From a candidate division FCPU426 bacterium (lineage in GTDB: Bacteria; Oederibacteriota; Muellerivitia; Muellerivitales; Muellerivitaceae), in assembly GCA_963796105.1 (NCBI GenBank), contig CAWCKJ010000003.1:544001-608000 (forward strand): a stretch of 64,000 nt of DNA. The letters run 5' to 3'. Below the pieces are notes generated by a model. The model saw nothing but the letters and a program-made list of their open reading frames with translations. It made no database searches and had not been told where the DNA came from. Every line of letters begins with the position of its first letter. Positions within the stretch are counted from its first letter, which is position 1. Below are positions 1 to 64,000 of this stretch, in pieces. The translations under genes were made by a program, and so were the position numbers.

Positions 1-124
1 CCAGAAGGCTCACGATTTCCTCCGGATCGTCGAGAACCCTGTAAACGATCGGAATCCTGACCGAAAACCTCGGGTCAACCCTTTTATCGCTTTGATTTTC
101 ATTTTGAAGGAATGCTTCCGGCAT
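1..124 (-). CDS. PilZ-domain protein, N-terminal part (runs off the window start)
   Basis: Manual translation MPEAFLQNENQSDKRVDPRFSVRIPIVYRVLDDPEEIV; RxxxR motif; close paralog of 353..724. Confidence 0.8.
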   Translation of the reverse strand, partial: MPEAFLQNENQSDKRVDPRFSVRIPIVYRVLDDPEEIVSLL

Positions 125-352
125 AGTCACCTTTCAAATTAAATTTTCCCGGCAATCCTTTATCAAATAGCCCGAAAATATTTAATCCATTTATCCTATT
201 TCATTTAATGATTTATCTCATTGATAGGGTTAATCTGGTCAAAACACGGATATTTTCGAGTCTTATTCCCCGGCCGATAGAATTATTTCGGACGGAAGTT
301 TTGATTTCCAGCGCTTCCGGAGGGCCTTGGTCCGCGCCAAAGGAATGGGGTT

Positions 353-724
353 TTAATCGCTGAGGGACGCTTTGTCGATATAAGCCTTGAAGGTTTTCAA
401 GTCATTATTTTTCATGGCCAGGAAGCGGATTCCGCCTCCCATTTCGTTCGACCAAACCACCTCGGCCATCGCGTTCAATTTTTTTACCACGCCGGGAATC
501 GGTATGTCAAAACTCAGGATGTTCCCTTGTTCAAGCGTTTGATCCGCCACTATGTACATGCCGCCCAGGCTGACGTTCAAGGTGGGGTGATGGACTTCCT
601 TTTTACCCCTGTCCCGAATGCTCCTGATTTCCTTGGGATCGTCGAGCACCCTAAAAACAATAGGTATGATAGCGTCAACCCGGGGGTTCACCCGCCTATC
701 CTTTTGCAGATAAGCTTCAGGCAT
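353..724 (-). CDS. Stand-alone PilZ-domain protein (putative c-di-GMP receptor)
   Basis: RxxxR (RVNPR) and NxSxxG (NVSLGG) motifs; AEVVW...GIRF C-terminus. Confidence 0.85.
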   Translation of the reverse strand: MPEAYLQKDRRVNPRVDAIIPIVFRVLDDPKEIRSIRDRGKKEVHHPTLNVSLGGMYIVADQTLEQGNILSFDIPIPGVVKKLNAMAEVVWSNEMGGGIRFLAMKNNDLKTFKAYIDKASLSD

Positions 725-782
725 AAGCGATTCCCTTTTTATAAAATTCCCTAACGGTTTCCCCTAAGACCCACCGCCCAGA

Positions 783-959
783 TTACAGCTTGTACTTTTT
801 CTTCACTTCTTTTTCCGCCTGAAGCCAGTCCGACAGTTCGTCTCCGGGCTTATTGGCGGAGGTTCTTTTCAAGAAAACCTCTCCCGCGGTTTTTCGAATT
901 TCCTCTTGGAGCGTCTCAAGGGATGGTTTAGATTGAGTTTGCTTCGTTTCTTTTGCCAT
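783..959 (-). CDS. Small DUF2934-like protein (58 aa, absent from the ORF track)
   Basis: MAKETKQTQSKPSLETLQEEIRKTAGEVFLKRTSANKPGDELSDWLQAEKEVKKKYKL*; EEIR..A...G...DWL.AE pattern; GGAG RBS upstream. Confidence 0.75.
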   Translation of the reverse strand: MAKETKQTQSKPSLETLQEEIRKTAGEVFLKRTSANKPGDELSDWLQAEKEVKKKYKL

Positions 960-1168
960 GACTGCGTCTCCTTTTTACCAAGACACAAAAAGATAATCTT
1001 GGGTAAAAGCTGGTTACTCCCCTCAACCGCTTATTACCCCTTTCATTATATTCCTTTTTTAAAAATATCACGCAATCTTCAGGGTCGAGCAAGAAATCGT
1101 TATTCGGGACCAATGCCCGAATCCTCGCATTGGGATCCAACCGTGAAGACATTAATCAGTCTGATTAA

Positions 1169-1304
1169 GGGGGTGAAAAAGGGGGGATGGGGGGTATTAG
1201 CTTTTGTTGTGTAACACCAAGAGGCTAACTTCCCCTCTATCCCCCTCTTTCAGAGGGGGAAGATAAAAAAATCAATAGACCGCAGGTGCTTTGTACATAG
1301 GCAT
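1169..1304. repeat. Partial inverted copy of the MITE-like element at 44065..44360
   Basis: 1169-1262 is a near-exact reverse complement of 44101-44195; atagaccgcaggtgctttg matches the element's terminal repeat. Confidence 0.8.
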
Positions 1305-1366
1305 AGGATTTTTTCTCGGATAAACAAGCGAAGAAAAGTGATCGGTTTGAGGCGTTTAAAAAGCTA

Positions 1367-1729
1367 TTAACCGCTATTATCGGCCAGCTTTTTCGATAGA
1401 TGGGCATTTAGGGTTTTCTCGTCGTCCTCAGCCATGACCAGGAAGCGGATTCCCGCCCCTTGGCCGCTGATCCTGACCACCTCCGCGAAAGCCGGTATGG
1501 TTTCCTTCTGGGACGGCAGGGTCAAGTTTAAGCGGATGATATTGCCCGCTTTCAAGTCTTGAACCCCCTTGAGGTAGATACCCCCGAAGCTCATGTTTAA
1601 ACCCAGTGAGTTCTTGTTGTTTTGGGCCTGGACCGGCATGGGTTCCTCAAAGAGACAGTAATCGATATGGATTTGCTCCTGGATCCGGGGATGGGTTCGA
1701 TGCTCAACTATGATTTTTCCTTCTTGCAT
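1367..1729 (-). CDS. Stand-alone PilZ-domain protein
   Basis: RTHPR and NMSFGG motifs; AEVVR...GIRF. Confidence 0.85.
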   Translation of the reverse strand: MQEGKIIVEHRTHPRIQEQIHIDYCLFEEPMPVQAQNNKNSLGLNMSFGGIYLKGVQDLKAGNIIRLNLTLPSQKETIPAFAEVVRISGQGAGIRFLVMAEDDEKTLNAHLSKKLADNSG

Positions 1730-1884
1730 TGCATCTCCTAAGCGGGTTAATGAAATTTATTCATTTGGAACAAGCTGACCGATATTTTCACTTACTAGGC
1801 ACCAAAGAACAAGGGAGCAATCAAAAATCATGATACGCGCCAAGACAAATTAAGGATATTCCCCCATGACCCGATTCCTCAAAT

Positions 1885-1921
1885 AAAAAAACCCTTCCCC
1901 CTCAAGGAGGGAAGGGTTTTT
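1885..1921 (-). terminator. Intrinsic terminator after the lipoprotein gene
   Basis: aaaaaaacccttcccc-ctcaa-ggagggaagggttttt hairpin with A/T tracts. Confidence 0.7.
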
Positions 1922-1936
1922 AAGACTACAGGTAGT

Positions 1937-2842
1937 TTATTTATGCGTTAAGGCGAAGCCGCAGCCCACGCCGATCAAGCCGCCCTTGATGGTGGTGGCA
2001 CTGCTTACTGTGGTCGTCCAATTGATCTCCTCGATTCCTGAATAATAGGTCGCGGGCGAGCTCAGGGGGCTGTAGTCCGACGGGTTGAAGGTGTAAGGGC
2101 TCGAATACCCGCTGGAGCTTCCGGCGTTATAGTAGGAAAGTGTAACGGCGTAGGAGGGCGTGGTCTGAAAACCTACCACGAAAGACGCGTCATACATGCC
2201 CAGGTTCGTGATGGTATCCGTGACATCGGGGCCGCTGGGATAGGAAAAGGCGTTGCCGCCCGCCGGAGTCAGGGTGCTTGTAGCCGTGTCCCCAATACCG
2301 GATACCGACAAAGTGTAAGGGGTGGTCGGGGAGTAGGAGCTTAAGGATCCTGTGTACACTGAAAAATAATATCCATTATAAGTCACGGATTCCGCATAAC
2401 TCAGCGATATGGTCGAGCCTCCGCTAGGCGTCAGGCTGACAATGGCGTTATTAACAGCTGTATTGGCCACCGATACGTCCGCGAAGGCGAACCCTTCGGA
2501 TATGGGTGTGAAACTGCTGTTGATATTGCTTTCATCCACGTTCATTCCCATGATCATGCCAACCGCCCAGGTACCAGTGCCCGCGGCGGCGAATGGCCCG
2601 ACGGAAGCGAACATCGGTGAAAAAGCGGCGTTCAGGGCGGAGTTCACGCCGTTGGTTCCGGCTGAATTGCCCATGGAGTAAGCCCCAACATAGGAGCCAA
2701 AAGAACTAAAAAGAGTGGTAAAGGGCACGCCGCTGGCGGCGGGAGTAGGCGTGGTAGAAGTTTTGCTGCAACCCCATTGAAGCGTCGCCAACAAGCAAAC
2801 CGCCATCAAGAATTGGATCCCTTTTAAACTTTTACGGCTCAT
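1937..2842 (-). CDS. Ser/Thr/Gly-rich putative lipoprotein, function unknown
   Basis: Basic N-terminus, hydrophobic stretch, lipobox-like QWGC followed by a S/T/P linker; GAGG RBS. Confidence 0.65.
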   Translation of the reverse strand: MSRKSLKGIQFLMAVCLLATLQWGCSKTSTTPTPAASGVPFTTLFSSFGSYVGAYSMGNSAGTNGVNSALNAAFSPMFASVGPFAAAGTGTWAVGMIMGMNVDESNINSSFTPISEGFAFADVSVANTAVNNAIVSLTPSGGSTISLSYAESVTYNGYYFSVYTGSLSSYSPTTPYTLSVSGIGDTATSTLTPAGGNAFSYPSGPDVTDTITNLGMYDASFVVGFQTTPSYAVTLSYYNAGSSSGYSSPYTFNPSDYSPLSSPATYYSGIEEINWTTTVSSATTIKGGLIGVGCGFALTHK

Positions 2843-2945
2843 AACAACCTCCTCGGACCTTATGGATTCTTTTCCAACAAGGGAAGATTATATCACCCGG
2901 CGTGAATTCCAGGTCAATTGAAACCGGTAAAACATCGTTAAAATC

Positions 2946-3335
2946 TCAGGGTTTCCCGGCCGGAGCATGGAGTTGCAAGGATTCCCCCGCCAGTTCCTCG
3001 GCAAAAGCCCTCAAGATCCTCCTGCGTTGGGGGGATTTGAAACTATTCCCAAGCCACTGAAGCGTCACCAGGTCAAACGCCTCTCCCTGCCCGACCGTTT
3101 GAGGGAAATGCTCGATCCAAACCAGCTGGCTCGGCGGTATTTCGCATTTTCCCTGCACGGTATTAGCCAGCGCCACGAAACCCGTGACCGCGATCGAGCC
3201 TGCCTTGGCGTTGGCGGATTGGGAAACCACCACCGTCTTGTTGATCTTCGGGTTATCGAACATCCTGAGAGAGCAATGGGCCAGGGCCTTAGGCTTATTC
3301 CCCCACTTGAAATTGTCGTTAAAAATCGTTTCCAT
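2946..3335 (-). CDS. Hypothetical protein
   Basis: 129-aa ORF with GGAGG RBS directly after vapC; LVWIEHFP...FDLVTLQW segment looks like a conserved motif. Confidence 0.6.
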   Translation of the reverse strand: METIFNDNFKWGNKPKALAHCSLRMFDNPKINKTVVVSQSANAKAGSIAVTGFVALANTVQGKCEIPPSQLVWIEHFPQTVGQGEAFDLVTLQWLGNSFKSPQRRRILRAFAEELAGESLQLHAPAGKP

Positions 3336-3347
3336 GATTTTCCTCCC

Positions 3348-3746
3348 CTAAATCCAGTTTATTTTCAGTTCTTTTTCCAAAACCTTAAATTCCGGGTCCC
3401 CAGTGACAAGCTCGGCCTTATTCCGCTTGGCCAAGGCCGCCGCGAACGCGTCGGCATAGGGGATTTTATGGTCCGCCTTGAGCTTGGCGGCATCCGATGC
3501 CAGGGATTCGTCGGCCGCCACCACTTCCACCGGATACCCGCTTATGACCTTGAGGCAGTTCTCGGCCTGCTCGGGACCCCGCTCCCTGCTGGTGATGTAG
3601 TAAAGCTCGCCCCAATTCACGACGCACATGGAAGCCTCCACATCGCCTTCCAGCGCCTTCTTCAGGATCTCGATCACGGGCCTTCCCGCTTCCTCGCCGT
3701 TGAAATAGGCAATCAGCGCGTAACTGTCCAGGACGTAGCGTTTCAA
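3348..3746 (-). CDS. vapC: VapC PIN-domain toxin
   Basis: YVLDSYALIAY, NWGE, YADAFAAALA, LVTGDPEF PIN motifs. Confidence 0.9.
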   Translation of the reverse strand: MKRYVLDSYALIAYFNGEEAGRPVIEILKKALEGDVEASMCVVNWGELYYITSRERGPEQAENCLKVISGYPVEVVAADESLASDAAKLKADHKIPYADAFAAALAKRNKAELVTGDPEFKVLEKELKINWI

Positions 3747-4003
3747 GATTTGGAATCCTCCCGCTCACGGTCCCTTTTTCTTTCCTCCAGGAGGGCCTTC
3801 AAGGCGATCCCCTTCCCTCCCTTGAGAATCCCGAAATTCTTTTCGATGGCCTCGGGAGTGACCGGAACCACCCGGATCTCCCCATCCCTCTCATAGATGC
3901 TCACCTGCGTACCGCCTTTCAACCCTAAACGCCTGCGGATTTTCGCGGGTATCACCACCTGGCCCTTGGGCGTCATGAGGGTTCGCTTCCAGCCTGTTTC
4001 CAT
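3743..4003 (-). CDS. AbrB/MazE/SpoVT-family antitoxin
   Basis: MTPKGQVVIPAKIRRRLGLKGG; overlaps the vapC start; start codon uncertain. Confidence 0.85.
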   Translation of the reverse strand: METGWKRTLMTPKGQVVIPAKIRRRLGLKGGTQVSIYERDGEIRVVPVTPEAIEKNFGILKGGKGIALKALLEERKRDREREDSKS

Positions 4004-4170
4004 CGTTTTCAAGGGGCGGCTCCATTTGTGCAACTTTATTAATTTAGTATAACATTTTTTATTAGTTGTATATATATTAATTTGTTGTACTTTTCAATAA
4101 AAGGGACTATACCCAACAATGTCTAGGATTCCGTTTAAGGCCCGGATTCTTATGGGGAGAATGGCGAAAT

Positions 4171-5094
4171 TTAACGGTCTTTGGCGGGTCTGGCGGGAAG
4201 AAACACCGACCCGTAAATCTTTTTACTGTTCCGGCCCATGGCGTTTGCGAAGATGGAGACGGTGTAGGTACGGGAGTTTTCCAAGCCTGCGACGGCCAGC
4301 TCTTCTTTTCCCGTGAACCAGGTCATGGATTTTTTCTCGTAATTCCGCTCCCCATTCAGCTCGATCACGTAGCCATCCGCCCCTTGAAGCTTTTCCCAAC
4401 TTAAGCGCATCATTCCATTGCCGGCCTTAATCCTGAAATGTTTAGGGGCATCCGGCTGGGTCCTGGCGGTTTTTCCGGACATCTTAGGCGGGCCAAACAG
4501 CCTGTAATCTATCGGCTCCACTTTCGCCCCATTCGCGCCGTTCTTCCCCCGCGCTTTCACGGAGGATTTAAAGGAATTCGAGCAAAGGGCCAGGATAGGC
4601 TCCCATTCTTTCCGTCGTATCTTGGGAAACACCATTTTGAACCCCAAGTCCCTATGCTCAACGAGCATAATCCTTTTGAAATAAACGACATTCCCGTCCT
4701 GCTCGCCCATCACCACGAAATATTTATCCCGAAACTCCTTATGTTTGATTTGAACCCCTGACTCGGCGAGATGCCTTAATAGCTTCTTATAATCCCCCTC
4801 CCACTTCTCCCGGTTCCCGATGAAATGATCGGCAATCGAAATGGAGGACTTCAAGTCATAGGAATAAAAGGTTTCGGTGCCGGGATCAACCGCCAATAAA
4901 TCCACCGGATATTTCATCTCGAAAAAATTATTTTTTGAGTGGTAAAGAAAAGTGAGTTTTTCGTTGGGGGCCGCATTCCCCGGGAGTTTATCCGCGCTCA
5001 GCACAACCGGAACTGTTGAAAGCAATAAAAGGATTAGGATGATACCCGCGCGCCTCATGGAATGGCGGCTCCAACGTGAAAATGGGATTTTCAT
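4171..5094 (-). CDS. Exported protein with C-terminal fibronectin type III domain
   Basis: Signal peptide; PDAP...LSW...GYVI...GLENSRTYTVSI FN3 pattern. Confidence 0.6.
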   Translation of the reverse strand: MKIPFSRWSRHSMRRAGIILILLLLSTVPVVLSADKLPGNAAPNEKLTFLYHSKNNFFEMKYPVDLLAVDPGTETFYSYDLKSSISIADHFIGNREKWEGDYKKLLRHLAESGVQIKHKEFRDKYFVVMGEQDGNVVYFKRIMLVEHRDLGFKMVFPKIRRKEWEPILALCSNSFKSSVKARGKNGANGAKVEPIDYRLFGPPKMSGKTARTQPDAPKHFRIKAGNGMMRLSWEKLQGADGYVIELNGERNYEKKSMTWFTGKEELAVAGLENSRTYTVSIFANAMGRNSKKIYGSVFLPARPAKDR

Positions 5095-5135
5095 CTTTTG
5101 AACCCGGTATTTTTTATGCGGAGGGATGGTTCTAT

Positions 5136-5957
5136 TCAGACTTTATTCAAGCCCAGGTCCATGACGACCTGCTCGATGATGTCGGCGTCTATCTTTTCCC
5201 GTTTCAAAAGGTAGCCTTCCAGCATGGCGTTATCGCAAATGGTGTTGATCAGGCGGGGAATCCCCTTCGTATAATCAAAGATCTTCTTGTAAGCGTTGGC
5301 CGTGAACAGGTCCTTGGAACAACCGGCCACTCCCAAACGGTGCCGGATGTATTGGACGGTCGTCGCGGAATCCAATGAATGGATGGAAATTTTCATACCT
5401 ACCCTTTGCAGGAGGGGCGGATCCAAAGCCAGGTAATTCTCCATTTCAGGCAGGCCCAGCAGGATGAAGGTGATGAGTTTGTGTCCCGGAACCTCCAGGT
5501 TCAAAAGCCCGCGCAATTCCTCGAAAATCTCCTTTTTCCGGAGCATATTCGCCTCATCAATCACCACCACCGCTTTCCGTCCCTCTTCGCGGATGCGCAT
5601 GAGCCTCTGGGTCAATTGGGCGATGATTTTCCCCTTCTCATCGCCGGGATCCTCCACCCCCAGGTGGTGGGCGATTTTTTTCAACAGCCACTCCGCTGTG
5701 ATTTCCGTGTGGATGATGACCAATAGGGTGGCCTCGTATTGAGGGTCCTTTTCCAGCTTCTCCAGGACCTTGCGGGCGAGAAGGGTTTTGCCCGTGCCGA
5801 TCCCCCCCGTCACCACCGTCAGGCCGTTCATGTTGTCCGCGGCGTACAGCATCCGCACCAGGGCTTCCGAGTGCTGGCTGTTCTCGAAAAAGAACCGGCT
5901 GTCAGGCGTGTTGGAATAAGCCTGCTCGTTGAGGCCGTAGAAATTTTCGTAACTCAT
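5136..5957 (-). CDS. ExeA/GspA-family AAA ATPase
   Basis: YENFYGL..AYSNTPD N-terminus, Walker A GGIGTGKT, Walker B VIDEA, GIPRLINTICDNA. Confidence 0.85.
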   Translation of the reverse strand: MSYENFYGLNEQAYSNTPDSRFFFENSQHSEALVRMLYAADNMNGLTVVTGGIGTGKTLLARKVLEKLEKDPQYEATLLVIIHTEITAEWLLKKIAHHLGVEDPGDEKGKIIAQLTQRLMRIREEGRKAVVVIDEANMLRKKEIFEELRGLLNLEVPGHKLITFILLGLPEMENYLALDPPLLQRVGMKISIHSLDSATTVQYIRHRLGVAGCSKDLFTANAYKKIFDYTKGIPRLINTICDNAMLEGYLLKREKIDADIIEQVVMDLGLNKV

Positions 5958-6066
5958 TACACAACCCTTTCAAGGATTCCCGTCCCTTTCAACATGGCCA
6001 ACGGGATAAGATCGGAGTATTTCTCCGGCAGACTTTAAACGGCTCCACTCAAAAAAGCCAGGATCT

Positions 6067-6142
6067 TGGTGAGTCGGCCGGGGATCGAACCCGGGACACC
6101 TACATTAAAAGTGTAGTGCTCTACCAACTGAGCTACCGACTC
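6067..6142 (-). tRNA. tRNA-Lys (UUU)
   Basis: GAGTCGG acceptor stem, anticodon arm CTACA-CTTTTAA-TGTAG, GTTCGA T-loop, encoded CCA. Confidence 0.95.
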
Positions 6143-6163
6143 ACCCAAACCCCGTGCGTTCGG

Positions 6164-7477
6164 CTAATTCTTCTTGAAAATCCTGGACCGGTCTTGCCCC
6201 ACCGAAATCCAACGGATCGGGACCTCCACGAATTTCTCAACCACGTCCAAATACCTCCTGGCCTCCACTGGTAGGTCCGCCAGCCTCGTGACACGGGAAA
6301 GGTCCCCGTCCCAGCCCTTCATCACGGCATAAACCGGCTCGCACTTGGAAAGCTCCGACAGACTGGCCGGAAATTCCGTGACCGTCCTTCCCCCCAGCTT
6401 GTAGCCTTTGCACAGTTTCAGCGACTTCACCGTGCTGAGTACGTCCAGCTTGGTGATAAGCAGGCCGGTCAATCCATTGATCCGGCAGGCGTATTTCAGC
6501 GCGACTAAATCCATCCAGCCGCAGCGCCTGGGCCTTCCCGTCGTGGCGCCGAACTCCCCGCCCATCTGGCGGATTTTGGCGCCGAAAGCCTCCTCCATCT
6601 CGGAGGGAAAAGGCCCCTCCCCCACCCGCGTGGTATAGGCCTTGGCCACGCCGAAAATCTCATCCAGGCATTGGGGCCCGATGCCCAAGCCCGTGCAAAC
6701 CCCGCCCACGCTCGCGCTGGAGGAGGTGACATAGGGATAGGTCCCGAAATCCACGTCCAGGAGGGTCCCTTGGGCTCCCTCGGCCAGGAAATTCTTTCCT
6801 GCTTTGAGCTTATCCGCCAGGAACTTCGAGGTGTCCCTTACCAGGGGCTTGATCCTCGGGAAAGTCCTCAAGTACTCATCGGCGATCTTGTCCGCGTCCG
6901 CCAGGGCGGAGCCGTAATAATTCTTGAGCCAAAAATTCTTTTCCTTCACGATTTCCTTGAGCTTTTTCCGGAAATCAGTGGCCGAGAAGAAGTCACAGAT
7001 CCTCAAACCCACCCGCGCCACCTTGTCCATGTAAGCGGGACCGATGCCCCGGTTCGTCGTGCCGATTTTTCCAACGCCCTTGCGGTTTTCGGAGGCCCCG
7101 TCCAGCAGGCGGTGGTAGGGCATAAGAACCTGCGCCCTGTCGCTAATGATCAGGTGCCCGTCGAGCTCCACTCCGGCTTTCTTGAGGGAATCCATCTCGT
7201 CCAATAGGGCCACCGGGTCCAGGACCACGCCGTTGCCGATCAAGCAGGTCTTACCGTCATGGAGTATGCCCGAGGGAATCTGGTGGAACACGATTTTCCG
7301 GCCCTCGGCCACGACCGTGTGGCCGGCGTTGCTTCCGCCCTGGTAGCGGGCCACGATGTCCACCTGCTCGGTGAGCACATCCACCATCTTGGCCTTGCCC
7401 TCGTCGCCCCATTGGGCGCCGATAATGACCAGGTTTTTCTTCTGGCGAGCCGATGTTTTTTTGTTTTTAAGAGCCAT
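6164..7477 (-). CDS. purA: Adenylosuccinate synthetase
   Basis: GAQWGDEGKAK, GTTNRGIGP, EFGATTGRPRRCGW; start placed at MALKNKK. Confidence 0.97.
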   Translation of the reverse strand: MALKNKKTSARQKKNLVIIGAQWGDEGKAKMVDVLTEQVDIVARYQGGSNAGHTVVAEGRKIVFHQIPSGILHDGKTCLIGNGVVLDPVALLDEMDSLKKAGVELDGHLIISDRAQVLMPYHRLLDGASENRKGVGKIGTTNRGIGPAYMDKVARVGLRICDFFSATDFRKKLKEIVKEKNFWLKNYYGSALADADKIADEYLRTFPRIKPLVRDTSKFLADKLKAGKNFLAEGAQGTLLDVDFGTYPYVTSSSASVGGVCTGLGIGPQCLDEIFGVAKAYTTRVGEGPFPSEMEEAFGAKIRQMGGEFGATTGRPRRCGWMDLVALKYACRINGLTGLLITKLDVLSTVKSLKLCKGYKLGGRTVTEFPASLSELSKCEPVYAVMKGWDGDLSRVTRLADLPVEARRYLDVVEKFVEVPIRWISVGQDRSRIFKKN

Positions 7478-7508
7478 GTTTTCCCCCGGATTCCAGGCCA
7501 TACCGGAC

Positions 7509-7591
7509 AAAAAAAAACCCTGCCAATGGGGGCAGAGTTGGAAATTCCCTGAAATCCCGCTCATCTTAAGGCATCCCCCCCTTTAAAACAA
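7509..7591 (-). promoter_or_regulatory. purA promoter (TTGTTT-17-TAAGAT) with a leader terminator; putative attenuator
   Basis: -35 at 7591-7586, -10 at 7568-7563; hairpin AACTCTGCC/GGCAGGGTT followed by T9 about 30 nt before the start codon. Confidence 0.55.
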
Positions 7592-7713
7592 GCGGGTTTA
7601 TGTTTCTTCACGTTTCATTTAAGCCGTCTCGGACCGGCATTGGAAGTGCCGTTTTAAAGGACCGGCGAATGGGCTTATAATGTGGCATCAACGGCCGGAT
7701 GCCGCGAATCACC

Positions 7714-7922
7714 TATGAAGCCCCACGGGCAAGCCCGTGGCACCTATTGATCCCCCTTCGCCAAGGCTTCGGGGGATTTATCCACCACTTTATTTAAGGA
7801 ATCCACCGCAGCAAGGTATTCATTCCTGGCCATCTGGCTACGCCGAAGCTTCGCCAGACAGGCGGCCGGGGCCTGTCCTCCGCAGCTTCAGCGAAGGAGG
7901 GTTTTCCGCGAAGGTGGATGAA
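7714..7922. mobile_element. Non-autonomous IS200/IS605-like palindromic element carrying three nested REP-like inserts
   Basis: Terminal hairpins CCACGGGC-AA-GCCCGTGG and CCTGGCC/GGCCGGG; three related 26-30 bp palindromes. Confidence 0.5.
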
Positions 7923-7932
7923 CGGACGGATC

Positions 7933-8595
7933 ATGAGGAAGATTGTCTTGGCTGTCTGCGTATGGATGGGGCTGGCAGGGCTTGCGCCCACGCTTGCCTT
8001 TTCCATCGGCCCCGAGGGCGGGCTCAATTTTTCCAGCATTCCCGTGATGCCTAACACCCAGACCCTCACGGATTTGCTGGACGATTATACCGAGGGCCTT
8101 TACGCCGATTTCTCCCTGGGTTCCTTTCTTTACCTCCAAACCGAGATGCGCATCACCGGCAAGGGCACCTACGACAAAGAGCAGATCATCGTCGCGGACA
8201 ATTCGAATAATCCCATCGGCTACTACCAGCAATTCGAGTCTATCAGCTTGAATTACCTCGAGTGGCCCGTGATGCTGAAGCTCGAGGACAGCGCCGGGGG
8301 CGATTGGAGGGTCCATGTCCTGGGAGGCCCCTATGTCGCTTACCTGATCGGCGCCAGCGACCACGTTGACATCAACGGAAACGGCTTCCTCTCCGACGAT
8401 TCTTTCGACCTCAACGTCCTCAAGGACTACAACCGGTTGGACTATGGGCTCGTTTTCGGGGTGGGACTGGTGTTCAAGAAAACCTTCGTGGATTTCCGCT
8501 TCGACCTGGGGCTCAACGGCCTCGCCAAGAACGCCGACCCTCCCAACCTGCAAAACCGAACCTTTTCGCTCTTGTTCGGATACGAGTTCTTTTAG
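7933..8595 (+). CDS. Outer-membrane beta-barrel protein (PorT / OMP_b-brl_2-like)
   Basis: Signal peptide, GPEGGLNFS, LNYLEWPVMLK, GGPYVAYL, DYGLVFGVG, terminal aromatic YEFF. Confidence 0.8.
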   Translation: MRKIVLAVCVWMGLAGLAPTLAFSIGPEGGLNFSSIPVMPNTQTLTDLLDDYTEGLYADFSLGSFLYLQTEMRITGKGTYDKEQIIVADNSNNPIGYYQQFESISLNYLEWPVMLKLEDSAGGDWRVHVLGGPYVAYLIGASDHVDINGNGFLSDDSFDLNVLKDYNRLDYGLVFGVGLVFKKTFVDFRFDLGLNGLAKNADPPNLQNRTFSLLFGYEFF

Positions 8596-8621
8596 CCAAA
8601 CCCGTCAGAACCGGCGTTTCC

Positions 8622-11600
8622 TCATCGAATGATCAGAACCTTCAGGGATCTCTTGGTCCTCGCTCCGTTGACCGGATTTTTCCAATCCAATACCACCAGA
8701 TAAAGGCCCGATGCCGACTCCTGCCCCTTTTGGTTTCGAGTGTCCCATACCGCGCTCCCCTTCACCAAAGGCAAGTCCCGGATCAATTCGCCGCTCAGGC
8801 TGTAAACCTTGGCCTCCGCTTGCACCGCGAGGGCAAAGCCGGAGGAAGTTGCTGAAAGCTGGAGCATTCCCCCGCCCCTCAATAGATTTGGTTTGGCCGT
8901 GAAGAGAACCGGCTCCGCGGAAATTCCCCCTATATAGGCGTCCCTGGAAAGAATGATGGGATTCCCCCCCGCGATGGTTTCCTGGAGGACAAAGTGATAA
9001 TACCCGTTCGGGACCGTTTGTCCGTTCGGGCCCAAGCCATTCCATACCGCTACAGCCTGCCCGTTCACGGTCAGGGTGACTGATCCGCCTTTCCCGTTAT
9101 TATCGGAAATGAAATTAGATACATCCAGGACCAAGACTTCGCCCGCCTGTAAAACAGTATTTCCGCAAAGGGAGGCAACCTGCTCCCCTCTTTCGTCGTA
9201 AATCCCAATCGCTTGCAAACAACCTGAGACTATCGGGGTAGGGGTAACTGAATAGGTAGGAGTTAGGGTGACTTGCGGTGAGTTTGTTGAAGAGGGAGAA
9301 GGAGTTGAAGAATAAGACGGAGTGGAAGTCCATGAAAATATCGGGGTATTGGTTGAGGTTGAAGTCAGCGTCAGCGTGAGAGTGGGTGAAAAAGCTTGAG
9401 TCGCGGAAGGCGTGTTTGTCGGGGTGAAAGTCGGGGTGTCAGTCAAAGCGGGGGTTAGGAATGTGGCGGTAGATGTTAACGACGGCGAATGGGTCATCGT
9501 GGACGTGGCGCTTAACGTTGAAGTGGAAGTCCAGGTCGGGGTGTAGGAGGGTGTCTGCGTAAGAGTCTCCGTAAAAGTCATAGTGGGTGATTCCGAATAG
9601 GTGGAAGTCGCAGTCGGCGAGTCAGTAAGCGTACCGGTGGGGGTATAGGTGGAAGAATAGGTAGGCGTCAGGAGCGTGGAGGTAGGAGTTAAAGACGGTG
9701 TATTCGTGGCCATTAAAGTCATGGTGCTGGTGTAAGTTGAAGAAAAAGTCTCCGTTTCAGTCGGTGTATTCGCGGGCGTAACAGTCAATGTATTTGTGAT
9801 GGTGGAAGTTGGGGTATAGGTAGGAGAAGCTGTCATCGTCCATGTGGATGTATCAGTCGGGGTATATGTCAAAGTGGGCGTTGCCGAAACGGTCATCGTG
9901 TTCGTGGGCGTTTCGGAAGGGGAGTTAGTAACCGTAAGTGTGGGAGTAGGGCTTGAGGTGGGCGTATAGGTCGATGTAGGCGTCGAAGTAGCCGAATCTG
10001 TGGGGGTTTCCGTGGACGTATAGGTCAGCGTCAAGGTTAGGGTGGGCGTATTTGAATGTGAGGAGGTTGGCGTGTCAGTGAATGAAGAAGTGGGAGTCAC
10101 GGAGGGTGAATTCGTTAAGGTGAAAGTTGGGGTTAAAGTCGGGGAATAAGAGGCGGTGTACGTTGGAGTTGAGGTCGGAGTAGGCGAAAAGGTTTGGGTT
10201 TCAGTCAAAGTAAAAGAAGGGGTTGAAGATGGGGTACTTGAGAATGTCGGGGTGGAAGTATCAGTAAAGGATTGAGTGGAGGTTAAAGAAGGCGTATTCG
10301 TCGGGGTCAAAGTAATTGTCAATGTCGGAGTGGGAGTTTTAGTCGGGGATAGCGTTGACGTAGCCGAAAGGGTTGGGGTGTTCGTGGCTGTAGCTGATGG
10401 CGTAGGAGTCCATGTGACCGTGTTGGTCAAAGTCGGGGTAGCTGAATCCGTCGGCGTGCTTGTAAATGTCAGAGTGAAAGTCATGGTAAGGGAAGGTGTC
10501 GGGGTGGGACTCCCGGTAAAACTAGCTGTCGGCGTTGGGGTGGAGGAATAGGTCGATGTGGACGTGAAAGTTTTCGTCGGAGTGTTAGTCGGGGTCCCCG
10601 TGGGAGTGGACGTGGCGCTGAAGGTGGATGTCGGCGAGGAGGTTTTAGTCGGGGATAGTGTAGGCGTCAACGAAACCGTTGGGGTTCCTGTCGAGGTCGG
10701 GCTCGGCGACGGCGAGGCGGTCCGGGACGGAGTGGGAGTCCCTGTGGTGCTCGGGGTGTTGGAGGGAGTCGGGGTGCAGGCGGACAAGAGAGTGGTCACT
10801 GCGTTCGAGATCACGCTCAATTTGGGGGTCGAGCTGTCCGCCTCGGCCGTGTTGATCAGGCTGATCCCGCAAATATTGACAATTCCTACCGCCGTCAGGG
10901 CGCCCGAGGCCCCGCCCGAGAGGTTCCCCAGGTTCCAGACGATCCTTTGCCCCGTTACGGCTGGCGCGCCGCTGGAGGAGGCGTAACTCAGTCCCGCCGG
11001 CAGGGTGTCCGTGACGGTCACGTTGTAGGAGAGAGGATATTTCACGATGGAAACGTTGTCAAAACGGATGGTGCTTCCGTTATTGGCCTGGAGCCCTCCC
11101 TGACCCGTGGGAATGGCAAAGGCGGTCGTGCTGGAGACGGCCAGGGTCCCGTTGATCCATAAATTCAAGGTCACAGGGCCGGTTCCGAGGGCCTCGAACT
11201 TGGCGGTAAACCATGTGTTCACGGCGATGGCCGCGCTTCCGGTAGCCAAACCGGTATAGTTGCCCGTGGCGACGTTCCAATAGCCCAGCGCCACGTTGTT
11301 CGTATTGCCCACCCCGATCAGGGTCTGGTAGTTCGAGCCGTTGACCGTGCCTGTGCCGTTGAACCTGAACAGGAGGACCCCGTTCCGGGAACCGCCGTTG
11401 GCGATTTTCATGTCGGCCTGGATATTGCCGTCCCCCACCTGGCTCGCACATCCGTTGAGAAGGTAAGGATAGGTGTTGGCCGCAGCCACGCCTTGGAGGG
11501 CCTGGGTGCCGACCGAGGCCGGGCCGTTGTCAGCCACCACAGTCCAGGCCCCTCCCGAACTGACCCAGCCGGAGGGAAAACTTCCCAAGACATCCGCCTC

Positions 11601-11813
11601 GAAATTGTCCGAGCAGAGGGCATTGGTGTTGGAGTTTAAATAGGAAAGGACATAGGTGACAGAGTCCCCCGGCGAGGCGCTCGGGGCATTGGCGGTTTTG
11701 GCAAGGGTAAGCTGGGCCAGGGCGTCCGAAGGCGCAAAAAGCAGGGTGAGACCAGCCAATAGGGTCCCATGGAATAGGAGGAAGATGGGATTGGTTTTTT
11801 GCCTTCTTCTCAT
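8622..11813 (-). CDS. Large exported protein: split DUF11-like Ig domain around a lectin-like beta-sandwich, ~500-aa Thr/Ser/Pro stalk, two C-terminal FlgD-Ig/T9SS-CTD-like domains
   Basis: LTLAKTA..ASPGDSVTYVL and NVTVTDTLPAGLSY; TPT repeats; KVYSLSGELIRDL..WD..ASGLYLVV..KVLIIR. Confidence 0.75.
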   Translation of the reverse strand: MRRRQKTNPIFLLFHGTLLAGLTLLFAPSDALAQLTLAKTANAPSASPGDSVTYVLSYLNSNTNALCSDNFEADVLGSFPSGWVSSGGAWTVVADNGPASVGTQALQGVAAANTYPYLLNGCASQVGDGNIQADMKIANGGSRNGVLLFRFNGTGTVNGSNYQTLIGVGNTNNVALGYWNVATGNYTGLATGSAAIAVNTWFTAKFEALGTGPVTLNLWINGTLAVSSTTAFAIPTGQGGLQANNGSTIRFDNVSIVKYPLSYNVTVTDTLPAGLSYASSSGAPAVTGQRIVWNLGNLSGGASGALTAVGIVNICGISLINTAEADSSTPKLSVISNAVTTLLSACTPTPSNTPSTTGTPTPSRTASPSPSPTSTGTPTVSLTPTLSPTKTSSPTSTFSATSTPTGTPTNTPTKTFTSTSTYSSTPTPTASFTGSPTPTPSLTMTFTLTFTSTPTDSATPTLTNTVTWTPTPSATATNTPTLSATSTLSPTKTPTPTLTITLTPTNTPSLTSTQSFTDTSTPTFSSTPSSTPSFTLTETQTFSPTPTSTPTYTASYSPTLTPTFTLTNSPSVTPTSSFTDTPTSSHSNTPTLTLTLTYTSTETPTDSATSTPTSTYTPTSSPTPTLTVTNSPSETPTNTMTVSATPTLTYTPTDTSTWTMTASPTYTPTSTITNTLTVTPANTPTETETFSSTYTSTMTLMATNTPSLTPTSTLLTPTYSSTYTPTGTLTDSPTATSTYSESPTMTFTETLTQTPSYTPTWTSTSTLSATSTMTHSPSLTSTATFLTPALTDTPTFTPTNTPSATQAFSPTLTLTLTSTSTNTPIFSWTSTPSYSSTPSPSSTNSPQVTLTPTYSVTPTPIVSGCLQAIGIYDERGEQVASLCGNTVLQAGEVLVLDVSNFISDNNGKGGSVTLTVNGQAVAVWNGLGPNGQTVPNGYYHFVLQETIAGGNPIILSRDAYIGGISAEPVLFTAKPNLLRGGGMLQLSATSSGFALAVQAEAKVYSLSGELIRDLPLVKGSAVWDTRNQKGQESASGLYLVVLDWKNPVNGARTKRSLKVLIIR

Positions 11814-12128
11814 TTTACGGTTTCCCCGGAATCGTCGATAAGTGTTGAGGCGCCCTGTTAAAAGGGAGCTGGTTGCCGTGAATGGGATGGCAAAATATTT
11901 TCGGCCGATAGTAAGACTTAAAAACTTCGCCCGCCGCTATTCAAGAAGCATAAACTCGAAATGGAATCCCCTTTGCTGACAGCAAACCTTCGCAATGGTA
12001 CACCGGGAAGCGGCGGTTATTCAATTCAAGCCCCGGGTTTATACGTTAAAACCGTTATAGTCCGTGAATTTTTGGAGGAGATTCATCTAAAAGTGTACGG
12101 GAAAGGGTGAAAAGCCAGATCTGCCAAG

Positions 12129-12470
12129 TCAGCATTCCAGGCGCTTGGCGTCGCACCAGAGACCCTCCAGGTCATAGTAGGCCCTGGCGTCCTCCTTGAA
12201 AACATGCACCACAACATCCACGAAATCCAAAACCCACCAGCTTCCGTCCTTGGAGGAATTGGTCTTCCAAAGCCCCTTCCGGTCGGAGAGTTTGTCCGTG
12301 ACACCCGTTACGATCGCGTTCACGTGGGGGTTTGAGTTTCCGCTGCAGACCACAAGGACGTCGGTGTAGGAGGCCAGCCCCTCCATGTCCAGGGCCTGGA
12401 TGTCGATGGCTTGCTTGTCCTCCAGGTGGGAGACGATCTCCTCCAGCAGACTGCTAGTTTTCTTTTCCAA
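12129..12470 (-). CDS. rsfS: Ribosome silencing factor
   Basis: DKQAIDI, WWVLDFVDVVVHVF, YYDLEGLW; follows nadD. Confidence 0.93.
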   Translation of the reverse strand: MEKKTSSLLEEIVSHLEDKQAIDIQALDMEGLASYTDVLVVCSGNSNPHVNAIVTGVTDKLSDRKGLWKTNSSKDGSWWVLDFVDVVVHVFKEDARAYYDLEGLWCDAKRLEC

Positions 12471-12478
12471 TGTTTTCC

Positions 12479-12745
12479 TTAACGCGGATGATTTCGGACC
12501 TGCTGGACGGCCTTCGCGAGCTCGACCAGGATGTCCGTCTTGAACTGTTCCTTCAACTCCTCCAGTTTCGTGAACACATAGCCCTTTTCCGTGACGATAT
12601 AGCGCGCCGGGAGGTGGTTCAGGGCGAAGGCGAGGATATCCAGCCTGTCCTTCTCGGAGGGATGGAAGCCCTGATAGGCCGGCTCCTCCAGAAGCTCGGC
12701 CAGGCTTTTCTTGACCGCCTCCTCCATGTAATTGATCAGGTCCAC
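12479..12745 (-). CDS. ComFB-family protein
   Basis: LINYMEEAV...DILAFALNHLPARYIVT...AVQQVRNHPR ComFB pattern. Confidence 0.8.
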   Translation of the reverse strand: MDLINYMEEAVKKSLAELLEEPAYQGFHPSEKDRLDILAFALNHLPARYIVTEKGYVFTKLEELKEQFKTDILVELAKAVQQVRNHPR

Positions 12746-12759
12746 GTTGCCCTCTTCCC

Positions 12760-13383
12760 CTACAGGTATAGCTGGTGGTTGTGAATATACTGCTCCACGG
12801 CCTCAGGCACCAGATACTTGATGCTTTTCCAATCCCGGACCCTTTGGCGGATCTGGGTGGAGCTCACGTCGATATAGGTCCCCCGCTCCACGAGGATGTT
12901 CTCAAGCAGGCTCGCCGGAACCTCCCCGCCCTCGGAACCTGGAAAACGTCTGTTCGGAATCAGGTCCGTGTTGAAACCCGGCCTCGACACGGCGACGAAC
13001 TTGCAGATCTCCAGCATCTCCTCGATGTTCTTCCAGGCCGTGATATCCATCAGGATATCCGCTCCGACGATGAAGTAGATTTGAATCCCTTCCGGGAATA
13101 ATTTCAAGAAGTGTTTTACGGTGATGATGGAGTATGATTTTCCTCCCTGGGCGATCTCGAAATCGGACACCTCGAAGCAGGGGTTGCTGACGGTGGCCAG
13201 GTGCGCCATGACCAGGCGGTCGCGGGCCGCGGCGAGGTCCGAGGGGTTCTTGAGGGGATTCAGGAAGGCCGGGATGAAGATGACCTTGTCCAAGGAGTAC
13301 TTGGCGCGGATTTCCTCGGCCACCACCAGATGGCCGGTATGGATCGGGTTGAAGGTGCCGCCGAAAAGGCCGATGGCTTTCAC
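12760..13383 (-). CDS. nadD: Nicotinate-nucleotide adenylyltransferase
   Basis: FGGTFNPIHTGH, VSSTQIR, YLVPEAV. Confidence 0.95.
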   Translation of the reverse strand: MKAIGLFGGTFNPIHTGHLVVAEEIRAKYSLDKVIFIPAFLNPLKNPSDLAAARDRLVMAHLATVSNPCFEVSDFEIAQGGKSYSIITVKHFLKLFPEGIQIYFIVGADILMDITAWKNIEEMLEICKFVAVSRPGFNTDLIPNRRFPGSEGGEVPASLLENILVERGTYIDVSSTQIRQRVRDWKSIKYLVPEAVEQYIHNHQLYL

Positions 13384-13387
13384 GCTC

Positions 13388-15157
13388 TCAACGCTCTTCG
13401 TCCTTCAACAGCGAGTCGATCATGTCCCCGGTGAGGAATTCCGTGTCGCCCTTCTCCTCGGTTGGAGTCAAGCCGGGAGCCGGAGCCGACGCCGCTGGTA
13501 TGGGCAATGAACTCGAGACCGGGGCGGTTTTCTTCGTGTCTTTCCCCGTCTTGGGCAGGTCCGGTGCGATTGCCGCAACTGTGGATATCACCCTTCCCTT
13601 CGCGGCCTGGACGAGCTTATCGAGTTCATCCTTGGTGAGGCCGCTCGTCGCGGAAACTTTCATCTGCTGGGTCTGGCCGGTTGCGACGTTCTTGGCCGTG
13701 ACATTGACGATGCCGTTGGAATCGATGGCGAAAGTGACCTCCACCTGGTTGGTCCCGGCCGGGGCCGGGGGCAGTCCCACGAAGGAGAAAAAGCCCAAAG
13801 TCTTGTTGTTGCTGGCGATCTTTTCCTCGCCCTGGAGGACCTTGACGTTCACGGAGGTCTGCATATCCTTCACGGTGGAATAAAGCTTGCTCATGCGGGT
13901 CGGCACGGTGGTGTTGCGGGGTATGATGACGGAACAGGTCCCTCCCAAAGTCTCCACGCCGAGCGAAAGGGGGGTGACGTCCAGAAGGAGGGCGTTGCGG
14001 ATGTTTCCGTTGATGATGCCGGCTTGGATGGAAGCCCCCAGGGCCACCGCCTCGTCCGGGTTGACCTTGACGTTGGGTTCCTTGTTGAAGAAGCGCTTCA
14101 CCACGTCGCGAACCTTGGGAACCCGGGTCATGCCACCCACCAAGAGGACCTCGTTCAGATCCTTGGGATTCAAGTTGGCGTCCTTCAAGGCCCTTTTGCA
14201 GGGCTCCATTGTCCTCTCGATCAAGGGATTGACCATGGTCTCGAATTCTTCCCTCGATAGGTTGTAGGCCAGGTTCACGAAACTGCCTTCCTTTTTCGAG
14301 ATGAAAGGCAGGTTGATGGTCGTGGTGGCGGCGGTGGAGAGGTCGCATTTAGCCTTTTCCGCGGCTTCCCTCAGGCGCTGGAGTGCCACGGGCTCCTGGC
14401 GCAGGTCGATCCCGGTCTCCTCGATGAACTTGCCCAGGACCCACTCCATGAGGATGTGGTCAAAATCATCCCCGCCCAAATGCGTATCCCCGGACGTGGA
14501 AAGCACCCTGTAAAGGCCGTTAAGGAGCTCCAGCACCGTCACGTCCAGGGTTCCACCGCCCAGGTCGTAAACCACGATCTTCTGGTTTTTCTTCGTGTCA
14601 AAATCGTAGGACAATGCCGCTGCGGTAGGCTCGTTGATGATCCTCAAAATGTCGTAGCCCGCTATTTTTCCCGCGTCCTTGGTCGCCTGGCGCTGGGAAT
14701 CGTTAAAATAGGCGGGCACCGTGACGACGGCTTGAGAGATCCTCTCCCCGAGGCGCGCCTCGGCGTCCTGCTTGATTTTCCGGAGCACGATCGCGGAAAT
14801 TTCCTCGGGGGATTTGACCGTGTCTCCCAAGCTCACACGGATATCCCCGTTCTCGGATTCCACCACGTCATAGGAAACCAGGCTCTTGTCCCGTCTGACC
14901 TCCTCGTCATTGGCTTTGCGCCCGATGAACCGCTTGATGGAGGAAACCGTCCCCTTGGGATTGGTGATGGCCTGGTGTTTCGCGTCCAAACCCACGAGCC
15001 AATTCTTCTCGGCCGTCAAGGCCACGATGGAGGGAGTGGTATGGTAGCCGTCGGAGTTGGGAATCACCGTGGGTTCACCGCCGTTCAAATAGGCGACGCA
15101 GGAATTGGTGGTCCCGAGATCGATCCCAATCGCGATTTCCTTGCTTTTATCGGCCAT
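13388..15157 (-). CDS. DnaK/Hsp70 paralog with truncated C-terminal lid
   Basis: GIDLGTTNS, TVPAYFND, EPTAAA, DLGGGT, LLLDVTPLSLG; low-complexity tail after SGLTKDELDKLVQAA. Confidence 0.9.
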   Translation of the reverse strand: MADKSKEIAIGIDLGTTNSCVAYLNGGEPTVIPNSDGYHTTPSIVALTAEKNWLVGLDAKHQAITNPKGTVSSIKRFIGRKANDEEVRRDKSLVSYDVVESENGDIRVSLGDTVKSPEEISAIVLRKIKQDAEARLGERISQAVVTVPAYFNDSQRQATKDAGKIAGYDILRIINEPTAAALSYDFDTKKNQKIVVYDLGGGTLDVTVLELLNGLYRVLSTSGDTHLGGDDFDHILMEWVLGKFIEETGIDLRQEPVALQRLREAAEKAKCDLSTAATTTINLPFISKKEGSFVNLAYNLSREEFETMVNPLIERTMEPCKRALKDANLNPKDLNEVLLVGGMTRVPKVRDVVKRFFNKEPNVKVNPDEAVALGASIQAGIINGNIRNALLLDVTPLSLGVETLGGTCSVIIPRNTTVPTRMSKLYSTVKDMQTSVNVKVLQGEEKIASNNKTLGFFSFVGLPPAPAGTNQVEVTFAIDSNGIVNVTAKNVATGQTQQMKVSATSGLTKDELDKLVQAAKGRVISTVAAIAPDLPKTGKDTKKTAPVSSSLPIPAASAPAPGLTPTEEKGDTEFLTGDMIDSLLKDEER

Positions 15158-15206
15158 GTTTCACCTTATTAATGGACTTTAAGCTTTATTTTAGTCTTCA
15201 GGGGCT

Positions 15207-15773
15207 TCAAACTTTTTTTCCATAAACATAACCCATCGCCACACTCAAAGTTTTCTTAGCTTCATAATCATCAGGGTTTAATTTCAAAACCCTCTCGACA
15301 CAAGCCACCGAATCCTTGAAATTCCCCTGGCATCCGTACAAAATTCCCAGATTATAGTGGGAGTTGACGAAGCCTGGCACCAGTTTGATGGCCGCAACCC
15401 ACTCGTGCTGGGCCTGGTTCCAATCGTCCTTTTCCTCGAAAAAAGCCACCCCTTTTTTGAAGTAATCCTCCGCCTCAATCTCCTCTTTCGTCTTGATGAT
15501 CTTGAGAAGCCCGCGTTTCACCCCGACCATATCCCCGGTTTCGCGCCGGATGTCGTTTCGGACCTGAAAATTATACGCTTCCCTTTTTTCCGGGTCACTT
15601 AACACGTTGTAGGCCGTCACGATTTCCATGGTTTGCTCGATGGCCCATTCCAGCCGGTCAGGGTTCCGGTCCGGGTGGTTTTCGAAAATGAGGTGTTTAT
15701 ATGTCTCCTGTAATTGCTTGGGGTCCAAGGGCGGATAAAGCTTGAATATCTCGTAATAATTTTTTTTGATCAT
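15207..15773 (-). CDS. J-domain protein with C-terminal TPR repeats
   Basis: NYYEIF...HPDRNP...AYNVLSDPEKREAY J-domain; TPR-like HYNLGILY. Confidence 0.85.
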   Translation of the reverse strand: MIKKNYYEIFKLYPPLDPKQLQETYKHLIFENHPDRNPDRLEWAIEQTMEIVTAYNVLSDPEKREAYNFQVRNDIRRETGDMVGVKRGLLKIIKTKEEIEAEDYFKKGVAFFEEKDDWNQAQHEWVAAIKLVPGFVNSHYNLGILYGCQGNFKDSVACVERVLKLNPDDYEAKKTLSVAMGYVYGKKV

Positions 15774-15917
15774 GAAAGATAAAAACCGTCCGGTTGCAGA
15801 TTCCAGTCTTTGGTTGCAGAAATCAAAAAAATCATTGTCAATTTTGCTAAGTTTTTATTTTACAAACAATACAGGTCGAAAGAAATACCCTAAAGAAATT
15901 TCGGCAGCTAAAACCCA

Positions 15918-17060
15918 TCAAATTTCAGTCAACCGGACCATATTGTCCCGGTGGACCACCTCATCGGCGGACTTAAAGCCGAGTTTCTTAGTGATCTCAA
16001 AAGACTTCAATCCCTTGATCTGACCCAAGGCGTCCGAGGAATAATTGCAGATCCCCTTGGCGATCTCCCTCTTCTGGGTGTCCAGTATCTTCACGATGGC
16101 GCCTTCCTCCCAAGTTCCAGCCAGTTCCCTCACGCCGCTTGGCAGGAGGCTGGTGTTCCTCTCCACCAGGGCCTTGCGCGCGCCCTGATCCACGATGATC
16201 TCCCCTTCCGGCTTGACGCTGTAGGCCAGCCACCGCTTGCGGCTGCTCATCTTGTGCGGGGCCGGGTGGAAATAGGTCCCTACGCTCCTGTTCTGGAGCA
16301 GGTGCCGCAGGACGTTTTTCCGGAGACCGTTGGCGATCGCCATGGGGATTCCAGACTGCATCATGCTCTTGGCGGCCTTGATTTTGGTGGCCATTCCTCC
16401 CGTCCCGACCATGGACCGGGAGTTCGTGGCTTCCCTCTCGAACCGGGGGTCCCATTTGTAAACGTCCCGGATCAGTTTCGCATCTGGGTTGGCGTTCGGG
16501 TCCTGGTCATAAAAGCCGTCCGTATCTGTCAGGGAAACCAGCAAATCCGCGCCAGCCAAGTGGGTGACGAGAACCGCCAAAGTGTCGTTGTCCCCGAACT
16601 TGACCTCCTCCACCGCCACGGTGTCGTTCTCGTTGATGACGGGGATGATTCTCTTTTTCAGTAGCTCTAGGAGCGTGTTGCAGGCGTTAGAATAGCGGTG
16701 GCGGTGGGAGATGTCGTCGCGCGTGAGAAGGATCTGGGCGACCCTCAAGCCGGATTTCTTGAAATTCGCCTCATAAGCGTGCATGAGCTTGCTTTGGCCC
16801 ACCGCGGCGAGCGCCTGAAGCATCGAGACGCTTTTCGGGCGCTTGGGCATCCCCAGCTCGAACAATCCCGCCGCGATGGCGCCCGAGGTCACCAGGAGAA
16901 CCTCGAACTTATCCTTTTGGAGCTTGGCGATCTGCTCCGCAAGGCTTTCCAGGAAGGAAACCCTGATTTTCTTCCTCCTCGTGTCGGTGAGCAGGCTGCT
17001 TCCAACCTTGACGACGATCCTGCGTACTCCCTTGAAGTCGCGGGGCCTCTCATTTTCCAC
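15918..17060 (-). CDS. proB: Glutamate 5-kinase
   Basis: VVKVGSSLLT, INENDTV, FGDNDTL, GTGGMATK, C-terminal PUA domain. Confidence 0.96.
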   Translation of the reverse strand: MENERPRDFKGVRRIVVKVGSSLLTDTRRKKIRVSFLESLAEQIAKLQKDKFEVLLVTSGAIAAGLFELGMPKRPKSVSMLQALAAVGQSKLMHAYEANFKKSGLRVAQILLTRDDISHRHRYSNACNTLLELLKKRIIPVINENDTVAVEEVKFGDNDTLAVLVTHLAGADLLVSLTDTDGFYDQDPNANPDAKLIRDVYKWDPRFEREATNSRSMVGTGGMATKIKAAKSMMQSGIPMAIANGLRKNVLRHLLQNRSVGTYFHPAPHKMSSRKRWLAYSVKPEGEIIVDQGARKALVERNTSLLPSGVRELAGTWEEGAIVKILDTQKREIAKGICNYSSDALGQIKGLKSFEITKKLGFKSADEVVHRDNMVRLTEI

Positions 17061-18348
17061 GGAAACCCTCCACCCGGTCGGACCTGAAGACCATTTCTTC
17101 CTCGCCCATGAAAACCGTATTCCCCTCTTGGACGCCCATTTTCTTGAGCTCCTTCAGGACGCCCATGCGGCCCAGGATTTTATGGAACCTCTCCACCGCA
17201 TCCTGGGTGTCAAAATTGGTCATGGAAACCCATTTGTCGATTTCCTTTCCGGTCACCCGGTAGTGGTCCCCTTCCCTCTTTATTATAAATCTCGGCTCGG
17301 TCCTGTACAAAATTTCCCGCGCGGGCGTCTTCACGGCGGAATCCGCCGTGGGCGACAGTCCCAGGGTCTTCCAAGCCTCCTCCATCAATTCCCTCAATCC
17401 CTCGCCGGAGACGGCGGAAATCACGAAGGCGGGGGTGCCCTTTTGCCGTATTTTAACGGCCCATGATTCCAAGGGTTCCCTGGAGGAAACGGCGTCAACC
17501 TTGGTCAAGGCGACGATCTGGTGTATTTTCTTGAACTTCGCGCTGTGCTTGTAAAGCTCCTTGTTGATGATCCGGATTCTCTTTACCATGTCCGAGTAGG
17601 CGGTCAAGGTCGCGGAATCAACTAGGTGGATGAGGACTTTAGTACGCTCCAGATGCCTCAGGAAACGGATGCCCAGCCCCTTGCCCTGGCTCGCTCCCTC
17701 AATCAAGCCCGGCACGTCCGCCAGGATGAAACTCCGCTCCCCCGGGAGGTAGGACACGCCCAGCTGGGGTTCCAGGGTGGTAAAGGGATAATCGGCGATT
17801 TTAGGCGTGGCCTTGGTAACCCGGGAAAGAAAGGTTGATTTTCCGGCGTTGGGGAATCCCACGATTCCCACGTCGGCCAAGAGTTTCAATTCCAGCCTCA
17901 GGTCCTTCTTCTCTCCCGGCTCTCCCTTTTCAGCCAGCCTCGGAGCGTGCGTGGTAGAAGTTGCGAAAGTGGTGTTGCCGCGCCCCCCCCGCCCGCCCTT
18001 GGCCGCCAGGACCCTCATGCCGTCCTGGTTCATGTCGGCCAGAAGCTCGTTCTCCGCTGACCAAACCATTGTTCCCACCGGGACCCGGATCACGATTGGC
18101 TCCGCGTCCCTGCCGTGCTTGTTCTTGCCCTTGCCGTGCTCCCCATGACGCGCCCGGTAAAGGGGGCGGTAGATGAAATCCACCAGGGTGCGGACATCGT
18201 TGCGGGATTCCAGGAAAACATCCCCGCCCCTTCCGCCGTTGCCCCCGTCGGGCCCCCCCCGGGGGATGTATTTTTCCCGCCGGAAGCTGAGACAGCCGTT
18301 GCCGCCGGCGCCGGCTTCGAGGGAGATTGTGACTTCATCGACAATCAT
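17050..18348 (-). CDS. obgE: GTPase ObgE/CgtA
   Basis: Gly-rich Obg fold, GFPNAGKST, DYPFTT, C-terminal DUF1967-type extension. Confidence 0.97.
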   Translation of the reverse strand: MIVDEVTISLEAGAGGNGCLSFRREKYIPRGGPDGGNGGRGGDVFLESRNDVRTLVDFIYRPLYRARHGEHGKGKNKHGRDAEPIVIRVPVGTMVWSAENELLADMNQDGMRVLAAKGGRGGRGNTTFATSTTHAPRLAEKGEPGEKKDLRLELKLLADVGIVGFPNAGKSTFLSRVTKATPKIADYPFTTLEPQLGVSYLPGERSFILADVPGLIEGASQGKGLGIRFLRHLERTKVLIHLVDSATLTAYSDMVKRIRIINKELYKHSAKFKKIHQIVALTKVDAVSSREPLESWAVKIRQKGTPAFVISAVSGEGLRELMEEAWKTLGLSPTADSAVKTPAREILYRTEPRFIIKREGDHYRVTGKEIDKWVSMTNFDTQDAVERFHKILGRMGVLKELKKMGVQEGNTVFMGEEEMVFRSDRVEGFRGK

Positions 18349-18381
18349 GGTTTATCACCTAGGGGCGGAAGGCCCTGAAAC

Positions 18382-18410
18382 AAAAAAACCCCACCCGGGG
18401 GTGAGGTTTT
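18382..18410 (-). terminator. Intrinsic terminator between rpmA and obgE
   Basis: AAAACCTCACC-CCCG-GGTGGGGTTTTTTT on the minus strand. Confidence 0.65.
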
Positions 18411-18431
18411 CACTGCGCTCGATTGGGTTCT

Positions 18432-18692
18432 TCAGACTTTCACCGGCTCGACGCTGATTTGTTTTTTTCCCTTCTTGAACTCGCGGAAAGTCACCAAACC
18501 GGAGATCTTCGCGAAAAGAGTGTCGTCTTTTCCCAAGCCCACGTTAAATCCGGGCTTGTATCGCAAACCTCTTTGGCGCATCAAGATGCTTCCCGCCGTG
18601 ACGTAATTGCCCCCGTAGGCCTTGAGGCCCAAGCGCTGGCTGTTGCTGTCCCTGCCGTTGCGGGAGGAACCACCCGCTTTATGCTGACCCAT
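18432..18692 (-). CDS. rpmA: 50S ribosomal protein L27
   Basis: [19 protein letters not shown]. Confidence 0.97.
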
Positions 18693-18706
18693 TTCAAACC
18701 TCCCTG

Positions 18707-19021
18707 TTAACCCGCGATGATCTTCTCGATTGAAACCTTGCTGAATTTCGGCCGGGAACCCTTGGTTTTCATGGTGTTCTTGCGCCGCTTATACCTGAAG
18801 ACCCGGATTTTCTTGCCCTTGGTCTCCGCGACGATCTTGCCGGTGACCTTTGCCTTCTCGACATCCGCGCGCTTGGCCAAAAGCTGACCACCGTCCATTT
18901 GAAGGCCGACAAGCCTGAATTCCACCGCGTCGCCCGGATTGCCCTTCAACCGGTTGACCTGGATGACATCACCTTCTGATACTCGGTACTGTTTACCGCC
19001 AGCTGCTATCACTGCGTACAT
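18707..19021 (-). CDS. rplU: 50S ribosomal protein L21
   Basis: [17 protein letters not shown]. Confidence 0.97.
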
Positions 19022-19077
19022 GGTTTCTCCCTGGAAAAGTGCTCAAGGCCCGATAAAGGGGGCCCGAAAGAGGTAAA

Positions 19078-19106
19078 AGTCTATTCAGGAGGCCCCACCT
19101 TGTCAA
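19078..19106 (-). promoter_or_regulatory. Sigma70-type promoter of rplU
   Basis: TTGACA-17bp-TAGACT. Confidence 0.7.
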
Positions 19107-19358
19107 GGGCGACTCTATGAGTCGCCACTCGTGGTTTTCACTGCCCTCTTCCGAAGGAAGATGGGTGGCCGGGAATCACGCCCCGGCCAAGTACACGGCT
19201 TGTGCAGATCCTTCAACAAAAACACAAAGAGATCGGCGCGATGCCAACCTCTTTAAACGCTTTTTGGAGGGTTGGCATGTGCAGATCCCCAATAAAAACA
19301 TAATGAGATCGGCACCAAACCAGGCGGTCAAGCTAAAGCGCCCCCTCTTTGGAGAAGC

Positions 19359-20291
19359 TCAATACCAGAATAACAGGCCAAAAAGATAGGAATTGGCTAT
19401 GAAATCGGAACTGATCTGGGAGGGCCTCCAGGCGAATCCCAACTCATACTCGAGCCTGCCGAGGTTGTAGCGCAAGCCAGCTCCCAAGGAAAGTCCCCCC
19501 TGAAGATTGCCCTGCTCGGTGATCCTGTACCCGGCCCGCAGGGCCAGGATGCTCCTGTGCCAGTACTCCACCCCCATGGAAGCCTCGTTCCCCTCGTCGC
19601 GCACGTTCAATCCCTCCACGCTCACCAGCAGGGTGGAGGCGGGAGTAACTATAAGGGGCCTGGATACCCCGATTCGAAAAGTCAAGGGAAGGGGGTCCTG
19701 AGCCTGGGAGTCGGGCTGGTATTGGACCGGCGGCCCAACATTTTGAACGACCGCCGCGAAGTCCGTCCCGAAATACTGGAGTTTGATCCCGACATCGATA
19801 GCCTGGGTGAATGCCGTCTTTTCTCCCAGGGCGGAATAAAGGATCTTGAGAGCCCCGCCCAGGGAAAGTTTCCCGAATTGCTGGGAATCCGCCACCGTCA
19901 AGAGAACGTCATAGGCGTTCACGGGGGCGTCCGTCGCGAGGGTATTTTGAATCGTCGGCATGTGGCGGTAAATCAGCTGGCCGCCGAGATTACCGTATTT
20001 CTGGGTCGGGACCGCAACGCTGAGGGATTCCGTCCCAACCCCCGCGTAACCCTCCATGTGGTCCAATCCCAGGCTGTATTTCGAGACGCGGGCCAACCCC
20101 GCGGGGTTGTATCCGATTACGTACACATCGTCCCCGAACGCCGAATAGGTCCCTCCCAAAGCGGCGGGGCGAACCCCTACGGGAAGAGTCAGCAAATCCG
20201 CTCCGCTGGTTCCGGGATCCAAGGCCCGTCCTAGGGAAGGCTCCCAGAAATAAGCCGTTAGAGCGGTTATCAGGAAAACAAGTTTCAACAT
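19359..20291 (-). CDS. PorV/PorQ-family outer-membrane barrel protein
   Basis: GADLLTLPVGVRPAALGGTYSAFGDD...YNPAGLA motif; LALRAGY; aromatic C-terminus; start placed at MLKLVF. Confidence 0.8.
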   Translation of the reverse strand: MLKLVFLITALTAYFWEPSLGRALDPGTSGADLLTLPVGVRPAALGGTYSAFGDDVYVIGYNPAGLARVSKYSLGLDHMEGYAGVGTESLSVAVPTQKYGNLGGQLIYRHMPTIQNTLATDAPVNAYDVLLTVADSQQFGKLSLGGALKILYSALGEKTAFTQAIDVGIKLQYFGTDFAAVVQNVGPPVQYQPDSQAQDPLPLTFRIGVSRPLIVTPASTLLVSVEGLNVRDEGNEASMGVEYWHRSILALRAGYRITEQGNLQGGLSLGAGLRYNLGRLEYELGFAWRPSQISSDFIANSYLFGLLFWY

Positions 20292-20499
20292 TTTAATCCA
20301 TCTGCCTCTCTTCGGAATTTCGAGAAACCTAGGCGGGCGATGATGAAAAACCGAGCGCAAAAGATTCTCCCTCATTTTTATGGTTTTCCACCAGGCGGAA
20401 ACTTTTATTAAACTGATCGGACGGATTTTCCAACCAGCAGGGCCCGCCATCCCTCTCCCCTGCCCCTTAAAAAGAGATTCTTTTAAGAACCATCAGGTT

Positions 20500-22035
20500 T
20501 TACAGTTTCACTTTTAATCCGCACTTGAATACCGCCCCCAAAATCATATCCGGGTCTGGCCAGGAATAGGGCTTTTGGCCGAGATTTTCTCCCGCCAGGG
20601 AAATTCCCAACTCCCGGGACCACTGGTATTCAACTCCGGCCGAGCAAAGAAACCCAACATTTTGTATTTCCCGGCCCTCGAACCAGAATTTAGTTTTTTG
20701 AAAGGTCTCGATGACAAACCGCAAACTCGAGTCGAAAAACCAGAAACTGGACGGGCTTTGTAATTCCTTGATTTCAAACTCCACCCGCGACCGGTTTAAA
20801 ACCCTGTAAAAAAGCCCTGAGGGATCCCATTCCGCCGAAAAGGAACCGCCTGGGTATTCCTGGGACCCCAAACACTGGAGGATATATTGGAACGTGGTGC
20901 TCCAGTCGGATTTTTCCTGGACGCGGATTCCCAAATCGGTTTGTTGAATCAAGGTTGAATCAGTCGGCGCCTCGTTCCGTGAATAATCCCCGATGAAAGT
21001 AAAGGATCCCTGGGTCTTCCGGGCCCCCAGGACGGCGCTGAATTGGGAAGGGGCGGAATCCGGGAAATCAAGCCGGAAGGCTAGGTCCAGGTTGGCCATC
21101 CCGAGAGCGTCGACGAATTCCGTGTTCTGGATGAAGCCGCTCGCCCGGGCTGGGCCTTGGGCTCCGTGGGCGGGTGAATCCAGGAACCCTCCCATGCCGA
21201 TTTGGCTCTCGAAGAGTCCCCCGGCGTTAAAATGATACCTCAGGAAGCCTCCTCCCTCCTGAAGGGTCTCATCCCCCAGCTTAGCCGCCTGGACAAAGGG
21301 CTTCAATTGAAGCGATTGGAAATCCGCGGTTTTTAAAACCCAGTCGCTGGAGAAAAGGTACCAATAGTCCTTTGAGGATGTTTGGGTTCCAAGGAATCCA
21401 CTTTGCAGGACGCTTGAGCCGTCGTCGAGCCATTGGCGCTTGGAAACAACGGTAAAACTTCCCTTGTCTGAAAAATCGGAGTTCAGGGACGCGTCCCGGA
21501 CCGAGGCGTCGAGGTAAAAATCCGGTTGATGATCATGAAGCCATCCGCCTCCCGAGGGGCCGGAACCTCCCCAGGCGGAAGCCGAAGTTTCATCCGCCGC
21601 GGGGGAAAGAGGGGCCTGGATCTGCAGAAGGCCCGCTCCTGTGTTTTTTCCCCACCAGGCCGCCGCAGGGAAATTCAGCCACTCGGCTGTTCCGGCCGTT
21701 GGCATGCCGTTCAGCAGATCCATCGAGGCGAAGGGGCAGGGAATGTCCTCGAAGGCCTGGCCCGGGGCGTAGTTTTGAAGGCCCCCGGGACCAAGGCTTA
21801 TGCCGTGAGTCCATCCCGCGTGACTCGAGAGGGTTCCCCCGAGGGTATTCCAGGAAGGTTCAGTATTGAGAAGGGAGATGTCATGCGCAATATCATCCAA
21901 GTAATCGGAGGAGCCTGGGACAAGGCAGACCCGCCCCTGATCAAAAGGGCGTCCCAGATCCTCCTCCACCTGGGCGAAAGAGAATGGAGGCGCTAGGAGA
22001 GGGATAAGAAGAGAGATCCATCGAAGGGCTTTCAA
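20500..22035 (-). CDS. Putative outer-membrane barrel, distantly TonB-dependent-receptor-like
   Basis: Signal peptide; AAWWG..AGLLQI plug-like segment; AGENL...GLKVKL terminal strand. Confidence 0.45.
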   Translation of the reverse strand: MKALRWISLLIPLLAPPFSFAQVEEDLGRPFDQGRVCLVPGSSDYLDDIAHDISLLNTEPSWNTLGGTLSSHAGWTHGISLGPGGLQNYAPGQAFEDIPCPFASMDLLNGMPTAGTAEWLNFPAAAWWGKNTGAGLLQIQAPLSPAADETSASAWGGSGPSGGGWLHDHQPDFYLDASVRDASLNSDFSDKGSFTVVSKRQWLDDGSSVLQSGFLGTQTSSKDYWYLFSSDWVLKTADFQSLQLKPFVQAAKLGDETLQEGGGFLRYHFNAGGLFESQIGMGGFLDSPAHGAQGPARASGFIQNTEFVDALGMANLDLAFRLDFPDSAPSQFSAVLGARKTQGSFTFIGDYSRNEAPTDSTLIQQTDLGIRVQEKSDWSTTFQYILQCLGSQEYPGGSFSAEWDPSGLFYRVLNRSRVEFEIKELQSPSSFWFFDSSLRFVIETFQKTKFWFEGREIQNVGFLCSAGVEYQWSRELGISLAGENLGQKPYSWPDPDMILGAVFKCGLKVKL

Positions 22036-22129
22036 TCAGGCTTCCTATGAAACAGATATTAAAAGGATTGGGAGGGCCCGGCTCCCTCCGGCGAATATCC
22101 AACGATGGGAAAAAATCCCGGATACAAAG

Positions 22130-22206
<77 letters not shown>

Positions 22207-22237
22207 TTAAATACGATCCTGCCTGCCCAATAATAAC

Positions 22238-24100
22238 TCAATTTCGGCTCAATTTCTCGATCGACTGCAGCTTCACCATTGCTTTCGCTATGTTATTCTT
22301 GGCGCTGATATATTCCGGGTCTTCTTTCAGGCATTCCTTCCATGTCGCGATAGCCTCATGAATCTTGCCGTTGATGTAGAGGTTGACCCCATCATAATAA
22401 AGGGATTTGACTTTTTCCGCGTCGACCTTTTGCTGGGACTGCTGGCCCGTCATGCGCTTGACATAGTCGTTGGCTTTGCTGTTGTTGGGATCGATCGCCA
22501 AAACCTGTTGGAATTTCTCCTGCGCCTGGTTTTTGCTCCCGGAACCCTCGAGGGAAACACCCTCCTCCATCAAGCCGTTGACCTTATTGCGGATCTCCTT
22601 CCGGACCAGGAACAGGGTCTCGAGGGCCTTTGGACTGGAAGGGTCGATCTTGGATGCTACTTGGAGTGATTTCAAGGCGCTCTGCAATTGCCCTGCGTTA
22701 TAGCTCTTGAGACCCTGGCTGTAATACTTGTCAAACTCGGACTTTTGTTCCTTTTTCACGCTTTTCAAGCGCTCCTTGACGGCATGGTTCTTGGAGCTGA
22801 TCTTGGCTGCCTTGGAGTATTTTTGAATGGCCCCGGAATAGTCTTGTCCTTGGTGCAGCTCATCCCCTTCCTCCAGGAGCACCCGGATCTGATCCTGGGA
22901 CTTGGATTTGACCTTGCGGACAGCCTCGAGAGCTTTCTCGTTCTCGGGATCCATGACCAGGACCGTGTTCCACTCCGAAAGGGCCTTCAGGTTGTTGCCC
23001 TTTTGAAGATAGGCCTTCCCCGCTGCCAAATGTTTCTGGACCTCGGTCTGAAGCTTGGCGCGGGCGTCCGCGATGTAGTCCTGGGCCTGCTTGTTATCCG
23101 GCTGGAACTTGAGGACCGCCTGGCATTCCGCGATAGCCTCGGTGTACTGGTTGTTCACCAGGTCGTTCGTGGCGTTGGACATGTGGGCGTTATTGGCCGC
23201 GTCGATGGCGTTGCCCCTGCCGACGGAGGCGTCCGAGTCCTTCGGGTTGATCTTGAAGGCCTCCCCGAAAGCCTCGGCGGCCTTGTCGTACTCGCTGTTA
23301 TCGTAATAGGCGACCGCCTGATTGTAATAAGTCTCCGAGTCGTCCGGATTGGCCTTCTCCGATTTCTCATAGCAATCGATGGCCTCGGGGAATTTACCCA
23401 GGTTGTAATAGGAAAAACCGAGGAATTTATAGACCCTCGCGTCTTTTTTAATCCCCAGGGCCGAGCGCCATGCCGATACCGCCTTGGGGTAATCCTTCAT
23501 CTGGAAATAAGCCACCCCGAGATTTTGGAACGCGTCGAAATTCCTCGGGTCGGCCGAGGTCACCTTCCTGAGGGATTCCACCACCTGCGGGTATTTTTTC
23601 TGGTCCATGTAAATTTTGGACAAGTCCCCGTTGGCGTTCACCTGGACTTCCTTGACCTTTGGGAAAGCCGCAGAATAATTCTTCAGGGCGTTCTCCGCGT
23701 TGTCGTATTGGTTCAGCTGGATATAGGCCTTTCCCAGCAGCAGGTTGGCATTCGGATTGGCGAGATTGAGCTTCAGCACGGCGCTCAGGTGGTTGACCGC
23801 GTCGGCGTATTTTTTGTCGAAATAGGCGGAGATGCCCTCGGAGCTCTCGAGAAGCTCTTTGGCCTGCTGGTCTTTCGGGTTGAGCTGAAGGTACTTCTGG
23901 AACTCCGGGATCGCCTGCGCAAATTGCGAGGTCTTGAAGAAAGCAACGCCCAAATTGTAATGGGAGGTCGCGGAGTTCGGGTTCGCCTTGACCGCATTGA
24001 GGTAAGCCTGGATATTGGCGTCATCCTGCGCCGCCAGGGCCAACCCGGTCAAGAATGCCGTCACCCATAAAAAAAGCCCGACGAGGGCAGAAATTTTCAT
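22238..24100 (-). CDS. Exported multi-TPR protein
   Basis: Signal peptide MKISALVGLF...ALA; TPR repeats over the full length. Confidence 0.85.
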   Translation of the reverse strand: MKISALVGLFLWVTAFLTGLALAAQDDANIQAYLNAVKANPNSATSHYNLGVAFFKTSQFAQAIPEFQKYLQLNPKDQQAKELLESSEGISAYFDKKYADAVNHLSAVLKLNLANPNANLLLGKAYIQLNQYDNAENALKNYSAAFPKVKEVQVNANGDLSKIYMDQKKYPQVVESLRKVTSADPRNFDAFQNLGVAYFQMKDYPKAVSAWRSALGIKKDARVYKFLGFSYYNLGKFPEAIDCYEKSEKANPDDSETYYNQAVAYYDNSEYDKAAEAFGEAFKINPKDSDASVGRGNAIDAANNAHMSNATNDLVNNQYTEAIAECQAVLKFQPDNKQAQDYIADARAKLQTEVQKHLAAGKAYLQKGNNLKALSEWNTVLVMDPENEKALEAVRKVKSKSQDQIRVLLEEGDELHQGQDYSGAIQKYSKAAKISSKNHAVKERLKSVKKEQKSEFDKYYSQGLKSYNAGQLQSALKSLQVASKIDPSSPKALETLFLVRKEIRNKVNGLMEEGVSLEGSGSKNQAQEKFQQVLAIDPNNSKANDYVKRMTGQQSQQKVDAEKVKSLYYDGVNLYINGKIHEAIATWKECLKEDPEYISAKNNIAKAMVKLQSIEKLSRN

Positions 24101-24122
24101 TAGTTCCTCGAAAAAGGAAAAA

Positions 24123-25337
24123 TCAAAGTCCGTTGCTGGCCACGTCCAGGACCAACAGCTCATCCACCTTTTTCCCGTTCCTCTCGACCTGGCGGCAGCG
24201 GATCATGGTTCCATCGGTGGACCAAGCGAGTTCGGCAGTATAGTCAAGCTGCTGAATTGTTTTCAACCAGGTTTTGTTCGTCCCGTTGGAATTGATCAGC
24301 CAAACCTTGCCCTCGTAGACATAGGCGATCTTGTTCCCCGCGGGATGATAGACTGGGTGAAGCCCCAAGGAATTGCTCCGGGTGAAAAAGAGGGTTTGGG
24401 AGTTCATTTTATTGATGCCGGTTTTCTCCAGTTTCCTCAAACCGCGTACCGTCTGGCGGTAGACCAGTTCCTGGTTGTCCTGGGACCAGTTTGGTAAATC
24501 CGCCCCGAATGTTTGTGGAATCAGGGTGAAGCTGACTTTTCCCATCTTCTTCTCGTTTATTTTTCCCAGGTAGAGATACTTGACCCGGCTGGGGGTGATT
24601 CGGTGGGAGACAATCAGATTCCGGTCGGGCGATAAAACACCGGCCGGATCGGGGGGCGAATCCGGCGGGAAATCCCCCTCATAACTCTTATTGAAAGGAA
24701 TCTCGTTCTTAAGCATAATGAGGACCGCGTCATCCGCCCCGATGTTGAGGGCCCGGCGTGCGCGGTCCATGAGGGATTCCACCTTCGCCCGGCGGTCGGG
24801 GGAAATCATGGCGGAGGGATATGACTGAAAAATCGCCTGGGCCTGGTCCTGGGCGCCCTTGTAATTCTTCTGGGTGTAATAAGCCGTGGCTGATTGATAC
24901 TGGGCATCCACCAAAAACTCGATCGCGTCGTGGATGCGCGCGTTGTCCAGGTAGAGCTTCAAGGCCTTTTGATAGTATTCGGATGTTTTATCCGGGTTCT
25001 TCAATTTATCCCGGTAAAGCCCTGCCGTGTCCAGCAACGCGTGAAGCGCCTCGTCGGAATCGGGATAATCGGAGATGACTTTCTCGTACTCATCCAGGGC
25101 GATATCGTACTCGGAAAGGGCCTCGAAGTTCTTCGCGATCCGGTAATGGATATGGGCAGCCAACTCCGTGGCGGAATGGGCTTTCAAATAATCCTTGTAG
25201 GCCTGGATGGCCTGCCGGCTCATTCCGGAACGGTCCATCTGGGAGGCGTTCTCATAGGAACCGCCGAAAGATCCGCACCCCGCCCCGCCCAAAGAGATGA
25301 TTATGACGAGCAGGAAAAAAAGTTTAAGTTTGGACAA
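24123..25337 (-). CDS. Lipoprotein with N-terminal TPRs and C-terminal TolB/PD40-like beta-propeller
   Basis: Lipobox-like GAGC; TPR/BamD-like helices; LSPDR, PNWSQD, PVYHPAG, AWSTDG repeats. Confidence 0.75.
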   Translation of the reverse strand: MSKLKLFFLLVIIISLGGAGCGSFGGSYENASQMDRSGMSRQAIQAYKDYLKAHSATELAAHIHYRIAKNFEALSEYDIALDEYEKVISDYPDSDEALHALLDTAGLYRDKLKNPDKTSEYYQKALKLYLDNARIHDAIEFLVDAQYQSATAYYTQKNYKGAQDQAQAIFQSYPSAMISPDRRAKVESLMDRARRALNIGADDAVLIMLKNEIPFNKSYEGDFPPDSPPDPAGVLSPDRNLIVSHRITPSRVKYLYLGKINEKKMGKVSFTLIPQTFGADLPNWSQDNQELVYRQTVRGLRKLEKTGINKMNSQTLFFTRSNSLGLHPVYHPAGNKIAYVYEGKVWLINSNGTNKTWLKTIQQLDYTAELAWSTDGTMIRCRQVERNGKKVDELLVLDVASNGL

Positions 25338-25353
25338 TTTCAGGCCTTTCCGC

Positions 25354-27105
25354 TTATTTGGTGATGAGGACGATATCCACGCGCCGGTTCTTGAAAGCCG
25401 TCCATCCCAGGCCGGAGGCGTCCAACGGCGCCGAATCCCCGTGCCCCCGGGAGTAAAGATTATCGGGCGAAATCCCGCCCTTTTCCACCAGATATCTCAG
25501 GACCGTATCGGCCCGGTTCTGCGAGATCTGGAGAGCCTCGGTTTCCGATCCTTCAGCATAGGCGTGGCCCTCGATATAAACTTTCGAATTCGGGTATTTG
25601 CGGATCAGTTTGACCACCTGGCTCAGGTAATCCACCCCTCCGGGGATCAAGCGGGCGCTTTTCTCCGCGAAAGGAAGGCTCGGGACCCTCAATACGCCCG
25701 GGGACCCCTCGGGCCTGAGGCCTGCGGGCAGGCTCGGCGCGGGATATTCCCGGGCCGGGGCCGAAGCGACGGGAACCTCTGGAACGGAGGCTTCCTGGAC
25801 TTGGACATGGGCTGATTTGAAAATGGACTCGCTGGCCACCATGCGCCGGCCCTGGTTGTCCTCCGTGCGGAAATGGTAATCGGCGTAAATCCCTCCCGCC
25901 ACAGTTTTTCCGAAATTATCCTTCCCGTCCCAGGCGATCTGTTTGGGGGGAACGCCCTTGCCGCTGTAGGAACGGATGATATTGCCTCTAGGATCGGTGA
26001 TATCCAGGGTCCAATTCTTGATATCGGTCCTGGCCGTGGCCTTCAATTCGAAGGTCGCCTGCTTCAAAGACCCAGTCTTGATGTCCTCGAACTGGGGTTG
26101 AACCTCCAATGGCTGCTCCGGTTTCACGGCGAAGGAACTTTCCTGGGGCTCGGTTCCAAATCTATAAGTTATGGAAAATCTTTGGGTTTCACCCAGTATT
26201 CCGTAGGGGACGTAGGCGTAATCGATCTCAAACCCGGAGTATCTCAAGCCCGCCCCAAAGGAAGCGCCTGTTAATCCGCCCAGGTCCTGGCTGAAAGAGT
26301 TAAAACTATACCCCGCCCGGATCGCGCCTGAGAGGGTCTTGGAACCCATCCAGATCTCGCCGCCGGTGTGAAGAATGGTGCTGTTGTCCTCGGGTTTTTC
26401 CAAATCCGCCGCGATCAAGAAATGCGTCGGTTTTTCCGGTTGGAACCGGTAAGCCAAGCCAGCCCGGAAATCCAGGGGAAGCTTCTGCTGGGAGTTGTTC
26501 TGGGAGAAGGCGGTCATTTGACCCAAGTTTTGCATGGATAAACCAAGCGTCCAGTCCCTGGAGGTGGTGTAAAGAAGTGCGCCCGCGTCCAGGGCCTCGC
26601 CGGAAGCGCTAGAAGTCACCAAACTGCTGTTGATGTACTTGGCGCCGATGCCGAGTGATAAATGGTTCCCAAAAGACTGCCCATAGCCGATGGCGACCGC
26701 CACGTCATTGGCGCTTCCGGGAGTCGCAGAGGGGTTATTGGTGGAATTAAAAGAGGGGACGAAATCCAGGAAAGCGCTCATTCCCAGGACGCTCCCCTGC
26801 CTCACCGGAAGGGCCAAGCCCGCAAACTCGTAATCGGTGCCTTGAAAATATGAGGTATGAAGCAGGTTGATCTCAGGATATTCCAACTGGGCCAGGCCAG
26901 CCGTGTTCCAGTAGGTCGTGCTGATGTCGTCGGCGACGGCCGTGAAAGCACCTCCCATGCCGGCCCCGCGGATTCCAGCGGGAATTTGTAGGAACTGGGA
27001 GCTGGACGTGCCGATGCTGTCCGGATGGGAGGGAATCGGAATTAGAAAGACGAAAAGGGCGAAACCGGCTAAAAACCTCTTATTTGATTGGGCTTTACGC
27101 AACAT
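25354..27105 (-). CDS. PorV-family barrel fused to FlgD-like Ig and OmpA_C peptidoglycan-binding domains
   Basis: FLQIPAGIRGAGMGGAFTAVADD..YWNTAGLA; WTLDI..WDGKD..GIY; IEGHA..SQNRADTV..NRRVDI. Confidence 0.8.
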   Translation of the reverse strand: MLRKAQSNKRFLAGFALFVFLIPIPSHPDSIGTSSSQFLQIPAGIRGAGMGGAFTAVADDISTTYWNTAGLAQLEYPEINLLHTSYFQGTDYEFAGLALPVRQGSVLGMSAFLDFVPSFNSTNNPSATPGSANDVAVAIGYGQSFGNHLSLGIGAKYINSSLVTSSASGEALDAGALLYTTSRDWTLGLSMQNLGQMTAFSQNNSQQKLPLDFRAGLAYRFQPEKPTHFLIAADLEKPEDNSTILHTGGEIWMGSKTLSGAIRAGYSFNSFSQDLGGLTGASFGAGLRYSGFEIDYAYVPYGILGETQRFSITYRFGTEPQESSFAVKPEQPLEVQPQFEDIKTGSLKQATFELKATARTDIKNWTLDITDPRGNIIRSYSGKGVPPKQIAWDGKDNFGKTVAGGIYADYHFRTEDNQGRRMVASESIFKSAHVQVQEASVPEVPVASAPAREYPAPSLPAGLRPEGSPGVLRVPSLPFAEKSARLIPGGVDYLSQVVKLIRKYPNSKVYIEGHAYAEGSETEALQISQNRADTVLRYLVEKGGISPDNLYSRGHGDSAPLDASGLGWTAFKNRRVDIVLITK

Positions 27106-27383
27106 GGGGCCTTTGCTTGAACGAAGAAGGTTTTTTCAATTATATCATGGCAAATCCTTATCCTGTCAAAACAAACAATCCATGGGTTTCACAGGACCAA
27201 AGCCTCAAAGAGATCATGGCCGGGCATTTCTTCTTTTATAAATACAAAGTCCCTCCCTAAGTGCCCGCAAAAAAACATGACAGGCTTCGCTTGGGGCCGT
27301 TGTAGAAGGGAAATTGCTTGATATAATGCGTGGTCTTTCAAGCCGGTTCGCTGGCACCCAACAACTTTCGGAGGCCTTATTTT

Positions 27384-28838
27384 ATGATGCGTCAATTGAG
27401 GGATAAAAAAACGATGCAGGTGATTTTATGGCTTCTCATCGCCGCTTTCGTCATCGGATTTCTCTTTCTGGCTGGCGGGAGATGGATGATGAAGGATGAC
27501 ACCCGGAACCTGGTCGCCCAAGTGGGCGAAAGAAACATCACTTACGCGGAGTTCGACCAGGCCTACAAACCGGCCTCGGAAAGGCTTTACAGCGCCAAGG
27601 AAGCGGAGCCTTCCTCCGGGGAAGTCGCCGCCCTCAAGAAACAAGTCCTGGAGCGCCTGATCGACAACGCCATCCTGGAAAAGACCGCCAAGGACATGGG
27701 AATCAATGTGTCCATCGAAGAAATCGCGGCGAGCATCCAACGGCAGCCCTATTTCACCGGCGATGACGGCAAGTTCGACCGCAACCGCTATATGAAGGTG
27801 CTTCAAGACAACCAGCTGACCCCGGATGAGTTCGAGGCAGCCCAGGGCCAGCAGATCCTCCTGCAGAAAATCCACGCCATCCTCGATGACAGCATGCTTT
27901 ACACCTCTGACGACTTGGCCGAGTACGGGAACTTGTTGAACCGGCAGCTCAAGGCCAGCTATGTCGTATTGGCCGAGAAGAATTTCGAGAAAGACATCCC
28001 CATGAAGGATGGGGATCTCGAAGAATATTACGAGAACCACCGCAACGAGTACGACCATCCGGAACGCGCGAAAGTCCGCCACATCCTGCTGGCTTTGCAG
28101 GGCGGTTCCCCCCTGGACGAGGAAAAAATAAAGAAGGATCTCGATGGGTACCGGGACCAGATCCTGAAAGGAAAGGCCACGTTCGGCGAGCTCGCGGCGA
28201 AATACTCCCAGGACAGCGGCTCGAAAAACAAAGGTGGAGAGCTGGGTTGGGTTCCCCGCGGGGCGGCCATCAAGGAATTCGAGGACGCCGTCTTCAACTT
28301 GAAGAAAGGCGAAATCACGAAGCCTTTCAAGACGCCCTACGGCTACCACATCGCCCAGCTGGAGGATTACGAGAAGGAGTACAAGAGCACTTTCGCGGAT
28401 ATGCGCAAGAAAATCGCCGATTCCTATAGAAGGGAAAAGACGATGCAGAAAATGCTCTCGGTATCCGAGAAACTAACCGACAAGCTTAACGCGAACGAGA
28501 GCGTCGAGAAAGCCGGCCGGGAAATGGGCCTTCCGGCGCAGACTTCGGCCTGGTTTGACCGCAGTTCCGGAATCCCGAAAATCAAGGACTCCAAAAACGC
28601 GGCCGACTCCCTGGCGAGCCTGTACTTGAACCAGTGGAAAGGCCCCTTGGCTATCGGAACCGACGAGTACTTTTTCCAGGTCGTGGACATCAAGCCGAGC
28701 GGCAAGACCGCCGTCCAAAGCGCGGGGGACCTTTCAGACATCGCCAAGCATTACCTGTCGGACCGGGAATCGGCTTGGATCAAGGATTTCCTGGAATCCC
28801 AGCGCAAAAGCCTGAAGGTTAGGACTTTTAACCTTTAA
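27384..28838 (+). CDS. PpiD/SurA-type membrane-anchored peptidyl-prolyl isomerase
   Basis: N-terminal TM, SurA_N-like region, parvulin motifs VRHIL, SQDSGSKNKGGELGW, TPYGYHI. Confidence 0.85.
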   Translation: MMRQLRDKKTMQVILWLLIAAFVIGFLFLAGGRWMMKDDTRNLVAQVGERNITYAEFDQAYKPASERLYSAKEAEPSSGEVAALKKQVLERLIDNAILEKTAKDMGINVSIEEIAASIQRQPYFTGDDGKFDRNRYMKVLQDNQLTPDEFEAAQGQQILLQKIHAILDDSMLYTSDDLAEYGNLLNRQLKASYVVLAEKNFEKDIPMKDGDLEEYYENHRNEYDHPERAKVRHILLALQGGSPLDEEKIKKDLDGYRDQILKGKATFGELAAKYSQDSGSKNKGGELGWVPRGAAIKEFEDAVFNLKKGEITKPFKTPYGYHIAQLEDYEKEYKSTFADMRKKIADSYRREKTMQKMLSVSEKLTDKLNANESVEKAGREMGLPAQTSAWFDRSSGIPKIKDSKNAADSLASLYLNQWKGPLAIGTDEYFFQVVDIKPSGKTAVQSAGDLSDIAKHYLSDRESAWIKDFLESQRKSLKVRTFNL

Positions 28839-29448
28839 GTTTGAACTTAGTCTGCCGGTTTAATTCGGCCAGAAGCCATTCGACCGGCAGGCCCATCACG
28901 TTGAAATAGTCCCCTTGAAGCTCCCTCAGCCACAGGCGCGCGGTTCCCTGGATATCGTAAGCGCCTGCCTTGTCATAGGGCTCCCGGGATTGGATGTATT
29001 TCACGGCCGCTCGTGGGTCCGGTCTAAGAAAAGCCACTCTTGTGGCCTCAACATGGGTTCTCTGAATTTTTCCGCCCTTCCCCACCAAGGCGATTCCCGT
29101 GACCACCTGATGGGACCTTCCCCAGAGCCGTCCCAGCATGAGAGCCGCCTCTTCGCGGTTTTTCGGTTTGCCGAACCTTTTCCCGCCGTCCACCACGACC
29201 GTATCCGCGCCCAGAACCCACCTTTCCGGGAAGCGGATGGATATCGAGAGGGCTTTTTCCATGGCGAGCCTCCCGGCCAAATGCCCCGGGCTTTCACCGG
29301 GGCGGGGTTCCTCATGGACCCCAACAGGAAAAACAGTTTGAAAGGGCACGCCCAAAAATTTCAATATTTTCTTCCGCCGGGGGGAACGGGATGCCAGAAG
29401 AATCGGGATGGAGAGGGTGTTCCGGGTCATGTGAATTGGAATCGTCAT
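28828..29448 (-). CDS. maf: Maf-family nucleotide pyrophosphatase
   Basis: LASRSPRR, GADTVV, DKAGAY, NVMGLP. Confidence 0.93.
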   Translation of the reverse strand: MTIPIHMTRNTLSIPILLASRSPRRKKILKFLGVPFQTVFPVGVHEEPRPGESPGHLAGRLAMEKALSISIRFPERWVLGADTVVVDGGKRFGKPKNREEAALMLGRLWGRSHQVVTGIALVGKGGKIQRTHVEATRVAFLRPDPRAAVKYIQSREPYDKAGAYDIQGTARLWLRELQGDYFNVMGLPVEWLLAELNRQTKFKLKG

Positions 29449-29474
29449 CTTTCTTTATACTGACTGGGCATTCA

Positions 29475-30281
29475 TCATTTGATCTTGTGGTCGCTCGGGG
29501 TGGTCGTCAAGATATGAAGGGTCTTGATAGCCTGTTGGGCGGCCGATTGCTCAGCCTCTTTCTTGCTTTTCCCGACGCCAATACCGATGGTTTTTCCGTT
29601 CACCCGGCAGGCAGCCTCGAAATTCCGGTTATGGTCCGGCCCCCATTCCTTGACGACCTCGTATTGGGGCGCCGTCTTCTGGGTTTTCTGGTAGTGTTCC
29701 TGAAGGAGGGTTTTGTGGTCTTTTTCCATCCGCCCCGAGAAGACATTCTCCACATCCTCCCTTAGCAGGCCCAAGATCAGTTTCCGGGCGGGGGGCAATC
29801 CCCCGTTCAGGTAAACCGCCCCGATCACAGCTTCCAGGGCGTCAGCCAGGAGGGAGGGCCTCTTTTTCCCGCCGGACTTCTCCTCGCCTTTACCCAGGAG
29901 CAGGTAATCCCCAAGTTGGAGTTTCTCCGCCTTCTCTCCCAAAACCTCGGCGCTGACGACCACGCTTTTCACTTTGGACAGTCCTCCCTCGGTGACCTCG
30001 GGGAAGGTCTCGAAAACATGCTCGCTGATGACGAGGCCCAGGACGGAATCCCCCAGGAACTCCAACTTCTCATTGTTCACGCGGGGGTCCATCTTGCGCT
30101 CGTAGGTGTGGGATTTGTGGGTCAGGGCCTCGTTTAAAAGCGCGCCATCGCCCATGGGGACATCCAGGCGTTTGGCCAGGAGTTTCAGCTGGGCCGCCCG
30201 GTTTTTATCCAAATCCGGGAAAAAGGAGGCGGAACGCGCCTTTTTTTTAGGAATTAAACTTTTTAACAATGAGAGAGACAT
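29475..30281 (-). CDS. rnc: Ribonuclease III
   Basis: [19 protein letters not shown]-terminal dsRBD KTLLQE...SKKEAEQ; start approximate, overlaps the fabF end. Confidence 0.93.
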
Positions 30282-31491
30282 TATGGCCGCCGAACCCGAG
30301 TGAATTGGAGAGACAAACTTGGACAGGCTGGACGCGCTTCTGGTTGGGGATGTAATCCAAATCGCAATCCGGGTCCGGCGTCTCAAGGTTGATGGTGGGG
30401 GGCAGAACCCCTTCCTGGATGGCCAATACGCAGGCGATGAACTCGATTCCCCCGGCCGCGCCCAATAGATGCCCGGTCGTGGACTTGGTGGAGGACACTG
30501 GTACCTTGGCCGCCCGCTCCTTGAACACGGTTTTAATCGCCATAGTCTCAAACTTGTCGTTATAGGGTGTGGAGGTGCCGTGGGCGTTAATGTAGTCCAC
30601 GTCCTTGGGGTCCAGCTTGGCGTCCTTCAGGGCCAGTTCCATCGACCTGGCGGCCCCTTCCCCGTTTTCAGCCGGGGTGGTCATGTGGTAGGCGTCGCAG
30701 GTCATCCCATAGCCGGCGGATTCCCCGTAAATTCGCGCGCCCCGGGCCTGGGCATGCTCCAAGGATTCCAAAACCACGATACCGGATCCCTCGCCCATGA
30801 CGAACCCGGAACGGTTCTTGTCGAACGGCCGGCTGGCCTTGGTGGGATGTTCATTTCCGTCCTGGCAAAGGGCGTTCATGTTGGAAAAACCCGCGTAACC
30901 CAGCTCGATGATGCAGGCTTCCGTCCCCCCGGCGATCACCACGTCCGCGTCCCCATGCTGGATCCAACGGGTGGCCTCGCCGATGGCGTGGGCCCCGGAG
31001 GCGCAGGCGGAAACGGTGGCGGTGTTCGGTCCCTGGGCCTGGAGATAGATGGAAACCATGCCGGAAGCCATGTTGATGATCAGCATCGGGATCAGGAAAG
31101 GGGACACCCTGTCCGGCCCCTTTTCCAACAACCTGGCGTGCTGTTCCACCATGACGGGCAAGCCCCCGATGCCGGAACCGATCAGTACCCCGACCCGGGT
31201 CTTGTCTTCCCTGCCCATATCCAGCTTCGCGTCGGCCACGGCCTGGAGGCTCGCCGCAACCGCGAATTGGACGAAAGCGTCCATCTTCTTGACGTCTTTT
31301 TTCTGTATCCCGAACTGGACCGGGTCGAACCCCTTCACCTCACCCCCAATCCGGCAGGACAGCCGGGAAGCGTCAAAACGCGTGACCATGCCGATCCCGC
31401 TTCGACCCTCGCAGATGCCCTTGAAAAAATCGGCTGGGTTGTTCCCAACCGGGGTGATGGCTCCCAATCCGGTGACGACGACCCGTTTCAA
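30247..31491 (-). CDS. fabF: 3-oxoacyl-ACP synthase II
   Basis: [40 protein letters not shown]. Confidence 0.97.
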
Positions 31492-31524
31492 AAAATCCTC
31501 CAGTAAGTGCGTGTCAAATGAGGT

Positions 31525-31761
31525 TTACTCAGACGCCTTGGATTTGATGAAATTGATGGCGTCACCGACTGTCTTGATCTTTTCGGCTTCCTCGTCGGGA
31601 ATTTCCAAATCGAATTCCTCCTCAAAAGCCATGACCAATTCCACCGTATCCAGAGAGTCGGCCCCTAAATCGTCGATAAAGGAAGCCTCGGGTTTGACCT
31701 GCTCCGCCTCGACCCCCAATTGATCAACGATGATTTCCTTCACCTTGTCTTCAATAGCCAT
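31525..31761 (-). CDS. acpP: Acyl carrier protein
   Basis: [14 protein letters not shown]. Confidence 0.97.
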
Positions 31762-31836
31762 TTCTCTATCCTCCATAAAATTAAACTTCTTAATTCCAGC
31801 GGCTGACTCTCAACCTGCCGGAGCAAAGGCAAACCC

Positions 31837-32574
31837 TTATATCACCATTCCTCCGTCAACGCAAATAACTTGTCCCGTAATATAACGGGAATCCTCCGAC
31901 GCCAAAAACAAGGCTAGATTGGCGATATCGCTGGTCTCCCCGAGGAAACCGAGCGGAATCCCCTTCAACAATTCCTCCTTGGCTTTGTCAGGCAGGGCCT
32001 TGGTCATATCGGTCTGGATGAATCCCGGCGCGATGGCGTTGCAGTTGATGTTCCGGCTCGCGAACTCCCGGGCCGTGGTCTTGGTCAAGCCGATGATTCC
32101 CGCCTTGCTGGCGGCGTAATTCGCCTGGCCCGCGTTCCCGCGCACCCCGATGATCGAGGCGATATTGACGATTTTCCCGAAGCGCGCCTTCATCATCGGC
32201 CTGACGAAGGCCTTGGTCGCCAAAAAGGTCCCCTTGAGGTTGACCGCGATCACGTCGTCCCATTCCTTGTCGCTCATTCGGATGAGCAGGTTGTCCTTGG
32301 TGATTCCGGCGTTGTTGACAAGGATATCCACTTTGCCGAAGGTTTCCAGGACCTTGTCCGCAAAGGCCTCAACCTCCGCCGCCTGGGTGACGTTCACGTT
32401 GAAGGTCAAGGCCTTGACCCCGAGCTTCTCTATTTCCTGGGCGGTCTCCGGCATGCTCGCCTCGATTCCCCCAAGCGCGATGTTGGCCCCGTTCCTGGCC
32501 ATTTCCAAGGCGATGGCCTTGCCGATTCCTCTGCCCCCGCCCGTGATGACGGCTACCTTGTCCTTGATTTTCAT
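31837..32574 (-). CDS. fabG: 3-oxoacyl-ACP reductase
   Basis: TGGGRGIG, NNAGIT, YAASK; start MKIKDK overlaps the fabD stop. Confidence 0.96.
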   Translation of the reverse strand: MKIKDKVAVITGGGRGIGKAIALEMARNGANIALGGIEASMPETAQEIEKLGVKALTFNVNVTQAAEVEAFADKVLETFGKVDILVNNAGITKDNLLIRMSDKEWDDVIAVNLKGTFLATKAFVRPMMKARFGKIVNIASIIGVRGNAGQANYAASKAGIIGLTKTTAREFASRNINCNAIAPGFIQTDMTKALPDKAKEELLKGIPLGFLGETSDIANLALFLASEDSRYITGQVICVDGGMVI

Positions 32575-33506
32575 GCTCCCCCTCCCAATGCTTGAATGGC
32601 TGCTTTGTTCCCGGCGCCCTGGACGGCAGCGCCCGGGATGATTTTCCGGATCAACCCCCCGAGGACCAGACCCGGCCCCACCTCGATAAAACGGTTTATC
32701 CCGTCCCCCGTCATGGCCTCGATGGCCTTGATCCACTGCACCGGTGAGGTCAACTGCCGGACCAGGCTTTCGCGGATGCTACCCGGTTCCTCCAGGATAA
32801 CGGCGTCGATATCGGAGTAATAGGATACCTTCGGTTTGGAAAATTCAACTTTTTGGAGATCATCGCGGTAAAACTTGGCGGCCGGCTCCATCAACCGGCT
32901 ATGAAAAGGCCCGCTGACAGCCAATTCCATTGCCCGTTTGGCACCCAAAGTCTTGGCCTTTGCGCAGGCTTCCAGCACCGCTGGCTTCTCGCCGGAAATG
33001 ACGATTTGGCCCGGGCAATTGATGTTCGCTGGTTCCACAATCCCCAGGTGCGACGCTTCCCTGCAGGCTTGTTGGACTTTTTCCTCATTGAGTCCCAGCA
33101 CCGCAGCCATGGTGCCCTTTCCTTGGCCTGCGGCTTCCATCAACTCGCCGCGTCGGCGGACCAAGCGGACAGCGTCCTCGAAGGATAAGGCCCCGGCCGC
33201 CACCAAGGCGCTGTAGGCGCCCAGGCTGTGTCCCGATACCCCTTGATAGGAAAAACCATTTCGGTTCAGCATGGTGAACGCCGCGACCGAAGCGGTCAGG
33301 AGCGCCGGTTGCGTCACGGCTGTTTTCTTCAGTTCCTCCTCCGGCCCCTCGAAGCAAATCTTGGAAAGGCTGAAACCCAGGATGGAGTCCGCCTTCTCAA
33401 AGAGGGCACGGGCTTCAGGGTAAAACTCGAACAGGTCCTTCCCCATCCCGATGGATTGTGATCCCTGGCCCGGGAAAACCAGGCCGGTCTTGTTTCCGAT
33501 CACCAT
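32571..33506 (-). CDS. fabD: Malonyl-CoA:ACP transacylase
   Basis: FPGQGSQ, GHSLG, VSGPFHS. Confidence 0.96.
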   Translation of the reverse strand: MVIGNKTGLVFPGQGSQSIGMGKDLFEFYPEARALFEKADSILGFSLSKICFEGPEEELKKTAVTQPALLTASVAAFTMLNRNGFSYQGVSGHSLGAYSALVAAGALSFEDAVRLVRRRGELMEAAGQGKGTMAAVLGLNEEKVQQACREASHLGIVEPANINCPGQIVISGEKPAVLEACAKAKTLGAKRAMELAVSGPFHSRLMEPAAKFYRDDLQKVEFSKPKVSYYSDIDAVILEEPGSIRESLVRQLTSPVQWIKAIEAMTGDGINRFIEVGPGLVLGGLIRKIIPGAAVQGAGNKAAIQALGGGA

Positions 33507-34492
33507 TTCAACACCGCAGAGGCCAGGGTCGTTCCGGCGCCAAACGCCACCAGGGCGACGTAATCCCCTTTCTTGATGCGGCCGCCTCTCAGGGCCTGGT
33601 CGAGCGCTATGGCCACTGAGGCGGCGGAGGTGTTGCCGACCTTGTCGATATTGACAAAGAATTTCCCCTCCGGGAAGCCCATCTTTTCCCGGATAGCCTC
33701 GATGATGCGAAGATTGGCCTGGTGGGGAATGATGAGGTTGATTTGGTCCAAGGTGATTCCCGCGCGCTTGGCGGCCTCCTTCGTGGCGTCGGTCATGATA
33801 TTCACGGCGATCTTATAGACCTCCCGGCCGGCCATTTTCAATGTGTGAAGATTCTCCTGAAGGGTATTTTCAGTCGGGGGAAATTGCGATCCCCCGCCGG
33901 GGATCCTCAATAGCTCCGCGTCCTTGCCGTTGGCCGATAGAAATGTGGATAAAACCTCGGGTTTGCCCTCGACGGCCTCGCCCAGGACGACCGCTCCGGC
34001 CCCGTCCCCGAAAAGCACGCATGTGGATCTATCCTTCCAGTCCGTGAAGGCGGTCAATTTTTCCGCCCCAATGAGTAGGACTTTTTTATAAAGGCCGCTC
34101 TCTATCAGGGAGCGGGCGACGGCGATTCCATAGATGAACCCAGAGCAGGCGGCGGAGATGTCGAAAGCCGCGGCCTGGGGGGCGCCCAGCTTGGCCTGCA
34201 CCCTGCAGGAGGCGGAGGGGGTGGGGGAATCCGGGGTGATGGTGGATACGATGATGACATCCAGGTCCGTGGGTTTCAAACCGGCGTCCGCCAAGGCTTT
34301 CTTGGCCGCCTCAGTGGCTAAGTCGGAAGTGAATTGGTCCGGCGCGGCGACTCGACGCTCCTTGATCCCGGTCCGGGTGGTAATCCATTCGTCGGAAGTC
34401 TCCACCATCCTTTCCAAGTCCTGGTTGGTGAGTATCTTTTCCGGAAGGTAGGATCCCACTCCCAGGATTCCAGTTCGTCTATTCGCGCTCAC
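33500..34492 (-). CDS. fabH: 3-oxoacyl-ACP synthase III
   Basis: AACSGF, PHQANLRI, GNTSAAS. Confidence 0.96.
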   Translation of the reverse strand: MSANRRTGILGVGSYLPEKILTNQDLERMVETSDEWITTRTGIKERRVAAPDQFTSDLATEAAKKALADAGLKPTDLDVIIVSTITPDSPTPSASCRVQAKLGAPQAAAFDISAACSGFIYGIAVARSLIESGLYKKVLLIGAEKLTAFTDWKDRSTCVLFGDGAGAVVLGEAVEGKPEVLSTFLSANGKDAELLRIPGGGSQFPPTENTLQENLHTLKMAGREVYKIAVNIMTDATKEAAKRAGITLDQINLIIPHQANLRIIEAIREKMGFPEGKFFVNIDKVGNTSAASVAIALDQALRGGRIKKGDYVALVAFGAGTTLASAVLKW

Positions 34493-35556
34493 TTGGCCTC
34501 CCCGTTCCGGGACTTGGTTTCGATTTTGTCAGCGACTTGCCCGTACCGGGCGATTCTTTCCTTCAGCAATTCGTTCATCTTTCCATTGACCCCGCGCAAG
34601 GTGGCCCGGATGGCGTTCTTGATGGTCAAAGCGTTCGATTTCCCATGGCAGATCAGGCTGAACCCGTCAATCCCCAGCAGGGGCGCTCCCCCGTATTCCT
34701 TATAGTCAATGCTTCTCTTGAAACGGCGGAAGGCCGGGCCCGCCAAAAGCCCACCCAGGAGAGTGAAGAGGTTCGAACTCATCTCTTTTTTCAGGAGGTC
34801 GTAGACCAGTTCCCCGACCCCCTCAATGGCCTTGAGGATGACGTTCCCGACGAAGCCGTCGCAGACGGTCACGTCGCAGTTTCCGTTGACGATGTCCCTT
34901 CCTTCCACGTTCCCGATGTAGTTGAGGGGCGTTTTTTTCAGGAGGGCCTGGGCCTCGAAAACCAGCTCGTTTCCCTTGGTCTCCTCCTCACCGATGGAAA
35001 GAAGCCCCACCCTTGGATTCTTGAAGTTCAAGAGGGTCCTGGCGAAAACATCCCCCATGAGGGCAAACTGGAGCAGGTGCTTGGCCTTGCAGTCCACGTT
35101 GGCCCCCGCGTCGACCAGGACGCTGACCCCGTTCATGCTGGGCACCATCGTAACAATGGCCGGCCTATAGACCCCGTCGATCCTCCCGCAGGTCAAGAGG
35201 GCCGCGGCCATGGTGGCGCCGGAGTTTCCGGCCGAGATGCAGGCGACGGCTCCCCCCCGCTTCACGAGCTCCGAACAGCGCACGATGGAGGAATCCCTTT
35301 TCTGCTTGCAGGCCTGCGCCGGGCTCTCCCCCATTTCCACGACTTCCCGGGCGTCCACCAGGACGAATCCGGGAGGTGGCGCGCCTCCGCGGCGGGCAAG
35401 TTCTTTCTGGATGTCTTCCTTGCGGCCGACGACCAGCAGCTCGAAATCCGGGCCGGCCAAATTCCGGACTTCCTGGTTGGAAAGGGCCATGAGGGCGCCC
35501 TCGACGGTTTCCCGGGGGGCCAAATCACCGCCCATCGCGTCAAGAGCTATTTTCAT
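34489..35556 (-). CDS. plsX: Phosphate acyltransferase
   Basis: IALDAMGGD, SAGNSGA, DAGAN, DGFVGN. Confidence 0.96.
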   Translation of the reverse strand: MKIALDAMGGDLAPRETVEGALMALSNQEVRNLAGPDFELLVVGRKEDIQKELARRGGAPPPGFVLVDAREVVEMGESPAQACKQKRDSSIVRCSELVKRGGAVACISAGNSGATMAAALLTCGRIDGVYRPAIVTMVPSMNGVSVLVDAGANVDCKAKHLLQFALMGDVFARTLLNFKNPRVGLLSIGEEETKGNELVFEAQALLKKTPLNYIGNVEGRDIVNGNCDVTVCDGFVGNVILKAIEGVGELVYDLLKKEMSSNLFTLLGGLLAGPAFRRFKRSIDYKEYGGAPLLGIDGFSLICHGKSNALTIKNAIRATLRGVNGKMNELLKERIARYGQVADKIETKSRNGEAK

Positions 35557-35568
35557 GCCGGGGAATTG

Positions 35569-35751
35569 TTAGGCGATTTCAACGCTGATAACTTCTTTGC
35601 CCTTGTAAAATCCGCAGGTGGGACAGACGCGGTGGGGCAGTTTCGCGCTTTTGCATTGAGGGCAAGTCGAAAGGGACTTGGTCTTGATTTTCCAGTTGGT
35701 CCGGCGCTTGTCGCGGCGCTGGCGGGAATGTCTTCGTTTAGGATTAGCCAT
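35569..35751 (-). CDS. rpmF: 50S ribosomal protein L32 (zinc-ribbon form)
   Basis: MANPKRRHS..CPQC..HRVCPTCG. Confidence 0.96.
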   Translation of the reverse strand: MANPKRRHSRQRRDKRRTNWKIKTKSLSTCPQCKSAKLPHRVCPTCGFYKGKEVISVEIA

Positions 35752-35823
35752 CATAACCTCCAAATTTAAAGCCGGCGGGGCCATGAAACCCGGCCCAAGA
35801 TCTCCATTGAGTTACCGCTGCTC

Positions 35824-36348
35824 TTAATCTACTTTCCACTTCTTCAAGGCATCCCACCGGGGATCGGAAGGCGGCTCCGAGCACTCGCAGGATTCAAGGT
35901 TCCTATCGCATCCGCATTGGGGGCATAGACCCAGGCAGTCCTCCCTGCATAAGGCCCTCATGGGGACCGAAAGCAGGATCGTTTGCCGGATTTCATCGGC
36001 CACATCCAGGACATCGCCCTCAAAAAAAACGGTTTCGGCCTCATCCGGGCCCCCGTCAACCTCGCCCGGCCGGAGTTGAAATTCGCTCCGCTGTCTATAA
36101 TAGATATCAAAAAAAGACTTAAATGGGTTCTCGAAATTCTTAAGGCACCTGTCGCAGTTCAATATCAGCCAACCCGACACCCAGCCTTTGGCTGAAATCA
36201 CGTCCCCGAGCTTGGAAACCTCGCAATGAATTTCCAGCGGGCCTGACTTCAAATCGGGGGATAAATCGATTCCAAGAGCCTCAGCCGGAGCCTTCTGCTC
36301 AAGAACCAGGTCTTCCCGTTCGAGAGAGCGCAACTCCACCTTCAGCAT
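35824..36348 (-). CDS. yceD: YceD/DUF177 protein
   Basis: CDRCL, PMRALCREDCLGLCPQCG, DPRWDALK; upstream of rpmF. Confidence 0.9.
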   Translation of the reverse strand: MLKVELRSLEREDLVLEQKAPAEALGIDLSPDLKSGPLEIHCEVSKLGDVISAKGWVSGWLILNCDRCLKNFENPFKSFFDIYYRQRSEFQLRPGEVDGGPDEAETVFFEGDVLDVADEIRQTILLSVPMRALCREDCLGLCPQCGCDRNLESCECSEPPSDPRWDALKKWKVD

Positions 36349-36539
36349 CTCGGCGCCTCCCCTTTCCCTAAAACTTCAACCCATCCGTCCCCTTCAAAGC
36401 GTTTCGCTGATGTGAGAAACCAATCCACAATCACCCAAAAACGAAAAACCCTTTGAAAAAGAAGATCGGAGTCAACGAAGAATAAGGAAACTGACTATAT
36501 CTTTTCAAGGATAAAATATGTCAAAAAAGAAGCAGGCCG

Positions 36540-36569
36540 ATTATAGGAATCACCGACTTTCAGTGTCAA
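36540..36569 (-). promoter_or_regulatory. Consensus sigma70 promoter of the yceD-rpmF-plsX-fab operon
   Basis: TTGACA-18bp-TATAAT. Confidence 0.7.
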
Positions 36570-36653
36570 GAAAATAGCCTGTTTTTCAGGGCTTTTGTCG
36601 TGATTAAGGGCGTCAGGTTACAAAATGTGACTCGTGTAAAACTTCAGCCGCCA

Positions 36654-37163
36654 TCAATGGCTGTAAATCTTCCTCAAGCCTTTTTCAACGACCGGCGGGA
36701 CAAATCCGCTCACATCTCCCCCGAAACAAGCGACTTCCTTGATGGCGCTGGAGGAGAGGAATATGAATTTCTCGTTGGGAACCAGGAATACCACCTCGAT
36801 ATCGGATAAAAGGCTCCGGTTGATGAGGGCCATTTGGAACTCATGCTCAAAATCGGATACAGCGCGGAGGCCCCGAAAGATGATATTGGCCTTGATTTGA
36901 CGGGCGTAATCCACCAATAAACCGTCGAAGGAGGAAACCTTGACGTCCGGAAGGTTGCGGGTGGTTTCTCTCAAGAAATGCATCCTATCCTTCGCCGGGA
37001 AAAGAACCTTTTTGGCGGGGTTGGACACGACGGAAATATAAAGCTCATCGCAGAGCTCAAAGGCCCTGCCTGCGATATCCAAATGGCCGAAGGTCACGGG
37101 GTCGAAGGAGCCCGGATATAAGCCGATTGTTTTCTTTCCCATGTTCTTCCTTTCAGGACTCAA
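36654..37163 (-). CDS. coaD: Phosphopantetheine adenylyltransferase
   Basis: YPGSFDPVTFGH, RGLRAVSDFEHE, SSSAIKE. Confidence 0.96.
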   Translation of the reverse strand: MSPERKNMGKKTIGLYPGSFDPVTFGHLDIAGRAFELCDELYISVVSNPAKKVLFPAKDRMHFLRETTRNLPDVKVSSFDGLLVDYARQIKANIIFRGLRAVSDFEHEFQMALINRSLLSDIEVVFLVPNEKFIFLSSSAIKEVACFGGDVSGFVPPVVEKGLRKIYSH

Positions 37164-37750
37164 GCGGTTTCGGGCGCCTGGATCGGCCCGTTATTCTTAA
37201 AGAGGCTCAATAAGGTATCGCCGTATTTCTTCTGCCTCACCAGGGGATAAGGAAATTCCAGGTCCAACTCAGTATCCTTGGCGCCATGCTCGATAGCAAG
37301 GATCCCCCCTTCCCGCAGAATGGGATATTGCGTCAGAAGGCGCTGGATGCGCATTAAAACCCCGATTTCATAGGGCGGATCGGCCAACAGGATATCAAAT
37401 TTCCTTCCCTCTTGATGAAGCAAATAAAAGGCCCTGGAAACCTCCATCTCCATGATGCGGATGCCGTTTTGGGGGTCTTTCGGGTTGAGTCCCAGTTCCT
37501 GGAAGTTTTCTCGGATAAGCCTCAGGCTCTCAAAAGCGTTCTCCACGAACACCACTTCCGAAGCCCTCCGGCTGAGGGCTTCCAGGCCCAAGTTCCCCGT
37601 GCCCGAAAAAAAATCCACAACCGAACAGCCGGCCAGAGGCTCCAGCATATTAAACAGGGCGCCTTTGACCTTGTCCCCGGTTGGCCTGATTTTCATGTTC
37701 TTGGGGGCCTTGACGGTCCGGCTTTTTAATCTACCAGCGATGATTCTCAT
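37160..37750 (-). CDS. rsmD: 16S rRNA m2G966 methyltransferase
   Basis: MRIIAG, RPT..VKGALFN, EALSR, DPPY. Confidence 0.93.
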   Translation of the reverse strand: MRIIAGRLKSRTVKAPKNMKIRPTGDKVKGALFNMLEPLAGCSVVDFFSGTGNLGLEALSRRASEVVFVENAFESLRLIRENFQELGLNPKDPQNGIRIMEMEVSRAFYLLHQEGRKFDILLADPPYEIGVLMRIQRLLTQYPILREGGILAIEHGAKDTELDLEFPYPLVRQKKYGDTLLSLFKNNGPIQAPETA

Positions 37751-37761
37751 TCCAATTCCTC

Positions 37762-37897
37762 TAGCAGGCTGCTGAAAAAATAAAAATAGGCCCACAAAGC
37801 AGCCTGCGACCCCAAAGATTCCGCAGGAATCGTGGGGTTTCCGCAAATGTCGTCAGCTGAAAAAGTCCGTTTTGGGGAATTTTTCAGCACCTTGATA
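37762..37897. mobile_element. ~135-bp MITE-like element just upstream of rsmD
   Basis: Imperfect terminal inverted repeats TAGCAGGCTGCTGAAAAA / TTTTTCAGCACCTTGATA. Confidence 0.55.
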
Positions 37898-37951
37898 AAA
37901 GATGGTCCCTTCGCCTGAGCGCAAAGGCATCCAACTGGCGTGAAGCCTTCT

Positions 37952-39922
37952 TCAACGGGATTTCGAGTCCTTCAGCTTCGCTTGAAAAGGGGATGCGGGA
38001 AGGCCGTTATTGCCGTTCAGGTTGCAAAGCGGGTTATCCCCCCAGGCGTAACGGATGGCTTTCGGGTCAGCCACTTGGTCGTTCCAGACCACCACGGTAT
38101 TACCCTTGATTTCCGCCTGGGCCCATTTGAATTTGCCGTCCCGCCCCGCGACGGCGAAGCCTTTCAAGGAGCCGGCCCCGCTTGATTTCAAACCCTCCTC
38201 GGCGTTTTTAAATGTGACGCGGATACGGTTTCCTTCAGCCATGGCGGATTCGTAAAGAGGGCTCAAATAGGGGCCCTTCATACCATAGGCTTTTTCCAAT
38301 GCAACCAAGGCCAATCGGCGCCCCACCTCGGTTTTATTCTTCGGGTGAATGTCATGGTCCTCGCCTAGGTCGATGAGAACAGCCATCCCCGTGTTGGGGA
38401 CCGAAAGGGTTCTGCTTTGTTGTTCCCTCAGGTCCGCCCAGTCGCTTTCGCTTGGTAGGTCCTTGGTATCCATGAAGCCCGGGAGCTGGGCGAATATAAA
38501 AGGCATGTCCGGTTCGCGCCACTCCTTCCTCCATCCACCGATCAGGGATGCCAGAAGTCCATGGTACTCCTTCGCCCTGGAAGTGTTTTGCTCACCCTGG
38601 TACCAGATCACGCCCCGAATGGGATAGGAAGTCAGCGGATGAATCATCCCGTCATAAAGCTGGGAGGGCATCTCCGCCATGGGCTTTGGATCGATCCCAA
38701 AGTAGATGTTTTGGATCGCCCCGGGTGTGAATGGCCGGGCTTTCCCCCATCCCGATTGTTTCAAGGAGGACAAGGGAATCCGGTAAAGCTTCCATTTATT
38801 TCCCGTCTCAAAGGCCTGCGTCCTGTAATTGTCCCAGTCGGAAATGGTCGGCTGGGAAAGGAACAGAATATATTTCCCGCTTCCCCTGCCGTAAAACTCG
38901 ATGGCCTCGAAATCGGTCAAGTCGAGGGTTTTCCCATCCTTTGCTAAAGGCGTCGTTATCCAACCCCAGGCATCCGGAAGAAGCTTGCCGGTCATATGCC
39001 CCAAGGGTCCTGGAACCGGGCCAGGAAGATTCTCAGTTGAGATGTCTATTTCCGAACCATCTTTTACGCCGGTGGACCAATATCCCGGGATCGTCTTTTC
39101 CTGGCGGCTTAAGGCGTTTCCATTGAATTGAACCGTCACGGGGGATCGGGTTGAATCACGCGGACGGAAACGAAGTCCCGACAGCCAGAAATCCGCGTCA
39201 AAACTGCCCTGTGCCCACATCTTTTTTTCCCAAGAGGGTTTTGCCTCCCATCTTTTCAAAGAGTTCTTGCAGGCAGGCCCGGTCTGGAAAGTTTTTTCAG
39301 GGATCCAGCTTTCAATATAAGTTCCGCCCCAGCAACTCTGGATCAGCCCCACCGGCACGTTTAATTTTTTACGAAGGTTGAGCCCGAAATGATAAGCCAC
39401 CGCGGAAAAATCCTTGATCGTGTCGGGTGTGCAAACCTTCCACTCGCCCTGGGGGTCATCCAGGGGTTTTGTGGAATTCCTGAGCGATTGTTTGAATATC
39501 CGGATCTTGGAATCAGTGGCTTGCGGCAGGGTTTTGGCCGAATCATGGGTATTAGACATCGGGAACTCCATGTTGGATTGTCCGGCCCCCACCCAGACTT
39601 CCCCCACCAGCACATCCTCGATTTTAGCCGTGGCGGAACCCTGGATGGTCAACTCATAGGGTCCACCGGCCCGAAGAGAAGCCAATTTAACTTTCCATTT
39701 TCCCTTCGAGTCCGCCTGGGTCGAGCCCGACTCGCCCGCCAGGGTGACGACAACCTTTTGGCCCGGATTGTCCTTACCCCACAACACCCCTGGTTTTCCC
39801 GCCTGGATCACCATGTGGTCCCCGATCAGGTACGGTAATACCAAAGCCGGCCATCCAGGCGCAGCGATCGAGCATAAAAAAAGGGATTCCAACACAGTTA
39901 GAATAAAACGCCTTAGGCCCAT
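37952..39922 (-). CDS. Sialate O-acetylesterase (SASA/DUF303) family esterase with inserted CBM11/CIA30-like domain
   Basis: GEVWVGAGQSNM, WGGT, WYQGEQN, DIHPKNK; insert DLTDFEAIEFYGRG...WKLYRIPLSSL. Confidence 0.85.
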   Translation of the reverse strand: MGLRRFILTVLESLFLCSIAAPGWPALVLPYLIGDHMVIQAGKPGVLWGKDNPGQKVVVTLAGESGSTQADSKGKWKVKLASLRAGGPYELTIQGSATAKIEDVLVGEVWVGAGQSNMEFPMSNTHDSAKTLPQATDSKIRIFKQSLRNSTKPLDDPQGEWKVCTPDTIKDFSAVAYHFGLNLRKKLNVPVGLIQSCWGGTYIESWIPEKTFQTGPACKNSLKRWEAKPSWEKKMWAQGSFDADFWLSGLRFRPRDSTRSPVTVQFNGNALSRQEKTIPGYWSTGVKDGSEIDISTENLPGPVPGPLGHMTGKLLPDAWGWITTPLAKDGKTLDLTDFEAIEFYGRGSGKYILFLSQPTISDWDNYRTQAFETGNKWKLYRIPLSSLKQSGWGKARPFTPGAIQNIYFGIDPKPMAEMPSQLYDGMIHPLTSYPIRGVIWYQGEQNTSRAKEYHGLLASLIGGWRKEWREPDMPFIFAQLPGFMDTKDLPSESDWADLREQQSRTLSVPNTGMAVLIDLGEDHDIHPKNKTEVGRRLALVALEKAYGMKGPYLSPLYESAMAEGNRIRVTFKNAEEGLKSSGAGSLKGFAVAGRDGKFKWAQAEIKGNTVVVWNDQVADPKAIRYAWGDNPLCNLNGNNGLPASPFQAKLKDSKSR

Positions 39923-40349
39923 GGCCGCTCCTCAGTCCCTGATTGAATCCCAATGTTAAAATAGGCGATTTGTGCTTGAAAATAATAACACGGCGGTTTG
40001 CCTGATTTTTATTTGAAATAATCCTCGCGATCCGAGTTTTACCTATACCAGCTTGTTGGTAACCCGCCAGATCAAACGCTTGCTAGCGCCCGCGTCCAAA
40101 AGGGCCGCATGAAATCGCGATGTTCTCATATCCCCCCTGACTTGCAATAAATCATCAGATAACCTGGTTTCTCCTGGTAATTCCCTCTGAAGTTGGCTGT
40201 TTTTCCGGGTTATTTAAGTTTTTTCACACCTTTTACATACGATTTTCCACCTATTCTCCAGAAACCCTGTATTATATGTGCTCCATCTGGGGCCTTTTGA
40301 GCCCGGATGGTGTTGTTAAATTTATAGTGAAAAGATGAGGTTTCATACA

Positions 40350-40550
40350 ATGGCTCAAGGTACAGTGAAGTGGTTTAAGAACGAGAAGGGTTTTGGTTTT
40401 ATCTCCCAGGACGGTGGTGAGGACGTATTTGTTCACCATTCGGCCATTCAAGGCGAGGGATACAAATCGTTGAACGAGGGGGACCGCGTGGAATTTGAGG
40501 TCACTCGTGGAGACAAAGGCCTAAAGGCCGAAAACGTCGTTAAGATCTAA
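40350..40550 (+). CDS. csp: Cold-shock protein
   Basis: [24 protein letters not shown]. Confidence 0.96.
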
Positions 40551-40569
40551 CACATCTTTTCGAAAACCC

Positions 40570-40606
40570 AAAAGCCCTGCGGTTAAAACCGCAGGGCTTT
40601 TTCTTT
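40570..40606 (+). terminator. Intrinsic terminator after csp
   Basis: aaaagccctgcggtt-aa-aaccgcagggctttt. Confidence 0.8.
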
Positions 40607-40676
40607 TCGGGTGAAGATTTTCCAGGAACTACGCCGGAAAAAGCGCCCGATCTCTCAATTAAAAAGGAGAAACCGA

Positions 40677-40976
40677 ATGCAAATCAACGAAGCGGATTTG
40701 GGAAAAATCGTGCAGCTGCCGGTCAAGCCCGAATGGGGCTTGGGAATCATCAGCAAGGTCGAGAATCGGTTCGCGCTCATATTGTTCCGCGACACCGGGG
40801 ACAAGACGGCCAAGAAATTCTACCGCGCCGAGAATAACCTGAAATTGGCGCCGGACCAGGAACAGCCGGATCTCCACAAAAGGGCCCGAGCGAAGAACAA
40901 GAAAATCAAGGTGAAGAAGGTTGTTGCCCGCCCCGTAGTTGCCGTTAAAGCCGAAGCTGAAGCCGAAGACGAGTAA
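40677..40976 (+). CDS. DUF3553-like small protein
   Basis: GKIVQLPVKPEWGLGII pattern; AAGGAG RBS. Confidence 0.55.
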   Translation: MQINEADLGKIVQLPVKPEWGLGIISKVENRFALILFRDTGDKTAKKFYRAENNLKLAPDQEQPDLHKRARAKNKKIKVKKVVARPVVAVKAEAEAEDE

Positions 40977-41059
40977 TTAACTCCCCAGAATGAATAGGAC
41001 AGGCCCCTCGAATAGAGGAGCCGGTCCTTCTTCCGGGAAGCCCCCCAGAAAATTTCCCC

Positions 41060-44059
41060 TTATTCCCCAGCCATAGCGGATACTGCCGGCCTCAATTTAA
41101 CGGCTTTGGATTTCAACTTGAGTGTCGCCGGCTCAAGACCCTTCGAGACGGCCTTCAAGACAATTTGTCCCTCATTTTTATCCGATTGTATGATTACCTG
41201 CGCCAATCCCGAGAAAAGGCTTCTTTTCCATCGGGCCGCGGAAATCACGGTCCTCACCGAACCCGGATCCGAGTTCAAGTTTTCCCATTTCTTGCGCCGC
41301 AGGAGTTCCGTCCCCACCACCGCGTAAACATTCCGGCCTTTTCTCAGGATGGATTTGGAAAGCGGATAGGGTTTGCCGGCGTTGTCACGCATGATCTTGT
41401 CGGCGATCAAGTGGCCGTTCACGTAAACGGCTTGTCCGTCCACCAGGCTTTTGGGCAGCAAGACAATCTCTGAATAATCATCCAACTTCGGCAGTTCAAA
41501 ACTGCCCCGGATTACCCTCACGCTTGGTTTTTCATCTGACACGTTGCCTTGATCCTTAGGCCTGCCCTGGAACAAATCCGTCCACTGGGAAACATCCTGA
41601 TCAAATTCCACCTCGGGTCTTTTTCCCAAATCCCCCCCATTCAGCATCTTGAGGCCCTCGATGCGAACCTGGGTCACTGCGTCAAAGTACCTGTCAGGCT
41701 CATGGCAGGATGGGTCGCCATTGCCCACACCGATGATTTTCCCAGGCCCTTCCAACGAAAAGAAAATCTCATTTCCCGCCGTGGGAATCATCCTGCCCTG
41801 CTTGTCCTTCGCCTCCACCGTCACCACCGAAACATCCTCACCATCAGCCTGGATGGTCGAACGGTCTGGAATCAGCGAGATCTTGGCGGGGTCTCCCGTT
41901 GTGTCTTGCTTCGCCACGGCCGCTTCTTTTCCGCCTTTGTATCCCCGAGCCAGCAATTCCCCCGGCTCATAAGGAACAGTCCAAACCAAATGGGAATTCG
42001 CCTCCATGGTCTTTTTACCCAGGCTCTTGCCGTTGAGGAATAATTCCACTTCCTCGCAATTGCTGATGGCCCAAACTTCGATGTCCTTACCTTCTTTGCC
42101 TTTCCAGTTCCAATGGGGCGTCAGGAAGAGAACCGGCTCGTCGGTCCACCAGGCTTTCAGATAGTCATAGCAATCCTTGGGGAATCCGCAGGTATCAAGA
42201 ACACCATATTGAGAGGAAATAGCGGGAAACTCGAAGGGGTTTTCCTCGCCCCTATAATCGAAACCGGTCCAGAGGAAGAGGCCCGATACGAAGGGCCGCT
42301 CCATGTAATATTTCCAGCTCTTCTCGATACCGGTCCCCTTGGGCTTCCGGTCAGTCGGCCCCTCGTGCGCGTTGGGTGTATCATCCTCATAGATGCCGCG
42401 GGTCTGGTGGGTGGTGCTTTCCTCGGTAGCCACGCTGGGTTGGCGGGGATAATCGGCGTGCTGTTGATCCATGTTCCCGTGCTCAAAATAGTTGTAACCC
42501 ATCAAGTCGATGACTTTGGAAATGCCGTTTCCCCAGCCTCCGCTGTCAGCCGCCGTGACCCGCCTGGTCGGGTCCAGCCGTTTCACGAAGTCTTGCATGG
42601 GAGCGGTGATTTGCTCGCCCTTTTCGTTGCCCTCAATGCCCCATTCCTCGTTGCCCAGGGACCAGGCGAAAACGCAGGGGTGGTTTCGGTCCTGGAGGAT
42701 GGTTCCCTTCAGCCTTTCCAGGAGTTCAGGGCTGTCCCCCATCAGGCGGTTTTCCACCAGAACCAGCATTCCCAGCCTGTCGCAAACATCCAACAGCTCC
42801 GGTGTGGGCGGGTTATGGGAACAACGGTAGGCGTTACAGCCGAATTCCTTCAAGCGCTTGATCCGGTATTCCTGCAAGGCGTCCGGCAAGGCCACTCCCA
42901 CCCCGGCATGATCCTGGTGGTTGCAGGTGCCCTTGAGCTCCACATGCTTGCCGTTGAGGAAGAATCCCTTGTCAGGATCGAAAGTCATCGTTCGGATGCC
43001 GAAGGGAGTTTCGTAACTGTCAACTATTGAATCACCATAGATTACGGTTGTTACGAGCTTGTATAAGGATGGCGATTCAAGCGACCAAAGTTTAGGTTTC
43101 GATATTTTGATTTGAACCGGAAATTCTTTATTGGCCCCCGGATCCAGCGAAAGCCCATTCAGCTGACCCGAACCCACGATTTTGCCCGTCGAATCCAAAA
43201 TCTCCTGGTCTATCTCAAACGCCGCCTTTTCGGTCCCTTCGTCCGCTACTATGGTCCGGGAGGTAATTACAGCTGAATCCTCACCCACTTCCGACGTGAC
43301 GAATGTCCCGTTGTAATCCACATGGAGGGGAGACGTTTTGGTCAGCCAGACATGGCGGTAAATCCCGGCCCCCTCGTAAAACCAGCCCTCCTCCATCGTC
43401 GCGTCCACCCGAACCGCCACGACGTTGTTTCCCCCGTAATTCAAGCAATCGGTGATGTCATAGCGGAAATTGTTGTATCCGCTGGATTCCCGGCCCATGT
43501 AAAAACCGTTCACCCACACCACCGAGTCCCGGAAAACCCCGTCAAACTCGACACTGATTCTCCGCCCCTTGTCCGACTTGGGTATGAAAAAGGTTTTGCG
43601 GTACCAGCCCACACTGTTTCCTGGAAAGTTGCGCCCGATGGCCTTGTAGCCGTGGCTAAACCCTCCCTTCTCATCAAATGGGAGCTCTACCGCCCAGTCA
43701 TGGGGAAGGTTCAGGAGCCTCCAGGCCCGGTCGTCAAACAAGGGGTCCGCGGGTCCGTCGCCGAAACCGGTTTTAGCGAAGTACGAAAAATAACCAGTGG
43801 CGTGGCCGTAATCCTTGTCTGTGTCGTAGGGATGTCCGAAGGCGAAGCGCCAGCCGAAGTCCATCAAGAGATGTTCCCGAGGGCTGCCTGCCATGAGCCC
43901 GCCTGGCGATTGGCTATCTTTGGCTGTGCCAATTGAAGAATCAATTGGCAATGGGTCCTGGGCCGCGTGAATTCGCGGGATTCCTAAGCCAACGAATGCC
44001 GTAACAAAAAATAAAGTAATGATCCTGATGGTTTTTTTCATGAGTGTCCTTTTAAACAT
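41060..44059 (-). CDS. Glycoside hydrolase family 2 (beta-galactosidase-like), exported
   Basis: LPHDW, WYRKTF, GIYRHVWL, HQDHAG, RCSHNP, WSLGNEE, WTGFDYRGE. Confidence 0.92.
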   Translation of the reverse strand: MFKRTLMKKTIRIITLFFVTAFVGLGIPRIHAAQDPLPIDSSIGTAKDSQSPGGLMAGSPREHLLMDFGWRFAFGHPYDTDKDYGHATGYFSYFAKTGFGDGPADPLFDDRAWRLLNLPHDWAVELPFDEKGGFSHGYKAIGRNFPGNSVGWYRKTFFIPKSDKGRRISVEFDGVFRDSVVWVNGFYMGRESSGYNNFRYDITDCLNYGGNNVVAVRVDATMEEGWFYEGAGIYRHVWLTKTSPLHVDYNGTFVTSEVGEDSAVITSRTIVADEGTEKAAFEIDQEILDSTGKIVGSGQLNGLSLDPGANKEFPVQIKISKPKLWSLESPSLYKLVTTVIYGDSIVDSYETPFGIRTMTFDPDKGFFLNGKHVELKGTCNHQDHAGVGVALPDALQEYRIKRLKEFGCNAYRCSHNPPTPELLDVCDRLGMLVLVENRLMGDSPELLERLKGTILQDRNHPCVFAWSLGNEEWGIEGNEKGEQITAPMQDFVKRLDPTRRVTAADSGGWGNGISKVIDLMGYNYFEHGNMDQQHADYPRQPSVATEESTTHQTRGIYEDDTPNAHEGPTDRKPKGTGIEKSWKYYMERPFVSGLFLWTGFDYRGEENPFEFPAISSQYGVLDTCGFPKDCYDYLKAWWTDEPVLFLTPHWNWKGKEGKDIEVWAISNCEEVELFLNGKSLGKKTMEANSHLVWTVPYEPGELLARGYKGGKEAAVAKQDTTGDPAKISLIPDRSTIQADGEDVSVVTVEAKDKQGRMIPTAGNEIFFSLEGPGKIIGVGNGDPSCHEPDRYFDAVTQVRIEGLKMLNGGDLGKRPEVEFDQDVSQWTDLFQGRPKDQGNVSDEKPSVRVIRGSFELPKLDDYSEIVLLPKSLVDGQAVYVNGHLIADKIMRDNAGKPYPLSKSILRKGRNVYAVVGTELLRRKKWENLNSDPGSVRTVISAARWKRSLFSGLAQVIIQSDKNEGQIVLKAVSKGLEPATLKLKSKAVKLRPAVSAMAGE

Positions 44060-44064
44060 TAAAT

Positions 44065-44360
44065 GCTTATCCGCAAAGTACCTGCGGTCTATTTTTTAAA
44101 CTTCCCCCTCTGAAAGAGGGGGATAGAGGGGAAGTTAGCCTTTAGGGTTACTCAACAAAAACCAATACCCCCCCAATCCCCCCTTTTTCACCCCCATTTC
44201 ATCTATATGATAATAACAAATGGAGAATGGGATCGTCCCCATGCCCAATGTCTTTGTTTTTCAAAGGGGCATGGGGGAAGGGGGGGGATAACTTTGCAAA
44301 AATCGAATCAGAAAAGCACTTGCTAAATCTTAGTAAACCACAGGGACTTTGCGGATAAAC
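44065..44360. mobile_element. ~300-bp MITE-like element with 24-bp imperfect TIRs and internal G/C-run palindromes
   Basis: GCTTATCCGCAAAGTACCTGCGGT ... ACCACAGGGACTTTGCGGATAAAC (21/24); partial second copy at 1169-1304. Confidence 0.65.
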
Positions 44361-44403
44361 TTGTAGAAACTTTTTAAAACGGGTATCAGGATACAGCAAA
44401 AAG

Positions 44404-45090
44404 TCATTTCACATCCCGTAAAAACGGCTCAAAAACGTCCTTTTGCCCGGCGGCAATCTCAATAGCCTCTTTCCAGGCATACCGATAGGGGGAATCAAAC
44501 TCTTCCCCATCCGCGTTCTTCTGGCAATCCTGGCAGTATTGTTCCAAATGGTCCGCCAGGGTTTTCAGGCGCAAGCTCATTTTTTCGGCCAGCTTTTTTT
44601 TGAAATCGGCATCATCAAGCTCATCCATAACCATCAACAGGTGGGTAAGGCAGACATGGAAATGATCCAGGAAAGCCTTCCGCATTTCGGGTTCACCCAA
44701 GCCTTTTATCAAAATACTTATATAGTGCCCGCGGATTTGGAGCGCCTGGCGGCATCCGGGGCACATGTCATGTACCTCCCATTTTGGAAAGAGGTTATTA
44801 TGAGTCGCGTTCTTTTCCAGGAACGAAGCGGCAATTTGGGCCTGTTCCTTATACAGGATGGACAGCGCCAAAGTGTCGCGGAAACCGGCCAGGTGATGGG
44901 CATGGTACGGGCAATAACCCCGGGACGACCTCAAATCGACCCTGGCCCCAGGCCCATTGACGTTTTCATAAAGGAAAGCGTCGAAATAGGAGTGAACCGC
45001 TTCCTTTTCCAGAACGCAAAGGCCGCAATTTTTGGACTTTTGGAATGTCTCCAAAACCTTGAAATATGGCGTATGTTTTTCCACGGTCAA
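44404..45090 (-). CDS. DUF6062-like Cys/His-rich protein
   Basis: CGLC, GYCPYH, CPGC, VCLTH motifs; TTG start overlaps the TPR gene stop (TTGA) with GGAGG RBS. Confidence 0.7.
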   Translation of the reverse strand: MTVEKHTPYFKVLETFQKSKNCGLCVLEKEAVHSYFDAFLYENVNGPGARVDLRSSRGYCPYHAHHLAGFRDTLALSILYKEQAQIAASFLEKNATHNNLFPKWEVHDMCPGCRQALQIRGHYISILIKGLGEPEMRKAFLDHFHVCLTHLLMVMDELDDADFKKKLAEKMSLRLKTLADHLEQYCQDCQKNADGEEFDSPYRYAWKEAIEIAAGQKDVFEPFLRDVK

Positions 45091-45446
45091 TTCCCTCCTT
45101 TTGTTTTTTCTTGATACCATTGCTTGAAGGTTTTTTCCAAAAGCTTCAGTAATTCATGAACCGGAGTTTTTAATTTTTCAGTCTTTGGAACAGCTAATGC
45201 TAATTCCCTGGCTTCCTCCAAACGTCCTTGTTCATATAGGCAAACCGCCAATTCATATAGAAATAAAGGCTCATAAGGATTGAGGAAAATGGCGCGGCGG
45301 AACTGTCCTTCCGCCAGCTTAAAAGCTTTGTGCTGAAGGAAATAAATTCCCAGGTTTAATTGGCCATACCCTAGGTAGGGACTTGGCCTGAGGGCTTCTT
45401 CCCGCAGGGTTTCCCTGTCTTTTCTTTTTTGACCCTTACGCGGCAT
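45087..45446 (-). CDS. Small TPR protein
   Basis: NLGIYFL...AEGQFRRAIFLNP...YELAVCLYEQGRLEEA. Confidence 0.75.
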   Translation of the reverse strand: MPRKGQKRKDRETLREEALRPSPYLGYGQLNLGIYFLQHKAFKLAEGQFRRAIFLNPYEPLFLYELAVCLYEQGRLEEARELALAVPKTEKLKTPVHELLKLLEKTFKQWYQEKTKGGN

Positions 45447-45528
45447 ATCAAAAAGCCTTTCCAGGTTCCCCCACGGCGTTGTAAAAAACTGAACTCAGGA
45501 TGGTAAACAGGGATGTTATTTCCCAGTT

Positions 45529-47244
45529 CTATTCAGTTTTAACAGACCACTCCAGCTTTCCAGCCTGTTCCAATGCCACTTGGAGATCTTCCCCTGAATC
45601 CTGTCGTCCTTCCATGAGTCCTTGGATGGTTTCCATCTCGTCCCTGACATGCCGCTGGAAATCTTTCGTCATGCTTTTGACGGTTTCCATCATGGCCTCA
45701 GTCCATTGAGTGCATAAGCGGTAAATGTGATTCTCCACCTGCCTGGGGATGGACTTGAGAAAATGCCGGTGGACCAGGGGCCGGAAAATCCACATGGGCA
45801 CCAGGAACCAGACGCCCTCAAAGGGGGTGTCAAACACATTTCCCAAGTGCATGGATAGCTTTTCGGGACGGGCCACCTCACCCCCAAAAACAGGACCCGC
45901 GTAATCGAAATGCAGCGCCTCCTTAACTTTGTCGGAAATTCGGTCTGCGAACGCCCTGGCCGCGCGGTTCACGGAAGCCTCGGCTTCGCGCACATGGATT
46001 TCCACGGCTGGGGCATATTCCCGGCCAAGCAGACCAAGTCTTTGAGTCAATCGCTGCTCCAGCCAGTTCTGATATTTTTCGGTTTCCTTGCCCAAGTGGC
46101 TTCTCCAACCCCGTATATCCATTTCCAATTCCGATTGCAGATCAAGCGCTAACCCATTCCTGTTTGGGAGAAGCCTTTCCTCAAGCGCCTGCCTGATCCG
46201 GTGGCTAGCGATGTCCTGTAGGTTATACAACTCATTATCCAGCGTGGCGATGTATTGCCATTCCCCTTTGATCAAACCGGACAGTTCCTCACGCGCCTTT
46301 TGACCCGCCTGAGCCGCCTTTAGGGCTAATTCCAGGTATCCTCGGCAGGACTTTAATAGGGCCTGGAGTTTAAAACGGAGAATTTTTTCCGATTCGAGGG
46401 AAGAATGGGACACCAAATGGTCCAAGAGAAAACGGCGCAAGGATTCCAGGGCCTCCTCGTATCCAGGTCTTGTGGAAACTGGCATGACCGTAATCCCATG
46501 GTTAAGGCGGTTTTTCAGTTGGAACCGGACATATCCAAGGATGGATTCCATTTGTTCCTTAGAGACAAGGTCGGCTTTGGTCACTAGAAGAATCGTCTTG
46601 GGGGTGCTCTCCTCCAACTGTTGTATCAAGGATAGGTCATCTTCCGACAACGGGTGGTCCGAGGATACCGCCACCAGCGCCACACCCACTTTTGGAATCC
46701 AGTCCATTGTGGCGGCCGTGTTATGGGCATGGAGGCTTCCGATGCCCGGCGAGTCCACCCAACGCACGCCCTCCCAGGACCCAATCCCCTCCAATTCGAC
46801 GTCCACGCGGGAAACTTCTTTTCGGTTCTCAGGATTTTCCCTTTCAGTGGCGTAACACGCGATGAGATTTGGGGCAATATTTTCATTGTGTCCATCCAGG
46901 TAATGGACGGTCATTTGGTCGGAAACCCCTGACATTACGCGGGTGACGACCGCCGTGGCGGGCAAAACATCCGTGGGAAGGATGTTCCTCCTCAATAGGG
47001 CGTTTAAGAGAGAGCTTTTCCCGGCCTTGAACCTTCCTAAAAGCACGATGTCCAGGGAATCGGATTCCTGGGAAAACTCCGAAAGTTTTTGAAGTGGGGC
47101 TAACAAAGCCGGGATTTTAAATCGGCGGCTGGCAGAACCGATGAACGACAGGACTTCCGTTGCCCGAAGGTGGTAGCGTTTGAAAGCTTTCTGGACGCCA
47201 GTATTAGGTTCTGGTTGTTCTTGGAAAACCGGATTCATGGCCAC
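45529..47244 (-). CDS. Bacterial dynamin-like GTPase
   Basis: G1 GRFKAGKSS, G2 LPTDVLPAT, G3 DSPG, G4 TKAD; helical stalk; hydrophobic WFLVPMWIF segment. Confidence 0.85.
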   Translation of the reverse strand: MAMNPVFQEQPEPNTGVQKAFKRYHLRATEVLSFIGSASRRFKIPALLAPLQKLSEFSQESDSLDIVLLGRFKAGKSSLLNALLRRNILPTDVLPATAVVTRVMSGVSDQMTVHYLDGHNENIAPNLIACYATERENPENRKEVSRVDVELEGIGSWEGVRWVDSPGIGSLHAHNTAATMDWIPKVGVALVAVSSDHPLSEDDLSLIQQLEESTPKTILLVTKADLVSKEQMESILGYVRFQLKNRLNHGITVMPVSTRPGYEEALESLRRFLLDHLVSHSSLESEKILRFKLQALLKSCRGYLELALKAAQAGQKAREELSGLIKGEWQYIATLDNELYNLQDIASHRIRQALEERLLPNRNGLALDLQSELEMDIRGWRSHLGKETEKYQNWLEQRLTQRLGLLGREYAPAVEIHVREAEASVNRAARAFADRISDKVKEALHFDYAGPVFGGEVARPEKLSMHLGNVFDTPFEGVWFLVPMWIFRPLVHRHFLKSIPRQVENHIYRLCTQWTEAMMETVKSMTKDFQRHVRDEMETIQGLMEGRQDSGEDLQVALEQAGKLEWSVKTE

Positions 47245-47338
47245 GCCCCAGTTCTAAAATAGGAAGTTTCAGCCTTGAGCGGAGTCACGTGGAAGGTTTT
47301 GGAAGGAAGGCTCCGGCGCCAACCACGGTACTGCCGTG

Positions 47339-47386
47339 GTAGGAGTCATCAGCCTTGAGGGCGGTTTAAGGGGAACTCCATCCCCA
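47339..47386 (-). ncRNA. Fluoride riboswitch (crcB motif) upstream of the dynamin-like gene
   Basis: GGGGATGGAGTTCCCC-TT-AAACCGCC-CTCAA-GGCTGATGACTCCTAC matches the crcB consensus, including the GGAGT/ACTCC pseudoknot. Confidence 0.9.
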
Positions 47387-47479
47387 ATAGGTATTATTTT
47401 ATAGCATGAGGGGCCGCTTGAGGCTGTTTTGTTTGGGGATTTCCAATGCCGGAAGCATAAAAAGCGAGTCTGAATGCCA

Positions 47480-48676
47480 TTAACCCTCTTCATCCAGCAA
47501 ATCTTCATCGGACCTTTTTCCCGGTTTTGGAAGAAGATGGCCAGGATGGAAAAATTTTCCGGCGATGAGAGTCGGCACGACCGCGCTCGTGATAACCACA
47601 GCCACCAAAAAGGAATATTGGTTCTGCGTCACGATATTATGTGAGAAACCGTATAAAGCCGAGATGGTCCCAAAGGTAAGCCCGGTGGACATCATCAAGG
47701 TGTAATACCAGCGCTCATCGTGTTTTTTCCTGAATTTCCCGACCACGGGGTATAAACCAAATATCTTGGACCCGACTTTTCCAATTAAAAGGGCGATGAA
47801 AACAATGGGCGCGGATATCAGGGCCGGCAGGGAAACAAGCGTTCCTGCCCGGAGAAAATAAAAAGGTGTAAGAAACCCGACAGTCAGGGTCCTCATACGG
47901 TGAATCCAATGGACATCGTTGGTCGAGAACTCGGCCAGGACCATGCCGATCAGATACGCCGGAAGAACCGCCTCACTGCCGGACCAAAGAGCTAAAGAAC
48001 CCAGCCCGAAGAGTACAAGTATGACCCATTTCGTCTTGACCGCGTTGGTGTGGCTCGAATAGGTTTTGGATAACCAACGGCTGACGAGCGGCAGAATCAA
48101 TAGCACGAAAACGGTCACCAGGACAAATATGACCGTTTTGTAAGTGAATGGGGCGAAGAGCAATCCGAGGGCAATGACCGTGCCGAGATCGTTGATGAAA
48201 CAAGCCCCGAGTATTCCCTTTCCGAAATCGGTCTTATTGAAGCCGGTTTCCAGCATCACGGCATAGACGACCGCCATGGAGGTGGTTGATAAGGACACTC
48301 CACAAAGCAGGCTGGCTTGGGGGTCCCATCCCAGGAAATAGCGGGCGATGGCAGCGCACCCGAGAAACGGGGCGAAGAAGCCGAAGAGGCCGATAATAGA
48401 GACTTCCTTGAACTTCCTTTTCATCACATCCGGCTCAAGCTCCGCTCCGGCCAGGAAAGTAAGAAGCACGGCCCCGGCGGAGGCTAAAAAACGCAGCCAC
48501 TCCAGGTTGGAACCGAGTATTGATGCCGCGTCGCCGTACAACGAAGCTAACGCCGCGACAGCCACACCCACGCAGATCTCAATCAGGGCGATGGAAACCT
48601 TAAGGTGGTAGGCTATGACGGCGGAAATGATGGACAACCCAAGCCAGATTGCTGCGATGGTGTAAATTTGCTGCAT
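47480..48676 (-). CDS. Cation:proton antiporter (Na_H_Exchanger/CPA2-like)
   Basis: About 12 hydrophobic segments; LTFLAGAEL, LSTTSMAVV, FINDL, FLTPFYF. Confidence 0.85.
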   Translation of the reverse strand: MQQIYTIAAIWLGLSIISAVIAYHLKVSIALIEICVGVAVAALASLYGDAASILGSNLEWLRFLASAGAVLLTFLAGAELEPDVMKRKFKEVSIIGLFGFFAPFLGCAAIARYFLGWDPQASLLCGVSLSTTSMAVVYAVMLETGFNKTDFGKGILGACFINDLGTVIALGLLFAPFTYKTVIFVLVTVFVLLILPLVSRWLSKTYSSHTNAVKTKWVILVLFGLGSLALWSGSEAVLPAYLIGMVLAEFSTNDVHWIHRMRTLTVGFLTPFYFLRAGTLVSLPALISAPIVFIALLIGKVGSKIFGLYPVVGKFRKKHDERWYYTLMMSTGLTFGTISALYGFSHNIVTQNQYSFLVAVVITSAVVPTLIAGKFFHPGHLLPKPGKRSDEDLLDEEG

Positions 48677-48724
48677 GTTGAAATCTCCCTTTATTTGATG
48701 GATCTAAATACCCAGTCAGGGCAT

Positions 48725-48750
48725 AAAAAAACCCGCTTGGCGGCGGGTTC
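48725..48750 (-). terminator. Leader terminator, probable expression platform of the upstream fluoride riboswitch
   Basis: GAACCCGC-CGCCAA-GCGGGTTTTTTT between the aptamer and the antiporter ATG. Confidence 0.7.
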
Positions 48751-48793
48751 TTTACAAGTTGATGAAAGACTCCACCGCCGTAATCACTGAGCA

Positions 48794-48840
48794 GTAGGAG
48801 TCATTAGCCCCGGAGGGCGGTTAAAGGGAACTCCATCCCA
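48794..48840 (-). ncRNA. Fluoride riboswitch (crcB motif) upstream of the antiporter
   Basis: GGGATGGAGTTCCC-TTT-AACCGCCCTCCGGGGCTAATGACTCCTAC. Confidence 0.9.
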
Positions 48841-49027
48841 TAAAAGTTAATGGCGATACATTACTACAGCATGGAAAATAAAAACAATACTTTTACAATT
48901 CTTTTTCGAGATTTGTTACGAAATTTTTCCCAGCGGTTTTACAAACAATCAGCCAAATTGATCGCGCAAAGGCGCTCAACCCATACCTTTTGCGCTTCGG
49001 CGTCAATATTTTTTTTCGTAAGTTTCA

Positions 49028-49471
49028 TTACCAGACATTTTTATAAACAGGATTTCCCAGGGCATCCTTGTGGGTGCAATCTATTAAAACAGTTCCTGTC
49101 GTTGAATCATAGAGCCAATGGGCCGTGTCCTTTAGTTTTGTGGCATCTATTTTCCCAGTCGAGTCCAAAAAGGGATAAGTTTCCACTTGGTTCGAGGGCG
49201 GATGACCGTATTTTTCCAAGTGCAGGATGGGTATTTCTTTCAAATACTTCGGGACCAAATCCCTCAAATCCTGCGGCCAAACCCCATGACTATCGCCAAA
49301 GTAAACACTCGCCGCCGACTTAAGTGACCCTAAACTCCCTTTGGCGGAGCCTTCCCTGCTCTTCTCCATCATTTGAAGAAACCGGGAGGTTGTGACGCTC
49401 GTAAAATAAACTACTACGGTCAAGACCAGAAGGCTTGCCCAAACAACCCTGAAATTCGTTTTAGAGTCCAA
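49028..49471 (-). CDS. Pilin/pseudopilin-like protein without a canonical prepilin cleavage site
   Basis: N-terminal TM, then RF..M.EKSREGSAKGSLGSLKSAASVYFGD..G.WP pilin alpha1-like helix. Confidence 0.55.
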   Translation of the reverse strand: MDSKTNFRVVWASLLVLTVVVYFTSVTTSRFLQMMEKSREGSAKGSLGSLKSAASVYFGDSHGVWPQDLRDLVPKYLKEIPILHLEKYGHPPSNQVETYPFLDSTGKIDATKLKDTAHWLYDSTTGTVLIDCTHKDALGNPVYKNVW

Positions 49472-49534
49472 TGATTTGCTCCCGCGCCGGACAACGGATT
49501 AGAACTATGGCGTGAATTAATCATGAAGTGAAAT

Positions 49535-49945
49535 TTAAGTATTTCTGTTCCGATAATAATCCATAAAAACGGAGGGTGAAACTATTTTCACTTGATGATA
49601 ACTCGAAGGAAAATGCTTAAGATTGCCGGTCACGAGCATCCCCGCTTTTCCCGCCACAGCTACTTCCAAAAAAGCATCGTCCCGAGGGTCCGATAGACGC
49701 CGGGCCAATGGTTTGGAAGCCACGACATCGCCTTTGATTTTCATTTGCTCTAAAAGAGCCTCCGTTTCCTCTTTACGAAATGGAAATTTCGGCCGGCTCA
49801 AAACCTCGGAATATTCCGAGAAAATGCGGGCATCAAAACATAACGAAAGGGCTCCCGATGAGATTAACCGTACGATTTCGCCAGGCGGGCCATACGGGGA
49901 TAAAAGACCCGAAACCAAGACATTTGTATCGATGACAACCTTCAC
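49535..49945 (-). CDS. PIN-domain toxin
   Basis: VVIDTNVLVSGLL, DPRDDAFLEVA, LVTGNLKHF. Confidence 0.9.
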   Translation of the reverse strand: MKVVIDTNVLVSGLLSPYGPPGEIVRLISSGALSLCFDARIFSEYSEVLSRPKFPFRKEETEALLEQMKIKGDVVASKPLARRLSDPRDDAFLEVAVAGKAGMLVTGNLKHFPSSYHQVKIVSPSVFMDYYRNRNT

Positions 49946-50229
49946 CTTTGGCGTTCTTTCCGAACGGCTTCGATTTCATCGTTAATTTCCTTCAAGGACA
50001 TTTTAGAAGTGCCCTTGGCCACGGACCGGCTTTGCATTCTTTCCACCGCGATCATGGCCCTGACCTGGCGAAGGGCGGCCAGGGAATCCTCCATATCGTC
50101 TTCAGTAACAGCTGAAACAAGGGCAATCGGCTTTCCATTGGACGTTAATAGAAAGTCTTTCTCCTTGGCTAAGTCGCTCCAAACCTTACCGGACTTAGAG
50201 CGGAAATCACGGACTGACACGAACTTCAT
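49942..50229 (-). CDS. Phd/YefM-family antitoxin
   Basis: MKFVSVRDFRSK..LLTSNGKPIALV; overlaps the toxin start; GGAGG RBS. Confidence 0.85.
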   Translation of the reverse strand: MKFVSVRDFRSKSGKVWSDLAKEKDFLLTSNGKPIALVSAVTEDDMEDSLAALRQVRAMIAVERMQSRSVAKGTSKMSLKEINDEIEAVRKERQR

Positions 50230-50289
50230 AAAAGCCTCCTTCGATTGGATACCATTAGTGTACACATTTGGTACACAATCGGCAATGAT

Positions 50290-50862
50290 TTAGTAGGCGC
50301 CCGTGGTCTGCCTGTAGGCGTCCCAGAACCTGCCAGTAGGCGGCCGGGATCTGCTAGTAGGTGCAACCGTGCCGACGGTGGTTCCCGACTATGCCGACGG
50401 TAGTTTCAGGCTATGCCGACGGTGGCTCTTGACCATACCTACGGTAATTCCAGACCATGCCGACGGTGGCTCCCGACCTCATGAATACAGGACCCCCAAA
50501 TCGTGCCTACAGGACTTCCGGCCTAGCTATACGGAACTGGGTTATCGGTTTTCCGAATACTGGGTTGAGCCCCCCATACTGGTTTGTACTGGGTTGGGGC
50601 TTCCAATACTGGGTTGCGGGTTTCCCGAATACTGGGTTGTACTGGGTTGGGGCCTCCAATACTGGGTTGAGGGTTTCCCGAATACTGGGTTGTACTGGGT
50701 TGGGGCCTCCAATACTGGGTTGAGGGTTTTCCAACTACTGGGTTGTACTGGGTTGAGCCCTCCAATACTGGGTTGAGGGTTTTCCAAATACTGGGTTGTA
50801 CTGGGTTGGGGCCTCCAATACTGGGTTGAGGGTTTTCCAAATACTGATATGTACTGGGTTGG
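50290..50862. repeat. Left part of multi-family tandem repeat field (21-22 bp units, then 53-bp TACTGGGTTG units)
   Basis: GTAGG at 50293/50314/50336/50357; GCCGACGG-type units every 22 bp over 50371-50459; ACTGGGTT cores spaced 23+10+20. Confidence 0.9.
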
Positions 50863-51120
50863 TGTCACTGGCCAGCCACTTTAACCCCCCTGGCCGCCTA
50901 CTTTGCCCCCCCTCTTTTGGGCACTTCGAGGGGTGCCTGTTTCGGGGACTTCGACCCCTGCCTTGCGGGGCCTCTTTTTTAGATTAATTTAGACCCATCA
51001 AACTCCTTTCACAAGATGCGTTTTGCTTCCCCAACATTGGATGATACGAAGTCCCGCGCAAATCCCGTAACCAATAGGCGCAAGATTGCACGAATAAGAC
51101 AGCATCGAACGATGGGTTTC

Positions 51121-51900
51121 TCATAGTTTTGCCTCTTTTTCCCTGCTGTGTTCTTTTTTCATTTCTTCGCGCATGGAACGGGTCCGAAAGGAAGGGCCCT
51201 GAATGACGACGGCAGTGGCATGGTGGACCAGGCGGTCCATGGCAGCCGAGGCTAGGAGGGCGTCGCCGAAAAGCTCCGGCCACTCCCGCAGACTGCGGTT
51301 GGTGGTAAAAATCAAGGAGCCCTTTTCATAACGCTCACAGATGATGTCGTAAAAATCCTCGGCGACCTTGGTGTCGAAGGGCTTGAGACCCCAGTCGTCC
51401 AGGATCAAGAGGTCGGGTTTCAGGAAGGATGCGAATCGGTTTTCCCAGGTACCGTCCCCGCGCGAGGCCGCTAATCGTTGGGCCGCATGCGAGGTCTTGA
51501 TAAAGAGTACCTCATAACCCTTGCGGCAGACTTCATGGGCCAAAGCGCAGGCCAAATGGGTTTTGCCCACACCTGAGGGACCGATGAAAAATAGGTTCTC
51601 TTTTCGCTCCACGAAAGAACAAGTACCCAAATCCAGGATTTGTTGCCGGTTGATGGCCGGGTTGAAGGCGAAATCGAACCCCGTTAGAGTCATATGGGTT
51701 GAGAAGCCCGCCTTTTTCAGCCTTCTTTGGAGTTGGCCCACTTGGCGGCGCTCCAGCTCATCCAACAGCAACTGGCCCAGGAAATCCATATAACCGATCT
51801 GGGATTCAATGGCCTGCTGGTTTCGGATTTCCAGCGTCTCCAACATACCTGCGAGTTTTAACCTTCTCAGGTGCGGCTCCAACTGATGTTTATTTTCCAT
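51121..51900 (-). CDS. istB: IS21 helper ATPase
   Basis: GPSGVGKTHL, LLILDDWG, TTNR, AMDRLVHH, GPSFR. Confidence 0.95.
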   Translation of the reverse strand: MENKHQLEPHLRRLKLAGMLETLEIRNQQAIESQIGYMDFLGQLLLDELERRQVGQLQRRLKKAGFSTHMTLTGFDFAFNPAINRQQILDLGTCSFVERKENLFFIGPSGVGKTHLACALAHEVCRKGYEVLFIKTSHAAQRLAASRGDGTWENRFASFLKPDLLILDDWGLKPFDTKVAEDFYDIICERYEKGSLIFTTNRSLREWPELFGDALLASAAMDRLVHHATAVVIQGPSFRTRSMREEMKKEHSREKEAKL

Positions 51901-51913
51901 ATATGCTTCCTCC

Positions 51914-53470
51914 TCAATTTTTATCCAGAGCCAAGGCACGGAGGAAATCCTCCGCGGGCCGGGCGAAATCGAAAGACGACTGGGGTTTGAGTGAAGGATC
52001 CGACGGCGGGTCCAACGGGTTTTGATCGAGGTTCTTTTGAAGGATGTTTTTGATGGATTGGTACGTGTAGTTTCCGAAATGGAGGGCCCTTAGACAGGCT
52101 GCCTCCAGACGGGAAGGCAGGTACTTTTCCCTCAAGCGCAGAATGCCCTGGGCTTTGCGCAGATGGTCCAGGGGGTGGGAGTGTTCCAGCAGGAGTTGGA
52201 TTAATTGATGGGTATTAGGTCCAATGGCCTGGGCCTGTTTGAGGCACCATTGTGGGGTTCGTTCCAAGAAGACCGCTTTTTCAGGGGGATAGTGGCCCGG
52301 GTTGGTGCGCCAGGTTCCCTTGCGTGTGGCCTTGGCGTGGGAAGCCACGCATTCGTGTTTGAGAAATATATCAACGGTGGTGTCGGTTAATTGGGCCAGT
52401 AGTTTTTGGCCCCGAAGACGGTAGGGAGCCGAGTAATAGGAACCTTCCACGACTACGTGGCAATCGGGGTGCAGAGTGGCTTCTTTGAAGAAAGTTGGAT
52501 GGTAAGCCGCGGTAGGCAGGGGCAAAAGGGCCTTCTGTTCCACGCTCTGGAAGACGGCCAAGGGTTGAAGCCGGGTGGTGCCATGATCCCGTAAACCTGC
52601 CTTGTTCATCACCCAATCGCGGAGTTGATGGTTGGCATCGGTGCGGCCCTGGAAGGAACGACCCTTGAAGAAGGAATTACGGACATAGGGCACGCCGCGT
52701 TCAACTTTACCCTTGTGGCGTGGAGTGGCGACGCGGCAAGGGGAGATGATGAAGCCGTAATGGTTGGCGCATTCCACGTAGGTACGGTTGGCCAAGGGAT
52801 CATAGAGGGCCGCCTTGACGATGGCGCTTTTCAGGTTATCGATTACGATTTTTTTAGGGACTGAATTGAAGAACTCGAAAGCCCGGCGGTGGCAGGCGAT
52901 CCAGGTTCTCACGTCCTGTGCGAATACAATCTCGGCGTACATATGCCGGGAATGGGAAAGGGTCATCACGAAAACCCAGGCCTTGGCTTGCTTGCCACGC
53001 GTCTCGTCCCACAAGCGGCCCAAAAGCCCGAAATCCACTTGGGCCTCCTCGCCGGGCGCAACCTCCAGCCTCACGTAGGCGGGTTTCTCATTGCGAAAAG
53101 GCTCCGTATACCTCTTCAGGGTCGAGTAACTCCCCTTCCACCCGTGCCGCTCTTGAAGCATCTCCTGGATGCGAATCAAGGTGAAATCTTCCTTCAACCA
53201 TTCTTGGATGATTCCCTTGAGGGCCTCCAAGGCATGAGCGGGAACGGGCGTGGATTTTTCGCCGTCTTCCCAAGCCTTCGCCAAATCCTTTTCCAGGGGA
53301 AGTTCCCCTTGGAGAAAGCCATGTTCTTTCGCCCAACGCACGTATTGCTTGACCGTGTGCTTATTGCATCCCAGGGCCCGGGCAGTGGGTTTGAACCCGC
53401 CCAAGGCCTGGTAAGTCCTCAAAATCTCACGAATAGTCGCCATGTCGCTCTGCCTCCCTTGTCGGGTCAT
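51914..53470 (-). CDS. istA: IS21 DDE transposase
   Basis: PGEEAQVDFG, LSHSR, DNLKSA, KGKVERGV, YYSAP. Confidence 0.95.
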   Translation of the reverse strand: MTRQGRQSDMATIREILRTYQALGGFKPTARALGCNKHTVKQYVRWAKEHGFLQGELPLEKDLAKAWEDGEKSTPVPAHALEALKGIIQEWLKEDFTLIRIQEMLQERHGWKGSYSTLKRYTEPFRNEKPAYVRLEVAPGEEAQVDFGLLGRLWDETRGKQAKAWVFVMTLSHSRHMYAEIVFAQDVRTWIACHRRAFEFFNSVPKKIVIDNLKSAIVKAALYDPLANRTYVECANHYGFIISPCRVATPRHKGKVERGVPYVRNSFFKGRSFQGRTDANHQLRDWVMNKAGLRDHGTTRLQPLAVFQSVEQKALLPLPTAAYHPTFFKEATLHPDCHVVVEGSYYSAPYRLRGQKLLAQLTDTTVDIFLKHECVASHAKATRKGTWRTNPGHYPPEKAVFLERTPQWCLKQAQAIGPNTHQLIQLLLEHSHPLDHLRKAQGILRLREKYLPSRLEAACLRALHFGNYTYQSIKNILQKNLDQNPLDPPSDPSLKPQSSFDFARPAEDFLRALALDKN

Positions 53471-53633
53471 GCCGTTCTCCTCACATGAAGTGAAAAAAGA
53501 AAGGAATGACGGTTAGAGAGGCCCTTGGCAAGGGGGTCAAAGTCGGTGGCCAGACAGGGGGTCAAAGTGACTGGCCAGAGGTGGGGTCAAAGTGCTTGGC
53601 CAGCTAGGGGGTTAAAGCTCGCGGCCAATGACA

Positions 53634-54530
53634 GTTGGGGCTTCCAATACTGGGTTGAGGGTTTTCCAAATACTGGGTTGTACTGGGTTGAGGCTTCCAA
53701 TACTGGGTTGCGGGTTTTCCAAATACTGGGTTGTACTGGGTTGGGCCTCCAATACTGGGTTGAGGGTTTTCCAAATACTAGGTTGTACTGGGTTGGGCCT
53801 CCAATACTGGGTTGTGGAATCCTGAAACCTTGGAACTGGCTTGGAACCACGGAAATCACGGCTCCGGCCAACGAAAACCACGGCACCGGATGGCGGAAAT
53901 CTCGACGTCGGACGACGGAAAGCCCGTCACCGGACGATGGAAATCCCGCACCGGACGGTGGAAATCCCGACATCGGATGGCGGGAACCCCCTCCACGTAT
54001 GGTGGAAATCCCGATTCTGCGGTCAGGACTCCCGACACTTGCGGGCAGGGCATCCAGCATCTGTGGACAGGCTTCCGACACCTGCGGGCAGGGCTTTCGG
54101 CACATGCGGGCAGGGTTTCTCGTCACCGGACGGCGGAATATCCAGTGGTGATTCGCGCAATACCCCCAAAACTCTTTTAAAAAAGCATCCTGCCCAGCGG
54201 CTGTGCAAAACCCATTTTTCCGAGGAAGTTTTGTCCCGCCACGGGACAATATTGTCACGTTAATTGGTTTAAACCCGAAATTTTGTCCCTCGGCGGTACA
54301 AATAACACCCAAGGGGTCCCAATCAAGCAACTTTTGGGCAATCGCGCAACTTCCCAATCGATTCGCGCAAGGTTGAATCGCGCAACCCTTCTATGGACTC
54401 AGGGCTGGCATCCAATCGCATGATTCTTAGCTTCTAGTCTTTACCCTGCGACGGGGCAAAATGTCGCCGAGAAACACTGCCATGTCGCCGGTAAACCGGA
54501 TATGTCGCGTGGAAAACCCAAAACTCCATT
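53634..54530. repeat. Right part of the tandem repeat field
   Basis: TACTGGGTTG units continue to ~53815; then ~21-22 bp GGAAATC/CCGGAC and TGCGGGCAGG families; then ATCGCGCAA and ATGTCGC clusters. Confidence 0.8.
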
Positions 54531-54580
54531 GGGAAATCCAATCCAGGCTGAACCCTTAGTTCCCGGCAATAGGTGCCCAT

Positions 54581-56707
54581 TTAATGTATTGGTTTTTTAT
54601 TGAAAAAAGATTGAGACTGCGCCGCTAGGGTGTCGAGCTCTTGAAGGGTTTGAGGCGAGGGACGATACATTGAATCCCATTCTCCCGCATCTAAAAAAGT
54701 TTTTTTAGCTTCCGAATAACGTCCGGCTTTTAATAAAATTTTTCCTAAATTGCTGTTCACAATACCATTGGTTCCATATTGCAGGGCTTTTTGGAACGCA
54801 GGAAGGGCCATATCATATTGTTTGTTCCAATAGTAAATATTCGCCAGCTTACCCCAATAATAAAAAGAGAGGAAAGGTTTGCCTTGGAAAAGAGATTCCC
54901 GGTCTCGAAGGAATCGGATTATATCCTCATAGGATTTGCTTAATGGATGGTTGAATAACATATAATCCGTCTCCCGTAGGATTTGATTGGTTTCACTCCA
55001 ATCTTCTAGAATTTTTCTATTATCGGACGTGAGAGGAATAAAAGCCCCAAGGCCGGAATCGACATGTGCAGCACCGTACAATTCAATAAAAGCGATACCT
55101 GTAAATATTTTGGACAAAAGATTCCTACAACTATCATCCGCAATGATAGCGGCCCAAGAATCTTTACCAGGGTCTAAAGACGGATTGACAAGCGAATTAA
55201 AGGAATAGGTGCCAACGGTCAAATATGCCGGCAACCATTCATTCATGCAAAAATCTGAGTAAATGTGGCCAGGACCATAATGGGCATTTTGTTTTGAAAG
55301 ATTCTGGCAAAGTAAAACCATTGGATTCAAGTCGGAAAAATTTCTGTTTGTATTATCAATAGTTTTCGCAAAAGCGTTGGTATCTAAGCTGATGGATACG
55401 GAAAATACTAACCCAATAAATAAAAGCTTGATCGAATCATTAGGCAAACTCTCCAAGACTTTAAAAAATCCCAAAATTATAGTGACAATCAATATGGGTA
55501 ATAATGGTGCTAAATGATAACCAATATTGCTATTGGCCAATAAGCAAGGTAGGAAAAAAACAGCGGAACTAACAGCAATCCATTTTGCCATTGGATGATG
55601 ACGAATACGCCACCATTCCGCAGTTCCGATGAAAAAAAAGCTTCCCAGAATGGGATTAAAAAGTCCACCCCATCCCGAGTAATAATAATAACTGCAAGCG
55701 TAATTTTTAGGCCAACTCGTCCAAAATAAGTTCGTGAAACAAAAAGCATTCTGCCAGAAATGCCAATGTACCGCTTCATTGCCTGTTTGGTTGAAGACTA
55801 ATAGCTTCCAAATATATGCACCAAAATTTTCCCTATAAGCCTCTATACCCAGGGGCAAAGTCGTTAAAAAAAACGCCAATAGACAAAAAACAAAGTCCCA
55901 TTTCGCACGAAACCGTGAATGAAGAAAGTACCACCCAAGAGTGAGAATGATGCATATAGCTATCAGAGGCCAAGCGAAATAAGTGTAAAAGCCAACCCCT
56001 AGTAGAATTCCCAAGAAAATCCAAAGTAGAGCATGCTTACGCGAAGGGTCCGCCTTAAATAATTTAGCAAGTATCCAAAAAGCCAGGGCTTGGCAAGTAA
56101 CCATAAGGCCGTCTTCGCAAGAAAAGTACCCGAGGAAAACCGGCCAAAAACTGAAACCTAATAAAAGAAGACATGAAAAAGAAAAAAATCTTGAGAAAAA
56201 CGCTCGAAAAGCCAAGTAATTAAAAATCACGCTTAAGAAGGAAAAAATTGCAGGGACCAGCCAAAGGATCAAGAAAGAGAAATCAAAGAATTTAATGGCA
56301 ACGGTCAAAAACCAAATATAAAGTGCCGGAATTTGGTGGGAGCGGATGAATAAGTTCCAACTCCAATGGCTATTTAAGTGGATGGCGCAGTAGGCATTCT
56401 CGATTTCATCTACAACCGGAAAAGACAGGGACGAGTTTACGATAAATAGACGAAGAGCCAAAGCCAACCCAAAGGTTAAAGCAACCCATCCCGTTGTTGG
56501 GAAAAAATAATCCCGGGAGAATAAGGGTTGTTCCTTAGACAAAACCGGAGTCTGTTTTTTTATTAAGGCCCAACCCAGAGCACCAAAACCAAGGAGCCCC
56601 CCCAGCTTGATGCGCCAATCTAATTCTGAGTAAGCCAACAAGCTGTTAAGGCCCACCAGGAGTAAGAAAATGACGGTTTGTTTGTTTGTTTTGATAAGTA
56701 TTGGCAA
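54581..56707 (-). CDS. GT-C-fold (PMT/ArnT-like) membrane glycosyltransferase with C-terminal TPR
   Basis: Many TM segments, VVDE motif in the first loop, GFYTY; TPR tail; visibly AT-richer than its flanks; start uncertain. Confidence 0.7.
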   Translation of the reverse strand: MPILIKTNKQTVIFLLLVGLNSLLAYSELDWRIKLGGLLGFGALGWALIKKQTPVLSKEQPLFSRDYFFPTTGWVALTFGLALALRLFIVNSSLSFPVVDEIENAYCAIHLNSHWSWNLFIRSHQIPALYIWFLTVAIKFFDFSFLILWLVPAIFSFLSVIFNYLAFRAFFSRFFSFSCLLLLGFSFWPVFLGYFSCEDGLMVTCQALAFWILAKLFKADPSRKHALLWIFLGILLGVGFYTYFAWPLIAICIILTLGWYFLHSRFRAKWDFVFCLLAFFLTTLPLGIEAYRENFGAYIWKLLVFNQTGNEAVHWHFWQNAFCFTNLFWTSWPKNYACSYYYYSGWGGLFNPILGSFFFIGTAEWWRIRHHPMAKWIAVSSAVFFLPCLLANSNIGYHLAPLLPILIVTIILGFFKVLESLPNDSIKLLFIGLVFSVSISLDTNAFAKTIDNTNRNFSDLNPMVLLCQNLSKQNAHYGPGHIYSDFCMNEWLPAYLTVGTYSFNSLVNPSLDPGKDSWAAIIADDSCRNLLSKIFTGIAFIELYGAAHVDSGLGAFIPLTSDNRKILEDWSETNQILRETDYMLFNHPLSKSYEDIIRFLRDRESLFQGKPFLSFYYWGKLANIYYWNKQYDMALPAFQKALQYGTNGIVNSNLGKILLKAGRYSEAKKTFLDAGEWDSMYRPSPQTLQELDTLAAQSQSFFNKKPIH

Positions 56708-56844
56708 GATTAATTCCTTATCTAAAAAAGCATTTATCTTCTGTCTTTTCCGGCCGTCAGAAATTAAGTTGGTTTAAGATAAATTCGCAATTTAATATTT
56801 CTTAAGAAATTCTGCTCACAAAGTTCTCGTAGAATACTTTTAAA

Positions 56845-56923
56845 TTATACATCCCGGCCTTTGAGCCAAAACCAAAGGGTTCCAACTAGGCCGAAGCCAG
56901 TGGCGGTAAAAAGGTTCAATTCC
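56845..56923 (-). pseudogene. Stranded diverged copy of the MFS gene 3' end
   Basis: Encodes ELNLFTATGFGLVGTLWFWLKGRDV*, versus ...GLIGT... at 57246-57324. Confidence 0.9.
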
Positions 56924-56967
56924 AAAAAAGGTGATTATCCTTAATAAGCCACATTGGTTTTTCATTA

Positions 56968-57114
56968 TCACTTGGGTTCTAAAAGAATTTTCTTCCACAA
57001 AGGAATTATCGGAATCTTTTTTCCATTGATCGTCTTTACCCCCTCCTGCTCAAGGGTTAGAATGCCTCCCTTTTTAACGCCCAAATTGGAAATAACCACC
57101 AACAGACCTTTTAT
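56968..57114 (-). pseudogene. C-terminal remnant of a COG1373-like (AAA_14/DUF4143) ATPase
   Basis: IKGLLVVISNLGVKKGGILTLEQEGVKTINGKKIPIIPLWKKILLEPK*; recognised by pattern only. Confidence 0.55.
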
Positions 57115-57245
57115 TAACCAGTTCTACAATGTAAACACTTTTAGCAATAATCGTTTACATTGTAATATCACCATCTATTCCCTCCAGGACCACTTTCCCC
57201 TCTCACGGGCATTGTCTTTATCCCAAAGAAAGTTCTTAAATTCAC

Positions 57246-58448
57246 TCAAACATCCCGGCCTTTGAGCCAAAACCAAAGGGTTCCGATCAGGCCGAAGCCA
57301 GTAGCAGTAAATAGATTCAATTCCGGGCTAAATGCCCAAAGAAAAGCTCCCCCTAACGCGGCAAGCGACACGATCGTGTCCCTTAAAAGATAATAAAGGC
57401 CGAACATTCCGGCCTTTTGATCCTGCGGAGCCAATTCCAAGATAAGGGCTTTGCGGGCCGGTTCCCCGAATTCCTTTAATCCCCTCAAGACAAACACCAA
57501 TGCCAGCCACCAGAACGAACGGCTGAAATAAAGACAGAGGGGGAATGCCGTGAAAAAGAAAAAGGTCATCAAGACAAAGGGTCGTTTCCCAGCTTGATCT
57601 ACCATTCGGGCGACCGGAAGATAAACCAGAAAGGCAGTCCCCATTTCAATAGCCGTCAGGGTTCCGAAATCAAAAGCTGTCACCGGATGGGTTATTTCCT
57701 TCATGCACCAAAGAATGACAAAGGGGTAGGGTATCTGCTCACAGAACCGGATGAGAATATCCGAAACCAAAAGGCTTCTTAAATCTGGAACCATCTTGCT
57801 AAACAACTTGAAAGGGTTGCCAATCGCCTTACCCTCTCCCTTCCCCGCTTCTCCCATCAAGGCCCATAGGACACCCGATCCTATTAGGCACATAACCAGG
57901 GCCAGGTAAAAGGCCATCCGGACCCCGTCCTTATCCCCATAGACCCCTATGAGGTAACCGCATAGGAGCGGTCCCACAGCCATTGGCACCCGTCTAACCA
58001 AGGAATGTAGGGCGACCCCCATTGTGTGTTTGCTGGAGGGCATGACCTTGGAAACCAGGCTCATGGCGGGTGGCAAGGAAACAGCGGACCAAGTGAGGAA
58101 TAAAACCGCACCAGCCACCGCAAAAACCCAGTGGGGGGCAAAGATGGCCAAAAGGTAACCCAACACCGCCAGCAAGGTGTAAAAAAGAAGGGTGTTTCGG
58201 GGACCGAACTTTTCAGAGATCCACCCAGCAGGAAAAGAAGAAAAAGCCGAAAGAAGGTTCTGGAAGAAATTCAGCGTTCCAATCGCGAAGATGCCGCCGC
58301 CCAGGGCGATAAGGTAGATAGGCAAAAACCTCTCGCCCATGCGCTCTCCCAGGCCGACCAGCATGGTGAGGATCAGCAGGCCAACTATGCTTTTCCGAAG
58401 ACCCAAAAACTCAACGATTCTCTCTTTTATTCCCCGGCTCTCTGCCAT
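57246..58448 (-). CDS. MFS transporter
   Basis: 12-TM pattern; GWISEKFGPR and RMVDQAGKRP motif-A-like loops. Confidence 0.88.
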   Translation of the reverse strand: MAESRGIKERIVEFLGLRKSIVGLLILTMLVGLGERMGERFLPIYLIALGGGIFAIGTLNFFQNLLSAFSSFPAGWISEKFGPRNTLLFYTLLAVLGYLLAIFAPHWVFAVAGAVLFLTWSAVSLPPAMSLVSKVMPSSKHTMGVALHSLVRRVPMAVGPLLCGYLIGVYGDKDGVRMAFYLALVMCLIGSGVLWALMGEAGKGEGKAIGNPFKLFSKMVPDLRSLLVSDILIRFCEQIPYPFVILWCMKEITHPVTAFDFGTLTAIEMGTAFLVYLPVARMVDQAGKRPFVLMTFFFFTAFPLCLYFSRSFWWLALVFVLRGLKEFGEPARKALILELAPQDQKAGMFGLYYLLRDTIVSLAALGGAFLWAFSPELNLFTATGFGLIGTLWFWLKGRDV

Positions 58449-58680
58449 TGATGCAAACTCCTTTTAAGGAACAACCTCAGCAAATCTTTTTGCCACGGAT
58501 GCAGGGGATTCATGGAATAAAATCCAAAAATACCCAAACATGGCTGATATGAACCGGTATTCCGAACCACGTAAAAAAAGTTTTTCCGATGGTCAAGAAT
58601 CCGCTTCATAGCCTTCGGCTAGGGTTGTTCAACCCTCTGCCACGCCTAAAAGCCTTTAAGCCATCCCTTGCATCCCATGA

Positions 58681-58908
58681 ATCCGTGGCTAAAACTTCTT
58701 TTGATTTTATCTTGTTTATTACGAAATCTGCGCCAAGTTAAGAACAGCCTGGTAACGGCTTTCCAACCTCCTTCTTAAGAACCGGTTCTCTTCCCGAACA
58801 AGGCCTGGGTCCTTGGTCACCAGGGCCTGAGCACCCCTTCTCGCTTCCTCCACCACATCCACATCCCTCTTCAAGTCCACAATCCTGCCTTCCCTGCGCC
58901 CCGACTGG
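58681..58908 (-). pseudogene. Stranded diverged copy of the recG 3' end and downstream DNA (direct repeat of 59945..60172)
   Basis: Last 62 codons of recG, 59/62 aa identical, about 17 synonymous codon differences. Confidence 0.92.
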
Positions 58909-59030
58909 TTTATCAGGACAAAAAGAAAAACCCCGCAAAAGCCTTATCCAGCTTGAGCGAGGTTCGTTTTCGGTTCGAGTGTCAGACATCAAATTTTCTG
59001 CCTTTTTTCACTTCCCCGTCATATGCATAG

Positions 59031-59369
59031 TTATCGAATATTATGTTTTCTCGCCTTTTCAATCTCATTAACAAATTCCACACGGTCTTTTGCGCTATCC
59101 CTTAGTCCCATGCCAAGAACCTTTTGTGCATGAGGCTGAATAGCCTTCATAAACGCCTGCCATTTAGGGTCGTTCGATTGCAGGTCTTGTGCTATCGCCC
59201 GGTCAATAGCTTCACGGGCATACGAGGAAAAATCCTCTACTTTTAGTTCCCGCATGGCCTTAAACCAATACTGCCTTTGCCGTGGGTCAACCCGGAACCG
59301 AAGCATAGCCTCTTTGCGCACCGCATGCGCCGCTTGTTCCCGCTTGGAATACTTTACTAATGTTTTCAT
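59031..59369 (-). CDS. Putative ribbon-helix-helix antitoxin
   Basis: KEAMLRFRVDPRQRQYW..A......FSSYAREAIDRA; GGAGG RBS; upstream palindrome TGTAGCTACA. Confidence 0.55.
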   Translation of the reverse strand: MKTLVKYSKREQAAHAVRKEAMLRFRVDPRQRQYWFKAMRELKVEDFSSYAREAIDRAIAQDLQSNDPKWQAFMKAIQPHAQKVLGMGLRDSAKDRVEFVNEIEKARKHNIR

Positions 59370-59408
59370 CGTGCCCTCCATGACCTAATTGTAGCTACAT
59401 CGTTGCCA

Positions 59409-59732
59409 CTAGTCAACATTGGCCTTTTCCCCCGTCAGGAAAAGTTTGTAAATCCAGCAAGTTTCCTCCCAAACCTTATAAACCGCCCGAATGGTGATTT
59501 GCCTGTCTTCGCTATGAACCCAAAAGGTCATGGGATTAAATTGGTCACGGGCTGGAATCGAAAAATAATCAGGGTGGGGCGGGTATTTTCCAAGGAGCTT
59601 CTTGAGCTTTTCGTAAATCTCACCCAATATCTGGCCCTTATCTTTAATGGCCAACATAGATTTCTTCTTGGCTTCAACGCTTGGGAATTCTCGAACAACC
59701 CAATGCTTAACATCTTCCGGCCGAATGTGCAT
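59409..59732 (-). CDS. Hypothetical protein, possible divergent RelE/ParE-fold toxin
   Basis: 107 aa, basic; IRAVYKV...WIYKLF C-terminal strands; precedes the RHH gene. Confidence 0.4.
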   Translation of the reverse strand: MHIRPEDVKHWVVREFPSVEAKKKSMLAIKDKGQILGEIYEKLKKLLGKYPPHPDYFSIPARDQFNPMTFWVHSEDRQITIRAVYKVWEETCWIYKLFLTGEKANVD

Positions 59733-59982
59733 TTCCTATGCTCTCCAAAGTTTAAGGAGTCCTTCGTGTTGATTATATCCATCAAGAATTAACCCGCTAG
59801 TCCCATAAATGAAGCTTTCCGAGAGGCTTGGGCCTGAAACGCTGATCAACCGGTTGGCCGCATCCCATGCATGCCAGCCTTCTATAAAATTTAAGGAGGC
59901 TGATATCGTACCGATTTCCAAATAACTTTATATAAAATCGGCACATCCGTGGCTAAAACTTCTTTCGTCTTTATCTTGATTA

Positions 59983-62367
59983 CTAAGAAATCTGCGCAAG
60001 ATTCAGGACAGCCTGGTAACGGCTTTCCAATCTCGTCCTTAAGAACCGGTTCTCTTCCCGAACCAACCCCGGGTCTTTGGTCACCAGTGCTTGCGCATCC
60101 CTTCTCGCTTCTTCCACCACATCCACATCCCTCTTCAAATCCACGATCCCGCCTTCCCTGCGCCCCGACTGGGCCACGCCAAAAATCTCGCCGGGTCCCC
60201 TCATTTTCAAGTCAAACTCTGACAGCTTGAACCCATCCAGGGTGGAAACCATGATTTTCGTGCGCTCCACGGCTTCGGATGAAATCAATGGTGAAGTCAC
60301 CAGGAAACAATAGGATTGGGCCTCACCCCTCCCCACCCTTCCACGCAATTGGTGCAATTGAGCCAGCCCGAACCTCTCTGAATGCTCCACCACCATAATG
60401 GTGGCGTTGGATATATCCACCCCAACCTCCACAACCGTGGTTGATACCAGGAGCTGGTATTCCTTCCTCAAGAACGCCGCCATGACCCGGTCTTTTTCCT
60501 CTTTCTTCATCTTCCCATGCAACAATCCCACCCGGAACCCGTGGAAAACTTCCTTCTCGAAATAGTGGTGCATCTGGATGGCGGACTTCAGGAACAGCTT
60601 GGATTCCTCCACGACCGGGAAAACCCAGAATGCCTGCTCGCCTTTCAAAAGCCTAGACTTGACGAAATCGTAAACCTCTTGCTTACGGCTTTCGCTTTTC
60701 CAAAAAGTCTGGATGGCTTTTCTCCCCTTTGGGAACTCGTCCAAAACCGACAAATCCGTATCCCCATATTCCGTCAGGACCAATGCCCTTGGAAATGGCG
60801 TGGCCGTCATCATGAGGCAATCGGGCCGTTTCCCCTTCTCCTCCAGCGCGGCCCTTTGGAGAACCCCGAATTTATGGCGCTCGTCGATGACCAGGAAACC
60901 CAGGTTCTGGAATTGGATATCCTCCTCCAAAAGCGCGTGGGTTCCGACCGCCAGGTCAATCTCGCCTGATTTCAACCTGGCCAATGCCTCCCTTTTCGCC
61001 TTGGCCCTCATGTCCCCGGTAAAAAGCAGGATCTTCATCCCCAGGGGTTCCAAAAGGCGCGTCAAGGTTTGGAAATGCTGTTGGGCTAGGATTTCAGTCG
61101 GGGCCATGAAGGCGCTCTGGACTCCCGAGTCAGCCGCGTAGAGGAACGAGATGGCCGCCACCAGGGTCTTGCCGCTTCCCACATCCCCCTGTAAAAGCCG
61201 GTTCATGGGATAGGGCTTGGCCATGTCCTCCCGGATTTCCTTCAGGACTTTTTTCTGGGCCCCGGTCAATTGATAAGGGATGGTTTTCCGGAATTGGAGT
61301 ATTTGGCTTCCCTCAAAAACATACTGCCGTCCCTTTTCGCGCCGCTCGATTTCCCTTCGCTTGAGCAGAAGGAACGATTGGAGAAGCAGAAGCTCGTCAT
61401 AGGCCAGCCTCTTGCGGGATTCCTCGAATCGTTCAAGAGTCTCAGGCTTGTGAATGCCAAGGATGGCGTCGGCGAGCGATATTTTCTCCCTCGGTGTTTT
61501 GTCCCCCGTCTCACGGAGAAGGCCCTCATATTTCCCCAGGACGGAATTGATCGTGTTACGCCAGAAAGCCTGGTTCAAGGTCGGGGTGGAAGGGTACATG
61601 ACGACTACCTTTCCATCCCTCAGGGCCTTTTCCTCCTCCGGCAAAAGGAACTCGAAGGTCTCGCCTTTCCCCACCACCTGCTTTCCCCACTTCGACGATT
61701 GGGGCGCCTCATGGAGGATGACCCAACGGCCATTCACCATTTCTTTTTTGAGGAAGGGCCGGTTGTACCAAATCCAGGCCAAGTGCCCGCTCGCGTCCTC
61801 CAAATTCACCTTCATGGTCTCCCTCTTCCACTGGCTGGTGCTGGAGACCCCGTTGATCCGGGCAAGGATGAAAGCAGGCTCCTCCAGGTTGGCGCATTGG
61901 GCGATGGGCTTGAAGTGGCTCGCATGAAGCGCCCATTTGGGCCCGTAATAAAGCAGGTCTTCCACAGTCTTGAGGCGGGTGAGCTGGAAAGCGCGGGTCT
62001 TATCTTTTGGAATGAAGGGCAAAACCGAGTCGGACAAACTGAGCCTATGGGTCGAAACGGGGGGCGGGACTGGTATGGGCTGGTCCTGCCAGGCCTTGAT
62101 CCTGTCGCAGGCGGAAAGCACCAGCTTTTCCCGCTCCTCTTTGGATAGGGTCATGTACTGCGAAAAGGACCTGCGAAGGTCAAGGAGTTGGGCCTTTAAA
62201 TCAGCCTCAGCGGGGGCGTTCGAGGCCAGTTTGGGGGTAATTTCGTCCAGTCTTTCCAGGATATAGCGGTCCAAACCGCCGACCACGGAACGGTTCAGGT
62301 ACCCCTTTTTTTGTTCCAGAAGCAGGGGTTTCAATAATGGTTTGAGTTTTTGCGCGACCAGCGACAT
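59983..62367 (-). CDS. recG: ATP-dependent DNA helicase RecG
   Basis: MNRLLQGDVGSGKT, IDERHKFG, MTATPFPR, QLHQLRGRVGRG, MRGPGE. Confidence 0.96.
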   Translation of the reverse strand: MSLVAQKLKPLLKPLLLEQKKGYLNRSVVGGLDRYILERLDEITPKLASNAPAEADLKAQLLDLRRSFSQYMTLSKEEREKLVLSACDRIKAWQDQPIPVPPPVSTHRLSLSDSVLPFIPKDKTRAFQLTRLKTVEDLLYYGPKWALHASHFKPIAQCANLEEPAFILARINGVSSTSQWKRETMKVNLEDASGHLAWIWYNRPFLKKEMVNGRWVILHEAPQSSKWGKQVVGKGETFEFLLPEEEKALRDGKVVVMYPSTPTLNQAFWRNTINSVLGKYEGLLRETGDKTPREKISLADAILGIHKPETLERFEESRKRLAYDELLLLQSFLLLKRREIERREKGRQYVFEGSQILQFRKTIPYQLTGAQKKVLKEIREDMAKPYPMNRLLQGDVGSGKTLVAAISFLYAADSGVQSAFMAPTEILAQQHFQTLTRLLEPLGMKILLFTGDMRAKAKREALARLKSGEIDLAVGTHALLEEDIQFQNLGFLVIDERHKFGVLQRAALEEKGKRPDCLMMTATPFPRALVLTEYGDTDLSVLDEFPKGRKAIQTFWKSESRKQEVYDFVKSRLLKGEQAFWVFPVVEESKLFLKSAIQMHHYFEKEVFHGFRVGLLHGKMKKEEKDRVMAAFLRKEYQLLVSTTVVEVGVDISNATIMVVEHSERFGLAQLHQLRGRVGRGEAQSYCFLVTSPLISSEAVERTKIMVSTLDGFKLSEFDLKMRGPGEIFGVAQSGRREGGIVDLKRDVDVVEEARRDAQALVTKDPGLVREENRFLRTRLESRYQAVLNLAQIS

Positions 62368-62567
62368 TCAAGCCTCTGGCTAAAGGGATGGAAGACGCGT
62401 CATCATAGCATTTTCCCCTGGAAACTTGGCCCCAGTAGAAACCTGAAAATACCTGTTAAATTTCCGCGACTTTGCTTATAATGCCGCCCTTGGTCGGCCC
62501 TCCGGAAAGAACATTCGGGGACAGCCTGGGCCACCCATCATATTCTAAAAGTTTGAGGAGAGCTTTC

Positions 62568-62873
62568 ATGGCGCAAGTTTGTGACATCTGTGCGAAGGGC
62601 CCGATCAAGGCCCGTAAGATTACCCGTCGGGGAAAAACCAAAAAATCAGGCGGTATCGGGTTGAACATCACCGGCGTTCATCTCAGGCGCCAAATGGCCA
62701 ATCTGCACGTCATCCGGGCCATGGTCAATGGGAGCCCCAAGAAACTGCTGGTCTGCACCCGTTGTCTTCGTTCGGGAAAGATCACCAAGCGCCCGACGGT
62801 CCGCAAGCCTATCGTCGCAGCGGCCCCAGTAGCGCCGGCCGCTCCCGCAGCTCCAGCCGCAGCCCAAGCCTAG
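62568..62873 (+). CDS. rpmB: 50S ribosomal protein L28 with Ala/Pro-rich tail
   Basis: MAQVCDICAKGP...VCTRCLRSGK; divergent from recG. Confidence 0.93.
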   Translation: MAQVCDICAKGPIKARKITRRGKTKKSGGIGLNITGVHLRRQMANLHVIRAMVNGSPKKLLVCTRCLRSGKITKRPTVRKPIVAAAPVAPAAPAAPAAAQA

Positions 62874-62953
62874 AAACTCTAATTTAAACTGATCCCTGTG
62901 CGGTGCGAAGCACCACTGTGGTTAAGCTGATTTTCCGTTGGTTGTTTTTAGGT

Positions 62954-63358
62954 TTATCGAAGAGCCCTGCCTAGCAGTTTCCAAGTGTTGCCCTTCCAGG
63001 CCCAAACAAAGGTTTCCGAGGAAAAGCTTTGCACGCTTCCCACCTGGAACGTCCAATTCAACTTAACCTTGGCGGTCTTATCGTTGAGCCAGGCCATGGA
63101 GGCGATTTGGCCGCCCGTCAAGGTCGAGCCGTCCACCCAGCTTTTTTTCAAGGCGCTTTCCAAGGCTTCCGGGCTGTCAAAGGTCCCTGCCGTCATCCCG
63201 TAAACCCCGCTCCAATTTCCCTGCACCACCGAGTTGGCGAAATTTTCGGTCATAATCTTCAAAGCTTGTTCCCTCCCCACCTTTTCCTCGGGGGATATGG
63301 AACAACCCACCATTCCAAGGACCAGGATTCCAACCGCGGCCAGCCATAAATTCCTCAT
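62954..63358 (-). CDS. Putative lipoprotein
   Basis: Lipobox-like MVGC after a hydrophobic stretch. Confidence 0.6.
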   Translation of the reverse strand: MRNLWLAAVGILVLGMVGCSISPEEKVGREQALKIMTENFANSVVQGNWSGVYGMTAGTFDSPEALESALKKSWVDGSTLTGGQIASMAWLNDKTAKVKLNWTFQVGSVQSFSSETFVWAWKGNTWKLLGRALR

Positions 63359-63389
63359 AGAAGCGCCTCTTCCGTTTACCAGTTAAAAG

Positions 63390-63845
63390 CTATTTAAGAA
63401 ACTTCTTCTCGATATCCTTTATTTCCTGCACCCGGCGGGCGTGTCGTCCCTTGTCGTCGAATGTAAGGGAGAGCCAATAGTCCGCCAGTTTCAGGTTGGC
63501 CTCGATCGGCAAATCCCGCCCGGCCAAAACCAGGACATTGCAATCGTTGTGGGTTTTCGTGTCATGGGCCATCTTTTCCGACATCACCAGCCCCGCCCGG
63601 ACCCCAGGGACCTTGTTGGCCACGATGGACATGCCCAGCCCGTTGCCGCAAAGCAGGACACCCTGGTCCACCTTTTTTTGCGCCACGGCTTCGGCGACTT
63701 TCTCGGCGTAAACGGGATAATCGTCATTGGGATCGATCTTGACCGCACCGCAATCCAGCACCTCATGGCCTGACGCCTTGAAATGCTTGATGAGCGCCTC
63801 CCTTGCGTCGAATCCGGCGTGGTCGGCCCCAATTGCGATTTTCAT
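63390..63845 (-). CDS. rpiB: Ribose-5-phosphate isomerase B
   Basis: IGADHAG, DDYP, LCGNGLG, ANKVPGVRA, GRHARRV. Confidence 0.93.
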   Translation of the reverse strand: MKIAIGADHAGFDAREALIKHFKASGHEVLDCGAVKIDPNDDYPVYAEKVAEAVAQKKVDQGVLLCGNGLGMSIVANKVPGVRAGLVMSEKMAHDTKTHNDCNVLVLAGRDLPIEANLKLADYWLSLTFDDKGRHARRVQEIKDIEKKFLK

Positions 63846-63854
63846 TTTCTCCCC

Positions 63855-64000
63855 TTAAGCCTGGCCGAATCGGCCGGCGGATTTTAAAAGATAAGTTTCC
63901 ATCTGCCCCAGCACCCTCCGGTAAGCCTCCAAAGGCTGGCCTATCGGGTCCTCGACATCCTCCTGCCCCATCCCCGCGAACTCGGAAAAAAGAAAAACCT
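63855..64000 (-). CDS. Low-molecular-weight protein phosphatase (YwlE/PtpA-like), C-terminal part
   Basis: Manual translation VFLFSEFAGMGQEDVEDPIGQPLEAYRRVLGQ...*; DPxG loop; usual position upstream of rpiB. Confidence 0.75.
   Translation of the reverse strand, partial: VFLFSEFAGMGQEDVEDPIGQPLEAYRRVLGQMETYLLKSAGRFGQA

Follow-up and report, generated by a model that had tools for sequence, protein, structure and literature searches.

[quoted passage not shown] The genes are real and fall into two separate modules rather than one, the triad being the first of them (module A):

[quoted passage not shown]
24123..25337, minus strand: module A gene 2, predicted lipoprotein with a TPR region and a part-propeller
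22238..24100, minus strand: module A gene 3, exported all-TPR protein of about 620 aa
22132..22206, minus strand: tRNA-Gly(CCC), at the boundary between modules A and B
22071..22089, minus strand: GC-rich hairpin after the tRNA-Gly, possible (weak) terminator
20500..22035, minus strand: module B gene 1, barrel with the TonB-dependent-transporter fold
19359..20291, minus strand: module B gene 2, barrel-only PorV/PorQ-family protein
19225..19255, minus strand: terminator-like hairpin between the second PorV and rplU
27384..28838, plus strand: PpiD-type chaperone (SurA_N and rotamase), divergent housekeeping neighbour

All the genes listed by the initial annotation are present, on the minus strand throughout with ppiD divergent. 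Their order is conserved beyond chance, the five genes and the tRNA-Gly being intact in 12 of the 20 loci fetched from relatives (18/20 for the tRNA-Gly(CCC) itself), and the hairpin that follows the tRNA remains a weak terminator call (25 such sites observed against 16.5 expected by shuffling). The idea of a single locus unit stands for the order of the triad and falls for the six genes taken together, because modules A and B have been lost independently of each other, which also rules out that both modules are one system. The PpiD/SurA chaperone, formerly counted in, persists where module A has gone and does not adjoin it in other families, and is thus a bystander. Two more distant candidates were dropped as module members, conserved linkage not being seen in the fetched loci, few of which extend that far: a supposed PorT-like barrel (7918-8595), which has no match in any of these loci, scores 13 bits (E 0.038) with the PorT/SprT model NF052311, below its cut-off of 125, and best matches a TDE1717-type protein (E 4e-12); and a 1063-aa CTD protein (8622-11813), proposed as cargo, whose N-terminal 700 aa have no match there. 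In this genome, the locus is surrounded by housekeeping genes, with fatty-acid genes just upstream, a fab neighbourhood limited to family f1.

The relation to the T9SS that had been suggested for this locus is borne out at the level of the genome, which encodes an SprA scoring 207.6 bits with TIGR04189 (cut-off 200) and 123 proteins with a C-terminal CTD according to a genome-built HMM (0 in the reversed-sequence control). The sprA gene lies about 350 kb from the focal locus; as a single sequence its product has no match in the PDB, and a 17-row profile matches 6H3I/6H3J with an E-value of 5e-42. SprA-like genes are present in 58 of the 61 genomes searched. TIGR04183 has 48 matches in this genome, 47 of them C-terminal, and by score the CTDs of the cargo are type A. 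The genome further holds 18 PorV-family proteins recognised by NF033709, of which 16 are above the cut-off and most bear C-terminal fusions; 11 of the 18 paralogues lie at most 1 kb downstream of a CTD gene, and PorV-family barrels therefore pair with cargo in this genome. The profile searches that had been advised for SprA and PorU gave a positive answer for the former only: no PorU (C25 peptidase) was found in this genome (96.8% complete) or in seven family members, 10 of 30 genomes being positive. GldM and GldN were matched in 0/30 genomes, in searches where no positive control matched either, GldK matches reached 46-63 bits against a cut-off of 350, and PorE (NF052230) was not found above cut-off in five genomes, this one included. 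That the organism does not look like Bacteroidota was well seen, as the lineage is probably outside this phylum; Atlas taxa point to Goldbacteria/FCPU426 as the likely phylum (9 labelled members of 70). In excerpts of a 2024 paper, T9SS genes are stated to be absent outside the FCB superphylum (PMC11285876), against which stand the SprA, CTD cargo and PorV carriers found throughout this putative Goldbacteria/FCPU426 phylum, with no recognisable motor (GldM/GldN searches without positive control) and with PorU missing in this genome. A literature search that covered few subscription journals retrieved no paper on the triad or on a T9SS in Goldbacteria/FCPU426.

The conservation of gene order, which the initial annotation proposed to check, extends well beyond close relatives: 24 genomes of the same family keep the full triad order, and so do 26 of the 29 lipoprotein-bearing genomes of other families, at identities down to about 20-35%. 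In a 24-genome clade (f8/f11/f13/f17-f23), sprA is found on the same strand 3.2-5.9 kb downstream of 13 full triads and one lipoprotein-only locus, out of 16 informative loci (two unlinked; eight more end at a contig edge), and the gene directly upstream of the triad carries a CTD in 8/8 tested cases. In genus g13 (two genomes), the triad sits at a new place and is again directly behind a CTD gene. Elsewhere, no CTD gene occurs within 3.5 kb of either focal PorV in this genome, and no link to sprA or cargo was found in most f1 loci, nor in those of f3, f9 and f15. The sprA link, coming from one related clade, may be inherited synteny, and the genes between triad and sprA encode a LacI protein, an O-antigen ligase, a GT9 and sometimes an MCP. 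Of 99 genomes of the phylum, 39 gave no match to the lipoprotein and three more gave partial matches only, and barrel and lipoprotein are missing together in genomes G002, G013, G018 and G031; since SprA is present in those lipoprotein-less genomes that were checked, the triad is not essential for export.

The barrel protein (25354-27105) consists of a barrel (aa 34-316), which matches the PorV_fam model NF033709 over its whole length (162 bits, cut-off 90), an Ig domain (aa ~329-429; FlgD_ig match at aa 348-407) and a domain resembling OmpA_C (aa ~474-583; OmpA match at aa 479-566), the latter being placed behind one to three Ig domains in orthologues. Like the second PorV, it thus resembles PorV/PorQ (6H3I chain F; NF033709, NF033710, NF033711), both focal barrels passing NF033709 and matching 6H3I_F (E 2.5e-13 for the first), and it differs from them in that both barrels stay below the equivalog cut-offs (64 and 39 of 250 for PorV; 105 and 78 of 220 for PorQ), in the presence of 18 paralogues, most of them C-terminally fused, and in a PorU partner that was not found. 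Could the barrels instead be FadL-type importers of hydrophobic compounds fitted with periplasmic adaptors, module B being a nutrient-uptake pair? We regard this as quite improbable. Both barrels do match UPF0164, weakly, and carry an N-terminal NPA/NTA hatch motif, fatty-acid genes lie just upstream, and module B contains a 22-strand barrel of transporter fold; moreover, excerpts of PMC8407342 describe UPF0164/FadL-like proteins of Treponema that carry periplasmic TPR extensions and are proposed to import hydrophobic compounds, and the weak UPF0164 matches and periplasmic C-terminal domains found here are reminiscent of those of Treponema pallidum. However, the hatch motif is common to PorV itself, the fab neighbourhood does not extend beyond family f1, PF03349 (Toluene_X/FadL) has no match at E<=0.01 on either barrel, the 60 PDB matches listed for the first one, out of 77, include no FadL, and PorV is the sole PDB match of the second at E<=1. 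In contrast to the Treponema pallidum proteins, the family here occurs alongside SprA and 123 CTD proteins, frequently with coupling to cargo genes. The assignment of the barrels to PorV/PorQ rather than FadL accordingly stands, and since they are not FadL, gene order is conserved and CTD proteins are present, none of the three observations that the initial annotation named as telling against it was made.

The initial annotation further saw in module A a rearranged PorE, whose TPR-WD40 half would have become the lipoprotein and whose OmpA half would have moved onto PorV as an ordinary peptidoglycan anchor. The domain types are indeed the same (TPR, propeller, OmpA_C), and in Bacteroidota and Zixibacteria there are sequence clusters of PorP/SprF-OmpA fusions. 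As a matter of descent, however, this is very improbable. The PorE model matches only 1 of 24 lipoproteins (E 7.5e-4) and, in the barrel protein, covers no more than the OmpA part (37 bits, cut-off 600), a domain that shows no special closeness to PorE among OmpA domains, 6TOP being among the last of the 60 PDB matches listed; the lipoprotein has four PD40-type repeats against the five-bladed PorE propeller, and it ends after these repeats with no CRD or OmpA domain; and no PorE was found above cut-off in the five genomes. The pocket of the OmpA_C domain tells a similar story: excerpts of PMC12773672 report that its Asp and Asn are needed in PorE, and in the focal protein Tyr487 replaces the Asp and Ala495 the Asn, with Arg502 kept and Glu489 near-invariant. 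Among close orthologues, the Asp of the meso-DAP pocket is found in 10/67 (absent in 57/67), the Asn in 8/67 and both in 1/67; among distant ones, the Asp is found in 0/26 and the Asn in 23/26, a count in which the motif could not be read in one control and in one triad sequence, and another control had a degenerate pocket. The Asn kept in most distant orthologues and the invariant Arg502 speak for an ordinary anchor. A GHxxxEG signature marks all three clades into which the triad barrels split (62/67 close and 26/26 distant orthologues, against 0/7 non-triad paralogues), a single origin of these clades being neither rejected nor demonstrated (p-AU 0.219). The OmpA_C domain may either grip peptidoglycan via a changed pocket, with Arg and Glu kept and Asp lost, or mainly bind the TolB-like half-propeller of the lipoprotein.

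This lipoprotein (24123-25337; Cys22 nearly invariant in a 26-row alignment) is CpoB/TolB-like, as judged from profile and fold comparisons. Its AF2 model (pLDDT 92) predicts a nine-helix TPR region, matching YbgF (Z 15.8, rmsd 2.3, 107 aligned; CpoB/BamD-like), and a propeller part, matching TolB-like propellers (Z 14.8, rmsd 2.9, 172 aligned). Its earlier description as a TPR+PD40 lipoprotein is supported by the four PD40-type repeats of the model, and not by Pfam PD40, which is silent on the focal copy and scores on two distant orthologues. As a single sequence, it found no match in a search of the genome contigs, and the alignment used as query found 17 loci. These features feed the main rival of the static-carrier reading, namely that the triad could be a Tol-Pal-like envelope tether unrelated to cargo, in which the OmpA_C domain on the barrel would act as Pal, the CpoB-TolB-hybrid lipoprotein would bind it in competition with peptidoglycan and the TPR protein would scaffold the pair. 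We hold this to be rather unlikely. In its favour, YbgF/CpoB and TolB models match 24/24 members of the lipoprotein family, the Pal cut-off is reached in 0/99 genomes (with positive controls), a strong Pal-model match occurs in 16 genomes, 14 of which lack the lipoprotein (related genomes rather than independent counts), this genome has only five OmpA domains, none in a small lipoprotein, and the locus stands here among housekeeping genes. Against it, families f2, f4, f12 and f16 have neither the lipoprotein nor a strong Pal-model match, the barrel belongs to the PorV family, whose other members are paired here with cargo, and two separate lineages have the triad behind a CTD gene. No tol genes occur within the window. 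Compared with Tol-Pal (TolB, Pal, CpoB/YbgF), the triad thus shares TolB-like repeats, a TPR region like that of CpoB and an OmpA_C fold like that of Pal, whereas its propeller is partial and devoid of the TolB N-terminal domain, its OmpA_C domain is on a barrel and not on a lipoprotein, and tolQRA is not found at the locus.

Under the static-carrier reading, the lateral opening of SprA would be the docking site of the barrel, which would receive a CTD-tagged cargo on its outer loops. The Ig and OmpA_C domains at its C-terminus would extend into the periplasm, and the lipoprotein and TPR protein, by binding either to them or to the periplasmic face of the barrel, would hold the carrier in place. 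The TPR protein (ORF 22238-24163, with the true start at about 24100 according to the alignment) is single-copy and exported, with a conserved C-terminus and no CTD; an HMM of this C-terminus ranked one PorV-TPR fusion 6th among 45 TPR proteins, too weak a rank for a fusion argument. The model for this reading is provided by PorP-PorE-PG1035 of Porphyromonas gingivalis and by the cargo/SprF-like/PorE-like operons of Flavobacterium johnsoniae, which, in excerpts of PMC9143113, PMC12618676 and PMC12773672, likewise combine a FadL-fold carrier barrel, a TPR/propeller lipoprotein and OmpA_C; the same portions of the first two describe static wall anchoring by cargo-shuttle-PorE operons (PMC9143113, PMC12618676), and those of the third a PorE WD40 domain that likely binds PorP (PMC12773672). 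As in these operons, the triad of some lineages follows a gene for a CTD cargo. It differs from them by a barrel of the PorV/PorQ rather than PorP/SprF family that itself bears the OmpA_C domain, by a CpoB/TolB-like lipoprotein with four repeats and no CRD, by the replacement of the pocket Asp, by the extra 620-aa TPR protein and by cargo CTDs of type A (TIGR04183). The analogy with PorP-PorE would hence survive solely at the level of function. The triad suggests that carrier-plus-anchor modules of this kind arose on more than one occasion, out of different components. It is a conserved, single-copy candidate that offers for study three defined proteins and a single defined change of residue (Asp lost, Glu gained). 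A bolder and unlikely reading is that, on a type IX translocon devoid of a motor, the triad (a PorV carrier with a built-in Ig/OmpA arm, the lipoprotein and a long TPR scaffold) could serve as a periplasmic handle peculiar to this lineage, replacing PorE and SprE/hub, by which a TonB/Tol-type motor or the cell wall would hold carrier-cargo complexes or pull them off SprA; if true, type IX export would be coupled through a second architecture beyond the FCB group.

Module B is a separate, order-restricted neighbour of module A. Its second gene, the barrel-only PorV (ORF 19359-20450, with the true start at about 20291), scores 127 bits with NF033709 over the whole barrel (cut-off 90), is 63-86% identical within the family and 49% to the sister family, and has F. 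johnsoniae PorV as its sole PDB sequence match at E<=1 (6H3I_F, E 2.1e-8). Its first gene (20500-22035), found solely within one order, encodes a barrel of 490 aa when mature that is most likely a TonB-gated channel. Its AF2 model (pLDDT 87, pTM 0.86) shows a plug and 22 strands, as in BtuB and Cir (Foldseek TM 0.74-0.77; Z 32.9 and rmsd 2.9 over 450 residues for BtuB), from which the protein differs by its 10-12% identity, its very short loops and the lack of a Pfam TBDT match in 21 members; the focal protein has no Pfam or NCBIfam match, and its Atlas neighbours are Plug and Porin_10 clusters. A strand occupies the position of the BtuB TonB box (model residue 13 to BtuB residue 6) with the atypical sequence GxVIxLP, and four TonB_C proteins are encoded in this genome. 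Among T9SS barrels of unknown function, PorF may be named beside it; PorF has a TBDT-like plug.

The PorV-Ig-OmpA fusion of the locus, the adjacent lipoprotein with TPR and part-propeller domains, and a TPR protein of about 620 aa (hereafter the triad) would, in our assessment, be an undescribed accessory module of a T9SS-like system that is itself reduced, and one that can be dispensed with. The source genome (G000) spans 4.98 Mb and is 96.8% complete; the window corresponds to G000:C3:544001-608000, and its locus reads as follows.

Features of the locus in transcription order (window coordinates)
25354-27105, minus strand: PorV-Ig-OmpA fusion, 583 aa
24123-25337, minus strand: lipoprotein, 404 aa
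22238-24100, minus strand: TPR protein, ~620 aa
22132-22206, minus strand: tRNA-Gly, between the TPR gene and the 22-strand barrel
20500-22035, minus strand: 22-strand barrel, 511 aa
19359-20291, minus strand: barrel-only second PorV, ~310 aa

Downstream of the second PorV lie rplU and then obg, and ppiD is divergent from the minus-strand genes. Both PorV barrels pass the NCBIfam PorV_fam cut-off of 90 (162 bits for the fusion barrel, 127 bits for the second PorV) and both match F. johnsoniae PorV in the PDB (6H3I_F); neither reaches the cut-offs of the PorV and PorQ equivalog models, and neither has a match to the FadL Pfam family. The initial annotation, which took these barrels for PorV, is upheld on this point, and FadL-type uptake, as described in PMC8407342, fits the triad more poorly and is quite improbable. 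Single genomes have one of three genes (lipoprotein, 22-strand barrel or fusion) broken into two ORFs (fetched loci L067:7211-8432, L070:11380-12914, L122:4472-6834 and L152:1147-3271), and either decay or an error of assembly may account for these splits.

Among the 20 loci first fetched, the five genes and the tRNA are all intact in 12, and the tRNA is kept in 18. Gene losses are modular and define two modules, the triad and the barrel pair: one genome (G001) misses the 22-strand barrel only, two (G002 and G018) retain the TPR protein and have lost the fusion and lipoprotein, two (G013 and G031) have lost the whole triad and retain the barrel, the second PorV and SprA, and three (G017, G023 and G027) carry the barrel pair away from the triad. 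The single six-gene locus originally envisaged thus separates into two, and its supposed PpiD chaperone proves to be a neighbour, since ppiD persists where the triad is lost. The barrel pair is restricted to the order: of 30 family members, 26 have the 22-strand barrel, as does the one sister-family genome, the other 29 genomes yielding a single weak match, to a BtuB-like receptor, and orthologue-level matches to the second PorV are found in 24 of the 30 family members and one further genome. The AF2 model of the 22-strand barrel (pLDDT 87, pTM 0.86) shows 22 strands linked by short loops, together with a plug, and is nearest to BtuB and Cir (TM 0.74-0.77; Z 32.9, rmsd 2.9, 450 aligned) at 10-12% identity, and no relevant Pfam match was obtained among 21 members; the source genome totals 4 TonB_C proteins and 12 plug domains. 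The sole indication of a link between this barrel and type IX export is the adjoining PorV. PorF may resemble a TBDT. It is presented in PMC7463736 as a barrel of the outer membrane to which no function has been assigned.

Ca. Goldiibacteriota predominates in the Atlas cluster closest to the fusion protein (70 members, 9 of them labelled), and PMC7031533 treats Goldbacteria and the FCPU426 cluster as one, beside Firestonebacteria and Elusimicrobia; from these cluster labels and that paper, we infer that the source genome lies outside Bacteroidota. It encodes, outside the window and about 350 kb from the locus, a SprA-like protein of 2017 aa that passes TIGR04189. A 17-row SprA profile retrieved 6H3I_A from the PDB at E 5e-42, when the single SprA sequence of this genome retrieved no PDB match. 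The gene (L090:12290-18340; G000:C3:212289-218342) lies near skp, lpxD/C/A/I and lptF/G, and the gene of a 1618-aa CTD protein comes after it. A search of 61 genomes found SprA-like genes in 58, and SprA-like proteins of the phylum bear N-terminal fibronectin type III domains. Far from lacking CTD proteins, the genome has 48 TIGR04183 matches (47 C-terminal), and an HMM built from the genome itself finds 123 CTD proteins (reversed control, 0). For 11 of its 18 PorV-family proteins, a CTD gene lies upstream within 1 kb; no CTD gene lies within 3.5 kb of either PorV of the locus. PorU-type C25 was not found in this genome by a search positive in 10 of 30 genomes, GldK matches score far below cut-off, and GldM and GldN matched in none of 30 genomes, nor did any positive control match either. 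After rpsA (L172:7463-15048; G000:C3:119462-127047) come a TPR protein of 1056 aa and a receptor-like barrel of 611 aa, then ExbB/TolQ-like and ExbD-like ORFs recognized by sequence inspection and a TonB-like protein. This ExbB/ExbD/TonB-like cluster is a candidate for energising a system that has no GldLM. Motor-less T9SS-like sets may extend past this phylum, as five genomes reached via PorV-like matches (G099-G103, behind L083-L086 and L089) have C25/PorU-type proteins and no GldM/GldN match.

An alignment search with the lipoprotein matched 60 of 99 phylum genomes, or 57 once three partial matches (G035, G050, G056) were excluded. Twenty-four family genomes show the order fusion-lipoprotein-TPR, as do 26 of the 29 lipoprotein-bearing genomes from other families, at ~20-35% identity and in at least four different genomic surroundings, so that gene order, proposed at the outset as a check, is indeed conserved for the triad. 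In the 24 genomes of the clade of families f8, f11, f13 and f17-f23, a same-strand sprA lies 3.2-5.9 kb past the TPR gene in 13 and 3.6 kb past a lone lipoprotein gene in one; two loci are without the link and 8 contigs end before the sprA position. The linkage may reflect one inherited block, because LacI, O-antigen ligase, GT9, a 220-aa membrane protein and sometimes MCP genes intervene. The ~220-aa protein, with a single membrane span and a weak DUF3108-like match, is conserved directly before sprA in this clade (L116:11315-11974, L117:12634-13290, L118:12100-12759); no homologue was found in the source genome. The gene immediately upstream of the triad bears a CTD in all eight cases tested in the clade and in two genomes of genus g13, this being absent in the f9 loci, G017 and the f15 locus (cut by a contig end). 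The triad barrels form three supported clades, and a possible single origin is compatible with the tree test (p-AU 0.219).

The initial annotation also saw here a split PorE. According to PMC7192894, PorE is a TPR-WD40-CRD-OmpA_C lipoprotein, its WD40 part having five blades, that binds meso-DAP through Asp576, Asn584 and Arg591; PMC12773672 reports that secretion requires Asp576 and Asn584 and that the WD40 domain likely binds PorP. Whereas PorE carries all these domains on one lipoprotein, the predicted model of the present one (pLDDT 92) shows TPR helices and four PD40-type repeats, after which the chain ends. Its fold matches are YbgF and TolB, and at the family level CpoB/YbgF and TolB models match 24 of 24 members, the PorE model 1 of 24. 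The OmpA pocket of the focal fusion reads Tyr487/Ala495/Arg502. Of the 72 close orthologues listed, 67 have a motif that can be read; 10 of these carry Asp, 8 carry Asn and 1 carries both, with Glu two residues past the Asp site in 62; the 26 distant orthologues have Asp in none, Asn in 23 and Glu in all. Non-triad PorV-Ig-OmpA proteins with a parsed motif, one of them a cargo-linked paralogue in the source genome, have Asp in 6/6 and Asn in 5/6. The pocket change is triad-specific and conserved, and thus points to a probable altered ligand or partner rather than to decay. On this basis, a literal split of PorE is a poorer fit and very improbable. The source genome holds three PorV-Ig-OmpA fusions, so the locus fusion is not unique, and PorP/SprF-OmpA fusions are known as clusters in Bacteroidota and Zixibacteria. 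Another of the three (L092:8319-10523; G000:C4:94315-96522) directly follows an 836-aa CTD gene; its tail is TPR-like and its pocket keeps Asp, Asn and Arg. It is a putative one-protein analogue of PorP-PorE, cleaner than the focal fusion.

In Flavobacterium, as described in PMC10994853, the carrier barrel docks on SprA, its outer loops bind the CTD and a motor pulls the carrier off, and static, wall-anchored display from cargo-shuttle-PorE operons is described in PMC9143113 and PMC12618676. The simplest reading, to which we give a probability of about one half, is that the triad would be a static carrier of this latter kind assembled from other pieces, every binding step of which we infer; it is preferred because it brings together membership of the PorV family, the links to cargo and to sprA, and the parts that face the periplasm. 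Its main rival, a Tol-Pal-like tether, draws on the Pal cut-off being passed in none of the 99 genomes and on 14 of the 16 genomes with a strong Pal-model match being without the lipoprotein, but four families are without both, and we consider it unlikely. PMC11285876 states that T9SS genes are absent outside FCB, and we found no description of the triad, or of T9SS in this phylum, in the papers that our incomplete literature coverage reached.

Other features of the window include a pair of PilZ genes, with an Fn3 protein and an ExeA-like AAA ATPase that scores below the TIGR03015 cut-off, at 353-5957, a sialate O-acetylesterase-like exported protein and a GH2 beta-galactosidase (GalA, 1096 bits) at 37955-44059, and an IS21-type element with IstA integrase core and IstB ATPase at 50984-53470. 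Between proB and nadD, at 13388-15773, lie an Hsp70 and a DnaJ-TPR protein, both kept across the family with 70-90% identity.

Follow-up and report, generated by a model that had tools for sequence, protein, structure and literature searches.

A fluoride riboswitch-led dynamin-like GTPase in a two-riboswitch antiporter cassette of a candidate division FCPU426 bacterium

The window, a 64,000-nt stretch of a candidate division FCPU426 genome, harbors a gene for a dynamin-like GTPase with intact G motifs, directly preceded by a fluoride riboswitch aptamer, and the same pairing recurs among known fluoride-response genes in about a dozen bacterial phyla (12 named). Riboswitches of the RF01734 class follow ON logic, in which fluoride turns expression on, and by this logic the dynamin gene is very probably fluoride-induced. 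The position of the aptamer directly 5′ of the gene, together with its recurrence across phyla, indicates that fluoride likely switches on a predicted membrane-remodeling protein. The purpose of such induction is the weakest step: that it serves membrane maintenance is a roughly even prospect. The best explanation, for which the chances are about equally balanced, is that a fluoride-induced dynamin of the IniA/BDLP1 type remodels or reseals the inner membrane under fluoride stress as part of a two-riboswitch antiporter cassette. In this scheme, fluoride would act through the aptamer to turn on the GTPase, the predicted trunk tip would attach the protein to the inner membrane, and GTP use would drive remodeling or resealing, leaving a sealed membrane with an intact proton gradient while the CPA2 antiporter restores pH.

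Table 1. Features of the antiporter-dynamin cassette, in window coordinates
Feature	Position	Strand	Basis or remark
Fluoride riboswitch aptamer 1	48788..48849	-	5′ of CPA2 antiporter gene; RF01734 46.7 bits
Predicted expression platform, riboswitch 1	48725..48779	-	alternative folds predicted, aptamer free vs blocked
CPA2-family cation/proton antiporter, 398 aa	47480..48676	-	Na_H_Exchanger 99.2 bits
-10-like TAAAAT, possible internal promoter	47396..47401	-	read from sequence
Fluoride riboswitch aptamer 2	47333..47394	-	5′ of dynamin-like gene; RF01734 61.8 bits, E 9.8e-15
Dynamin leader, 94 nt	47239..47332	-	potential hairpin with aptamer 3′ strand, then C/U tract
Dynamin-like GTPase, 569 aa	45529..47238	-	Dynamin_N 70.3 bits; predicted IniA/BDLP1-type fold
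Trunk-tip segment, residues 469-493	45760..45834	-	conserved, hydrophobic then basic; candidate lipid-binding tip
Small TPR protein, 119 aa	45087..45446	-	TPR_16 35.2 bits
DUF6062 protein, 226 aa	44404..45084	-	PF19538 44 bits

The antiporter and dynamin genes share a strand, and each lies 3′ of its own RF01734 aptamer (Table 1). The initial annotation recorded the dynamin aptamer and overlooked the second riboswitch, the CPA2 antiporter, and a second copy of the cassette. Against TIGR00932, the antiporter scores 92 bits, under that model's cut-off of 238. The crcB-motif aptamer placed initially about 95 nt upstream of the dynamin gene is borne out by the Rfam covariance model, which it matches over its full length (positions 1-64) at a score above the cut-off of 34 bits. 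The measured distance from the aptamer 3′ end to ATG 47238, along the gene's own strand, is 94 nt, and an in-frame GTG lies near this start at 47244. Across 30 aptamers, the two stems and pseudoknot are paired in 98.3% of cells and 4 pairs have changed on both sides, a statistic that leans towards structure because the set was chosen by Rfam or by motif pattern.

The -10-like TAAAAT noted initially is present and is retained in the diverged second copy although the flanking bases differ, and its motif class lies 5′ of 45 of 129 related aptamers vs 2.6% of random 25-mers. Its role as a promoter is less secure: a sigma-70 scan leaves it uncalled because no fitting -35 is present, and a scan for promoters and terminators returns counts equal to the shuffle level.

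The two leaders differ in their predicted platforms. For riboswitch 1, the GGCGGUGG segment has two alternative predicted pairing partners, the aptamer 3′ strand and the 5′ arm of a putative terminator hairpin (~48750-48725) that carries a U7 run, and the leader has a z-score of -3.46 (0/200 shuffles). In the dynamin leader, alternative pairing reaches 0.48, a value equaled or exceeded in 65 of 200 shuffles; the hairpin is followed by a C/U tract with no U-run terminator, and the accessibility of the ribosome site in fold predictions is unchanged on aptamer blocking (0.29 vs 0.31). These pairing, U-run, and accessibility results count against the best explanation. A translational switch was also considered for this leader and rejected, as it appears in one fold only and disappears once coding sequence is added. 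Among family leaders, the aptamer 3′ strand pairs downstream in 47/50 vs 241/500 shuffles, and terminator-like hairpins occur in 21/50.

The 569-aa protein exceeds the Dynamin_N (PF00350) cut-off of 27 bits, and the initial reading of intact G1-G4 motifs is upheld, all four being located: G1 GRFKAGKS (68-75), G2 T95, G3 DSPG (162-165), and G4 TKAD (220-223). Residues G68, G73, K74, T95, D162, G165, and D223 are invariant in 122/122 homologues. Its AF2 model (pLDDT 93.6, pTM 0.88) has a helical neck and a trunk that loops back to the G-domain. The top Foldseek matches are IniA 6j72 (E 5.4e-19) and BDLP1 2j69, with a probability of 1.0 to IniA, BDLP1, Cj-DLP, and mitofusin. Whole-chain TM-scores against solved dynamins are only 0.35-0.44, which the hinge angle may explain. 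Segment 469-493 contains the most hydrophobic 11-residue window across the 122 homologues, with F469 conserved in 95% and P481 in 98%; in the model, it forms short helices following a long loop, in the place expected for a tip, and it is a candidate lipid-binding trunk tip. Membership in three named groups was examined and rejected on NCBIfam scores: DynA-type (42 vs a cut-off of 1600), LeoA/Eleos (12.6 vs 325, with a weak PADLOC similarity to LeoA over residues 39-83 only), and CrfC (11.9 vs 1146). Nor does the cassette qualify as LeoA accompanied by LeoB/C.

No second dynamin lies beside the gene and no fused double head is present; each cassette has one dynamin, and genome-wide the only other full Dynamin_N match is the paralogous cassette copy. 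Bacterial dynamins are mostly encoded in pairs, according to the portion of PMC6104087 used here. The single dynamin and the low TM-scores both weigh against the best explanation.

The survey of other genomes, a check proposed in the initial annotation, extends the riboswitch-dynamin pairing beyond this one. Two of the three outcomes that would have overturned the initial reading, a covariance score below threshold and a pairing limited to one genome, are thereby contradicted. A scan of genome contigs with the single protein gave 45 pattern matches and no confirmed relative; the relatives came from an alignment-based repeat. A riboswitch motif model built in this analysis (R1) matches 71 of 80 related GTDB loci at its 25-bit threshold and 58 at 34 bits, lying upstream on the same strand in 68 loci and directly upstream, within 320 nt of the match, in 43. 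The motif is present in 50/53 loci that have at least 3 kb upstream and fall outside the set used to build R1. Because 46/80 loci are from Acidobacteriota, these counts are not independent; outside that phylum, the motif occurs in 29/34. Rfam RF01734 confirms 9/20, 2/7, and 7/9 loci in three non-random subsets. A survey of 99 genomes of the phylum finds the dynamin family in 9 genomes, with 8/10 genes riboswitch-led. An intact gene with no riboswitch match, in genome G058, counts against the best explanation. In a control set of distant dynamins from a plasmid collection, 8/10 have no riboswitch.

Gene order around these dynamins is shuffled, and the usual regulon neighbors are CrcB, CPA2, enolase, USP, and DUF190; one genome (G016) carries the run riboswitch-CPA2-USP-CrcB-DUF190-dynamin-enolase-DUF6062. 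Within the 80 loci, CrcB occurs in 20, enolase in 20, a P-loop ATPase in 16, a metallophosphoesterase in 12, IlvD in 6, and a HAD protein in 4. This neighborhood, rich in fluoride-sensitive or Mg/phosphoryl enzymes, counts against the best explanation and fits an alternative in which the dynamin is itself a victim of fluoride. Metal-fluoride complexes trap GTPases in general, and Mg- or Al-fluoride could hold this one in a GDP-metal-fluoride dead end that the cell offsets by overproduction, as for enolase and pyrophosphatase. Overproduction against inhibition is accepted logic for such genes in the sections of PMC11139923 and PMC5533749 drawn on here. Compensation implies a routine job, however, and the family is found in only 9 of the 99 phylum genomes, each of the two full-length copies in this genome has a riboswitch in front of it, essential GTPases are absent from the recurrent neighbors annotated, and a Cj-DLP crystal lacks AlF4 density (PMC6104087, in part). 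Compensation is rated unlikely. Of the two mechanisms offered initially, remodeling or repair fits somewhat better than compensation.

The genome holds a second, diverged copy of the whole 4.4-kb cassette that is 74% identical, with both aptamers kept in each copy, and its four fluoride riboswitches all lie within these two copies. Fluc/CrcB (PF02537) was not found in this genome, which is 96.8% complete, nor was Fluc found in a related genome that is 93% complete (G001). The single CLC of the FCPU426 genome has GHGVPE and GREGP and lacks GEVTP, as judged by eye against CLC-F signatures; no Fluc or CLC-F gene was thus found in the cassette or the genome. The apparent lack of an exporter lends itself to another alternative, in which GDP-MgF3 or GDP-AlF4 would hold the dynamin assembled on the membrane. 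Fluoride would then be inducer and trigger at once, and shedding of vesicles or membrane might give exporter-independent relief. Several distant dynamin lineages behind fluoride riboswitches (a 560-aa family, a 680-aa class, the G086/G088 pair, and a Lichenicola gene) also fit such co-activation. On the other side, CrcB is present in 5/8 other dynamin-bearing genomes, as well as in 20 of the 80 loci, which means that the dynamin usually accompanies an exporter. The deep dynamin tree is moreover a quick one with long branches, taken neither for donor nor for event order, so any independent recruitment of dynamins is putative. Co-activation appears rather improbable. The count of CrcB-bearing genomes also led to rejection of the dynamin as a general Fluc replacement.

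The genes downstream of the dynamin gene belong to the families named initially. The TPR protein carries a conserved N-terminal E-x2-LRP-x3-LGY motif in an alignment of 8 homologues. The DUF6062 protein exceeds the PF19538 cut-off of 27 bits, and 30/30 Atlas matches are DUF6062 clusters. Its two CxxC...CxxH sets probably form a pair of metal sites; C58, H61, C108, C111, C145, and H148 are invariant in 12 homologues, and C20 and C23 are nearly so. Its model is all-helical (pLDDT 88.5) with no PDB match at a Foldseek E <= 0.001. Because DUF6062 homologues begin M-E-K-H, GTG 45084 is a likelier start than ATG 45120. This GTG sits 2 nt past the TPR stop, and an AGGAGG lies within the TPR 3′ end, an arrangement that fits the translational coupling asserted initially.

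Whether the riboswitch governs a single obligate machine of three proteins (GTPase, TPR, and DUF6062) can be judged from how often their genes travel together. Gene order in G001 is the same as in the two copies of this genome, one further locus (L137) has all three genes, DUF6062 lies 3′ of the dynamin gene in G030, G086, and G088, and the short TPR-DUF6062 gap points the same way. Among 160 related loci, however, TPR occurs in 9, DUF6062 in 12, and both in 1, counts that are lower bounds because contigs are incomplete. In the phylum survey, the TPR family is found in 2/99 genomes, vs 9 for the dynamin, and DUF6062 in 42/99, mostly unlinked; an unlinked copy is also present in this genome, and G087 has DUF6062 by itself behind a riboswitch. 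A complex prediction for dynamin and TPR, run without control pairs, scored 0.00 with no verdict and is given no weight in either direction. The dedicated three-part system proposed initially lacks support, and an obligate machine is very unlikely. The conserved element is the dynamin, one member of an ordinary fluoride regulon; the TPR and DUF6062 genes probably share its regulation as occasional, interchangeable members of that regulon and do not encode required subunits.

The patchy distribution of the dynamin, its two copies in one genome, the IS21-type elements (one 5′ of the window cassette, another inserted in the G001 cassette), and the weak LeoA similarity could also describe an anti-phage or general stress gene riding on mobile fluoride islands, its riboswitch link incidental. 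Such a passenger is highly improbable, as the dynamin comes first behind its own aptamer in 43/80 loci while gene order is shuffled across the 12 named phyla, and the LeoA match is confined to the short segment and sub-threshold score noted above.

If induction by fluoride is true, the bacterial dynamin family gains a defined small-molecule inducer. We know of no trigger for most bacterial dynamins, and the fluoride link therefore makes a physiological role directly testable with NaF. Accounts of the fluoride response have so far covered export, pH balance, and enzyme overproduction; membrane maintenance would bring in remodeling, with consequences for the understanding of fluoride toxicity and for engineering hosts that tolerate fluoride while degrading organofluorines. 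The four fluoride riboswitches of this genome, in which neither Fluc nor CLC-F was detected, also make the cassette (antiporter, dynamin, or both) a candidate for exporter-independent tolerance. A bolder and doubtful extension makes dynamin-like GTPases a major, so far unrecognized component of how bacteria respond to fluoride, brought under riboswitch control in at least two lineages, with fluoride inducing them and GDP-metal-fluoride locking the remodeling state; the antiporter-dynamin cassette would then be the main fluoride defense in this genome, where searches found no Fluc or CLC-F.

The literature searched, which did not include Baker 2012, showed no dynamin branch of the fluoride response and no link between fluoride riboswitches and dynamins. 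The words "dynamin" and "GTP" are absent from the main text of PMC11139923, and "dynamin" is absent from PMC2864571 and 8 of its supplements. Known crcB-motif regulons (PMC2864571, Weinberg 2010; PMC11139923, Stockbridge and Wackett 2024) comprise Fluc/CrcB, CLC-F, a Na+/H+ antiporter, enolase, pyrophosphatase, and USP. The present loci share their aptamer class and its 5′ position, with an antiporter in the window and CrcB, enolase, USP, and DUF190 in relatives, but differ in that the gene directly 3′ of the switch encodes a dynamin-like GTPase. Excerpts of PMC11139923 also rank Na+/H+ antiporters as the second commonest riboswitch-linked class and describe a fall in cytoplasmic pH and proton-motive force under fluoride; no demonstration of membrane lesions caused by fluoride was found in the searched portions of the literature. 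The Enterobacter cloacae FRM fluoride-resistance operon, ppaC-uspA-eno-gpmA-crcB-orf5249 in the part of PMC5533749 consulted, is likewise riboswitch-led and multi-gene, its non-exporter genes raise resistance, and it resembles the G016 run; its six named genes include no dynamin, TPR, or DUF6062.

Among dynamins, Nostoc BDLP1 (2j68/2j69), Campylobacter Cj-DLP1/2 (5owv), Bacillus DynA, E. coli LeoA, and CrfC share the Dynamin_N G-domain and neck/trunk, and a membrane-repair role has been proposed for DynA (PMC6104087, in part). They differ from the window protein in that no second dynamin adjoins its gene and in that no fluoride link was found for them in the literature searched; the paired systems (IniA/IniC, Cj-DLP1/2, and the fused DynA) contrast with the one dynamin of the window cassette. 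The closest fold is mycobacterial IniA (6j72/6j73), which shares two N-terminal neck helices, a long-loop trunk, and a tip segment, and which binds lipid via its trunk-tip loop (sections of PMC6715688), although identity over the structural alignment is 16%. IniA is itself a stress-inducible dynamin, but it is drug-induced and paired with IniC, whereas the window dynamin is single and riboswitch-led.

An Rfam scan of the window returns two fluoride riboswitches, both on the minus strand and both above the RF01734 cut-off of 34 bits. One is the aptamer that the initial annotation placed ahead of a dynamin-like GTPase, with 94 nt between its end and the start codon. The GTPase retains intact G1 (GRFKAGKS), G2 (T95), G3 (DSPG), and G4 (TKAD) motifs, as had been read by eye, and their key residues vary little or not at all across 122 homologues. 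The TPR and DUF6062 genes do follow, DUF6062 starting 2 nt past the TPR stop with an AGGAGG within the TPR end. As a description of the unit, GTPase-TPR-DUF6062 is too narrow upstream, where riboswitch 1 and a CPA2 antiporter were left out, and too rigid downstream. The proposed -10-like TAAAAT is present and preserved in a second cassette copy of the same genome (G000), but receives no call in a strict promoter scan of the window; a -10-like hexamer lies at most 25 nt upstream of 45/129 related aptamers versus 2.6% of random 25-mers.

Features of the cassette and its surroundings, in window coordinates
Feature	Position	Strand	Details
Fluoride riboswitch 1	48788-48849	minus	RF01734, 46.7 bits; leads CPA2 antiporter
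CPA2 cation/proton antiporter	directly upstream of riboswitch 2	minus	398 aa; led by riboswitch 1
TAAAAT	47401-47396		-10-like
Fluoride riboswitch 2	47333-47394	minus	RF01734, 61.8 bits; leads dynamin-like gene
Dynamin-like GTPase	ATG 47238	minus	569 aa; Dynamin_N 70.3 bits
TPR gene	3' of dynamin gene	minus	119 aa
DUF6062 gene	3' of TPR gene	minus	226 aa
Dispersed intergenic repeat	44060-44345		just 3' of DUF6062; abundant G and C runs
PIN-domain and Phd/YefM-like gene pair	49535-50265		upstream of cassette; toxin-antitoxin-like
53-bp tandem-repeat array	about 50576-50862		picks up again near 53634
IS21-type element	50860-53600		transposase and ATPase by sequence features

Among the flanking elements, the dispersed repeat has matches at ~40 genome sites, and the IS21-type element, for which 13 long and nearly identical copies are listed across the genome, sits inside the tandem-repeat array, which itself recurs at about 11 places.

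The link between riboswitch and dynamin is real, intact, and widespread. With an alignment of five close homologues as query, the best 80 of 204 confirmed GTDB loci and the best 80 of 312 confirmed metagenome loci were retained, and a covariance model (R1) trained on 30 aptamers (24 from the loci themselves) was run over all 160. At 25 bits, 71 of the 80 best GTDB loci have a match (68 upstream on the same strand, 43 no more than 320 nt from the protein match), so that the pairing is not confined to G000; at 34 bits the figures are 58, 50, and 26. The 80 best metagenome loci, many of them short, give 57 matches at 25 bits, 44 of them direct. Loci outside the training set with at least 3 kb upstream match in 50/53 cases at 25 bits and 40/53 at 34 bits. 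All these are raw counts that kinship inflates, as it does those from the phylum genomes and the control below. Acidobacteriota contribute 46 of the 80 GTDB loci, 29 of the other 34 have a match, and most of the five misses have little upstream DNA; loci with a match span twelve named phyla. Rfam RF01734 confirms 9/20 loci picked mostly for shortness, 2/7 picked for weak or absent matches (two of the seven shared with the former set), and 7/9 R1-positive loci outside training; some weak R1 matches thus fall below the Rfam cut-off. That the dynamin is a mere passenger is very improbable.

The neighbouring genes are freely shuffled in order. Per 80 GTDB loci they include DUF190 (32), CPA2 (27), CrcB (20), enolase (20), P-loop ATPase (16), USP (12), metallophosphoesterase (12), MFS (10), DUF6062 (5), and TPR (2). 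Across the 160 loci, riboswitch operons also hold a short P-loop ATPase in 28, a metallophosphoesterase in 17, and the dihydroxy-acid dehydratase IlvD in 10 (L016, L042, L046, L049, L072, L076, and others). Divergent back-to-back riboswitch pairs, one switch leading a dynamin, occur in L075, L084, L112, L140, L147, L152, L158, and L162. A second, longer dynamin class (~680 aa), often with its own fluoride riboswitch, is seen in L032:2069-4123, L049, L061, L075, L180, and others; by eye, its N-terminus resembles a free-standing ~148-aa protein that neighbours the short class in 14 loci and has no informative Pfam match.

The three-gene unit originally described is not conserved, as dynamin, TPR, and DUF6062 co-occur in 1/160 loci, and an obligate three-protein machine is very unlikely. 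Among 99 genomes of the window's phylum, the TPR family occurs in 2 and DUF6062 in 42, mostly unlinked; within the family, where 24/30 genomes have a DUF6062 match, most carry unlinked copies. The third DUF6062 gene of G000 (L248:4469-5137, contig C4) has no linked riboswitch. DUF6062 stands directly behind a fluoride riboswitch in L253:632-1358 (genome G087) and closes a riboswitch-CPA2-USP operon in L254 (G037), both without a dynamin, and may belong to the regulon independently; TPR and DUF6062 look like exchangeable members. The DUF6062 model is confidently all-helical (pLDDT 88.5 from 12 sequences) and gives no Foldseek match among solved folds at E <= 0.001, and the protein's two CxxC...CxxH sets may bind zinc.

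The 99 phylum genomes, which were not picked by protein match and overlap partly with the GTDB loci, contain a riboswitch in 31 cases and a dynamin in 9, with 10 genes in total. Six of these genes lie directly behind an Rfam match, including two distant homologues (G086, G088); two more sit 2.6 kb inside a riboswitch-CPA2-USP-CrcB-DUF190 operon; and two, in G058 and the same-genus genome G001, have no riboswitch. An IS21-type element in the 5' end of the G001 gene (L011:8500-10933) parts it from any riboswitch, and an RF01734 match is absent from this 93%-complete genome. For 29 riboswitches inspected, the gene that comes next is CrcB (15), CPA2 (7), dynamin (4), DUF6062 (1), or unassigned (1), with no downstream DNA in one case. 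As a control, 10 of 16 distant dynamin matches from a plasmid collection were inspected, and no riboswitch was found for eight, so the link belongs to particular lineages and not to dynamins at large. Of the exceptions, the Lichenicola dynamin lies among crcB/USP with the Rfam match directed at crcB, and that of Burkholderia among pyrophosphatase, DUF190, MutS, and enolase with four switches. Plasmid record NZ_CP143553.1 (L180) holds a fluoride island of four riboswitches, pyrophosphatase, DUF190, two MutS genes, NUDIX, enolase, and a dynamin-family gene. Compensation, in which the dynamin would be overproduced to make up for GTPase trapped by fluoride, agrees with the enzyme-rich neighbourhood but not with the patchy, riboswitch-only occurrence, and is unlikely.

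The second copy of the whole 4.4-kb cassette lies on contig C5 (G000:C5:30470-34916; L005:6471-10917), and after it comes a cluster of ABC-transporter and His-rich genes. The copies share 74% DNA identity and 67-81% protein identity, and account for all four RF01734 matches and both full-length Dynamin_N matches of G000. CrcB (Fluc) is not found in this genome (96.8% complete), and its sole CLC, compared by eye, lacks the CLC-F signatures given in PMC11139923. G001 likewise has no CrcB match, unlike many other family members, which carry riboswitch-CrcB-DUF190. Fluoride could also co-activate the dynamin, with vesicle shedding or exporter-independent relief; the missing exporter fits, CrcB in 5/8 other dynamin carriers does not, and this reading is quite improbable.

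In the antiporter leader, folding predicts a U7-tailed terminator with the aptamer free and antiterminator pairing with it blocked; the blocked fold of the C5 leader lacks that pairing. In a hand-picked set of 50 leaders that place a switch directly ahead of a dynamin, the 3' strand of the pseudoknot pairs with RNA further downstream in 47 (versus 241/500 shuffles) and terminator-like hairpins occur in 21, which fits the ON-switch expectation stated in PMC2864571. In the window's dynamin leader, the pairing value of 0.48 is equalled by 65/200 shuffles, no U run is found, and ribosome-site accessibility is the same with the aptamer blocked; read-through from the upstream switch may contribute to expression. 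Fluoride binding to the aptamer would turn the cassette genes on, and the dynamin gene is very probably fluoride-induced. HF entry goes with acidification, according to PMC11139923, and the CPA2 antiporter would offset it. The dynamin would bind the inner membrane and then remodel or reseal it, a purpose, close to one of the two roles first proposed, that has about an even chance of being correct.

Full-text literature searches return nothing on fluoride riboswitch with dynamin or dynamin-like (the link may still appear in subscription papers, in gene tables, or in supplements on bioRxiv), on 'crcB RNA' with fluoride, GTPase, and riboswitch, or on DUF6062; papers matching 'bacterial dynamin' and fluoride do not address the topic by title or abstract start.

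The dynamin belongs to a large family, with 390 clusters at 50% identity (E <= 1e-30). All models of named families fall under their cut-offs, so DynA, LeoA, and CrfC were rejected as identities, and the window dynamin is not one of a gene pair. An AF2 model (122 sequences, pLDDT 93.6, pTM 0.88) has a pair of helices at the N-terminus, the G-domain, a trunk of long helices, a loop at residues 443-472, and short helices at the tip, with a return helix. The top Foldseek matches are IniA and BDLP1, ahead of Cj-DLP and mitofusins, with whole-chain TM-scores of 0.35-0.44. Residues 475-485 form the most hydrophobic 11-residue window family-wide, followed by conserved basic residues; this stretch is not long enough to cross the membrane as a helix (best 19-residue mean at this site, 1.04). 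On the basis of this model, the protein probably works like a BDLP/IniA-type dynamin, its predicted lipid-binding tip segment occupying the same position as the lipid-interacting loop of IniA and the Cj-DLP2 tip, as described in PMC6715688 and PMC6104087, respectively. The riboswitch-dynamin link is no new RNA or protein class; it varies a known regulon.

Follow-up and report, generated by a model that had tools for sequence, protein, structure and literature searches.

How can a housekeeping helicase gene come to possess two 3′ ends, one in frame and the other stranded about 1 kb downstream behind a small cargo? The question is raised by the recG locus in a 64,000-nucleotide stretch of a candidate division FCPU426 genome, which is referred to here as the window. 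A 228-bp direct repeat (58681-58908 and 59945-60172; offset 1264, 27 mismatches, no gaps, 88% identity) takes in the recG stop codon, the 62 sense codons before it and 38 bp after it, and the DNA between its two copies amounts to 1036 bp (Table 1). Homology between the tails extends past these 228 bp; it resumes beyond a 72-bp element and reaches 59860 in one copy and 58670 in the other. The site is empty in the congener G001, where recG, the palindromic spacer and the MFS gene are all present. Because this congener carries one tail per gene and no cargo, the locus is to be read as an insertion behind recG, as the first-pass annotation had supposed. Several features of a displacement scar are present: an intact gene, a cargo, a stranded 3′ copy in direct orientation, separate alleles and an empty site.

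Table 1. Features of the recG-MFS region, in coordinates of the window
Feature	Position	Strand	Basis or remark
MFS scar, separate from that of recG: 3′ end duplicated, 57241-57324 and 56840-56923	56840..57324	-	no END
MFS transporter, 400 aa	57246..58448	-	Pfam MFS_1
Inverted REP-like palindrome pair (58487-58518, 58663-58694) between tail B and MFS	58487..58694	.	similar repeats elsewhere in genome
Tail B: stranded recG 3′ end and 3′ flank	58670..58908	-	downstream continuous with the congener's empty site
END, conserved element terminus, ~126 bp	58904..59029	-	starts with TATGACGG motif; hairpin ~58927-58964
Probable ribbon-helix-helix antitoxin, 116 aa	59031..59381	-	Atlas NikA/RHH clusters at 0.90-0.92; lies behind toxin gene
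Predicted RelE/HigB-fold toxin, 107 aa	59409..59732	-	AlphaFold, Foldseek, Atlas
Cargo left end: short Rhs/YD-repeat fragment reading WDAANRLISVSGPSLSESFIY	59801..59867	-	YD-repeat identity
72-bp twin-hairpin repeat element, between two CA dinucleotides	59872..59943	.	multi-copy family
Tail A: in-frame recG 3′ end (62 codons and stop), 3′ flank, REP-like palindrome; split by the 72-bp element	59860..60172	-	
recG, intact, 794 aa	59983..62367	-	ORF; Pfam DEAD, Helicase_C, RecG_wedge, RecG_dom3_C

The two tails are separate recG alleles that diverged under selection, and not the products of a local duplication. Over the 62 codons a recount gave 17 synonymous and 3 non-synonymous differences, just as first reported; the stop codons differ as well (TAG versus TAA), and the Nei-Gojobori divergence between tail A and tail B is dS 0.53 and dN 0.036. 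It is scarcely credible that the recG end was duplicated in tandem, split later by the cassette and left to diverge in place, since 17 of 22 substitutions are synonymous against an expected share of 0.39, by which a neutrally decaying duplication is rejected (P = 2.6e-4). The suggestion of the first-pass annotation that both copies evolved as functional recG in different lineages agrees with these values. Each tail is roughly as distant from G001 (dS 0.51 and 0.39) as the two are from each other. When G001 is compared, all three amino-acid changes between the tails are specific to tail B, and the Gly-to-Arg change among them falls on a residue that is Gly at 34 of 34 family loci.

Might two strains simply have been merged in the assembly? 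Read run X1, which holds 7% of the words, yielded two exact contigs (57448-57612 and 58671-58880); the latter, of 210 bp, lies within tail B only, and no contig of this run crosses any junction or spans both copies, as would be expected from a chimera. Against a chimera, the copies differ by 12% and tail B is altered at an invariant residue, both cargo boundaries match biologically defined half-sites, the reported contamination is 0.32%, and similar scars are found in other assemblies; we regard it as very improbable.

Which tail came from outside? Tail A is probably the incoming allele, as judged from the geometry of the locus. The geometric part of the earlier view that the in-frame end is foreign is thus kept, but sequence distance lends it no support: G001 is nearly equidistant from both recG tails (31 and 33 mismatches), as it is at most other scars tested, and only at the recR and flavin reductase scars does it resemble the in-frame copy slightly more, with a few bases' difference. 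Neither GC3 nor dS along recG discriminates the direction of transfer. recG offers homology that may have served as an anchor, along which no crossover point could be placed.

What was brought in is likely a toxin-antitoxin pair, composed of a predicted RelE-fold toxin and a likely ribbon-helix-helix antitoxin. The toxin model, made by AlphaFold from a 5-sequence alignment, reached a pLDDT of 85.6 (single-sequence folding gave only 41); its best Foldseek matches are HigB (5ycl) and RelE (1wmi), and its Atlas match is RelE/ParE at 0.92. Searches of Pfam, NCBIfam and PDB sequences returned no match for the toxin, and Pfam no significant one for the antitoxin candidate. The toxin sequence is recorded on two contigs, which may be one assembly filed twice, and this record is given no weight here.

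The boundaries of this cargo coincide with the two halves of a 12-8-12 inverted site, which is intact at Rhs-type motifs in relatives. On the left, the Rhs/YD-repeat fragment holds a 12-bp arm (59843-59854) and overlaps a REP-like palindrome by 8 bp (59860-59867); this boundary is identical at 28 of 29 nt to a YD-repeat stretch of genes in L025 and L026, and a related stretch occurs in L024 and L022. On the right, the conserved terminus, which we call END, closes in a 12-bp arm (58904-58915), whose final 5 bp are shared with the first bases of tail B. Microhomology amounts to 5 bp between the END arm and recG and to 8 bp at the left boundary. The two 8-mers flanking the cargo differ and lie ~240 bp apart in host coordinates, not as a matching overlap of the kind that a clean integration leaves. 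A cargo bounded by transposon-like terminal inverted repeats was also considered and dropped, as the left copy is a Rhs-type coding stretch. The 72-bp element belongs to a family with 138 BLAST matches at E<=0.1 in this genome, some of them in tandem arrays, and is likely a later insertion into tail A because tail B is free of it.

A model of END gave 20 matches in 12 of the 31 family genomes, of which four were dropped (two that break off ahead of the arm, an incomplete match and a reverse self-overlap), leaving 16 in 11 genomes. Sequence conservation ceases at the arm. Of the 16 copies, 8 continue into a Rhs-type xNRL-like motif, 2 into DNA that looks Rhs-like to the eye, 2 into a tail stranded from the host gene upstream and 4 into something else; most Rhs assignments are motifs read by eye, and the model was built from 13 of the 16 copies, with 2 of the 8 xNRL-type cases outside the training set. 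Outside the family, END found only weak matches across 99 genomes of the phylum, and its exact pattern occurred nowhere in viral contigs and once in the GTDB collection, apparently as the G018 copy. Since the right end of the cargo is END, usually joined to Rhs, and the left end is the same Rhs motif, the cassette is likely to be a Rhs-targeting integrative element that was gutted and carried the recG tail along. A similar cassette with both half-sites in G022 speaks for this reading. The second END with a stranded tail is found at an unrelated gene of G043 (L133, 9838-10054 and 11089-11249, ~81% identical), where the tail begins 1-2 bases past the END arm; at recG and in G043 alike, the joint lies at the conserved terminus. 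A truncated END at C3:528357 adjoins a umuC-like tail, and was left uncounted as there is no umuC gene upstream.

Could an island with an integrase of its own, which targets recG and carries the tail in attP as tRNA islands do, have decayed here? An intact gene and a displaced 3′ fragment around a cargo are the island signature in the part of the Islander study that treats tDNA islands (PMC4383910), and END resembles an att end. Against this, END was matched at none of the other recG loci searched; of 94 recG loci screened for duplicated tails, among which 74 include 1 kb or more of downstream sequence, two have them, L038 and L062, at other breakpoints; there is no integrase in cis, and the usual partner of END is the Rhs-type motif. 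Such an origin is therefore rather improbable.

By tblastn, no Xer-like recombinase is matched within the 64-kb window, so that the absence of an integrase claimed at first is correct in cis. It does not hold in general: in G008, END is preceded on the same strand, ~1.7 kb upstream, by a XerC-like gene, whose match to NF002331 (E 4.7e-68) lies under the curated cutoff. This END, a single example, had an E of 0.079 prior to its inclusion in the model; it too has a Rhs-type joint, and its 12-bp arm is identical in G019, G024 and G000:C4. Tandem XerC/XerD-like loci number 12 in 9 of the 31 family genomes, and most adjoin YD-repeat-type genes as judged by eye. The best family for these recombinases is NF002331/PRK01287, and a homologue sits among YD-repeat genes on the megaplasmid of Ralstonia GMI1000; putative primase genes had no confirmation in Pfam and a single weak NCBIfam match to dnaG. 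Our search of the literature, which covered main texts in open access, found no published description of such tandem-Xer/YD-repeat elements. Since the cassette stops precisely at END, whose partners in relatives are mostly Rhs-toxin-like genes, a recombinase encoded elsewhere likely helped to excise the piece before it went back into the chromosome. On balance, and with modest confidence, we favor a reading as an insertion-duplication scar, with two recG alleles around a likely gutted Rhs-targeting element whose end was probably joined by a recombinase to a chance site in recG. Several observations weigh against the recombinase: the joint site in recG offers 5 bp of one arm only, the second arm being absent; the left half-site is clear in only 2 of 13 cases; of the 12 tandem-Xer loci, just that of G008 has an END scored by the model; and the tandem-Xer pair of this genome itself (C8:198698-200627) is 44-45% identical to the G008 gene and has a different end.

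The scar at recG is not alone. A scan of the whole genome for stranded 3′ ends, suggested by the first-pass annotation, found 19 against 1 in a wrong-direction control, and they vary in length (51-448 bp), identity (83-98%) and junction. The neighboring MFS scar that had been noticed is real, with 7 synonymous changes and 1 non-synonymous change over 25 codons, and its repeats enclose ~320 bp of degenerate low-GC DNA. Yet the proposal that one integrase-free mechanism made both is not supported: the recG cargo ends at END, whereas END is absent from the MFS cargo and from all stranded-tail scars of this genome besides recG, and no junction motif common to all scars was found by eye. With END only at recG among the 19 tails, no single self-spreading mechanism is at work. 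Scars at gene ends are thus frequent in this genome, and they vary a process that is already known.

Homology-facilitated illegitimate recombination, known from Acinetobacter, Pseudomonas stutzeri and Streptococcus pneumoniae, accounts for the varied scars of the genome. Might it explain recG also, by a linear donor that paired in recG and had its far end fused by microhomology within the recipient recG, without any recombinase, END coming to the joint through a short match or its hairpin? The other 18 scars of the genome and the recG scars of L038 and L062, with their different breakpoints, arose without END, so that a recombinase acting on END is unnecessary for making such scars, which again weighs against the recombinase model. 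Those two recG scars, the variety of the 19 tails, the recR tails that are stacked in G000 and G001 around hardly any cargo, the 5-8 bp overlaps at both cargo boundaries, and the anchor model in the mechanistic part of PMC5361080 all favor the plain account without a recombinase. Against that account stands the position of the joint: it lies in the final 5 bp of a terminus that bounds the element in other genomes, and this recurs in G043 with an unrelated gene; random fusion along a kilobase-scale fragment would presumably hit the terminus twice only rarely. This account of recG seems unlikely to us, if worth keeping in mind.

If the joint was made by a recombinase, as we favor, the following course may be imagined. 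In a donor species, a mini-element composed of a Rhs stub, the toxin-antitoxin pair and the terminus would have landed directly behind recG, having gone in at a REP-like palindrome with an 8-bp likeness to the Rhs target. Its terminus may then have joined a 5-bp look-alike 62 codons inside recG to release a ~1.2-kb circle with the donor recG tail, or the same joint may have been formed during uptake. Homologous recombination via recG would insert the cassette into the present lineage, leaving recG whole and the other tail stranded, and the toxin-antitoxin pair would favor its retention. The stranded tail would then have started to decay, and the 72-bp repeat later entered the other copy. A wider and rather doubtful extension is that tandem XerC/D-like recombinases drive Rhs tip displacement in the family on the 12-8-12 inverted site, half of which lies in YD-repeat codons, that integrase-less toxin-antitoxin mini-elements hijack this site, and that off-target joints capture 3′ ends, as of recG and the G043 gene, as homology handles for entering other species. 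What the locus adds is a concrete lead on how a transferable piece is made; with a defined terminus, a candidate YD-repeat target and a candidate recombinase family named, the idea is testable in vitro. If true, it would join the shuffling of polymorphic toxins, the scattering of orphan toxin-antitoxin pairs and the exchange of core-gene alleles.

How does the locus compare with known systems? Displaced 3′ ends are already known at Rhs loci, T6SS loci and integrative islands, and the recG scar itself is ordinary in this respect. It resembles homology-facilitated illegitimate recombination in having a possible homologous anchor, one short-overlap joint and no integrase in cis, and departs from it in that, twice independently, the non-homologous joint coincides with the conserved end of an element. 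Gene-restoring elements are exemplified by e14 and phage 21 at icd. The tDNA islands of Islander are likewise gene-restoring (PMC4383910), and as the relevant section there depicts them, they share with our locus a gene restored on one side, a 3′ fragment displaced on the other and an att-like end with a hairpin, whereas the recG cassette has no integrase and less than 1 kb of cargo, and its position in recG shows no sign of being a recurring target. C-terminal displacement is described for Rhs tips, with a circular intermediate (Jackson et al., 2009, PMC2935791), and also for T6SS effector modules in a portion of PMC5361080; in their passages on mechanism, both papers invoke homologous or illegitimate recombination, with an integrase neither known nor shown. 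As at the loci so described, the resident 3′ end would have given way to an incoming one that brought genes with it, and would survive downstream as an orphan; the recG cassette even opens with a Rhs-type stub. Unlike those loci as presented in these passages, recG encodes a housekeeping helicase, its two tips encode nearly the same peptide, and one boundary between recG and cargo is a fixed terminus, once found beside a XerC-like gene. Finally, the recG cassette has lost every recombinase gene of the tandem-Xer Rhs-associated elements, but its right end is homologous to that of the G008 member and its left end lies at a Rhs half-site.

The 3′ end of recG is present twice in the window, as an in-frame copy (A) and a stranded copy (B), which form a direct repeat of 228 bp, with no gaps and 27 mismatches, containing the last 62 sense codons, the stop codon and 38 bp of flank. 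The first-pass annotation had described such a repeat, and its coordinates, its length and the division of codon differences (17 synonymous, 3 non-synonymous) were all reproduced; dS is 0.53 and dN 0.036. It had also claimed that both copies diverged separately under selection, and this claim holds: 17 of 22 changes are synonymous versus about 39% expected for a local duplicate of which one copy decays neutrally (P = 2.6e-4), a model that is thus ruled out. Homology between A and B extends to 59860 and 58670, respectively, past a 72-bp twin-hairpin repeat of a multi-copy family in the source genome, whose members elsewhere (72-76 bp, CA-flanked) are single or form tandem arrays of identical units. 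It is very improbable that the repeat is an assembly chimera; a search of sequencing run X1 recovered a 210-bp contig that lies within B and matches it exactly, and no contig across any junction.

In the congener G001, recG, a palindromic spacer and the MFS gene are arranged as in the window, but each gene has a single tail and the cargo is absent. Its recG tail has 31 differences from A and 33 from B; judged by sequence, these are three alleles at roughly equal distances, and the counts therefore do not tell which allele was resident. The DNA beyond B is collinear with this empty site, and B would fit as the resident allele, provided that the crossover took place no further downstream than the 5′ edge of the repeat. 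Because all three amino-acid differences are B-specific when compared with G001, and one hits a glycine kept in 34 of 34 family loci, B is likely to have decayed slightly after being stranded. rsmD, directly after recG in many family loci, is about 22 kb downstream in the window; thus, the region behind recG has gained much inserted DNA.

The recG cargo has defined ends, which the first-pass annotation did not describe. Its last ~126 bp have counterparts in further genomes of the family, and the similarity halts at a 12-bp arm that overlaps B by 5 bp. A model of this terminus (END), built from 13 copies and run against 31 family genomes, gave 20 matches in 12 of them; four were left out (two broken off ahead of the arm, a partial match and a self-overlap in reverse), and 16 copies in 11 genomes were retained. 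Beyond the arm, eight of the 16 continue with 7-8 bases and then an inverted arm reading as an Rhs-type xNRL-like motif, while the partner is Rhs-like by eye in two, the stranded 3′ end of the host gene lying upstream in two (the tail-duplication test covered 1.4 to 19 kb upstream), and other DNA in four. The left cargo boundary agrees at 28 of 29 nt with YD-repeat stretches of two other loci (L025 and L026) and has 8 bp in common with a REP-like palindrome; from these matches, the boundary is read as the other half of END's site. A clear left half-site was found in two of 13 END copies examined, those of the window and of G022, where a cassette has both half-sites without tail duplication. 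The second stranded-tail END is in G043, in which two copies of a host gene's end, ~81% identical, enclose a small gene pair, the repeated tail starting 1-2 bases past the arm.

How can such a terminus be joined to a recG tail? We lean towards a course in which a donor species would have carried a gutted Rhs-targeting element behind recG, the element's terminus would have been joined to a 5-bp look-alike within recG, likely by a trans-acting recombinase, and the piece with the donor's recG tail would have entered this lineage through homologous recombination. Plain homology-facilitated illegitimate recombination accounts for the source genome's other scars, that is, gene 3′ ends duplicated around cargo, but is rather unlikely here, since it leaves unexplained why two unrelated genes, recG and the G043 gene, are both joined at the terminus. 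A recG-specific island, of the gene-restoring kind that e14 and phage 21 form at icd, is improbable, as integrase and recurring site are both missing.

For the trans-acting recombinase, the candidates are tandem XerC/D-like genes, found at 12 loci in nine of the 31 family genomes and mostly adjoining YD-repeat-type genes (best family NF002331, below cutoff). In G008, a XerC/D-like gene and, ~1.7 kb downstream of it, an END share one strand, and an Rhs-type motif follows the arm of this END, which scored only E 0.079 before its inclusion in the model; the contig stops before any partner gene. In G013, behind a Xer pair come a pair of small genes, then a segment that is laid out similarly but does not score with the END model, and then an Rhs gene. 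At the remaining tandem-Xer loci the ends differ from END, and the putative link of END to the Xer family comes from one clear locus (G008) and one weaker (G013). The source genome's Xer pair shares 44-45% identity with the gene in G008. On the megaplasmid of Ralstonia GMI1000, a homologue has YD-repeat genes around it; thus, the association also exists outside this family. No paper describing Rhs-associated Xer elements was found in the open-access literature. The Xer-bearing elements have a large primase-like gene, the two tandem genes and often a small gene pair, their end region continues in frame into a YD-repeat gene, and one is tandemly repeated in G015.

The recG cargo is two genes with the same orientation as recG. 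Neither Pfam nor NCBIfam has a match for the 107-aa protein; its fold is predicted confidently (AlphaFold, five-sequence alignment, pLDDT 85.6), with HigB and RelE toxins as best structural matches, in which Atlas concurs, while likeness of the 116-aa protein to ribbon-helix-helix proteins appears in Atlas only. Related pairs are present at other sites in family genomes. Most END copies are preceded by small gene pairs, with toxin-antitoxin or helix-turn-helix families in six by Pfam and no match for several others.

When the source genome was compared with itself for low-copy repeats of 40-700 bp with the second copy outside long ORFs, 3′ gene ends were repeated downstream 19 times and upstream once (P = 4e-5; ORFs were called mechanically, and the 19 may include a few artefacts), 5′ ends 7 and 2 times, and mid-gene pieces 5 and 4 times. 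Summed over the 13 gapless scars, 87 codons differ synonymously and 45 non-synonymously. Among the host genes are those for TatD, RecR, an RsmI-type methylase and a periplasmic binding protein, and cargo includes HicAB, HigBA, PIN-RHH, HEPN-nucleotidyltransferase and DUF4143 genes. Of the repeated mechanism suggested earlier, the recurrence of scars is borne out, but END is at recG only and no motif common to the junctions was found in this genome. Homology-anchored 3′-end displacement is, from these sequences, routine in this lineage, and its second joint is made in more than one way. Among 94 recG loci, of which 74 come with 1 kb or more of downstream sequence, two other scars lack END and have breakpoints about 44-47 codons from the gene end. 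The recR 3′ end is stacked twice in the source genome and three times in G001; the copies are only ~33 bp apart. Two other stranded tails, on C12 and C4, begin right after the same short motif, which forms the end of a GGGGTCA/TGACCCC-type hairpin, and may be fixed ends of a second class.

Coordinates of features (window positions unless a contig, C, or another locus, L, is named; G000, source genome)
Feature	Position	Strand	Remark
recG	59983-62367	minus	
Tail copy A	59945-60172		
Tail copy B	58681-58908		
END	58904-59029		
Twin-hairpin repeat	59872-59943		
Twin-hairpin repeats elsewhere	C2:112809-113345, C2:120579-121175, C2:158414-158989		
MFS-scar cargo	56924-57240		low-GC, degenerate; one frame looks, by eye, like a small, decayed AbrB-like gene
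istA/istB, IS21 family	51121-53470		between arrays of 53-bp and 22-bp repeats (50370-54180); arrangement recurs at C6:82900-86900
rsmD	37193-37750 (C3:581193-581750)		
END arm with Rhs-type arm	G000:C3:323698-323843		perfect 12-bp inverted repeat
Same 8-bp spacer and arm	C3:327147-327180		3.3 kb downstream; END absent
Truncated END	G000:C3:528100-528468 (L129)		adjoins umuC-like 3′ tail and repeat common to C14, C15, C16; upstream umuC gene absent
Xer pair	G000:C8:198698-200627		
Xer-bearing elements	G008:C248 (L150 1592-4308); G013:C3 (L149 6708-14344); G000:C8:195362-202329; L024; L141-L148		
Independent recG tail scars	L038 6472-8216; L062 1335-2242		another clade; related, internally repeated spacer DNA; Phd/VapC-like pair by eye in L038
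recR stacks	G000:C4:1273824-1273977 (L159); G001:C4 (L164 2483-2730)		
RsmI-type methylase	G000:C8:77479-80689 (L153)		two stranded tails in series, separating AlbA_2/Fic-like and DUF1016 genes
Tails after short motif	G000:C12:185130-185170; C4:1338900-1338923		C4 tail adjoins genes resembling, by eye, REP-associated tyrosine transposases

What goes beyond the scar itself is a fixed terminus, found a second time at a host gene in G043, and a candidate recombinase.
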